Assembly (NCBI GenBank): GCA_001687465.1
Contig: LVLI01000003.1
Location: 62,001 to 91,303 of the forward strand
Source: Halocafeteria seosinensis
Taxonomy: Eukaryota
Reading direction: 5' to 3'
Length of the DNA: 29,303 nucleotides
Shown: positions 1 to 29,303 of the stretch, piece by piece
Layout: the number at the start of each line of letters is the position of its first letter
Numbering within the stretch: the stretch's first letter is position 1
The notes under the pieces: model-generated
The model's input: the letters and a program-made list of their open reading frames with translations, nothing else
Told to the model about the DNA's origin: nothing
Database searches by the model: none
Program-made: the position numbers and the translations under genes

Positions 1-1189
1 ATGGGTTCCGTGTCAGCGTCGACTGACCGGATTCATTCCCACTTGTCGGACCCAGCGGTTCCGTATCTTCGAAGGACCAAGATGCACCGGTGTGCCATAA
101 TGTCCTCTTCGCGGCGTTTTCGCTTGCAACTTCTCTAGGGCTCTTCGCTTGTAAAAAGCCAGCTGCCTTTAGTTCTTCGTTGAATGTCCCTGGCTCACCA
201 TGTTTCCCAGTAGCTGCTAGAATGTCGGACTCTAAGCGTTGCTGGAATTTCTCAAGGGCCTCGTCGAAACCGGGGTCTGTAGAACCATCCTCGAAAGGCG
301 CCATTTCTTCCACGTACTCACGTAAGGAATCCCGCAGTTCAACAAGTCGATTGATGACGGGAGTGGTATCTGCTCCAGGCTCACTGGTGTTAGGAGGAGT
401 TTGCTCCGTGCGCTTTGTAGTTGCACTACGCACAACGGCCGAACAACCCCTCGCAGCCTTCAGAGCATCTATATTTAGCTTTGCCATAAGCCGTCGCTCT
501 TGTTTGAATTCACCATCGGTATTTTGGCTGGTAGCATTGTCCAATTTCTCATTAGAGTCGCTTGGAAATCCCTGATACGGGTCTGACAAGGACCAGTTCA
601 GCTTGACTCCACTAGCTAGAAAAGCCCGGACTGAACTACTGACAGCTGCACTTTCATCGTCTACAGGGTTCCCTGCATCTTCATGTCGTTTATCATATCT
701 AATGATTGGGTCACCAGAATCCCATTTCGATGGCAATTCGTCGTGTCTTGGCTGTGCTCTACTTGGGACGGAATTCGTGCTCTCAGAGATGTCCCCACTC
801 TTATCGGCGACACGGCCATTACATTTTGCTGGTAGCCCATCCTTTTTGGAAAAGGTACGGTTCTTCGTATCGAGATGATTATACGCATACCGGTCTCCCG
901 TTGGCTGGTTCGTGCTCGCGCTGCAGAAGGCATGTTTGTGGAGGTGGCAAACAGGCACGCCACTTTCGTTCATTCCCATAACGTCCTGGATGACCCGCGC
1001 AGCGCTGTGTTGTCCATCTTCATACTCTTGCCTCGTTTCCGAGGAAGGGGACTTATCCGGTGGGGCGAAGCAAAACGAGGCGTCAATTCCCGCGTCCTGG
1101 AAATTCTTCACGACATTACGAGTTGCGTCTTCGTTGAAGTTTTCCCAAGCGCTCACGGCTCGCAGGGCCTGAGCCTGTTTTCCCTTCAT
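1..1189 (-). CDS. Host hypothetical protein, 3' end runs off the window
   Basis: Manual translation from the ATG at 1189 (MKGKQAQALRAVSAWENFNED...) gives about 396 codons with no stop up to position 1, so it is absent from the ORF track. The + strand ORFs 90..575, 603..878 and 912..1172 are its antisense shadows. No domain recognised. Confidence 0.65.
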   Translation of the reverse strand, partial: MKGKQAQALRAVSAWENFNEDATRNVVKNFQDAGIDASFCFAPPDKSPSSETRQEYEDGQHSAARVIQDVMGMNESGVPVCHLHKHAFCSASTNQPTGDRYAYNHLDTKNRTFSKKDGLPAKCNGRVADKSGDISESTNSVPSRAQPRHDELPSKWDSGDPIIRYDKRHEDAGNPVDDESAAVSSSVRAFLASGVKLNWSLSDPYQGFPSDSNEKLDNATSQNTDGEFKQERRLMAKLNIDALKAARGCSAVVRSATTKRTEQTPPNTSEPGADTTPVINRLVELRDSLREYVEEMAPFEDGSTDPGFDEALEKFQQRLESDILAATGKHGEPGTFNEELKAAGFLQAKSPREVASENAAKRTLWHTGASWSFEDTEPLGPTSGNESGQSTLTRNP

Positions 1190-1899
1190 TTACGACACCG
1201 TGCGTGACCACCGTATCCTACGCCGGAACGGAAGTTCAATCTTTCCGCCAATCGTGTTCTGCATGAACCGAAAACTGAAGTGGGAACCCTGATACGCGCC
1301 GACCGATTCGTTGCAGTTCAAAACCTTTTTTGTAGTTTCCACATAGGGAACTAGAAGGGGGAATCTCTGGTTGAAGTTCCCTTCCTACCTCCACTTTCTA
1401 TTTTCAAAAGGCCACTTACTTATTCTGCAGCCACCATAGAGCACAGCGGATTTCGCTAGCATGTGTTTAGTTCTTGTACGAGTATACGGTTCAGCTATCG
1501 ATCATCACTCGTCCCTGGTATCTAGCAGTCGAATGGCATCTGTATACTGTACAGCCCCGCTTTTCCCACTTTTCTTGGTACGTAATGAACGTTCTCTTTT
1601 CTTCGATGAATAGAACTCTCCACTCAGTGAATCATTTGCAGGCACCATGAGTCCCAATCAGCAACAATTGGAACTGGTCTCGCTCGAGTAATACTTCACT
1701 TAAAGAAATAGAATTGAACTCCCAGCAACTGCACTCGCCGTAGGACGTCGGTCATGCCTCGTCCTACCAGTGCCGTTGGGTTGTGAAGTTGAAGTTGTGA
1801 AGTGTTCAAAATGATTGCAAGTTGAATTCCATCTGGAATTTAGAAGTGTTTTCGAAGTTTTCCTTGTCTAATGGCGGTAGAGAGGGCGTTCCGGTCAAC

Positions 1900-4177
1900 A
1901 TGGAGGAAGTACTCAATACTTCCCAGGCTCTCTGTAAGAGACTAGGGAATGACCAAGTGAGCGTGGAGGAGGCCCTATCCCGGGCGTACATGATACCGGA
2001 CTTGACGAAAGAGTCCTTAGATAAATATGTGGAATGGAGTGAACGAGATAAGCGTAGATATCGCTTATCGTCTGTGGAAAATGGCAGCAAGGACACAGAT
2101 GTACTCCAAGACGACCCGTTAGCCGAATTATTCCAAACTACTGAGAGCGCTGCAGAGGAAGAGAGTCGACAGGAACGCCAGACGCGATGGTTCAGGACGA
2201 TGGAGCATCCATCCCGTTTGTCCCCTTTGGTTAATTATTGCAGCTCAATTACTGCTTGTCTAAAAGGAGCGAATGAAGTGTCGACCAACTTCTGTGATAA
2301 CGTGATAGATGCTCTGACTCTGCTCTTACTGGATGTACCTCCGGCTTTTGATTCCTTGCAGCAAGGCTTGCCGAGTGATATTACGGATAATTTCTCAGTC
2401 GAATCTTTGTTTATTGCATGCTCTAAGGCTTACATCACGAGGAGTAGGGCTATAATGTCTACGTTCAAAACCTGCCTGGCTGCCAGCAATTCCTGGAAGC
2501 AAGCTGCAGGGAGGCAAACATGTATCCGTCGACTAGCAGCTGCTGCACACACACTCTTTCGACTGTATGAAGCGCTTCCTTTGGATCCCTGCAATTTAAG
2601 TCCGCACTCCAGGTTATCAAGTGATTTCTACTGTTCATGCGCTGATATCTCAAAGGTTTTGCACGTGCTCCTGGACGTTTCGGATTCAGGTTAGTACGGA
2701 TTCCATGCCGTCCCAACGACTGAGTCTTATTTCGTTTGTGCGTGGTATGCAGCTCAATTTCTTAGAGGCTTGAATGGAAGGATGATGGAAAGCTCTGTTC
2801 GCTTTTTCATCAGATACCCTTCTTGCTTTGAAGTATTTGATCTTCTTCGGCACATACTAAGATCGTTAAATACTGGGACTACTCACTTTGCCATCTCAAT
2901 GCTACGAGGTATATTTGAGGATGACCGTGGACTGAGGGTATTGCATGCAAATTTGCATTCCTACGACAAGTTTCTATATGTTTTTGAGCTCTTCTCCACA
3001 TCAGTTAAAGTTCATGACAGAGTACAGGTATGTTCGCGCTTTTGCCGTAAGATTGAGTATGGATGTAGATACGAACAAGCTGATTCAATTGTATTGCAGG
3101 CTGAGTTCGTTCAACTTGGTGGACTGCAGCAACTGACGACGTTAGTGGAGCGCAGTTTGGACGATATGGATCACATGGTGCAGAGCGATACTTACAGTGC
3201 TCACAGAGCGACCACCTTCTTTTTCGAATTGTTTCACAAGTGCTGCTGGGACGAAATGCTTAGGAGCACCTTCCTGACAGACCCAGTGTTTGCCCAGCAA
3301 CTGTGCTCAGTGATATCGCGGATGACTTGCTTCGGCGTGAGCCGCCTGGGAAGTAGTCCCCTCAATTCTCAGGAACTCGAGTTCATTCTTCTCAGCAGTT
3401 CGGCTCTTGGTATCCCGTTTGCATTTTCCCAGGTGCTCCCTTTCGATAATATCAAAGGCACCCATTTTATCGAAGTGGTTCATTTGCTTTGCTTTCGATA
3501 CTTCGACGACATTGTGGATTCCGGAGACCCCCTTATTTTCCATGTGCTTGCTGAATTTTATGACAATTTGGCTCTCCAAGGTATTTCGGAATCAGTGCTC
3601 CTAGCGCATGTTTTTGGTTTTCATCTTGCTCTCTGTTCGTGTCTTGCTCAGCAAACTCGCACCAATACTTTGATATAGTGATGGGGTATCTCGTCTACAA
3701 CAAACTCCAGGAAGGCTCAGGAAATGATGCAGCCGCGTTAAGAGCTGGCGATGCTCTGAACAGGTTTTTGCAAAATGGTAAGAATTCCCTGGCTAGTGGA
3801 TACATCAATAATTGCCATTGAATGTCCATTCTCTCGTGTTCCATCGTACTACAGAGAGTTGTAGGCAGTTGCTGAATTTCTCGCAACACTATTTTAACTT
3901 TACCGAGGCGTGGGTGCGAGGGTTCATATATCTTTTCCACAGCCATATTCACACTCTATGGATTCAAGAAAAGCAACAAAGAGAGCCAAAATGGATGCAG
4001 TTTCCAGTTAGACTCTCACGGATATTATTTGATTACATGTTGTATCACCAACGGAAGGGGCTCTTGTGTTCATCTCAGCAGCGAGGCAGAACCATTCTAC
4101 ACATCAAGATCACAGTCACTGCTGTGGTGGCGTGCATCTTATTATCTTATTGTTTATATAGGTTGATGCATACATAA
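1900..4177 (+). CDS. Host multi-exon hypothetical protein (helical, C-terminal hydrophobic segment)
   Basis: ORFs 1822..2694, 2770..3678, 3639..3821 and 3812..4177 join in frame through GT-AG introns 2690-2752, 3581-3651 and 3778-3854, with a probable extra in-frame intron at 3028-3099. Likely ATG at 1900 (MEEVLNTSQ). Ends in a TM-like ITVTAVVACILLSYCLY. Confidence 0.65.
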
Positions 4178-4231
4178 GTACGGATAAAGTCTATTTTGAT
4201 GGAAGCAAACGAATATCTGGCCTCAGCATAC

Positions 4232-5586
4232 TTAGCTCTTCACGGGGCCGCCCTTGCCTCCAGTGGTCTTCAAGCCAACAAGCGTTTTGAAACTATCATA
4301 GATCCACCACTGAAGACCTGTGAGAGTACCGATCATCAGAATACGAGGGACAAGACCGCTAAGGGCAAGGTTGAAGAAGCCGTGCTCTTTAATGATGGCA
4401 CCAATACCACCACCGGACTTCTGGTTCAACTTCGAGACAATGGTATCAGGTGCTTGAGATACAATGGCACACAAGACACCAGCGGTGTATCCGGAAAGGA
4501 AAGTGACAAGGAGCTGCGTGCTCTTGGTGTAGCTCTCCTTGGGGGCAGTGAAAACGAATGTATAGAATCCTTCGACCACACGCTCGAAGGCAGCGAACTT
4601 CACCATGGTATAAGGAATCTGACGTCCCCATAGAGGTCCAAGACCCTTGAAAAATCCGTTCATTCCTTCGTTTTGCTTGATACGGCTAACAGCGTCCTTA
4701 AGGTTGAGCGGGAATTTCGCATCCTCGGGAGAGGTTTGCATCCGTACTTTCACAGATTCCATTGGGCACAAAGCAACATCAGCAATGAATTCAGCAGATG
4801 CGGAGGCACACAAGAAAATTCCAGTCCGCCACTTGAATGCGGTTTCGGGGTCAAAGAATCCAGAGTACAAGTCCTGCATTTGACCACGTCGTCAAGAATA
4901 TCGGATGCGCAATAACAACCATATTAGAGCACATACCTTGAAGATCTCGTAAAATCCGAACTTGCAGAACCCTTGCATGCTATATCCAATCAAAGTGGGT
5001 GCCCAACCGATGGTGTATCCTCCTTGCTTGCCGAGCGTAGAGAAGCCGCTTATGATTCCCGGGTAGAGTTCGGGGTTGGTCTGTGAATCAAAAGAACAAA
5101 AAGGGGGTTGGTAACTCTCAAGGGCGCACAGTGGGGGAGCCCAGTAGTACAGGGACATTGAGTCTTCCCTACCAAATCGGGCTTTATACAAGAACAAATG
5201 ACCATTCTATGCTCCATGCCGTGTATAGCACACAAGCACCCTTTTCCTCATGACGTATGAGATGTCCCTCATGTCCGCGTGTTTAGCGCCATTCAGCTAA
5301 TTTCGTGGAAGGACGATAAATTGCTTACCTGCATTCTGCATTTGACGATATCCAATGGAGTGATGGCTGTATGCGTGAGACCGCATGAGAGGATTCCTCC
5401 AGTCATGCACTTGGCGTAGTAGCTGGCATCATGCTCTTTATCGTGCCCTAAGAAAGCGGTCATGGGCTTTTCGCTCGTGGTGGTCGTAACATCTTTTTGT
5501 TGTTTCAGCTGAGGGGAGCTCACAGGGGCTGGGAGGAGCGACATGCTCCCTCCAAGAGCGCTTGGATCATACAGATTACGAAACAT
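4232..5586 (-). CDS. SLC25A3: Mitochondrial phosphate carrier (SLC25A3/Pic2/Mir1 family), 3 exons, about 347 aa
   Basis: Exons 5586-5329, 5080-4937 and 4873-4232 are in frame across GT-AG introns. Three carrier signatures ([30 protein letters not shown]) and family motifs [24 protein letters not shown] and [18 protein letters not shown]. Confidence 0.95.
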
Positions 5587-6327
5587 TGTGTCTATCTAAA
5601 AAGATAAGGATTTCGGACTCCTTTACCGTGCGAAGCAAAAGTCTAACGATGTCCCGAGGAAAAGCTAGCCAGAAACGCACTTCTGCTAACCCTTTACAAT
5701 CCGTACGACTCTAACTTCTTGGCCCTGGCAAGGAGATTCCTCCCAGGTGCGGAAAACATGTAGGAAGGAAGCGGAACCGAAGTTCCAACTTCCAGGATTG
5801 TATAAGTTGGTGCCTCCTCCGAACCAGTTTGCCTATAGGACCCTACACATAGAAATGTGAATCGTGCGAGAAGGAAGACAGCAGCAGCTAGCTCTGCCGC
5901 AATCATCGGCACTCAGGCAGGAGATTCCTGTCCAGGTGGCTGAGGCCAGCCCAGGTCACGTTTGAAGGATTCCCAGTCCACCGAGAATTCAGACAAGGAC
6001 GCACCACTTTGAAGGGGATACCTTAATGTAACGGAGGCTCTACTACTTCAGCTGTCGCGGCCGTGAGACATTACCTGGTAGTAGACCGAGATACACCGTG
6101 GCCTACCGACTACGAGAACTACCAAGGGTAGTTACGGACCCTCACGCTCCCGATTGCCCTTCACAATTGCTCAACGCTAGCATCTGGCATGATTGGAAGG
6201 CTAACCGAGAACTTAGAGGAAGCTTGGTGCAGCCTGAACTTTCCCGCCGGAATTCCTGTCGATTCCTAACGATAGATTCCGCATCGGTGGATCCTTTAGC
6301 GCAACATACCATGACGTTAGCTCTGTA

Positions 6328-6359
6328 TACCATAGGATGCAGAAATAAGGGCCGATTCT
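6328..6359 (+). repeat. Left TIR of the pogo-like transposon
   Basis: Reverse complement of 8166-8197 at 31 of 32 positions. The core AAGGGCCGATTCT is repeated subterminally at 6399-6411. Confidence 0.92.
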
Positions 6360-6584
6360 CTCGTAACTTGAAGTTGCAAATTTTCAGATGTCAATTTAAA
6401 GGGCCGATTCTACAAAACGGTCATATTTGGATTATTTGAGGGTGTTTGATGGATTGTAAACCATCAAGATATAAAGAAAATACATTTGCATTGTACTATA
6501 TTTCTCTTACATGGATTATATTTCCATAGGAGTGGAGAAAATGGATGGGACAGTCTCGTGGCTCGACTGCGCGCCAAAAATTGG

Positions 6585-6875
6585 CTAAAAAGCACTAACG
6601 TGGTCCTCCTGGAGAGATGACGCATGCTTCCAGGTGTTTTCAGTGTATGTATAACCTTTCCACTTGACAAGAAGGTGCTGTTCTTCTTTGTCTTTCTGCA
6701 AGAAGCTCTCCACATCAAACTGGCTAGGTGGTAAGTCATGCGCACATGGATCCGAATCCGACTGTTCCTCTTGGTCAATGGCCTCTTGCAGCTGCTTTAC
6801 AAGAAAGGATTTTCGGAACCCTAGCACCGGTAAACCCCTTGCTTTGTACATTAGCTCTAACTCAGAACGGGTCAT
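6585..6875 (-). pseudogene. SAP-like domain plus chromodomain fragment inside the transposon
   Basis: MTRSELELMYKARGLPVLGFRKSFLVKQLQ fits the SAP consensus (LtvaELkelLkarGLpvsGkKaeLverL). FDVESFL...LLVKWKGYTYTENTW fits the chromodomain consensus with F/W/Y cage residues. Confidence 0.75.
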
Positions 6876-6899
6876 GCAAGAGGATCTCCCAGTATGACC

Positions 6900-8105
6900 G
6901 CTTGACCTGGAAGAAGTCGGGCGGCCAAATGCTTCGATTCTTCAATGGCTGCGCAATGCTCCGATGGTCCGCGCTGTTGGTACGTATTATATTCCCAGTC
7001 TTTGTGTAAAATCCATGTTTCAAATGTGGGAAGCAATTTGCCGCAGACTGTTCGATCCCGAAAGTGATGGTACGCGACGAAATTCGCTAAGGGCAGAATT
7101 GCTTTGTTTAGCAAGTTTTCCAGAATGCAATTGCGCCCCATCCGTTCGCTTAGATACAGCTCTCTTGCAGCTCCCCCGAAGCCGGCCTCATCTGCGTCGT
7201 CTTGAGATTGTCTGCAGGATATCAGTTCTTAACTTGTCCGCTACAACACCGAACACGCTCAAATCGCAAGGCTGCAGTTTGCAGGTTATACGGGCCGGAA
7301 TGTAGCTCAACCCAATCAGTGGATACTTAACTGATTGTGGATACTTTCCTTGCGGAATGACTTTCTGGTGTGCACGGGTGGAGCGCCTTTTGGCAATCCG
7401 GGAATAATGGCAGGAGTCTGACCACATGCTCATTCAATTTGGCCACGATTTACTCTTCAGACATCCAGTGGTCGATATTACTCTCATTTATGTATGCATG
7501 AAGTATTCGTATTTCGCCGAATAGCCGTGCCATGCGGCCTTATTGGGACGAAACGGAGATAGTTTGTTTTGGTGGGAACAACAACATGGGTCAACAGCAG
7601 TTCTCCACACGCATTCACCACGGGAGTCATGGTGGTCTGTCTTTTCTCGCTTGACGCAAGAAAGGAAGCAGGTTCAGTTCCCGCATAAATCGTCGTCTTC
7701 TACTTGCACCCGCTGCGGAGTAGAATTCTACATTCTTTCGTCCCTGGTACAAGTAGGTAAGAAGCGGCAATCTACACTCCAGGGTTATTATGGTTACTGA
7801 GGATGAATGTGATAGGTTCTCGTGCGTCAGAGCTGCCTACGACTCCTGGAAGGCGTGTGAGATGTGTGACTAAAGCTCGGCAGTCGAACTTCACAGTGTA
7901 CATTTTTCCGCAACGGGTTCGCGAACGTTCTGGACGTTCGCAACTTCAACCATCCCAAGGGGGAGGCAAAGGGGACACACAAAATGACCCCTGGCCACTT
8001 TTTCAGCCCTCTTGAGACCAAGAAATCGGGCAATATCTTTATAACCAGAAATGCTTTGAAAGCAAAAATTTGACAGAGTACATAAAATATGATTGCCTTC
8101 CTCAT
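6900..8105 (-). pseudogene. Frameshifted pogo/CENP-B-type (DDE_1) transposase
   Basis: Motifs in the expected order but in different frames with stops: PFASPLGWLK (HTH, cf. FxaSxGW), EKRQTTMTPVVNACGELL (about 7650-7590), HWMSEE (about 7470) and YIPARITCKLQPCDLSVFG (cf. lPpntTsklQPlD). Confidence 0.8.
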
Positions 8106-8165
8106 GGTATTGCTCTCTATCCAATTGAAGACCTGAATAAAGGCGGCAATAATAAGGGCACATTT

Positions 8166-8197
8166 AGAATCGGCCCTTATTTCTGCATCCTAGGGTA
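8166..8197 (-). repeat. Right TIR of the pogo-like transposon
   Basis: AGAATCGGCCCTTATTTCTGCATCCTAGGGTA, an inverted copy of 6328-6359. Confidence 0.92.
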
Positions 8198-8608
8198 TAT
8201 AACCAAGAGGCAGAAGCGAAACCAGTTGAATTCTTTTGGAACAAGAATATGAACACCAAACCCAAATTTAAGGTTGGGACAAATGTAAGAATTAGCAGAG
8301 TTAAAGGGAAGTTTGAGAAAGAAGTAAGTCAAAATTGGAGTGAAGAGATTTTTCGAATAAGTGAAGTAAAAAAGACAGATCCACCCACGTATAAAATTCA
8401 GGATATAGAAACAGGTGAAGAAATCGAAGGTATTTTCTATGAACCGGAGCTTCAGGCGACTCGAGTAGATCCACAACAATACTTAGTTGAAAAAGTTATT
8501 AAAACAAGAAAAAGAAAGGGACAACCGAAAGAAGTATTGGTCAAATGGTTGGGATTTCCGGACTCAAGAAATACCTGGATTCCAGCTAGCGAAGTTAAAG
8601 ACATTTAG
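8198..8608 (+). pseudogene. C-terminal fragment of a Polinton/Maverick-type rve integrase (SH3-like region plus chromodomain)
   Basis: PKFKVGTNVRIS...FEKEVSQNWSEEIFRI...PPTYKIQD..GEEIEGIFYEPELQ followed by YLVEKVIK...VLVKWLGFPDSRNTWIP is the typical Polinton integrase tail. The frame is open back to the transposon junction (8198 YNQEAEAKPVEFFWNKN). No DDE core is present. Confidence 0.85.
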
Positions 8609-8630
8609 AAGAATAAAAAAAACACTATGG

Positions 8631-8675
8631 TTCTTTTTGACTCTACTTTTTCTTGGAAAGAAAAAGAGAATATTT
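8631..8675 (+). terminator. Intergenic hairpin repeat B, copy 1
   Basis: TTCTTTTTGACTCTACTTTTTCT-tggaa-AGAAAAAGAGAA downstream of the integrase stop. Near-identical to 11574-11618 apart from the loop. The terminator role is inferred. Confidence 0.6.
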
Positions 8676-8695
8676 CTTAGAATAGTATATAGAAA

Positions 8696-9472
8696 ATGGA
8701 AGATGAAAAAGATAACCTACATATTGGAATAGAACCAGGTGTTTACAAAATGATCATTTCGGTTGAAGAATTGCGAGAAGTCAAATATTTTTTGAATAAA
8801 GGAGCTGACAAAGAATTGGTTATTATTCAAAGTGTATTAAACGGAGACTTAGAAATATTTAGGTATTGTATTGAACAAGGAGCAACAATAAGCTTTATAT
8901 TTCCGTTTTTGTATGCGAAAGCTATAGAAGAGAAACAAAAAGATATTTTAAGGGAACTTTTTGAGTATCATTGTCCAAAGTATAAACAAAAAGATTTTTT
9001 ACTTGATGCACTTCACGGAGCGATTGAAAACTGCTTTAAAGAAGGTGTTAAGTATTTAATTGAAAAAGGGGCTTCTGTTCCAAATATCAGTGGCAGGAAA
9101 ATCACAAATTATATTAAAAAAGAAAGAGATGATTTCTTTGATTATGTTGAAATTTTTAGTTATCTGTTTTCTGCTGGTTTAGAACTAACTAAGCTTAAGA
9201 AAAAGCAAAAATTGATTTTCTTCTCTGGCTTAGTTGATTTAAGTTGGCAGAAGCATAATCACAAAAGATTTTTAGAGAATCGAGGTTTTGAAATTATAAA
9301 CAACTTTTTCTATCAAACATATCCACATTTGAAAAACAGTGACGAAAATTGTATGATTTGTTTTGATAATGAAGTTAATAGGAAAACTTTAAATTGTCAT
9401 CACACACATGTTATATGCATAAATTGCCTAAATCATATGACAGCTTGTCCACTAGATGGGATACTCATATAA
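8696..9472 (+). CDS. Ankyrin-like repeat protein with C-terminal RING finger (putative E3 ligase)
   Basis: Ankyrin-like segments VLNGDLEIFRYCIEQGA and LHGAIENCFKEGVKYLIEKGASV. RING pattern CMIC-x11-CHHTHVICINC-x6-CPLD. Confidence 0.8.
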   Translation: MEDEKDNLHIGIEPGVYKMIISVEELREVKYFLNKGADKELVIIQSVLNGDLEIFRYCIEQGATISFIFPFLYAKAIEEKQKDILRELFEYHCPKYKQKDFLLDALHGAIENCFKEGVKYLIEKGASVPNISGRKITNYIKKERDDFFDYVEIFSYLFSAGLELTKLKKKQKLIFFSGLVDLSWQKHNHKRFLENRGFEIINNFFYQTYPHLKNSDENCMICFDNEVNRKTLNCHHTHVICINCLNHMTACPLDGILI

Positions 9473-9477
9473 CATAC

Positions 9478-9550
9478 TTTTTAATCTCGACGAACGTTAG
9501 TTCTAGAGATAAGAAAATTTCTTAAACCAAAGGTTTGGCGAAAGTTTTAC
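9478..9550 (+). repeat. Multi-hairpin repeat A, copy 1
   Basis: TTTTAATCTCGACGAACGTTAGTTCTAGAGATAAGAAAATTTCTTAAACCAAAGGTTTGGCGAAAGTTTTAC, just after the ankyrin-RING stop. Other copies at 10272-10331 (+) and 11486-11556 (-). Confidence 0.9.
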
Positions 9551-9562
9551 CTAATTGTTATA

Positions 9563-10276
9563 ATGAAATTAGGTAAAAAATTAGGTTCAGCTTTTAAATT
9601 GGGCGTGAATTTTAGCGACCCCATTGGAAACCAAAGAATAGGAAGAAACATAAGTGAACTATTTAGCTTTGATAGAGGAAACGTTGACGAATTAAATACA
9701 AATGAAAAGCTAAGTGTGTTAATGAGCTCACAAGCTTATAAAAAAGTTCAAGACCGTGAAAATGTAAGTGACTTTAGATATATAGAGCAACTAAGCAACC
9801 AATTTACAGCAGTCTATTTTAAAGCTGAAACAAATACTTTATTTATTGCTTTCAAAGGTACAAGCACAATTGGCGACGTTTTTACAGATATTGAGTTTGC
9901 AAGTGGTGCAGAAAATATAAGTGTTAGTTTTAATAATGCTCTGGCAACTTTTGACGCTGTTGTTCAAAATATTCGACCTTCAAAAGTTTATCTATGTGGG
10001 CATTCTCTTGGTGGTGGATTTAGTTTATTTGTAAACATGCGTAGGGAAGATATTAGCCACACTTATGCAATAAATCCAGCTTTTAACCTTACAAATATAG
10101 CACAATCGCTTAAAAATTCACAAATCAAAAGCGTAACAATTTTAAAAACCCCAGATGATGCAGTGAGTTTTTTAAGTTTATTTTCTCGTTTCAATGTTAA
10201 AACTATCCCAGTACCTGAGCCAAATATTATTGGAAATCATCAATTAGGAACTTTTATGGATTTGGCGAATATTTAA
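9563..10276 (+). CDS. Class 3 lipase / alpha-beta hydrolase
   Basis: IAFKGTS..DVFTD oxyanion/lid motif, nucleophile elbow GHSLGG, candidate Asp (PDDAVS) and His (GNHQL). Confidence 0.9.
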   Translation: MKLGKKLGSAFKLGVNFSDPIGNQRIGRNISELFSFDRGNVDELNTNEKLSVLMSSQAYKKVQDRENVSDFRYIEQLSNQFTAVYFKAETNTLFIAFKGTSTIGDVFTDIEFASGAENISVSFNNALATFDAVVQNIRPSKVYLCGHSLGGGFSLFVNMRREDISHTYAINPAFNLTNIAQSLKNSQIKSVTILKTPDDAVSFLSLFSRFNVKTIPVPEPNIIGNHQLGTFMDLANI

Positions 10277-10331
10277 TCTCGTCGAACTTTAGTTCTAGAG
10301 ATAAGAAAATTTCGTTTTAGCGAAAGTTTTA
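10272..10331 (+). repeat. Multi-hairpin repeat A, copy 2 (third hairpin partly deleted)
   Basis: TTTAATCTCGTCGAACTTTAGTTCTAGAGATAAGAAAATTTC...GCGAAAGTTTTA. It supplies the lipase TAA stop and lies between convergent genes. Confidence 0.9.
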
Positions 10332-10366
10332 AGTAGTTTGGTTTTGAAATTACTTAAAATGATAAA

Positions 10367-11203
10367 TTAAAGACCTTTAAACAATTTTTTAAGTTGATTA
10401 TTTTGGGGTTCTGGTTGAGGATTTGCAGAAGCTGGAGTTGTTCCAATATTTGAAGTTGGTCTTCGTCTTGAATTTCGACTTGGCTGTTTCATTTCAGAGT
10501 AACCAAAACGACTAAATGGGTCACTTGGATTTGTGCTTAATGGTCTTGGATTTTCTGGAATTGTTTGAGAATATGGATTATATGGCTCATTAGTTGGTCT
10601 TTGTGGTTGTGGAATGGGATATGGTTGCGGTTGTGGTTGAGTATAATCATATAAATTTCCTTGTGGTTCTGGGTAATATTGTGGTGTTGCTGTTGGTTGC
10701 AATTGTGGTTCATATCTTGCTCCATATAACTGATTGGGATCAACGTAATTTATTGAACTTTGGTTTTGATTTGGATTTTGATAATACGGAGAATTTGCGT
10801 AACATGCTGGGTGTGTCATTTGTGGGTTATATGTTTGATTATTTTGCTGTTGTTGTTTCTGTTGTCTTCTTTCTTCTGCTTTTTTTCGTCTTCCTTCTTT
10901 CATTCTTTCAATTGCTCTTTCTCTTGCTGGTGTCATTTTCCTTTTATATTGTTTCCCATTCTCTTTTGGTTTCTCTTCTTCTGCTGGTTTTTGTGGTTGT
11001 TGCTGTGGTTGATTTTGTTGAATCATTAACCTTTGTAATTGTTGAGGAGTTAAACTTATTTTATTAGAAGTTTGGCTTGATGTTTCTGGTTGTGATACTT
11101 GTTTGGTTTCCTCATTTTCCTCACTACGTCCTTCTTGCTGTGCTAACATTCGGTTTATAGTCTCTACGTCTAATTCTACGTTTTCATCGTTTTCGTTACT
11201 CAT
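10367..11203 (-). CDS. Viral Q/P/N-rich low-complexity protein with a basic coiled segment
   Basis: 278-aa ORF with TATATA upstream. Acidic N-terminus, basic helix KRKMTPARERAIERMKEGRRKKAEERR, and a P/Q/Y-rich disordered tail. Confidence 0.75.
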   Translation of the reverse strand: MSNENDENVELDVETINRMLAQQEGRSEENEETKQVSQPETSSQTSNKISLTPQQLQRLMIQQNQPQQQPQKPAEEEKPKENGKQYKRKMTPARERAIERMKEGRRKKAEERRQQKQQQQNNQTYNPQMTHPACYANSPYYQNPNQNQSSINYVDPNQLYGARYEPQLQPTATPQYYPEPQGNLYDYTQPQPQPYPIPQPQRPTNEPYNPYSQTIPENPRPLSTNPSDPFSRFGYSEMKQPSRNSRRRPTSNIGTTPASANPQPEPQNNQLKKLFKGL

Positions 11204-11274
11204 CGTTATACTATATATGTAAATTTTAATTCTATAACGTATTACGTAAAATGTAATTTTTTGTTATAAATATA

Positions 11275-11466
11275 ATGAATAGTGAACAAGAGACCCAAGA
11301 AAAAGAGAAACCTTCACCAATCACTTACGAAGAGTTACTTCAAAAATATCCACCTGAATATTTGGACCAAATTGAGGGTTTGCAACCAGTTCCAGAAGTT
11401 ACAAATGAGGAGATTAATAAAATGCTTAAAAATTACGAAACTCAAAAGAAACTGGGTAATATATAA
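11275..11466 (+). CDS. Small acidic viral hypothetical protein (63 aa)
   Basis: ATG preceded by TGTTATAAATATA. The stop is followed directly by a hairpin (11468-11488). Confidence 0.6.
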   Translation: MNSEQETQEKEKPSPITYEELLQKYPPEYLDQIEGLQPVPEVTNEEINKMLKNYETQKKLGNI

Positions 11467-11485
11467 ATACCTTTTTCCCAAAAAA

Positions 11486-11556
11486 GTAAAACTTTCGCTA
11501 AACCNAAGGTTTAAGAAATTTTCTTATCTCTAGAACAAAGTTCGTCGAGATTAAAA
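11486..11556 (-). repeat. Multi-hairpin repeat A, copy 3 (inverted)
   Basis: The reverse complement matches copy 1 except in two loops and one stem base. Confidence 0.9.
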
Positions 11557-11573
11557 TCAAAAAACTATAACGC

Positions 11574-11618
11574 TTCTTTTTGACTCTACTTTTTCTACGC
11601 AAGAAAAAGAGAAAATTT
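11574..11618 (+). repeat. Intergenic hairpin repeat B, copy 2
   Basis: TTCTTTTTGACTCTACTTTTTCT-acgca-AGAAAAAGAGAA, just upstream of the MCP start region. Confidence 0.85.
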
Positions 11619-11644
11619 AATTTATATATAATATATATATAATA

Positions 11645-13084
11645 ATGTCAAGTTTAGATCAACAGCCACTATCAAATGTTGGACAAGCTCAACCACAAGG
11701 AGAATCTCAAGGCTTACAACCTGAACCACCTCAAAGAAGTGGATTAAATAGGAGAGATGTGCACTTTGATCCCAAATTGCAAAGCTCAAATTTTAAAACA
11801 CTTGAAAACTTAAGTTCTCGGCAGTCTGTTCGCATAAATCCAGAAGCCGGATTGGGTGACTATAATCCTGGTTCAACTGTAGAGTGGACAATTCAAAACA
11901 CTTCAGCTCTCTCGGATACTCAAAACAGTCATTTAGAATTTGATTTTGTTAATTCTAACCCTGGTGACAATATTCCATCGGATGGTTTAGATGTTTTACT
12001 TGATAATTTAGAACTTCAAATTGGTGACCAAACAATTGAAAAAGTTTCAGATGGAGCAAGATATTACCAAATGTTATTGAGATCAACCGCACACCAAAGC
12101 TATTACGATAATGAAGCAAATGCACTCATGAAATCTTGGAAATATTTGAGTTATCATAAAAAATATAATGTTGTTCATCCTGCTAATAGTTATGATGATA
12201 GCAGTGATGATAATAACACTAACATCATGACCGCTTATTATTCAGCTAATGGAACTATAAAATGTATTATACATTTGGATAACTTAAGTTTTTTCCGTCA
12301 AGCAAGGTTTAAACCAATGTTCACAGCTATTAAACTCAGTTGGAAATTGCCGGAAGCTCAAAAAGTAATGGAAAGAAGACGTGATAATAATGCCCAAAAT
12401 GCTCCTTCATATACCGTTAGAAATCCAGTTTATATAAGTTCCCAAGTTTATCCAGATGCTTCATTATTGGAAAGTCTTCATTCTCAAATTTTTGAAAATC
12501 AACAAGGGTTAGCAATGGCACTACCCGGAGTTGTGGAAACTTATCGAAGAAGTTTGTCGCAATCTACACAAAATAATATTACTATTCCGGCATCTTTCTC
12601 AGATATTGAAAGTATTATATGTTTACCTGTTAGAAGAGCAACTTCAAGTACAACAGATGATATAAATGTAGGTACGTTTAGAACAGGTAATAATGTCACA
12701 CTTAAAAATTTTGGTGTTAATATTCAAACCGAAGATTTAGCAATGAAAGGAGGTTATAGAAACATGGAAGAAGCTTATAGAGGTTTAAGACAAACTTTTA
12801 ATTTCTTGGGAGATGTTGGCGGAAATGGTATGATTGATTGGGATACATTCAACGCAACACTTGGAAATGGTGGCTTTGCGCCTTTGGCAGTCAATACAAG
12901 TTTGTTAATGCATGCACCTCCCGAAGTTTTATCAAATGGACTGAGTACGCAAGATATGGGTAGTCAAATTAATATAAATCTTGAAACTGAAAATAATATT
13001 GGTGGTAATATGGATTTGCTTGTTTTTGTTTTGCATAAACGTATTTTGATGATGCAACAAGGTATTATTAAGATTGGTATTTAA
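11645..13084 (+). CDS. Major capsid protein, double jelly-roll (Polinton/PLV type)
   Basis: 479 aa, beta-rich. The N-terminal VRINPE..DYNPGSTVEWTIQ..LSDTQNSHLEFDF and LLDNLELQIGDQTIEKV, and the C-terminal LLVFVLHKRILMM, follow the Polinton/PLV MCP pattern. Clustered with ATPase and mCP. Confidence 0.85.
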   Translation: MSSLDQQPLSNVGQAQPQGESQGLQPEPPQRSGLNRRDVHFDPKLQSSNFKTLENLSSRQSVRINPEAGLGDYNPGSTVEWTIQNTSALSDTQNSHLEFDFVNSNPGDNIPSDGLDVLLDNLELQIGDQTIEKVSDGARYYQMLLRSTAHQSYYDNEANALMKSWKYLSYHKKYNVVHPANSYDDSSDDNNTNIMTAYYSANGTIKCIIHLDNLSFFRQARFKPMFTAIKLSWKLPEAQKVMERRRDNNAQNAPSYTVRNPVYISSQVYPDASLLESLHSQIFENQQGLAMALPGVVETYRRSLSQSTQNNITIPASFSDIESIICLPVRRATSSTTDDINVGTFRTGNNVTLKNFGVNIQTEDLAMKGGYRNMEEAYRGLRQTFNFLGDVGGNGMIDWDTFNATLGNGGFAPLAVNTSLLMHAPPEVLSNGLSTQDMGSQININLETENNIGGNMDLLVFVLHKRILMMQQGIIKIGI

Positions 13085-13123
13085 AATGTTAAGAAAATTT
13101 TGAACTATGATATATAGATCAAA

Positions 13124-14194
13124 ATGACACATTTCTTTAAACATAATCGTGGAACATTTGACATAAAAGGTTTTCATAAAAGTGACAATTTTGAGACTGT
13201 TGATGAGTCTCTTGCCACAGTTAATCAATCAAAAAGAGGTGGAAGAACTATTTTAGAACCTTTTTATAAAGAACGTCAAAACGGTTATGAATTTTGTGGG
13301 CAAGAAGGCTTACAACCAAGAAAAGAATTTATTCAACCACTAGAACAATCTAATTTTGTAACTCCTCCTTTAGAGTATCAAACACGATTGAGAGCTGGTA
13401 GAAATATACCAAAATGGTATGGACATTTTCAAGGTCCTGGAATTCCTGAGCCTGAAGTTCCTATCGGCAATAAATACTTTAAAAATTATCAGCAAGACGT
13501 TCCGCTTAGTGATTTGGCTCGCGATTTCTTTCGTACTGGCATAGGTGCTTTAAATAATACTCCTCCTATGCGAGATAGACAAAGTTTAATAAACTTTTTG
13601 CAACAATCTGGTTTATTTAGAGAAGAAGACGAAAATAAAAGTCTGGCTTCACTTGCTCAAAAAATACAAGAACAGAGCGGACGAGCTGGAGCACCTGAAA
13701 ACCCTTTTAATAATGATCCTGTTTTTAGTCAAATTTTGCAACGTATTCGCAGTAATCCACAAGTTACCAATTTAACACCTCAACAACTTCAACATCGTCA
13801 GGCAGTTGCCCAACAAAATCAAGCAAATCAAGAATTTCAACAAGGAGCACAACAGCAACAAACTCAACAACAAACTCAGCAACCGGCGAGAGGTTTTAAT
13901 TTTGATTCTGATCCTTCTAGCTCATCATTTCCAGCACCTAATTCTGGTGCACAGCCTCAAGAACAAGTAGCTCCAGAATCTAATCAAAGTATAGAACGAG
14001 CACCACGATTTGGGAGAACTGAAAACGGACGCCAAGAAGTTATTACCACTCTTAATGGTCGTGAAGTTAGAGGCTGGGTCGGTGATAGAGGTGGTATATA
14101 CTCCAATGCGACAAGTCGAAATACAATACCACCAGTTTCAGCACATAGGCGAGCTATTAAAAACGCTTTTGAACGATTAAGACAAAATGGTTAA
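13124..14194 (+). CDS. Viral hypothetical protein with a Q-rich linker and basic C-terminal domain
   Basis: 356-aa intact ORF between MCP and ATPase. The C-terminal NGREVRGWVGDRGGIY resembles GxRGGxY-type basic adaptor motifs. Confidence 0.75.
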   Translation: MTHFFKHNRGTFDIKGFHKSDNFETVDESLATVNQSKRGGRTILEPFYKERQNGYEFCGQEGLQPRKEFIQPLEQSNFVTPPLEYQTRLRAGRNIPKWYGHFQGPGIPEPEVPIGNKYFKNYQQDVPLSDLARDFFRTGIGALNNTPPMRDRQSLINFLQQSGLFREEDENKSLASLAQKIQEQSGRAGAPENPFNNDPVFSQILQRIRSNPQVTNLTPQQLQHRQAVAQQNQANQEFQQGAQQQQTQQQTQQPARGFNFDSDPSSSSFPAPNSGAQPQEQVAPESNQSIERAPRFGRTENGRQEVITTLNGREVRGWVGDRGGIYSNATSRNTIPPVSAHRRAIKNAFERLRQNG

Positions 14195-14215
14195 AAATTT
14201 ATCTACATTATATAA

Positions 14216-15199
14216 ATGCCGAATTGGATTTCGATCTTATCGAATAAAAAAAAGAAAGAAAATAGTTTTCGTTATGTTGTTGTTGGTGGTACTCGATCCG
14301 GAAAATCCACACTTTTACATAATTTAATCTTTAAATTACATAAATCAGAAATTAAACGCGTAGTTTTATTTGGTGGTAAATCTGCTTCAAATGAGGAAAT
14401 GAAAGATATCTTTAAAAAGGAAAAACCTCCTTTTGATTTGGAAATACATAAAAATTATAATGATGAAAAAGTTGGAGAAATTTTTAAACAAATTGAAACA
14501 GACAAAACAAAAAGAAGTGGAAAACAAACAGTTTTTATATTCGAAGATTTAATGGCAGAAAACGCCAGCAACAAAACTAAAAATAATAATATCGATCGTG
14601 TAATTAAGAACGGAGGTGAGTTAAATATTTCTTCGATTATAACAACCCAAAAATATACTGACGTTAAAACATCAACTAGAAGCGGAAATATTAGCAAACT
14701 TTTTTTATTTGAGATCCCTGATAATGAAATTACTCTCGTTCATCGAGAACAAAACTTAAAAATTGGGAAAGATGATTTTAAAAAAATAGCTAGCGAAGCA
14801 ACCGAAACAAAATACGAGTTCATTATAATAGATCAAAAAGCTGAAATCAATGAAAAACTGAAAGATAGCGACTTTAACGTTATCAAACCCGAAGAAAAAG
14901 AAGATAAAAAAGAAGATGAAGCCGAAGTTTTAAAAGGAAAATCAGCAAAAAAGGCAAAACCCACAAAAGTTAATTTGGTTAAATTTCTAAAACCTGGTAA
15001 AGATGACAATGAAGCAAAGTTTTACGCTATCTTTCAAGTAGGAAAGGAAATTAAAAAAGTCCCAGTGGGTGACAATGTGAAAGGTAATGGAAATGTGTCA
15101 GATCCTACAAACCCAGAAGTTTTAGTTAAAGAACTGCTAAACAGAAATAAACCTTTTAAAGAAAATTTGAAACAGTTTCGAGAAAAATTTAATGTCTAA
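14216..15199 (+). CDS. A32-like (FtsK-HerA) genome packaging ATPase
   Basis: Walker A GGTRSGKST, Walker B VFIFED, ISSIITTQKY (conserved Q), downstream R..N (TRSGN) and YEFIIID. Confidence 0.88.
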   Translation: MPNWISILSNKKKKENSFRYVVVGGTRSGKSTLLHNLIFKLHKSEIKRVVLFGGKSASNEEMKDIFKKEKPPFDLEIHKNYNDEKVGEIFKQIETDKTKRSGKQTVFIFEDLMAENASNKTKNNNIDRVIKNGGELNISSIITTQKYTDVKTSTRSGNISKLFLFEIPDNEITLVHREQNLKIGKDDFKKIASEATETKYEFIIIDQKAEINEKLKDSDFNVIKPEEKEDKKEDEAEVLKGKSAKKAKPTKVNLVKFLKPGKDDNEAKFYAIFQVGKEIKKVPVGDNVKGNGNVSDPTNPEVLVKELLNRNKPFKENLKQFREKFNV

Positions 15200-15200
15200 A

Positions 15201-15226
15201 TTTTACTTTTTACCAAAAAAGTAAAA
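15201..15226. terminator. Perfect hairpin between the convergent ATPase and mCP genes
   Basis: TTTTACTTTTT-acca-AAAAAGTAAAA, an 11-bp stem filling most of the 33-bp gap between two stop codons. Confidence 0.65.
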
Positions 15227-15232
15227 AACTAT

Positions 15233-16048
15233 TTAACTTCTTGGTATGAAGAAGTACTCAAATTCGAGCACCACATTACCCCCATTTAACTCCATTTGAT
15301 TATACTCCTCATCAATTATAGCGAAATCAATAACTTCTAAATCATCATTCACTATACTAGAAAATGTTTGTTCGTCGCTATATTCGCGAACTAATTCATC
15401 ACCAAAAGAAACATCATTAAAAATCGAAGCTATAATAGGCTGGTTTCTACTCTTAACTAATTTATAATTTTGTGTGTCTCCAAGTGTGTTTGATATTATA
15501 TGATACACAGCAGTATTTAATAATTTGGGTAATCCAGCAACATCAAATGTTTCACCTCCTGAAATTTTATGTTGGGTGCTGTCTCTTATAATCCCAATTT
15601 TATGATGTGCCGAGTTTTCTAAAGTTACCGTTTGAAATATAGGATTTAAAAAGGTGTTAATAATATAAAAAGGCTCACTATCAGCATTTGTAAAACTAAA
15701 CCTTTGTTTAGATTCATTAAAAACAGCAGTTATATTATGTCCCCTATTAGCAAAAAAATTATTCATAAAGTCTTCTAGTTCTGTCCCATCTTGATAAACT
15801 CGATCAGTATCAAATTTTAATTCTGTTAAATTTGGACCACTATCCAATTCCCTAACATAATATAAAACATTGTTGTATTCTGAAAATGTATAGGCAGTAT
15901 TTGGCAGAGCTACTTTTTTAAGTCCTATTTTTACATTTGATTTTAAAGAACTAATAGCCTCCTTCAGATAAACACTGAAATCCGAATTTGAGTCATTTGT
16001 TTGTCTATCTATTCTTGAGTTTATTGTTAATCTAAATTTATTTGACAT
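15233..16048 (-). CDS. Minor capsid (penton) protein, single jelly-roll
   Basis: N-terminal LTINSRIDR...SDFSVYL...IGLKKVALPNTAY and C-terminal IDFAIIDEEYNQMELNGGNVVLEFE match the PLV/NCLDV penton consensus. 271 aa. Confidence 0.88.
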   Translation of the reverse strand: MSNKFRLTINSRIDRQTNDSNSDFSVYLKEAISSLKSNVKIGLKKVALPNTAYTFSEYNNVLYYVRELDSGPNLTELKFDTDRVYQDGTELEDFMNNFFANRGHNITAVFNESKQRFSFTNADSEPFYIINTFLNPIFQTVTLENSAHHKIGIIRDSTQHKISGGETFDVAGLPKLLNTAVYHIISNTLGDTQNYKLVKSRNQPIIASIFNDVSFGDELVREYSDEQTFSSIVNDDLEVIDFAIIDEEYNQMELNGGNVVLEFEYFFIPRS

Positions 16049-16059
16049 CTATATATTTA

Positions 16060-16716
16060 TTATAAATTTTCTGGTATATAGTTCCATCCTATTTTTTCAC
16101 ATATTAATTTCCACATATAATTAGCATTCTGCAAACCCTTCATATTTACATAACAATGTTTTACATTAAGGTACTTTATTACCCATTTTTCTTCTATTAA
16201 TTCTAAAAGTTTCCTTAAAATAAAATTATAATTTGGTAAGTTGTACCTTTCGTTCGGTCTGGCGTATGTCCAATTTATTTCTATTCTCTTGAACATTCTC
16301 AATAATTTATCTTCTATATGTTTACTTATCGGTTCTGGTCTATATCCTGTTAATTTATAATAAATAACTGAAATATGTGGATAATACATTGTTTTTCGTT
16401 TACTTTTTAAGTATTTATAAATTGTTTCATGCTTATAATTTAAATTTCTCTCTTGATGATATTTTTCAATTTCATTCATTAATCTCCTTGTNATTTGTCT
16501 GGTTTCAATTCCTTGCATTGATAAAATTATTCTATGGAAATTATGGGTTTGAATGCTGTCCACCTTTCTCATATACAATTTGGGTTGTGCCTCTATATAT
16601 TGATCTTCTATAAACGGTCTTTCTTCGCAAATTATTCCACATTTTGAATTGGTGCAACTATATGAACTTTCATCATTCAAAGCTAAACTTTTCTTTTTAC
16701 ATTCTGGACATTGCAT
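16060..16716 (-). CDS. VLTF3: VLTF3-like late transcription factor (poxvirus A2L family)
   Basis: N-terminal Zn ribbon (CPEC...CTNSKCG). Motifs HNFHRIILSMQG, YYPHISVIYYKLTG..P, RMFKRIE, RYNLPNYNFILRKL and WKLICEKIGWNYIP occur in VLTF3 order. One N at 16492. Confidence 0.9.
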   Translation of the reverse strand: MQCPECKKKSLALNDESSYSCTNSKCGIICEERPFIEDQYIEAQPKLYMRKVDSIQTHNFHRIILSMQGIETRQXTRRLMNEIEKYHQERNLNYKHETIYKYLKSKRKTMYYPHISVIYYKLTGYRPEPISKHIEDKLLRMFKRIEINWTYARPNERYNLPNYNFILRKLLELIEEKWVIKYLNVKHCYVNMKGLQNANYMWKLICEKIGWNYIPENL

Positions 16717-16759
16717 TATATATAGTTTTAAGAAAAAGATAATTTATATATAGTATATA

Positions 16760-16870
16760 ATGAAAGTTGGCAAAAATCCGCAAGACATCCAAAAAGCTGG
16801 TGAAAAAGCTAAAAGAATGCTTCGTTTAGGTGAATCCGCTCTAGAAGCTTTTCAAAGACTGAAATCTTAA
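16760..16870 (+). CDS. Small basic peptide (36 aa)
   Basis: MKVGKNPQDIQKAGEKAKRMLRLGESALEAFQRLKS, with TATATA immediately before the ATG. Below the ORF-track cutoff. Confidence 0.45.
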   Translation: MKVGKNPQDIQKAGEKAKRMLRLGESALEAFQRLKS

Positions 16871-16894
16871 TATGGAACTGGTTAACGTTCTATA

Positions 16895-17047
16895 TTAATC
16901 TTGTTCTTTATGCTCTTGTTCTTGTTCGCTATTTCCTATATGCATTCGACAATCACTATTAAACATATTATCCTTTAGCAACTTAGATAAAAAACCAAAT
17001 ACTAAACCACCTATAGCACTTAATGTAGGTACTAAAGCATCAACCAT
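16895..17047 (-). CDS. Small putative membrane protein (50 aa)
   Basis: MVDALVPTLSAIGGLVFGFLSKLLKDNMFNSDCRMHIGNSEQEQEHKEQD. N-terminal hydrophobic helix, acidic tail, AT-rich TATA-like upstream. Confidence 0.5.
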   Translation of the reverse strand: MVDALVPTLSAIGGLVFGFLSKLLKDNMFNSDCRMHIGNSEQEQEHKEQD

Positions 17048-17136
17048 TTCTATAATATATTACAACAATTAGTTCATTTATATTAAACTTCTTGACACTA
17101 ACTAATAAAATTTAATGCACTAATATATAAAAGAAT

Positions 17137-19877
17137 ATGTCGTACATATCAACAACCAAATCAAACAATGTTAGTGTAGGAGAAGGCTTAAAAAAAGATG
17201 GGGCGAAAATTACTTTTGATAATGAATTGTTGTTCACCAAAACAGAAGTTCTACAAAAAATTGACGAACACGCTACCCAAGACGCTGATTTAAATAATTA
17301 TTATACCAAAACCGAGGTTGACAACGAATTCACCAACTTTAATAATAATATCAATACACTTTTAGATAATGAGTATTACGACCAATCACATATTGATACA
17401 AATTTTTATACGAGTGCTCAAGTGGATACTAAATTAAACGATGAGTATTACGACAAATCACACATTGACGCAAATCATCTTACAACATCAAAAACAGTAG
17501 ATACTATTAACGCTAACTTAGAGGATTATTATGATAAGGCCGAAATAGACACAAATTTTTATAATAAAATAGAAGTTGATGATAAATTAGACCTAGCAAA
17601 ATTTCAGTTCACTAGTTATGAAATAGAGGATATTCGAGATTTTTGGGCTTTTAATGATACATTCACAGAAGACTACGAAATCAATAGTGAGGTTACTGGT
17701 GGAAATCTCCTTAAAATAAAGAGTGGTTCACTCAATGTTGGAACAATAGCAAACCAGTTAAGAGCTTATTATTCATTTGATGATGTTAATAATCCTTTTG
17801 AAGATAGTATAGGTTCTTTTAACGGTACTAATAACGGTGGAGTTATTACAAGCAATGCAAAGATAGATAAAGGTGTTTCATTTAGTAATGGTGATACATT
17901 TATTAACGTTGGTTCAGTTCTAGGTTATACTACGGAAGATTTTACAGTTGCGTGTTGGTTTTATCCTACAACTGATAGTGATAATCAAATGTTATATAAT
18001 GTTGGTAGCTCATCACAAGATGCTCAAAGTCATCTAATATACAATTTTTCACCAAATAAAATATCTTTTAGAGATGTTAATAATAATAATCAAATTGATT
18101 CAGTTACTGATATTTCATTAAATCAGTGGTATTATATTACAGTAACGAGAGTAGGAACTAGCCTTAATATATATATTAATGGTCAATTAGATAATACTGG
18201 TACGGTTACTAGTGGTACATTATCAGACCCTTCAAACAATAGTACAATCTCTAGAGGAGCTACTGGTATACTTAATGATGGTCGTATTGATGAATTTGGT
18301 ATTTTTGTTTAGAGAGCTATCAGATAGTGAAATTGATTTTTTATATAATAGCGGAAACGGTGGAAATATAAGTGAAATTGTTGGTGATTTTTTACAAAGT
18401 ACTGAAGGACTACGGGTTAATGCTTTTCATCAAGTTGAGGACGTTTATTTAGAAGATGTGGATAAAACCCAAAACACTATTCAATAATATTTCCTATTTA
18501 ATGTGGATTGGTGACAGTGCTGAAACAGCTATTTCAAATAAGCAATTGTTTATCAGTTATGATAAAACAGATGATTCTATCCGAATAACCGGAAATAATG
18601 CAACAACAGCTACTAAAGAATTAACTTTAGATACTTGGGCTCACTTAGCCTTAGTAGTTGACAAAGCAAACGATAATGTTAAACTCTATGTTGATTCTGT
18701 TGAAACATTACAAATTAATGGTTTAGAAGCTTCAATCGGAACAACTCTAAGGTTAGGTGGTGGTTATTTAGATGGGAGCGGAAATCCAGTTGGAACATCT
18801 GAAACGGTCTTTGATAAAGTTTTATTCTTCACTCGTCCTTTGAAAGAGTTTGATATAAAGAATTTGTATCAAGTAAGAGGTCAATTTAATTTAAACCAAA
18901 TACCAACCGCTCATTTTTATTATAAAAATGATGTTGATTCTAATTTTCTTAAGACAGATGGAACTAATAATATGACTAATAATTTGGACCTATCAAATAA
19001 TAAAATTGTTAACTTAAATCCCCCAACAAATCCAAAAGACGCAACTAATTTAAGTTATCTTGAACAAAATTATTATAATAAAAATACAGCCGATTTTTTA
19101 TATCTTTTTAGGGATGGAGGCAATTCAATGGAGGGTGATTTAACTTTTGCTAATGGTGCTAGTATAACTTTAAATGATACTGATATGGATGCGGTAAACA
19201 ATAAAATAATTAATGTTAATGACCCAACTTTTGATAGGGATGTGGTTAATTTACAATTTGCGAATAGTAATTATTTAAGTCTTGACGGTTCTAATTCTAT
19301 GACATCAAATATAGATGCAGGTAATAATAAACTTATTAATGTAAATGATCCCACTAGTAATAAGGATGCTGTTAATTTACAATATTTTAATTCAAATCAA
19401 ACTGGATCTTTACCCAAGGTTTATAAATTTACACAATCGAGCACGCCAACAATTAGCAATGGAAGTACTGAAACATTACAAAAAATTAGTGCCGGTTTAC
19501 CATTGAATTATTATTATTGTCATGTAGAACTAATAATATCAGTTGATGAAAATGAAACTGGAGTAACTGAGGAATTTACTGCAACATACAGTATAACTGA
19601 TGATGTAGGAACAAATAACGATCCCATTCAATCTTTAGCCCATTGGAATCCGGGTCTTGGTGGTTCAACTGGTGCTTATTCTCAAACGTTTTCTGGTGTA
19701 ACAAATGACCCACAATATAAAAACTTTTATTTTACTTTTGATATAATAACAGATGAAACTGAAAATTTAACATTTACATTTGATGTAACAAATAACTCTG
19801 GTAGTAGTACTGATGTGAATTTTATGCAACATAAAGTTAGAGCACACGCAATAAAAACACCTTCACAATTTCCTTAA
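17137..19877 (+). pseudogene. Fibre/receptor-binding-like protein with two LamG (ConA-like) domains, split by two +1 frameshifts (912 aa if repaired)
   Basis: YYTKTEVD-type repeats, LamG domain 1 (AYYSFD...FTVACWFYP...WYYITVTR...IYINGQL...GRIDEFGIF), LamG domain 2 (MWIKP...WAHLALV...LYVD) and three D.xNNKIxNxNxPT..xDAxNLxY shaft repeats. Removing one base near 18310 and one near 18455 fuses the three ORFs. Confidence 0.8.
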
Positions 19878-19880
19878 TTT

Positions 19881-19907
19881 ATATAATACTAAAAACTAGT
19901 ATTATAT
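19881..19907 (+). terminator. Perfect hairpin after the fibre gene stop
   Basis: ATATAATACTA-aaaac-TAGTATTATAT, an 11-bp stem starting 4 nt after the stop. Confidence 0.6.
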
Positions 19908-20124
19908 TTATTCTTTCAACGTGACAACTTTTGAAATTTCCCATTGAGAAGTGTGTAAGTAATTTCGATGGAAAATTACAAACTTATAGAAGTGTAAAAG
20001 ACGGGTTCAGCCACTGTTAATTAAACAGAAGTTATACACTATAGTTTTTTAAAAAATTTCCCATTGTAAAACCTGTAATGTATTTTTACCCGATGAAGTA
20101 CACTTATGATTATTTACATGTCGC

Positions 20125-20356
20125 TTTACGGTTGCACCTTGACAACGTTCTGGTTTTTAGCGTTGACAATCGTTTACCTCTCTCACTGCTATTTGTCAAC
20201 TCTATCTTCTGTTTTTGTATGGTTACACTTTCTTCTTGACAACACTTTACTTTCTTGCATTGACACCCTTGCAATCTCCCACAATGCTGTTTGTCAACTT
20301 TAACTTCTGTACATGACAGCTTACGGTTACTTCTTGACAACGCTTTGTTTTTATGC
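20125..20356. repeat. Degenerate ~97-bp tandem repeat (about 2.3 units) near the right end of the virus
   Basis: TGACA at 20140/20237/20335 and 20164/20261, TGTCA at 20194/20292 (offsets 97-98). Shared blocks TGCTRTTTGTCAACTYTAWCTTCTGT and TTACGGTT...CTTGACAACG. Confidence 0.75.
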
Positions 20357-21550
20357 TAATTACCCATGCAATGTTTCAATGGTGTTTGGTGGGCTTGGGC
20401 TTAGCTACAAAGCATTTCGTTAAGGTGTGCCATCCATAGACATTGTACTCTACTTGCCCTATCAAATAATTACCATCTACATGATACGTTGAGGTGTGAA
20501 ACCTTTCGGAATGTGACGCATCAATATTATTGACTGGTTGGTCATGCAAGTACAGTACCGCCGGGGGTATTTACGCTTTGGTTCCTTCGCTTCGTTATTG
20601 CCTGAGACTTGCTAACCCACACACACACTGCTACACAACTTTACCGGTACTTCCTCTACCAAGGAAAAACGCTACCAACACTTCCACCGTGTATCGACTG
20701 CCGCTGGCACTGCTGTCATCTGGAAGCAGAGCAACGACACCGCATCTATCTGGGGTTCTCCTACCGCTCACTCGGAAGGGAAAACGGAGGAATATGACCG
20801 GTGCCTTACTTCAAGCCGCCCGCTTGTGGGTGTAGAGTGTGGTGCCTCTGTATCTACGCGGTTTAATACTGTCCGGTACAGTTTAGTCATTACATTTTAA
20901 GCTGACAGTTTGATCGCATACAATAACAAAACAAGTTTTTTCTCATCAGACCTTTACGCTTCCGAACTTCACTTCAAGTCGGGAAGCGTCTCCCGCTGGG
21001 GATCGTCGTCCATACGCATTTTATTGCTATTGTAGCATTATATGTACTGTATAATGGTGGCAAACCATTCATATACTATCTGCATGTAGTGTAATACACT
21101 CGTCCTCGATACAGTGTCTAGGGACTTGATCAACAACTACTGTACACTGTAGACAATACGAGCGGTTGATTTAAGTCCCTTTATTTCTGTCGAAGACGCC
21201 ATTGCTTGGGGATGCCTCCTCTTTGGTGCCGCATTGATGAGCATCCCCACGTTTACTTCCTTGAGCTGGCAGCTAATCGTTAAAGCACAAAATTAAATGA
21301 CTGTTTTTACGAAGTTCTGTTTTTGTTTCTAACTCTGACGTCGAAACTTTCTAAGTCAGAGCTTAAGTCGTTGACTCCCCAGGAAGTCGTATCGTTTTAA
21401 ACAAAGTTGTCAATGATGGCAGCCCCAGTGTATACGTATTGTTAGCTAAATAATGATGGCCAAACTGTCTACAAGCTGACCACCAGATCCATGAGAAATT
21501 GGGCGCCGATATAGATTATTACATTATCGAAAGCATTGAAAGAACAGGTC

Positions 21551-24378
21551 TTACGGATCTAGTCTAACGCCTCTGGAGAAACCGTTATTCTCTGGTCTGG
21601 TTGAGGAAATATTGCTGGTATCTCTTTGTTTATGGCTCCCTTGAATATCATCAAGCTTAAACGTGACGACCGGAACTTGCTTCGTCTTACCAAGCTTCCT
21701 GTGTGACGTATCTTTTGGCTGAGATGGGCTTCGGTTGGGAGACGAATCCTGGAAAGAATACAAACGATGTGATTCCTCCAACTGTCCACTGCTGCCGCTG
21801 TATGAGCTACTGTCACTGTCGCTAACTGCAAGTTCATCATTCAGCTTTGGTTCATGATGACTAGCGGTTATTGCTTTCCTCTCTCCTGTCTCAGGTGAAA
21901 ATCTCTGTACCTCTCCCTCACTGCTTCGCTGAGTTTCAGATCTATGTACATATTCGTACCTATGGTTATTTTCAATTTGTTTCCCCGTTATGTCCCCAGT
22001 TGAAGCAGCCGCTTCATCTGTAAAAAATGTAGTCGAGATCACTCTATTGCCTTTAGGAGACACATCATCTATTTCGTTCGCCTCCGCAGCAGCAGCAGTA
22101 GCACTTTCTTTAGCACCATCTTCTAATGTTGAAACAAGCATTGACTCAAGTCGATGGGTACCCGAACTACGGCTATCTTCTACCGTCTCCGTGGTGTTTC
22201 CCTGCGTATCCTCATTCTTGAGCCCATTACCCTTCCTTAGTTTTGTAGTCAATGTCGACGTGTCGCATACATTTGTTTCTGTGGCATTGCTCCCTTCTGT
22301 TCCGTTTGTCTTTGCAAATCTGCTCCGCTCTTCAGTCCATGCAGGTCGTCTGCTCCCTTTCCAAGCAAGCACTGCAGCCAGGAAGCGGTCCTCCACAGGA
22401 TAATTGTCAGGAATGAGTTGTCTCAACGCAGCTTGATGGGGTTGTTGATCGAGATCAAGAGTGAATATATCACTTTGCTTAGAGGCCTTAGTTTCGGATG
22501 TCCCACCGGTCACAGTCGTGGATTTCGCGTCTTTTGAAAACCCCTGATGTGCAGACAGCACTGCAGAGGGAGCCAGGGAACTCAATCGGAGCGAGGGTGG
22601 TTGGTCATCAAGAGAGCACCGGTCAGACTCTGCGTGGCTGGTGCTCGTTCCATATAGTTGATTTAGTTTCAAGGATGAAGTTGACTGGCTACTACTGTCA
22701 GAATAGTTTTCGAGCTGCTGCAAAGGGGCAACTTGATCTTCGCTTCTCCTGGAATCGGCACTCCCAGACCGGGCTTCCAAACGTTTTCGTGTCATTGTAG
22801 ATACCCCTCTAACTGCATGTTGCGAAAACTCCTCTTCGATACGATTATGTTTGCCCTGAGTAGAACCGACTGTCGAATCCAGGGTTGAGGTCTTCGGTTT
22901 TTCTGGCTTTGGCTGCGGTTTAGGTACTGGCAGAGCAGCGCCATGGCTCCAGGAGGAGACAAGTTCTCCCGCGGATGGAGGCTTTTGTGGAGAAGGCGAT
23001 ATGTGATGACCAAACACTGACGAAGGATAAAATGGATCGCTACCCGGCTGATCACGTTCCTTATATTGCGTCAAGTAGTTTTCCCTAATAGGCGTTCCTT
23101 TCCCGGAGAGAGGCGACCGGCCGGTACTGGAGGGCGAAGTATGCTGCGTCTGTCTTGAGCCAAATTCTTCAGTTTTCCGTTGCATGTAGCTTCGTTGTTG
23201 CAGCTGCAGTGATACCGGAGATATGGATGCGGATGGGGAAAATGGGAATGTTCCTTTCGCATCATGCGATGCGACGAACGAGGTCGAATCTTTGCGAGGC
23301 TCAAGTTTCCTTCTCTGCTGATATTTGGAGGCATCCCTTGCAGACTCACGAGCCGCCTCTGCTGATGCTCTCGCAGGAGAGTTGTTCGAGACACTCCGGC
23401 CAGAATACACAGCCGAAGAAGCAGCAAACCCTGGTGAACTGACATCTAAATTTATTCGATTAGATACTTGGGGTCGATCACGGTAGGTTCGACGTTCTCG
23501 CTTGTCGGCTAGTCTAGGAGCAGCTTTATGGTCATCCGATCCTACTCTTGTAGATGCAGAAGACTCTGCAAACTCTTGACTAGGAGTGGTGGTAACATTG
23601 TCAGGTTTTATCTGGCTTAATTGACTTGGCGGGACCTCGTATCTCGATTCAACAACGCCGTCTGAAATTACTTCCTCTATATCCTCTGAACTCTTTGCGC
23701 TTCCTTCCGCCACATCTCTTTGGGATTCAGACTCACGGGAGTATGGTGAGTGAAATTCTTGAAGCGGGGAAGGGTATTTCGTATCTTTGAGCCTCTTATT
23801 TTCTTCCTTTGTCGATCGCAAAACTTCCTCCACCTGCAATTGCAGTTCCAATGTGCACATACTTAAACCTTAGTTGGACGTGGGAAAGCGCCACCAGAAT
23901 GAGTTACCTTTTTTAACTTTTCCAACACTCTTCGTCGTTCTGCCTCTTCATCGTCATGAGTGGCTGTCTCACTCGTCTGATTGGAAGTGTTTGTGCTGGT
24001 GATTGAGGGCCGAGGGGTCGTTGACTGGACGCTGGGTGCTGTCGACGTCTCATTCGATTCATGCTCTACACTCTGAGCTCCCTCCGACACAGCTGAAGCT
24101 GTGGAATGCATTGCCACACTACTTGTAAAGAAGGGTGAGTCTTCTGGCGCTTGGTTGTGGCCCTGTGGTGTTGAATAAGGATCTCCGCCATTTGCCTGAG
24201 GCTGTCCTCTACTCCTTTCTCCTAATCGCTGCCTCAATTTGCTTCCGTAGTTCATGTTGGACACGTCTGTTCTGAGATGCTGTCGGTAGCGCAATAAATA
24301 CGTCGTTAGATCTTCTACTGGCTTGGAAGAATCAATGGAATACGACCTATTATGGCGGTAAACAAAGCGTGAGGACAT
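21551..24378 (-). CDS. Host S/T/E-rich, largely disordered hypothetical protein (at least 2 exons)
   Basis: ORFs 23863..24378 and 21551..23860 join in frame through GT-AG intron 23907-23834 (LEKLKK|VEEVLR, within a short coiled coil). The start is uncertain, and the apparent stop overlaps GTAAG so more 3' exons are possible. Confidence 0.65.
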
Positions 24379-25959
24379 CCCTCGCTCATCGTGCGGCTCT
24401 TTGGGGCAGAAGACAGGCGTTATATCTCATTTTCCCCACATTTGGGTAGTTTCTCAGTCATCGCAAAAGTGCACACAAGACACGGAATACAAACATAAGG
24501 CATCGCACAAGGGAGTCGGAAGACTCAACGTCTAGCGACCGTTGAATCGAACTTCACGGGGCAGGAAATACAGGTTGTACAGTACCGGTCAGTGTGGTAC
24601 ATATACCCCCCGTCCCCGGCACCCGAACCACTGGAATGTGACATTGGAGAGTGTGGAAAGGATAGTTTTATTTTGTTTGCTGAATAAACCCTAGTTGAGG
24701 ACCCAAGAAATTCGATGTCAATACAGGTGGGGCTTCCGGGCACTACTTAGCAACATGACATGACCAGGAAATGCGACAAAGCCCATAGTAGAACTCTGGT
24801 CGGCGCAACTTAGCGGTTGTAAGCAAAAGCAACAGAAGTGGCGATGGGTGGCATTATCGAATCTTGCAATCATGCGTGTTACTGGTGTTATCTACAGTAC
24901 AAGCAGTTTGTAAGGAACTCCTTTTGGAATTCAATGAAATTGCACCAACCAACTGCAACTGGTCCAATTGGCAACTGGTCAGCATTGTTGAGGTTCAACA
25001 TCCCACGAATCCTGATCGCTCTGACGTTGGCTGCAAGTACAGATTGTACAGTGTATGCCCGTTGTAGCCTTCTGATGAATCAGTGATGATGATGGCCCTC
25101 CCCACACAATGTAGGAAGGTTCAAGGTTGACAGCTTCAAGCCCGGATCGTGTCATCATGACCTCATGCCGGTACTGTATTATACCTAGCCTGTATTATAC
25201 CCTATGGTTGTACAACAATTTAGGGTAATGGTCCCTAGTACAACTTATGAGATCAGACAAGGAAGAATGGAAGGAAGAATGTTGCGCCACAGTTCTGGGA
25301 CTCATGAGACACCGTCCTGGGTGCCAATGGCCCAGTACAGGTGGGTGGCCGTACTGTATGCCAGACAATCTGTTGGTATCGCAGACGAAAACTAACAAAA
25401 GCTATGCCGGCGAAAGTGAGGAGACTGTAGAGAAGGCGGGTGAGTCGTCGCGTACACACTGAAGCACCGGGTAGCTAGAGATACAGAAACTATTCAACTA
25501 GTTGGCACTTATGTGAAGAACAAGGGCATGTACCCCTGGCATGGAGGAATCCGTAAGATCGAGTGTCCATGGGTGGGGCCTGATGAGGTTTTGTTAGACG
25601 GCTGAACCGAACGGAATCTGTCTCGGGGTCGAAAACTTGGCTACATGCTACGATACGCCGTGTAAGGGGTAAACCGTACCCGGAACCGCTCCAACATCTT
25701 CACGTTGTGGTGACTGAGGAACCTATTCTTCCTAGGAAAGAGTGCGATGTCTATTTCTCAGAAGCAGATGCACCGTGGATTTGGAGCATGTGGCCAAGAT
25801 GTCGAGCGTGACACTCTTGCTCCTTACCAACAAGAGGTCATATCTGAGCACCTAGTTAACAAGCCGGGATAATGATCGTGACGAGTAGGGTCACATGTCA
25901 GCAGCTTGCGCGACGGGGATACTTCGTAGTTTTGTAAATACTCTCAATGCATTCAAATA

Positions 25960-26390
25960 CTATGAGGGCTTTAGAAGCAAAATTCGACGGCAGACTCCTG
26001 CTAGGTATGCCAATCCGTTGCTATTCCTCCAGTTGCTCAACACAACTTGTCCTCCCCGTACCCGGCAGGCAAGTGCCCCTGTTAAACCCATCTATATCAC
26101 GAAAATGTCAAAGTTCTGCATCTCCCTTGCTCCCAGCGGGAACCCGGTGCTTTCCTGGTACTTCTCTAACGAGGCCACCCGTCGCCTCTATCGCGAACGG
26201 GATAATTTCTTTCAGATTCCCGTATTTTGTCCGCTTCAACTTCTCCCGCGATGGTGAGGGATCTTCCCGCGGTCCTGACTAGTCTGTCTCCGGTGAATGG
26301 GTTTGGCACTGTCACATCGACATAAACTGTGCTCGTTGGACCTTTTGCTACCAGGTCCATCACTGGCCTCACTTCGTTTCGCGGGTTTGT
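25960..26390 (-). mobile_element. 3' relic of an RLE-type non-LTR retrotransposon (CRE/NeSL/R2-like)
   Basis: RPVMDLVAKGPTSTVYVDVTVPNP...EVEADK, then after a frameshift KYGNLKEIIPFAIEATGGL. This matches the restriction-like endonuclease pattern D..DVtv..P / K..KY / PfavEtxG. Confidence 0.75.
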
Positions 26391-26543
26391 TCATGTTCAT
26401 TGATGAATGCCTTTATGTAGGGTTCAGCGTCTAACGACGCTGTACGATTATCGCTATACAATGACAACAACAATTTTTCTATCAATCTACATTTCCTCCC
26501 TCTTCTTTCCGTTCTCCCAGTATCCTGTCCTCTCCGCGAACTC

Positions 26544-29180
26544 TCAGGGCTTTCTCATCCCCCGAACGTTCAGGGCTCTCTCACTCGCAAGGATATCCCT
26601 AGGCTTAAACATTAAAAAGGGCTGGACTCCTGTAGGGATCCTCGCAACTCTCCTTTGGAGATCAGCCCAATCCGCGAAGGGCCTATCATTGACAATTCTG
26701 CTGGCTAACGTTTCGTCAATCCCATCCACATCTCTAAGACGCAATGCTGTATCCGAATTCACAAAGACCTTGCCATGAGGAAGAGTGGTAAAGACTCGGG
26801 AAGCAATCGAGCGTCCTAAATACTCTTCTAATCCTTCTGCACCCACTACCAAGCAATCCGGCGGAATATCGCCCTCAGTCACGTTGTTTCGGAGTGCAAA
26901 CACAACGAGAGTATTAGCAAAATCCGGTCTTGGCGAGGCGCGGTTCAGCGACACCTCGACTTTATCGACTTCTACGATTAGGTCATCCAACGTAAGAGCT
27001 TGTGTTTCTCGGTACTTCATTTGGCCGAACACTCTCAGCCAACGCTGCCCATTATTTCGTGTGACCCTTGTACTCCCAGTGTCCATGACGCGATCAAAAA
27101 AGCTGTCCGTAGGAGCACCTCCTGCATTCAGCCAAACTGTGCCTCGACATTCCTCATCCTCTGCTGCCTCTTTCTCATCTGAGTCCGCAACGTTCTTATC
27201 CGTCGGCATTCCATCCCGAATCTGGTGTTTGCATTCGTGGTACCTTACTAAAGGACTGAGGTAAACTTTTCGGTTCTTGGCGTCATCCGTACCTACACAG
27301 CCGCGAAACAAATTGCCTAGGCTGATCGAAGCGGCTTCTTGACTTTCGTTTGCATGGCTCTCACAGAGGAACATCTCACGCATGGCTTGGTATTTCGTCA
27401 TGAACACTTCAAAGCCCTGCCATGTCATTTTTTGGTGAGATATGGACTCCAAAATTTCGTCCAAGAGAATGTATTTTTGCTCCCGGCCGCTTTCCGCAAC
27501 TCTGTGTACGATGACCACTAGTAACGGATACGGCAGGTCCACGTAGAGACAACCGCTCTCGGAACGAATGATGATCTCTCCGCTTCTTTCGAGCTCACTG
27601 TATGTACTTCCTTCGGTGGGTATAACACGTGTGTTTCTGAGGATGGGCCGCCCCAACAAAGTGTCGGTAATAATCGTCTCGGCGATAGCGCCCGTAAGAC
27701 CCGACCTCTCGTGTATTTGTTTCTGTAGATTACGACGCAGACATCCGATTCGTTGCGAGTCCTCGAAGTCCCAAAGTTCATTACACCATCGAAAGAAATG
27801 TTCTGCAAGGCGTGGAATTCTACAGTACTCAAGGAACAATTCCACAAATTCCGATGTATACCAACCCTCGTCCCAACCCTTTTCTTCGGCATAATCGGAA
27901 ACGAGTTCGATGAGGTCAAGATCCTCAAGGAGCGTAACTGGTACGTCGTACGAAGGAACCTGGGATTCTTTCAGCACCTGCTGAAGAGGGTCCGGCAATG
28001 TAGCCGCAATAACAGGAAATATCAACAACTGGTCATTGTCCGGTGACCTTACTGCATCCACTAAAATCATAATGTACCTTCTCAGAAAGTCAGTGGCGTA
28101 CGTCGAATCCGTCTTCCTTGTCTCAATAAGAATATTGAGTTCATCCACTCCAACATATATAATACCAGGTGTAGCCTTGGAAGCGACATTCCCAGTCTTA
28201 ATGTTCATGATGGTTTCAATGAGGCGAAAAGCTGCAGGCAGAGTCCACCACCGAGTTCGCGTCCAAGCTTGTGACGAATATGTGTTAAAAAACGTTTCAA
28301 ATCTTTCAAACACTCGTTTTCGCGTGTCGTCCACTACCGCGAAAAACAAAATCCGTAGCGCGAGCACGTGTTCACACCAAGCGGGGTCATCACTTGCTTC
28401 GTGCGACAAGGGGCCGTGACCCTGATTATAAGTAATCACGACGGACGCAAACCAAGCGTATCTTCCTTGTCCTTGTTCGCATAATTTTCCTCCTTTGCTT
28501 ACAGCAGCACGCTGTCCTCTAACCTCTTCACTTTGCTTTCCCGAACCATCGTCGGAAAAACGTGACTGCTCCCGGCGGTCAGAATTTCCTGGTTGGGAAC
28601 CAAATCTATTTTGAGGGAAAACTGGATTATCTGCGAGGTTCAGTTGTTGAAATGGCAACTCGCTAACAATGTCTCCTTCCAACAACTTTCGACAATCGTC
28701 TGATTCTAACTCATAGTTTGACTTCTTATCATCGGATCCTGCAAATTTTCTCCCGGCAGCTTCTCCCTCAGATGGTCCTACATCTTGTTGATGTCCCTGT
28801 ACTGGCATGGACCCCGTCTCGATCAGTTGTTTCAACATCTCGACAAGTTGAACAAGCATTCTCGTTTTGCCAAGGCCGGGAGCGGCTCCGACGATCCCCA
28901 CAGGAAAATACTGTTTATTCTTTCCTTGTTCAAGCCTGTCGCGAATTCTTTCTCCAAATTGTTTACGAACAGTACGAATAGCTTCACGTCGCCCTACAAA
29001 CTTAAAAGGGGCGATGTATTTTTCAAATTGGGTCGAGAGGTCCACGGAAAGCTGTTGTCCGTCGTTTGCTTCCTTCAGCCACCCCAAACATTTATTCTCT
29101 AATTCTTGAACGCTGACTGCAGAGCACAAGATGAGACACTGTTTAAACAAAGAGTCGTACTGCTTTGGAGACACAACCAA
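26544..29180 (-). CDS. Crinkler/RHS (CR)-type protein: P-loop NTPase + restriction-endonuclease-like domain + C-terminal HhH; 5' exon probably upstream
   Basis: FVGRREAI, Walker A AAPGLGKTR, ITYNQG, LALRILF, Walker B IYVGVDE. REase-like WQGFE...NAGGAPTDSF...GQMK. ComEA-like VNSDTALRLRDVDGIDETLASRIVNDRPFADWADL. The ORF begins at TTG just after a CTAATAG acceptor-like site. Confidence 0.75.
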   Translation of the reverse strand: MVVSPKQYDSLFKQCLILCSAVSVQELENKCLGWLKEANDGQQLSVDLSTQFEKYIAPFKFVGRREAIRTVRKQFGERIRDRLEQGKNKQYFPVGIVGAAPGLGKTRMLVQLVEMLKQLIETGSMPVQGHQQDVGPSEGEAAGRKFAGSDDKKSNYELESDDCRKLLEGDIVSELPFQQLNLADNPVFPQNRFGSQPGNSDRREQSRFSDDGSGKQSEEVRGQRAAVSKGGKLCEQGQGRYAWFASVVITYNQGHGPLSHEASDDPAWCEHVLALRILFFAVVDDTRKRVFERFETFFNTYSSQAWTRTRWWTLPAAFRLIETIMNIKTGNVASKATPGIIYVGVDELNILIETRKTDSTYATDFLRRYIMILVDAVRSPDNDQLLIFPVIAATLPDPLQQVLKESQVPSYDVPVTLLEDLDLIELVSDYAEEKGWDEGWYTSEFVELFLEYCRIPRLAEHFFRWCNELWDFEDSQRIGCLRRNLQKQIHERSGLTGAIAETIITDTLLGRPILRNTRVIPTEGSTYSELERSGEIIIRSESGCLYVDLPYPLLVVIVHRVAESGREQKYILLDEILESISHQKMTWQGFEVFMTKYQAMREMFLCESHANESQEAASISLGNLFRGCVGTDDAKNRKVYLSPLVRYHECKHQIRDGMPTDKNVADSDEKEAAEDEECRGTVWLNAGGAPTDSFFDRVMDTGSTRVTRNNGQRWLRVFGQMKYRETQALTLDDLIVEVDKVEVSLNRASPRPDFANTLVVFALRNNVTEGDIPPDCLVVGAEGLEEYLGRSIASRVFTTLPHGKVFVNSDTALRLRDVDGIDETLASRIVNDRPFADWADLQRRVARIPTGVQPFLMFKPRDILASERALNVRGMRKP

Positions 29181-29303
29181 AGCTTGCTATTAGAACGCAG
29201 TCTTCCCACACAAATTGTGTCCCCTTTCAACTACCGATACAGTCTTCGGACACACACTGTGTGACGTACTTAAGAAACAAGGCCCTCAAAGCTCTACTTA
29301 GCC

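What the first reader, a model, noticed from the sequence alone, without database searches (positions are those of the whole stretch)
6328..8197. pogo-like transposon carrying SAP and chromodomain modules downstream of the DDE domain
Seen: between the TIRs, on one strand, the order HTH, DDE_1 motifs, SAP, chromodomain with intact aromatic cage residues. Known: chromodomains steer integration in chromoviruses and occur on Polinton integrases, but are not a standard part of pogo transposases. Inference: the ancestor encoded a chromatin-targeted cut-and-paste transposase, which would favour insertion into silenced elements such as this provirus. The fusion is inferred because the copy is frameshifted.
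Basis: partly seen in the sequence, partly recalled or inferred. Interest (0 to 1): 0.72.

Follow-up and report, generated by a model that had tools for sequence, protein, structure and literature searches.

The report
Dead pogo transposon with chromodomain tail
This is a broken copy of a multi-copy cut-and-paste jumping gene that carries a chromodomain (a predicted histone-mark reader), likely once fused to the end of its cutting enzyme, which would let it choose landing sites by chromatin state, though that steering is untested.

Summary
The element is real: a 1.87-kb pogo-like DNA transposon (6330-8195) with 30-nt inverted ends between TA dinucleotides. Its minus strand holds a decayed DDE_1 core (60 bits against 19 for shuffles), a weakly supported SAP-like helix pair and a clear chromodomain with three cage aromatics. 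The HTH never scored above chance. The tail is not private to this copy: contigs of a roughly 10% diverged sibling run from chromodomain to DDE core, and a 45%-identical SAP-chromo protein exists. Fusion is inferred, not shown (about 70%): the transposase tail frame overlaps the SAP-chromo frame, but no intact copy or sense-strand splice was found. The targeting story has no support here. The element is not inside an intact provirus. It joins host DNA upstream of a mitochondrial carrier gene to a Polinton-like virus whose integrase core and left part are missing. RNA-like runs show splicing on the antisense strand only. Ten literature searches found no pogo-chromodomain fusion, and 0 of 20 reference pogo proteins had such a tail. 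All read data come from one study. Verdict: probably a new domain variant of pogo; chromatin-guided insertion about 30%.

The parts
6328..6329 (.). TA target-site duplication, left (most likely)
   Evidence: sequence; boundary inferred from loose ends behind 8197 in other contigs
6330..6359 (-). 3' terminal inverted repeat, 30 nt
   Evidence: one mismatch to the other arm
6360..6584 (-). AT-rich 3' subterminal region, no long reading frame in the chromodomain frame; likely 3' UTR
   Evidence: GC 0.37 against 0.47-0.49 in the coding part
6585..6722 (-). chromodomain with F6719, W6662, Y6653, followed by a stop
   Evidence: PF00385 E 3.4e-8; 58 PDB sequences at E <= 1, nearly all chromodomains, best CHD1 E 1.8e-4
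6723..6758 (-). acidic and proline-containing linker between the SAP-like part and the chromodomain
   Evidence: translation; shared in part with P0003
6759..6875 (-). SAP-like helix-loop-helix (weak support)
   Evidence: model pLDDT 74.5; Foldseek ranks 1-5 at E 1-3; no Pfam hit; 58% identity to P0003 over this part
6865..7086 (-). open 74-codon stretch holding the likely post-catalytic transposase tail; overlaps the SAP-chromo frame by 77 nt. One sibling type has a strand switch at 6877/7053
   Evidence: match to L044 at 7038-6930, 28.5 bits, 0 of 150 shuffles, but only 1 of 24 references this strong; joint
7196..7735 (-). decayed DDE_1 (pogo-type) catalytic core spread over three frames; third Asp at 7265, candidate second Asp near 7398, first Asp not recognisable
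7946..7970 (-). possible remnant of the HTH_Tnp_Tc5 recognition motif (not above chance)
   Evidence: no Pfam or relevant PDB hit
8166..8195 (-). 5' terminal inverted repeat, 30 nt
8196..8197 (.). TA target-site duplication, right (most likely)
6731..6791 (+). 61-nt GT-AG intron of an antisense transcript
   Evidence: joint in runs X2-X4, absent in X1; canonical ends
6980..7046 (+). 67-nt GT-AG intron of an antisense transcript
   Evidence: joint in runs X2-X4, absent in X1; canonical ends
8198..8608 (+). right flank: 3' remnant of a Polinton-type integrase with its own chromodomain; the catalytic core is not in the window
   Evidence: 8231-8596 matches residues 377-496 of the 503-residue frame in L042, 45%, E 9e-25, and no earlier part matches the window; PF00385 E 4.7e-11
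5470..6327 (.). left flank: host-composition DNA upstream of a mitochondrial carrier gene (minus strand, about 5470-4232)
   Evidence: GC about 0.5; Mito_carr hits; no blastn match to 8198-21700

Best explanation
This is a dead copy of a multi-copy pogo-like cut-and-paste transposon family whose transposase likely ended in a SAP-like helix pair and a chromodomain, a tail that would tether the transposition complex to methylated nucleosomes. Shown: inverted ends with TA flanks, a DDE_1 core and a chromodomain on one strand, and sibling sequences that carry the same tail. Inferred: the ancestral enzyme cut at the ends and pasted into TA (established pogo chemistry); the tail was part of the same polypeptide (about 70%); the chromodomain cage binds a methyl-lysine histone mark while the SAP-like part grips DNA without sequence preference (from what those families do); and this tether biases insertion towards marked chromatin, as reported for chromovirus integrases (about 30% overall). 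At this locus an insertion into the integrase gene of a Polinton-like provirus was likely followed by loss of everything between that site and host DNA, by recombination between two copies or by an adjacent deletion (inferred). Present copies are likely non-autonomous and are read through on the antisense strand.
For: Family feature: single contigs in X2, X3 and X4 span 6526 to 7489-7619, from chromodomain to DDE core, with 47 substitutions and 25 gap letters in 6526-6978, so a second, diverged sequence has the same layout; a third type joins the 3' end, 276 unlike letters and the SAP part; X1 depth is 436-784 across 6511-7917 against 95-135 in the left flank (the tool warns that depth is not copy number). 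P0003 matches SAP, linker and chromodomain as one stretch (E 1.3e-8; 45% identity) and keeps the W and Y cage positions. Fusion: same strand; third Asp (7265) and the SAP ATG (6875) lie 130 codons apart in one frame; the tail frame and the SAP-chromo frame overlap by 77 nt, leaving no intergenic room; the best reference aligns collinearly up to the SAP (67.0 bits against 35.9 +/- 4.7 in 8 shuffles). Both sibling substitutions listed inside the SAP-chromo frame are synonymous (2 of 2; too few to weigh much). Unusual: 0 of 20 reference DDE_1 frames have Chromo or SAP; none of 60 DDE_1 matches in 5 assemblies shares a contig with any of 11 Chromo matches.
Against: No intact protein with DDE_1 plus Chromo was found: 0 of 34 hits carry DDE_1, and three word-seeded searches gave nothing. 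Four stops lie between the third Asp and SAP in that frame, the SAP-chromo frame has its own ATG, and pogo elements with two ORFs are reported (PMC7386202, section 8). No sense-strand splice joint inside the element is listed among 14 joints. The tail match rests on one reference picked as best of 33; a four-sequence profile gave 30 of 120. SAP support is weak and the HTH is at chance level. The context of P0003 is unknown, and its first cage position is not recognisable. All read evidence is from one study that may be the window's own source. Nothing here measures target choice, and one end lies upstream of a host housekeeping gene.
Confidence: 0.45

Rival explanations
1. The SAP-chromo segment is family cargo in a separate small ORF, or an old captured host fragment that was amplified with the element but never joined to the transposase.
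For: It has its own ATG at 6875 and a 118-codon open frame while the rest is shattered; P0003 was called as a stand-alone 103-residue protein; no fused protein was found; two-ORF pogo elements exist.
Against: The frames overlap, with no room for a promoter; same strand and, for the third Asp, same frame; no host protein among 34 hits other than P0003 matches SAP and chromodomain together.
Confidence: 0.25
2. The tail was fused, but it acts at the donor or as a brake: it lets the enzyme engage silenced copies for excision, or parks it in heterochromatin, without biasing where the element lands.
For: The two flanks differ, one viral and one upstream of a host gene; TA is the only target requirement seen; antisense spliced transcripts hint at silencing of the family (inference).
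Against: The best-studied C-terminal chromodomains on integrases steer insertion (passages in PMC12477314 and PMC6839031 citing Gao et al. 2008). No direct data either way.
Confidence: 0.25
3. The chromodomain was picked up by this copy alone, for instance from the neighbouring viral integrase.
For: A second chromodomain lies 1.8 kb away in the provirus.
Against: The two share no DNA similarity (best blastn E 0.86); the viral one scores 71 against the element's chromodomain, below at least 8 other proteins of 35 tested; diverged siblings carry the tail.
Confidence: 0.03

Closest known systems
pogo superfamily (Gao et al. 2020, PMC7386202: passages, section 8 and supplement hits seen; Dupeyron et al. 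2020, PMC7325037: passages and section 10 seen). Best fetched reference L044, CENP-B_N + HTH_Tnp_Tc5 + DDE_1
   Same: DDE_1 core, TA duplications, inverted ends of 40 nt or less beginning with C, length within 1.2-5.2 kb.
   Different: SAP-like plus chromodomain tail, not mentioned in the passages I saw (their transposon table has no column for extra domains); DNA-binding domain not detectable; candidate Asp spacing about 43, uncertain because of frameshifts; subfamily not assigned.
Chromovirus, Chronos and Ectocarpus Gypsy integrases with C-terminal chromodomains (passages of PMC12477816, PMC12477314, PMC6839031; Gao et al. 2008 not held, known here only through those citations)
   Same: A chromodomain at the C-terminal end of a DDE-fold enzyme; the working model for how this tail would act.
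   Different: Those are retrotransposons with DDE integrases and LTRs; this is a TIR element with a pogo DDD core and an extra SAP-like module; targeting is reported there and untested here.
Polinton/Maverick integrases (passage of PMC10799480; L042)
   Same: Integrase followed by a chromodomain; one such remnant abuts this element.
   Different: Different catalytic family; the two chromodomains are distant.
KDZ (Kyakuja-Dileera-Zisupton) transposases with SAP domains (recalled; the paper was not held)
   Same: A SAP module on a cut-and-paste transposase.
   Different: Another superfamily; not tested here.

Membership tests
pogo superfamily | DDE_1-type catalytic core | tested here: met
   60.4 bits against a maximum of 21.5 in 12 shuffles; Pfam DDE_1 E 0.01, below cut-off
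pogo superfamily | DDD triad with DD29-59D spacing | tested here: inconclusive
   third Asp clear at 7265; candidate second Asp near 7398 in another frame; first Asp region not above chance (108 of 120 and 120 of 120 shuffles)
pogo superfamily | N-terminal HTH DNA-binding domain (HTH_Tnp_Tc5 with or without CENP-B_N, BrkDBD or psq) | tested here: inconclusive
   short motif at the expected place, never above shuffles; no Pfam hit
pogo superfamily | terminal inverted repeats flanked by TA | tested here: met
   boundary. No empty site seen, and the two flanks probably stem from different original sites
pogo superfamily | placement in the pogo clade by a DDE tree | not tested
   the core is too broken for a single-frame alignment; only score ranking against 33 references
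canonical chromodomain (PF00385) | profile match above curated cut-off with three cage aromatics | tested here: met
   33.7 bits against 25.1; F, W, Y (cage positions recalled)
canonical chromodomain (PF00385) | binding of methyl-lysine histone tails | not testable with these tools
   needs a binding assay
SAP domain (PF02037) | profile or fold match to the two-helix SAP motif | tested here: inconclusive
   no profile hit; SAP-containing chains at Foldseek ranks 1-5 but E 1-3; not listed by VIA
chromatin-targeted integrating elements (chromovirus type) | reader domain on the same polypeptide as the catalytic core | tested here: inconclusive
   overlapping frames and collinearity, but no intact copy
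chromatin-targeted integrating elements (chromovirus type) | insertion bias towards heterochromatin or repeats | not testable with these tools
   no genome held; one site with discordant flanks

The most novel reading that the evidence does not exclude
A pogo lineage whose single transposase joined a DDD core to a SAP module and a methyl-lysine-reading chromodomain and used them to land in silenced chromatin, including proviruses: a cut-and-paste counterpart of the chromoviruses, able to break and delete endogenous viruses.
Probability: 0.3. Interest if true: 0.72.

Novelty: new variant of a known kind. Interest (0 to 1): 0.5.

Why it matters
Chromodomain-guided insertion is documented for retrotransposon integrases, and Polinton integrases carry chromodomains, but I found no report of it for pogo or Tc1/mariner transposases. 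If the fusion and the bias hold, the same targeting solution arose independently in a TA-targeting cut-and-paste enzyme, which makes target choice testable in one genome against tail-less pogo families. It would also give a route by which transposons erode endogenous viruses, as the truncated provirus here may show. If the tail is only cargo, the finding shrinks to an unusual passenger in a dead family.

Tried and rejected
1. My by-eye idea that the window copy carries the inversion of 6878-7053: no profile supported it, and the best reference favoured the window's orientation (67.0 against 45.9 bits; plus strand 104 of 150 shuffles). Rejected; the sibling type is more likely the inverted one, on the strength of one reference. 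2. Searches for intact relatives: three word-seeded protein searches empty; Atlas gave no usable hit for SAP-chromo; end-pattern scans of viral and metagenome contigs 0; related-locus scans gave one chromodomain-only locus, L001; no look-alike in earlier findings. 3. Folding SAP and chromodomain together from a single sequence gave pLDDT 45.5 and no meaningful match. 4. A coding role for the spliced plus-strand RNA: the longest stop-free run is 94 codons, the longest from ATG 70; no evidence of a protein. 5. A left end of the provirus in 5300-6327: no blastn match to 8198-21700. 6. Runs X2-X4 have no cover over 8320-10300; by the tool's own caution this is not taken as evidence that the provirus is silent, and no run is on record as RNA. 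7. The host lineage could not be determined: the Atlas did not answer for the carrier protein and no genome is held. 8. A finer table of sibling differences across the DDE-SAP junction was not obtained, so whether the breaks are private to this copy stays open. 9. Three look-ups for two papers failed; Repbase and subscription journals could not be searched.

Full report
What is there. The window holds host-like DNA of about 48% GC at both ends and a 31% GC block from 8198 to about 20000. That block looks like a Polinton-like provirus: an A32 packaging ATPase (E 2.3e-11), a lipase, LamG fibre genes and an integrase end. Between the left host DNA and this block lies a 1.87-kb element with inverted ends (arms 6326-6359 and 8166-8199, 97%; no chance match in 100 shuffles). 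Three contigs of run X1 leave the element behind 8197 with a consensus that starts CA, so the shared end includes one TA only. The element is therefore most likely 6330-8195 with TA duplications, the usual pogo layout in the table of Gao et al. 2020 (supplement hits).

The transposase. The minus strand has 19-25 stops per frame. Pfam sees only the third-Asp region, below cut-off (E 0.01). I fetched pogo references by motif from eukaryote-like contigs inside prokaryote assemblies; 20 of the 32 distinct frames from the motif scans were checked and all 20 carry DDE_1. A frameshift-aware alignment to a profile of 13 of them scores 60.4 bits over 7735-7196 against 18.6 +/- 2.0 in 12 shuffles. The motif used to fetch them came partly from the window, so the third-Asp part is not independent, but the chain extends 470 nt upstream of it. 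The copy is dead.

The tail. A 118-codon open frame (6941-6588) ends in a chromodomain above Pfam's cut-off (E 3.4e-8) with F, W and Y at the cage positions (positions recalled from HP1). The 40 residues before the linker fold as two helices (pLDDT 74.5). Foldseek puts SAP-containing chains at ranks 1-5 of 86, but at E 1-3; profiles and the wide structural search do not find SAP. I call it SAP-like.

Is the tail a family trait? Four runs of one study hold the element. X1 covers all 30 bins and skips no host intron, while X2-X4 skip introns of the neighbouring carrier gene, so I read X1 as DNA and X2-X4 as RNA; none is on record as RNA. In one search, single contigs of X2, X3 and X4 run from 6526 to 7489-7619 with about 10% substitutions plus gaps in the first 450 nt, linking chromodomain, SAP-like part and DDE core in a different copy. 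Another type joins the 3' end, 276 unlike letters and the SAP part, then switches strand at 6877/7053. A joint from 6358 to 8015 shows a short internally deleted derivative. Depth in X1 is several times that of the left flank, though the tool warns against reading this as copy number. Among 1.84 billion representatives, 34 proteins matched; 33 carry Chromo, none DDE_1, and one, P0003, matches SAP-like part, linker and chromodomain as one stretch (45% identity). It is a singleton on two contigs and its context is unknown. The chromodomain did not come recently from the neighbouring virus.

Was it fused? Not shown. For: same strand; the third Asp and the SAP ATG are 130 codons apart in one frame; the best of 33 references, L044, aligns collinearly through a post-catalytic motif at 7038-6930 (28.5 bits, 0 of 150 shuffles), in a frame that stays open to 6865 and overlaps the SAP-chromo frame by 77 nt. 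Against: four stops lie in the direct frame; only 1 of 24 references gives so strong a tail match and a four-sequence profile does not (30 of 120); no sense-strand splice is listed; no intact protein was found. I put fusion at about 70%. My own first idea, that this copy is the inverted one, failed its test.

Targeting. The right end does abut the viral integrase just before the part matching residues 377-496 of an intact Polinton-type integrase frame (L042), but the catalytic core of that integrase is nowhere in the window. The left end abuts host DNA about 0.9 kb upstream of a mitochondrial carrier gene, with no trace of the viral left end. The element marks a junction, probably left by a deletion, and may combine two original insertion sites. 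One such site says nothing on bias. The mechanism I think most likely is the chromovirus one, a methyl-lysine reader tethering the complex to marked nucleosomes with SAP adding non-specific DNA grip, but every step of it is inferred from what those domain families do elsewhere.

Transcription. X2-X4 skip 6731-6791 and 6980-7046, both with canonical GT-AG ends on the plus strand, that is, antisense to the transposase. The spliced form has no long frame. It is likely read-through or antisense RNA from one or more copies.

Against what is known. Ten full-text searches listed no paper on a pogo or Tc1/mariner transposase with a chromodomain or SAP. I saw passages of PMC5751038, PMC12477816, PMC12477314, PMC9977792, PMC10799480, PMC6411011, PMC8226279, PMC4007536, PMC6875170 and PMC6839031; passages, section 8 and supplement hits of PMC7386202; and passages and section 10 of PMC7325037. 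In those two papers a few occurrences of the search words were counted but not shown. PMC10799480 assigns transposon chromodomains to Mavericks and chromoviruses, and PMC12477816 reports repeated gains of readers by Gypsy elements. Gao et al. 2008 and the KDZ paper were not held; Repbase, subscription journals and bioRxiv supplements were out of reach and may name such an element. As controls, 0 of 20 reference frames carry Chromo or SAP, and none of 60 DDE_1 matches shares a contig with any of 11 Chromo matches in 5 assemblies, many of whose contigs are short. Unchecked notes of this scan describe reader domains on other transposase families; they are leads only.

Verdict. It works like a pogo element and meets the tested core and end criteria; the DNA-binding domain, full triad and tree placement are open. 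The SAP-like plus chromodomain tail is a family trait and probably an undescribed variant. Fusion is likely, targeting is a hypothesis. Interest 0.5.

Noticed in passing
window 8198-about 20000: Left-truncated Polinton-like provirus: integrase end, ankyrin-RING gene, lipase, a 487-codon frame without Pfam hit that may be the major capsid gene, A32 ATPase and two LamG fibre genes; no polymerase or left end in the window.
   Followed up: partly
window 6526-7489, plus strand: Spliced transcripts antisense to the transposase, from a window-identical and a diverged copy, in three RNA-like runs.
   Followed up: partly
window 6358-8015 (joint in X1): A short internally deleted derivative of about 0.2 kb, and related end variants in X2 and X3, suggest MITE-like relatives.
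   Followed up: no
window 6877/7053: One sibling type has this segment on the opposite strand, breaking it just at the start of the SAP-like part.
   Followed up: partly
window 6585-6877: CpG observed/expected is 0.49 in the SAP-chromo part against 0.98 in the DDE part; short stretch, significance not tested.
   Followed up: no
window 8612-8675 / 11555-11618, 9480-9521 / 10272-10313, 9497-9570 / 11466-11539: Conserved direct and inverted intergenic repeats inside the provirus, possibly promoter or terminator motifs.
   Followed up: no
window 26544-29186, minus strand: Intron-free 880-codon frame with a P-loop and a weak C-terminal helix-hairpin-helix hit (E 0.011); layout recalls Crinkler-like NTPase-nuclease proteins (resemblance recalled).
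   Followed up: no
L003-L041, L044-L073: Several assemblies filed as prokaryote genomes carry many eukaryote-type pogo transposases (up to 21 DDE_1 matches in one), which points to contaminating eukaryotic contigs.
   Followed up: no
L042:343-1851: Polinton-type integrase with chromodomain whose 503-codon frame begins with about 140 extra residues that resemble a viral cysteine protease by eye.
   Followed up: no

What the first reader, a model, noticed from the sequence alone, without database searches (positions are those of the whole stretch)
8198..20360. Integrated Polinton-like virus combining a chromodomain integrase with giant-virus-type expression genes and signals
Seen: a compact AT-rich island with a full morphogenetic module (MCP, penton, A32 ATPase, fibre), a Polinton-type integrase tail, VLTF3, ankyrin-RING, lipase, hairpins at gene ends and a shared upstream motif. 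Known: rve integrase plus DJR capsid defines Polintons and mavirus-like endogenous viruses, while VLTF3 is a core Nucleocytoviricota gene. Inference: this may be a little-described lineage of endogenous small DNA virus, possibly a virophage-like parasite that uses a giant virus transcription system. Most ORFs are intact, suggesting recent integration.
Basis: partly seen in the sequence, partly recalled or inferred. Interest (0 to 1): 0.92.

Follow-up and report, generated by a model that had tools for sequence, protein, structure and literature searches.

The report
Half an endogenous Polinton-like virus
This is the surviving 12-kb half of a small DNA virus in a protist's chromosome, from a capsid family already published from a salt-loving flagellate, and its start and stop signals suggest it would be switched on by an infecting giant virus rather than by the cell.

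Summary
The island is real: 12.2 kb at 31% GC in 48%-GC eukaryotic DNA. It holds a double-jelly-roll capsid (Z 28.5 to PBCV-1), an A32 ATPase, VLTF3, lipase, ankyrin-RING, a broken LamG fibre and a likely penton.

It is not a whole provirus. A 1.9-kb pogo-like transposon cuts the integrase, so only its chromodomain tail remains; no replication gene, left TIR or target duplication is in the window.

It is not an undescribed lineage. Its capsid clade includes, by eye, the published Halocafeteria seosinensis PLV capsid (Bellas 2023). A 2026 preprint describes 41 complete and 12 partial PLVs of that cluster with the same GC contrast, RVE, RING and LamG genes. VLTF3 in polintoviruses and PLVs is also in print.

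What remains is the wiring. TATATA lies within 15 nt of the ATG in 9 of 12 genes (0 of 71 internal ATGs), and all 7 strong hairpins sit at gene boundaries. This fits giant-virus late transcription but not CroV's TCTA motif. The preprint's main text reports neither signal nor VLTF3 for these PLVs. Helper dependence is inferred, and neither virus junction was confirmed by reads.

The parts
6326..8199 (-). Decayed pogo-like (DDE_1-like) DNA transposon with 34-nt TIRs, TA on both sides and a C-terminal chromodomain; it abuts and truncates the viral integrase
   Evidence: TIRs 97% complementary; DDE_1 E=0.01, below the family cut-off; Chromo 4e-8; stops in all frames; three contigs of run X1 leave into other flanks at 8197
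8198..8608 (+). C-terminal remnant (136 codons) of a likely rve integrase, ending in a chromodomain; catalytic core absent
   Evidence: Chromo 4e-11; HP1/Rhino chromodomains 5e-7; likeness of the upstream part to Polinton integrase tails is recalled, not matched
8612..8675 (+). Hairpin cassette after the integrase stop; a second, 83% identical copy lies upstream of the MCP gene
   Evidence: Family D4; fold z only -0.65; skipped in two variant contigs of X1
8696..9472 (+). Ankyrin-repeat + RING protein, likely an E3 ligase
   Evidence: Ank_2 4.7e-9; zf-C3HC4_3 7.7e-5, below cut-off
9480..9550 (+). ~75-nt multi-hairpin cassette, three copies (also 10272-10331 on +, and about 11480-11556 on -)
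   Evidence: 60 invariant columns; z -2.4 and -3.2; replaced by 17 other letters in one X1 contig
9563..10276 (+). Lipase / alpha-beta hydrolase with a GHSLGG motif
   Evidence: Mbeg1-like 1.2e-7, Lipase_3 1e-4
10367..11203 (-). Low-complexity Q/P/N-rich ORF, 278 aa, function unassigned
   Evidence: No Pfam, NCBIfam or PHROG match
11275..11466 (+). 63-aa ORF with TATA directly before the ATG
   Evidence: no Pfam match
11645..13084 (+). Double-jelly-roll major capsid protein, 479 aa
   Evidence: clade of 7, SH-aLRT 100
13124..14194 (+). 356-aa Q-rich ORF between MCP and ATPase, possibly a core or structural protein (position only)
   Evidence: No family at cut-off
14216..15199 (+). A32-like packaging ATPase
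   Evidence: Pox_A32 2.3e-11
15233..16048 (-). Likely penton (minor capsid protein)
   Evidence: Atlas lead; fold not obtained
16060..16716 (-). VLTF3-like late transcription factor with an N-terminal zinc ribbon (one N in the gene)
   Evidence: Pox_VLTF3 1.7e-15, profile positions 11-168 of 168
16760..17047 (.). Two tiny convergent ORFs (36 aa on +, 50 aa on -) sharing a terminal hairpin
   Evidence: hairpin z -5.0
17137..19877 (+). Fibre/spike gene with two LamG domains and tail-fibre repeats, broken over three frames near 18,300 and 18,440-18,490
   Evidence: Laminin_G_3 7e-18 and 2e-7; PHROG tail fibre 1.5e-8; frames
19880..20388 (.). Non-coding right end: stop-adjacent hairpin, then ~120-nt and ~98-nt imperfect direct repeats, likely the surviving terminal-repeat region; exact terminus unresolved (about 20,390-20,530)
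   Evidence: no inverted partner in the window

Best explanation
The island is the right half of an integrated Polinton-like virus of the capsid cluster published from Halocafeteria seosinensis, likely cut on the left by a host pogo-like transposon, and its genes are likely built to be read by the late transcription machinery of a co-infecting giant virus.

Steps:
1. Shown: DJR capsid, A32 ATPase, fibre, lipase, VLTF3 and ankyrin-RING genes lie in eukaryotic DNA.
2. Inferred: an intact ancestor of about 20-25 kb integrated with an rve-chromodomain integrase.
3. Shown: the transposon end sits on a TA inside the integrase. Inferred: deletion next to it, or recombination between two of its copies, removed the integrase core, the replication gene and the left TIR.
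4. Shown: TATA ends 0-7 nt before all 12 start codons, and the strong hairpins sit at gene boundaries. Inferred: these are a late initiator element and hairpin polyadenylation signals for a nucleocytovirus RNA polymerase, as for Sputnik and mavirus.
5. Inferred: VLTF3 would bias or hold the helper's late machinery on these promoters.
6. Inferred: this copy could not replicate alone and would at most supply capsid-module proteins to intact sister copies.
For: Fold.

Family: the window MCP, P0001, P0003-6 and P0053 form one clade (SH-aLRT 100, quick tree). The published H. seosinensis MCP matches two blocks of alignment A3 by hand count: 13 of 29 and 11 of 19 identities to the window MCP, 19 of 29 and 17 of 19 to P0004.

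The preprint's PLVs average 34% GC against 47% host and 23.6 kb, lack a protease, share RVE, RING and LamG clusters with virophages, include 12 partial copies and carry transposon insertions.

Variant copies: run X1 has contigs that differ from the window along the island and four alternative joints.

Signals. A pol II TATA box lies 25-30 bp before the start site, whereas the ASFV late TATATA lies at -1 to +5 (PMC5294985). The Megamimivirinae late 3' half-site [AG]TA[TG]A lies within 8 nt of the ATG in 11 of 12 genes. Sputnik carries mimivirus late promoters on 12 genes and hairpin poly(A) signals on 16 (PMC6723459). TATATA occurs twice in 15,228 nt of host flank.
Against: - Family assignment is by eye on one printed sequence cut at 400 residues; there is no score or joint tree.
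- No transcript start or end was mapped.
- TATATA is a generic AT-rich word, and 7 of 12 upstream regions also fit the cellular TATAWAW box.
- The full Megamimivirinae motif is not supported (5' half-site at the right spacing in 3 of 11, P=0.16). The ASFV upstream TATTT (1 of 12) and CroV TCTA (1 of 12) are not enriched, so no helper family can be named.
- Stems are 11-13 bp with up to one mismatch; the integrase-end cassette is not more stable than shuffles (z -0.65); only 4 of 13 fixed 80-nt gene-end windows reach z below -2.
- No listed contig bridges the transposon-virus junction (32 of 399 pieces shown), and the right junction was not tested.
- X1 may be the window's source, so it is not independent.
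- At least one PLV (TsV-N1) is reported to replicate without a helper.
Confidence: 0.68

Rival explanations
1. Autonomous nuclear virus: host RNA polymerase II reads the genes, TATATA is a TBP site, and VLTF3 is the virus's own late switch acting with host factors.
For: The element encodes VLTF3, which a pure helper-dependent parasite could borrow from the helper. 7 of 12 upstream regions fit TATAWAW. The PLV TsV-N1 is reported as autonomous. Earlier scan notes describe Polintons with their own TBP and TATA-like box (unchecked).
Against: TATA ends 0-7 nt before the ATG in all 12 genes, leaving no room for the usual 25-30 bp to a start site. Hairpin ends match the mimivirus-Sputnik signal. None of 5 host ORF starts examined has TATA in that position.
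Confidence: 0.22
2. The truncation is an assembly artefact. A short-read assembly joined host DNA to the middle of a virus copy through a repeated transposon, and the fibre frameshifts are consensus errors among near-identical copies.
For: The join lies exactly at a multi-copy 1.9-kb repeat, and TA flanks cannot test it. There are two Ns in the island. No listed contig bridges the join. False stops and frameshifts in such elements are documented (PMC10120064), and partial EMALEs at contig ends were put down to incomplete assembly.
Against: The host-transposon join is bridged by one X3 contig (5975-6362, depth 3.4, weak). The fragment lies inside a contig with host DNA on both sides. Real transposon-associated partial PLVs are reported from a long-read assembly.
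Confidence: 0.25
3. An undescribed lineage bridging PLVs and Nucleocytoviricota (Mriyavirus-, Zora- or Zephyr-like).
For: VLTF3 is present. The MCP model fits NCLDV capsids better than virophage capsids (Z 28.5 against 20.1 and 18.4). 4 of 47 aligned relatives hit Capsid_N. There are no close relatives in IMG/VR or JGI scans.
Against: The MCP clade contains a published PLV capsid. No HUH, VLTF2, RuvC or Mriya_48 match was found in the retained half. Mriyaviruses lack integrases. VLTF3 is scattered over several PLV groups.
Confidence: 0.1

Closest known systems
Endogenous PLVs of Halocafeteria seosinensis (MCP cluster MMPC 10 by column count, 70 hits, PMC10120064 Table S4; six subtypes, bioRxiv 10.64898/2026.07.28.741278)
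   Same: MCP clade (by eye), low-GC island in a 47-48% GC host, RVE, RING and LamG accessory genes, no protease seen, transposon-associated partial copies.
   Different: The window MCP is only 31-32% identical to P0004/P0005, which the printed representative resembles most, so it is probably another subtype. The neighbour is pogo-like, not MULE or LINE. The preprint's main text has 0 hits for VLTF, lipase, ankyrin or chromodomain and reports a promoter motif only for a virophage subclade; its figures and supplements were not visible.
Mavirus/EMALEs and Sputnik (Virophaviricetes)
   Same: Endogenous low-GC lifestyle, rve integrase (mavirus), a short motif just before the ATG and hairpin gene ends as signs of helper transcription.
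   Different: MCP structurally further (Z 18-20); CroV TCTA motif in 1 of 12 genes; no protease in the retained half.
Zephyrvirus VC123/VC126 and Zoravirus PLVs (bioRxiv 10.64898/2026.06.19.733378)
   Same: NCLDV-like capsid module; VLTF3 in about 30% and lipase in about 50% of Zephyr VC123/126; RVE in 57% of Zora.
   Different: Zephyr has no endogenous examples and a very large lipase ORF; Zora carries Mriya48 and often HUH, neither seen here. Not compared by profile.
Mavericks/Polintons and adintoviruses (Polintoviricetes)
   Same: Integrase with C-terminal chromodomain (PMC8502044); VLTF3 in some coral polintoviruses; lipase.
   Different: pPolB and protease not present in the retained half; protist host; different MCP cluster.
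Mriyaviricetes (PMC11253617)
   Same: VLTF3, DJR MCP, A32 ATPase.
   Different: 35-45 kb, with HUH, VLTF2 and RuvC and without integrase.

Membership tests
Polinton-like viruses (broad) | Double-jelly-roll MCP | tested here: met
   pLDDT 83.4; Z 28.5, rmsd 2.9, 357 aligned
Polinton-like viruses (broad) | A32-like packaging ATPase | tested here: met
   Pox_A32 44.1 bits, cut-off 22.8
Polinton-like viruses (broad) | Single-jelly-roll penton | tested here: inconclusive
   Atlas lead 0.98; model pLDDT 33; no PDB sequence hit
Polinton-like viruses (broad) | 15-45 kb genome between TIRs with a target-site duplication | tested here: inconclusive
   Only 12.2 kb and one end are present; no inverted partner; one chance-level 5-mer TSD match among 48 tried
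H. seosinensis-type PLV cluster | MCP in the stand-alone cluster | tested here: met
   By-eye motif match of the printed representative to alignment A3; no score computed
H. seosinensis-type PLV cluster | GC near 34% in a 47-48% host | tested here: met
   0.315 against 0.48; paper values
H. seosinensis-type PLV cluster | RVE integrase and a replication gene near one end | tested here: inconclusive
   Only a chromodomain tail at the cut end
H. seosinensis-type PLV cluster | No maturation protease | tested here: inconclusive
   None among the ORFs scanned, but about half of the genome is missing
Virophaviricetes | Virophage-type MCP | tested here: not met
   Sputnik Z 20.1 and mavirus 18.4 against PBCV-1 28.5; the published cluster is counted apart from the virophage clusters
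Virophaviricetes | Replication depends on a giant virus | not testable with these tools
   Only signal-level support
Polintoviricetes (Mavericks) | pPolB + RVE + cysteine protease | tested here: inconclusive
   None of the three catalytic domains is in the retained half
Polintoviricetes (Mavericks) | Group 1/2 or Gossevirus MCP | not tested
   The published profiles were not available to the tools
Mriyaviricetes | VLTF3 | tested here: met
Mriyaviricetes | No integration gene | tested here: not met
   A likely integrase tail is present and the element is chromosomal; absence in mriyaviruses
Mriyaviricetes | HUH endonuclease, VLTF2, RuvC | tested here: inconclusive
   No match in the retained ORFs; half is missing

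The most novel reading that the evidence does not exclude
This PLV family is a set of virophage-like parasites wired to a still unisolated giant virus that is not CroV-like. Its promoters use a TATATA late initiator and its genes end in mimivirus-style hairpins. It brings its own VLTF3 to capture or jam the helper's late transcription, so PLVs and TCTA-type virophages in one host genome would guard against two different giant viruses.
Probability: 0.35. Interest if true: 0.65.

Novelty: new member of a known kind. Interest (0 to 1): 0.36.

Why it matters
How most PLVs replicate is an open question; the 2026 preprint on this family says so and found no helper virus. A near-uniform start motif plus stop-adjacent hairpins is a testable fingerprint of the missing helper. 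A parasite-encoded VLTF3 would be a direct way to study what this conserved giant-virus factor does. As a lineage the element is not new, and this copy is a cripple.

Tried and rejected
- No own genome is held, so sister copies, TIRs and TSDs could not be searched.
- Locus searches found no relative in any of 12 scans: 8 of viral contigs, 2 of metagenome contigs (31, 91) and 2 of genome contigs (93, 95). Gene content of relatives is therefore unknown; these pattern scans are insensitive.
- Word-index searches: MCP 1 hit, ATPase 0 (33), VLTF3 0 (56), so there is no ATPase or VLTF3 tree.
- 20 of the 49 MCP relatives were looked up (P0001 separately); none carried an informative name.
- The MCP tree is the quick search, holds no named references, and left out 3 of 47 rows under 300 aa (P0053 added).
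- The penton model failed and was not fold-searched. PDB sequence searches for MCP, penton and ATPase gave nothing.
- No RNA holder was listed. X2-X4 show spliced joints and cover host genes and the transposon, but have no contigs on 8453-11590; this blank is not used as evidence on expression.
- Exact MCP motifs were absent from the PMC10120064 supplements; the family match came only from reading the Halocafeteria rows.
- The top three BFVD matches are unnamed and were not found in papers.
- Promoter models rejected or unsupported: CroV TCTA 1 of 12, mimivirus early AAAATTGA 0 of 12 (both copies lie inside genes), poxvirus TAAAT 2 of 12, ASFV TATTT 1 of 12, full Megamimivirinae late motif.
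- Rfam: 0 matches. The island shows no strong CpG depletion (o/e 0.76 against 0.86-0.90).
- A Polinton-like AGTAG end read on the minus strand near 20454 was seen by eye; it has no matching TSD and is not adopted.
Full report
1. WHAT IS IN THE SEQUENCE. GC drops from about 0.48 to about 0.31 between 8.2 and 20.4 kb; the island is 12,158 nt, GC 0.315, 90% coding. The flanks are eukaryotic: a mitochondrial carrier gene and GT-AG introns of about 60-250 nt shown by joints in runs X2-X4. Pfam finds a chromodomain, ankyrin + RING, lipase, Pox_A32 and two LamG domains, and Pox_VLTF3 at 1.7e-15. PHROG tail-fibre families hit the fibre. The 479-aa ORF has no Pfam match.

2. THE CAPSID. A profile of the ORF and its one close hit found 49 proteins at E up to 0.001 among 1.84 billion. 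With 47 rows AlphaFold2 gave pLDDT 83.4. Foldseek and VIA-align return only DJR capsids at the top: PBCV-1 Z 28.5 (rmsd 2.9, 357 aligned), faustovirus 26.9, ASFV 24.4, Sputnik 20.1, mavirus 18.4. The MCP call is confirmed. The window protein and six metagenomic proteins (26-43% identity) form one branch with SH-aLRT 100 in a quick tree of 45 rows without named references. The penton remains a lead; its model failed.

3. IT IS HALF AN ELEMENT. The left edge coincides with the right arm of a 34-nt inverted repeat pair, 6326-6359 and 8166-8199. Between the arms lies a decayed transposase with a weak DDE_1 match and a chromodomain, flanked by TA. The integrase frame starts at that TA and holds only the last 136 codons. 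No catalytic core, polymerase, helicase or protease was found. The right end is a non-coding repeat array reaching about 20,388, with no inverted partner and no convincing TSD. The fibre is split over three frames; such breaks are often consensus errors in multicopy elements (PMC10120064). Run X1 has no spliced joints and so looks like DNA. It covers the island with many short contigs that differ from the window and shows four alternative joints there, which points to divergent sister copies; it may be the window's source, and its depth is not a copy number. One low-depth X3 contig bridges host and transposon. No listed piece bridges transposon and virus (32 of 399 shown), and the right junction was not tested.

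4. THE SIGNALS ARE REAL. TATATA lies within 15 nt of the ATG in 9 of 12 genes (shuffle mean 0.81; 0 of 71 internal Met), and TATA in 12 of 12, ending 0-7 nt before the ATG. All 7 hairpins with stems of 11 or more lie in gene-boundary zones (shuffle mean 0.25), and there are none in 10,241 coding nt or in the host flanks. Six of the seven lie within about 20 nt of a stop codon. Five of seven folded boundary stretches have z from -2.4 to -5.0, and two do not. The geometry fits a viral late initiator (ASFV TATATA at -1 to +5; pol II TATA box at -25 to -30). TATATA is also used as the late motif for pacmanvirus and its transpoviron. The 3' half of the Megamimivirinae late consensus is present in 11 of 12 genes but its 5' half is not enriched, and TCTA, TATTT and TAAAT are at chance level. 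So the signals say 'giant-virus late type' without naming a family.

5. IT IS A DESCRIBED FAMILY. A paper search turned up bioRxiv 10.64898/2026.07.28.741278. It reports 41 complete and 12 partial PLVs in Halocafeteria seosinensis, GC 34% against 47%, mean 23.6 kb, no protease, a stand-alone MCP cluster with six subtypes, shared RVE, RING and LamG clusters, frequent transposon insertions and very low expression. Table S3 of PMC10120064 prints one MCP of this cluster. By hand it shares 13 of 29 and 11 of 19 residues with two blocks of the window MCP and 19 of 29 and 17 of 19 with P0004 (alignment A3), so it falls inside the seven-row clade. Table S4 gives 70 hits for that cluster, apart from 74 virophage hits. 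The host here may be that species or another host of the family; this was not established, and the copy may be one of the catalogued partial elements. VLTF3 in small integrating viruses is in print: coral polintoviruses, MELD viruses, Tetraselmis PLVs and Zephyrvirus clusters. Chromodomain integrases are too.

6. WHAT IS LEFT. The preprint's main text has no occurrence of VLTF, lipase, ankyrin or chromodomain, and its promoter result concerns a virophage subclade with CroV-late-like motifs. Its figures and supplements (genome maps, Fig. S7, Tables S4 and S6) could not be seen and may already show these features. Searches for 'Halocafeteria' + 'Polinton-like' gave only these two papers. 'Polinton-like virus' + 'hairpin rule' gave two general papers, and PLV + asfarvirus + virophage + promoter + TATA gave one; these were seen as listings.

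7. MECHANISM. Best reading: a helper-dependent PLV whose intact copies would be transcribed by a giant-virus late machinery, package DNA with A32 into DJR capsids with a LamG fibre, and reintegrate through rve-chromo. VLTF3 would tune the helper's late factor set, and ankyrin-RING would act on host or helper proteins. This copy lost its left half at a transposon. Identity and anatomy are shown; helper dependence and the role of VLTF3 are inferred.

8. PAPERS, AS SEEN. 10.64898/2026.07.28.741278: parts 1-4 of 5 and a term search, no figures or supplements. 10.64898/2026.06.19.733378: parts 1-4 of 5. PMC10120064: parts 1-3 of 7; supplement 2 parts 1, 27 and 28, and two searches. 10.64898/2026.10.13.758929: passages and part 2. 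PMC5974111: abstract. Passages only: PMC11788076, PMC11253617, PMC13215967, 10.1101/2023.10.06.561300, PMC8502044, 10.1101/2025.10.09.676808, PMC8547959, PMC6723459, PMC5294985, PMC11464507. Recalled, from no call: the Polinton-like look of the integrase tail, AG...CT Polinton ends, the pogo label, and the Crinkler-like look of a host ORF.

9. VERDICT. A real but truncated member of a known PLV family, with statistically solid giant-virus-type signals that make the open helper question testable. Interest 0.36.

Noticed in passing
window 8612-8675, 9480-9550, 10272-10331, about 11480-11556: Two 60-75-nt hairpin cassettes recur after stop codons, and variant contigs of run X1 lack or replace them (joints 8609/8610 to 8669, 9465 to 9534, 11296 to 8616). 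They may be small mobile or recombining terminator modules that differ between virus copies.
   Followed up: partly
window 6326-8199: The pogo-like transposon encodes its decayed transposase-chromodomain on the minus strand, yet runs X2-X4 show two GT-AG introns read on the plus strand (6729-6791, 6978-7046), i.e. a spliced antisense transcript in some copy.
   Followed up: no
window 6585-6875 and 8198-8608: Both the transposon and the viral integrase end in a chromodomain, so both might target the same chromatin, which could explain why one landed in the other.
   Followed up: no
window 26544-28859 (-): Intact intronless 771-aa host ORF with a C-terminal helix-hairpin-helix (HHH_3 E=0.003); its layout recalls Crinkler-like nuclease proteins (recalled, not tested).
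   Followed up: partly
window 4232-5586 (-): Intron-containing mitochondrial carrier gene (Mito_carr 2e-25), probably the phosphate carrier; runs X1-X4 carry a 6-nt insertion near its end relative to the window.
   Followed up: no
P0071 (distant MCP relative): A distant capsid relative is filed under a Candidatus Saccharibacteria genome, probably a mis-binned PLV contig; it was not found in genome contigs.
   Followed up: partly
window 14861-15199: The ATPase has a ~110-aa basic C-terminal extension beyond the A32 domain with no family match.
   Followed up: partly

Follow-up and report, generated by a model that had tools for sequence, protein, structure and literature searches.

A short VLTF3 gene in a truncated Polinton-like provirus of Halocafeteria seosinensis and its possible role in recruiting a giant-virus RNA polymerase

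An intact gene of VLTF3, a hallmark of giant viruses, was found in a left-truncated, AT-rich Polinton-like provirus (~8200-20454) within the window, a 29,303-nucleotide stretch of the Halocafeteria seosinensis genome. We put the chances at about even that the product of this gene, in a virophage-like Polinton-like virus (PLV), recruits the RNA polymerase of a co-infecting giant virus to late-type promoters. VLTF3 has been treated as a marker of Nucleocytoviricota (accessible part of PMC11253617), to which the element adds a further counter-example that lies in a eukaryotic genome and has a probable integrase remnant. The gene, a set of promoters from 12 genes and a confident structural model make it testable here what VLTF3 does for a small virus that lacks a polymerase.

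Boundaries and gene content of the provirus

The GC content falls from ~0.48 to ~0.30 between roughly 8200 and 20000, with flanks at 0.45-0.51, and the features of the element and its surroundings are collected in Table 1. Characteristics by which PLVs are recognized are present: a double jelly-roll major capsid protein (MCP), a penton and an A32 ATPase in a small genome, as well as integration into a eukaryotic genome, seen as a low-GC element within higher-GC flanks that carry a split mitochondrial carrier gene. A sequence-only reading of this DNA had proposed a small integrating virus, and the capsid module in its eukaryotic setting bears this out for an element that is incomplete and cut at a transposon.

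Table 1. Features of the provirus and its surroundings, in window coordinates
Feature	Position	Strand	Evidence or remark
Mitochondrial carrier gene, three pieces, probably phosphate carrier	4232-5586	-	
Decayed pogo-like DNA transposon	6326-8199	-	34-bp inverted ends (97%); DDE_1 remnants E 0.01; Chromo E 4e-8
3′ remnant of probable RVE integrase, chromodomain at end	8200-8608	+	Pfam Chromo E 3.1e-11; frame starts at transposon end
Ankyrin-repeat protein, C-terminal RING finger	8696-9472	+	Pfam Ank_2 E 4.7e-9, zf-C3HC4_3 E 7.7e-5
Hairpin straddling lipase start	9545-9578		
Alpha/beta-hydrolase lipase, 237 aa, stand-alone	9563-10276	+	Pfam Mbeg1-like E 1.2e-7, Lipase_3 E 1e-4
Q/P-rich ORF, 278 aa	10367-11203	-	No family match
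Late promoter motif before Q/P-rich ORF	11207-11231	-	1 mismatch
63-aa ORF	11275-11466	+	A/T-rich late-type motif upstream
Double jelly-roll MCP, 479 aa, very divergent	11645-13084	+	Model; Atlas 0.97-0.98
Q-rich ORF, 356 aa	13124-14194	+	No significant family
Late promoter motif before ATPase	14192-14216	+	1 mismatch
A32-like packaging ATPase, 327 aa	14216-15199	+	Pfam Pox_A32 E 2.3e-11
Perfect 11-bp hairpin	15201-15226	.	Lies where ATPase and penton genes converge, between their stops
Probable penton (minor capsid protein), 271 aa	15233-16048	-	Atlas feature score 0.98, including Sputnik V18/19 minor-capsid cluster
Late promoter motif before penton	16048-16072	-	1 mismatch; overlaps VLTF3 end
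VLTF3 gene, short form, 218 aa	16060-16716	-	Zinc ribbon starts at residue 3; long N-terminal extension lacking
36-aa ORF divergent from VLTF3	16760-16870	+	43-bp A/T-rich gap shared with VLTF3
12-bp hairpin, one G-U pair	16867-16898	.	Between stops of two small convergent ORFs
50-aa ORF, hydrophobic stretch	16895-17047	-	
Fibre-like gene, laminin-G/concanavalin domains, tail-fibre-like repeats	17137-19877	+	Laminin_G_3 E 7e-18, 2e-7; two frameshifts
Perfect 11-bp hairpin	19881-19907	.	Directly after fibre stop
Repeated terminal segment, probable right end of element	20138-20454	.	AG 5′ on minus strand

The frame of the integrase remnant begins exactly where the pogo-like transposon ends (8199/8200), and host-like DNA lies on the far side of the transposon, from which we conclude that the left part of the provirus, with any replication genes, has been lost from this locus. 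The remnant is probably the C-terminus of a Polinton integrase, going by a Polinton-integrase motif. The transposon retains a chromodomain ORF at 6585-6875. No left end was found within the window with which to look for terminal inverted repeats or a target-site duplication. On the right, two sequencing runs from the same organism (X2 and X3) contain 20138-20454 with different DNA behind 20454, and a contig of a further run (X1) carries 30 letters on the element side of this junction, one below the bridging rule; the right end reads AG on the minus strand, as Polinton ends do. The terminal segment displays imperfect direct repeats with a period of ~98 bp (20110-20388).

Among the ORFs scanned in the remaining 12 kb of the incomplete element, neither pPolB nor a cysteine protease was present; the mriyavirus genes VLTF2, RuvC and HUH endonuclease were likewise missing there, and Mriya48 was not identified. 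The probable integrase remnant argues against mriyavirus membership. The low-confidence model of the MCP (pLDDT 43.8) matches double jelly-roll capsids to E 7e-9, with virophage, MELD and giant-virus capsids hit alike, and its sequence gave no match to solved (virophage) capsids. Word-based protein searches returned one homologue for the MCP, at 43% identity, and none for the ATPase core, while the probable penton had no Pfam match. The ankyrin-RING gene, of a type known mainly from giant viruses, possibly encodes a ubiquitin ligase of the element.

No sister element was retrieved from viral_contigs (queries VLTF3, ATPase, the MCP pair, P0113, P0001 and the integrase remnant) or from metagenome_contigs (queries the MCP pair and the terminal 25 bases). 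As judged from these searches, the lineage is distant from everything in the collections covered. A GC-rich viral contig (L001:2533-4553), on which a VLTF3 piece is convergent with an A32-like ATPase, was considered and not taken as kin of the element. Neither an Rfam family nor a useful NCBIfam family was found. With its left part lost and its fibre gene frameshifted, the copy in the window is probably dead as a virus. On the host side, an intronless ORF of 771 aa (26544-28859, minus strand) gives a weak C-terminal helix-hairpin-helix match (E 0.009) and is reminiscent of Crinkler-type NTPase/nuclease proteins.

The VLTF3 gene and its predicted fold

The VLTF3 protein begins MQCPEC and is matched over residues 57-213 by Pfam PF04947 (Pox_VLTF3) with E 1.7e-15 (57.6 bits vs a cut-off of 25), covering profile positions 11-168 of 168. 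Sub-threshold zinc-ribbon matches fall on residues 1-34, where the zinc cysteines C3, C6, C21 and C26 are all present, each of them shared by 96-99% of the 124 other homologues compared; only 28 of 42 family-conserved positions are retained. In the Y-x-x-x-N-H motif, the Y and H found in 98% and 94% of the same 124 homologues are substituted in the element and in three short relatives. The gene contains one N, at 16492; it occupies the last position of an ATN codon, which cannot be read as a stop. Its own stop codon lies 11 bp from the ATG of the probable penton gene (16048, same strand). Its GC content is 0.268 and its GC3 0.228, the latter lying within the range of 10 other element ORFs (0.15-0.30 vs 0.41-0.55 in four flanking ORFs). 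The sequence-only reading, which had described a full-length VLTF3 with a zinc ribbon, placed immediately upstream of a minor-capsid gene on the same strand and sharing the composition of the element, is confirmed in each of these respects. Activation of late transcription by the protein is putative.

A structural model built from 129 sequences reached a mean pLDDT of 90.1. Searching BFVD with this model retrieved 33 entries with E ≤ 0.001, most of them annotated as VLTF3 (best TM 0.71, E to 1e-11). VLTF3 models of pandoraviruses, mimiviruses, marseilleviruses, ASFV and iridoviruses were matched, and those of poxviruses less strongly. No solved VLTF3 structure was found by profile or Foldseek searches, the latter giving no PDB match at E ≤ 0.001, and among solved sequences the VLTF3 profile matched 1pft, the zinc ribbon of TFIIB, best (E 0.005). 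Residues 52-214, which form the helical part, could be aligned with the first of the cyclin repeats of human TFIIB (1c9b_A; Z 6.5, rmsd 3.5, 91 residues, about 10% identity), and a structure search of 48,161 chains returned cyclin-box proteins in its top 14 rows (TFIIB, Brf2, ORC6 and cyclins; Z 5.5-6.9), all of these values lying below 8, in a range that the tool calls common for helical proteins. A helical insert, residues 74-127, aligns separately with small helical domains.

On the strength of this model, the element VLTF3 resembles a cut-down TFIIB, consisting of a zinc ribbon, a flexible linker, one cyclin-like repeat and a small helical insert, a resemblance that we offer as a lead. The N-terminal C4 zinc ribbon, the linker and a cyclin-like repeat would be common to both proteins, whereas TFIIB has two repeats and the element protein one, to which it adds the insert at about residues 74-127. 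The same layout may concern the whole VLTF3 family, again as a lead from the model, and, if true, would explain a core giant-virus gene. The early and intermediate stages of vaccinia use TBP/TFIIB-like pairs (accessible part of PMC12917281), and the same part of that paper contained no statement on a TFIIB or cyclin fold of VLTF3; nor did a literature search, with subscription journals largely outside its reach, find such a reading in print.

Transcription signals and the role of VLTF3

Upstream motifs were counted for those 12 element genes that possess a start of their own, which leaves aside the integrase remnant and the second frame of the fibre gene. TATA occurs within 20 nt before the ATG in all 12, as compared with 71 of 325 other ATGs, and TATATA in nine vs seven of 325; under dinucleotide shuffling the mean for TATATA was 3.8, and nine was reached in 0 of 2000 trials. 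The late promoter motif of Megamimivirinae, matched as printed in the methods of PMC11464507, precedes four of the 12 genes at no more than one mismatch (shuffle mean 0.8, P 0.003; the count includes the A of the ATG) and nine, VLTF3 among them, at no more than two (shuffle mean 3.1, 0/1000); with the window of the paper itself (100 nt before the ATG, one mismatch) the count is two of 12 (P 0.08). Over both strands of the whole window, matches with at most one mismatch occur at four places only: before the MCP, the ATPase, the penton and the Q/P-rich ORF. In 10 of the 12 genes, the distance from the end of the motif to the ATG is 0-8 nt. Two occurrences of the mimivirus early motif AAAATTGA were seen in the element, each within a gene. 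A TATA initiator marks the late genes of ASFV too (accessible part of PMC7458399), and the late motif is A/T-rich and loose, so that the motif does not name a helper. These signals point to a polymerase of giant-virus type without naming one, and no candidate helper virus came to light.

Gene ends carry signals of their own. Four distinct hairpins of 11-12 bp were found in the element, three of them at gene ends, and none in 17 kb of flank plus transposon; the search gave five real hits vs 0-2 in 10 shuffles. The mimivirus hairpin rule involves a 13 bp stem, and the stems of the element are shorter. No such hairpin stands behind VLTF3, whose end overlaps the penton motif. Folding with a z of -2 or lower was seen at six of 14 gene ends and in five of 59 coding controls. 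Sputnik and mavirus use late promoters of their helpers, and Sputnik also uses hairpin 3′ signals of mimivirus (accessible part of PMC6723459); late motifs and hairpins, as found here, are the same signs that linked these virophages to their helpers.

Two kinds of repeated intergenic segment were noted as well. A multi-hairpin segment of 70-100 bp is present in three copies, one of them inverted (9479-9578, 10272-10359 and 11486-11556; 76-92% alike), each directly behind a stop codon and between genes, and is possibly a mobile terminator module. A segment of ~90 bp, laid out as a hairpin followed by an A/T-rich motif, occurs in two copies 79% alike, one before the ankyrin gene (8610-8697) and one in the gap before the MCP.

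From the observed gene, its neighbours, variant copies, motifs and 3′ hairpins, together with the predicted fold, we infer helper dependence and recruitment of the helper polymerase. A giant virus would infect the host, and intact sister copies of the element would awaken in its factory. The late machinery of the helper would first transcribe the VLTF3 gene of the element, the product of which would then compete with or replace the VLTF3 of the helper, and the polymerase would be drawn to the MCP, penton and ATPase genes, which would thereby be favoured. That Tetraselmis PLVs carrying VLTF3 are woken by a giant virus counts for recruitment from a helper, and that Tetraselmis striata virus N1 (TsV-N1), which also carries VLTF3, assembles in the nucleus counts against it. 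The sequence-only reading had suggested redirection of a polymerase to the promoters of the element, a suggestion that gains indirect support from the late-type motifs and the TFIIB-like predicted layout and is otherwise carried forward as a proposal.

An autonomous nuclear virus, in which VLTF3 would act as a TFIIB-like adaptor for the host RNA polymerase II at TATA-like promoters, is the foremost alternative, possible but somewhat doubtful. It would suit the likeness of the predicted fold to the TFIIB of the host, and the lost Y-x-x-x-N-H motif could reflect a change of partner. The position of the promoter motif next to the ATG in most genes, however, resembles that of an initiator in viruses, whereas the TATA box of polymerase II stands farther off, about 25-30 nt before the start site, and the hairpins at gene ends also speak against such a virus. 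In the accessible parts of the literature, TsV-N1 with its PF04947 protein assembles in the nucleus (PMC4517135) and a phycodnavirus without a polymerase of its own retains VLTF3 (PMC12085832), both in keeping with a nuclear life, whereas viruses closely related to TsV-N1 rely on a giant virus.

The short form of the protein raises a different question. The zinc ribbon starts at residue 3, as compared with a homologue median of 176, and among 131 homologues with a detectable ribbon it lies after residue 100 in 117 and within the first 10 residues in four. A protein without the long N-terminal extension and the near-invariant Y-x-x-x-N-H motif might be a dominant-negative decoy acting on the helper polymerase or its late-factor partners, which would block late genes of the giant virus and protect the host population; PLVs that inhibit giant viruses are already in print, in sources accessible in part. 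Such a decoy, an idea also raised in the sequence-only reading, appears improbable, because the capsid genes of the element itself bear the late-type motif, and their expression would depend on functioning late transcription. The VLTF3 of poxviruses, moreover, is equally short (213-224 aa in the structure-search rows), so shortness does not amount to loss of function.

A scan of 1.84 billion representatives yielded 1113 VLTF3 homologues with E ≤ 0.001, among which the highest full-length identity was 34%, while word-based protein searches gave no match. In a quick tree (141 rows, 10 of 150 hits being omitted for length), the element protein groups with three of the four short forms with an SH-aLRT of 91, and in a careful tree of 39 rows, for which 38 of the 150 hits were sampled, these sequences again group together outside the long homologues with support of 98/94. 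The loss of Y and H common to the element protein and these three relatives backs their grouping. Branches are long, including that of the element protein, and the rows carry no taxonomy, the long forms being assigned to giant viruses by the lengths seen in named models. The three short relatives sit on metagenomic contigs of 3-5 kb.

On these data a recent capture from one giant-virus family, which would mark a donor or helper, is very unlikely, even with all named structural relatives being Nucleocytoviricota proteins: the best identity is low for so large a scan, the protein branches with short forms rather than long ones, the named viral matches of the structure search spread over many families, with identities of 9-31% and no clear front-runner, and GC3 fits the element. 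The donor family cannot be named from these comparisons, and the test of nesting within one giant-virus family, envisaged in the earlier reading, gave no donor from either the trees or the structural matches. The GC3 of the gene points instead to long residence, and VLTF3 looks, from its sequence, like an old resident of the lineage rather than a fresh capture.

Variation among copies bears on whether the gene is maintained. Run X1, possibly the source of the window itself, supplied 320 contigs over 14300-21500, the only region compared, of which 92, 68, 97 and 63 are at 99% identity or higher, 95-99%, 90-95% and below 90%, respectively; contigs in all these classes indicate a family of copies. 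Eight differences fall in VLTF3 among the 40 listed (of 448). Five of the eight are silent, one of them stop-to-stop, vs 19% expected from the run's own spectrum (P 0.009), and the three replacements (D to E, R to K and A to P) leave the zinc ligands untouched. The pattern fits purifying selection in a small sample whose variants may be copies or alleles, so the selection asked about by the sequence-only reading is favoured to that extent. Runs X2 and X3 had no contig cover over 14300-17191, where contigs cannot show absence. The most variable gene among copies is the fibre-like gene, with many contigs below 95% and loose ends; pieces of it also occur in X2 and X3, and shuffling may carry it from element to element. 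A functionless VLTF3 decaying with its provirus, as the truncation, the frameshifted fibre gene and the long VLTF3 branch might suggest, is scarcely credible for a frame open over 218 codons with four zinc cysteines retained, a confident model and mostly silent listed differences that include the change from stop to stop.

Taking the preferred helper-polymerase reading further, we suggest, tentatively and as an unlikely reading in its full form, that the element represents an undescribed integrating virophage-like lineage whose long-kept minimal VLTF3, a one-repeat TFIIB, is a sigma-factor-like switch taking over giant-virus RNA polymerase. If true, the hallmark VLTF3 of giant viruses would be the TFIIB of late transcription, and the short clade would be a parasite-adapted branch no longer needing the conserved motif of the family.

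Comparison with known systems

VLTF3 is not known to belong to the virophage core, and the MCP sequence of the element matched none of the solved capsids of virophages. The likeness to Sputnik and mavirus lies in the helper-type late motifs before genes, in the gene-end hairpins (Sputnik) and in the integrated state (mavirus) (accessible parts of PMC6723459 and PMC11464507). Mriyaviruses share with the element small genomes with VLTF3, an MCP and an A32 ATPase; they differ in having genomes of 35-45 kb, VLTF2, RuvC and HUH, of which none was found in the remaining 12 kb, as well as giant-virus-like capsids (accessible part of PMC11253617), and, according to 10.64898/2026.06.19.733378, they have no integrases. 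According to the same part of that paper, VLTF3 homologues were not detectable outside Nucleocytoviricota.

Several reports nevertheless place the gene in small viruses, and the novelty implied by the sequence-only reading does not hold: VLTF3 is already in print for PLVs and polintoviruses, from TsV-N1, Tetraselmis, corals and Zephyrvirus. As far as the accessible parts of these papers go, stony-coral polintoviruses carry VLTF3, said there to have been reported earlier with a citation of Krupovic and Koonin 2016 (PMC11131425), and figure legends show it for Phaeocystis elements and MELD viruses. The main text of Yutin 2015 (PMC4642659), in its accessible part, does not mention VLTF, though PMC9356565 cites it for the gene, and PMC12945077 mentions VLTF3, in the part accessible, only for a giant virus. 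The coral polintoviruses are endogenous integrating elements with VLTF3, as here, and their gene has been explained by exchange with giant viruses (PMC11131425); they have animal hosts, and the copy in the window has no pPolB or protease gene left.

Zephyrvirus and Zoravirus have genomes of PLV size (accessible part of 10.64898/2026.06.19.733378). VLTF3 is present in about 30% of the members of the Zephyrvirus clusters VC123/VC126, and RVE integrases are common in Zora; no endogenous Zephyr member was found in that study. By description, the Zephyrvirus lipase is contained in an ORF of up to 7.5 kb, whereas that of the element stands alone, and a further difference is that the element showed no identifiable Mriya48 or HUH.

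A likeness is also seen to TsV-N1 and the Tetraselmis PLVs, which, in the accessible parts of the papers, are small double jelly-roll viruses with an ATPase, both capsid proteins, a lipase and VLTF3, as in the element. Gene 18 of TsV-N1 was annotated as PF04947 in 2015 (PMC4517135), and VLTF3 is shared by integrated Tetraselmis PLVs (PMC9356565, 10.1101/2025.10.09.676808), whose genome-map legend shows the gene and some of which are woken by a giant virus (10.1101/2025.10.09.676808); like the element, they are integrated in a eukaryote genome. Compared by description only, the element differs in its probable RVE-chromodomain integrase remnant, its ankyrin-RING gene and the lack of replication genes in the window. 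The presence of VLTF3 in PLVs has therefore already been reported, and the element is a divergent further case.
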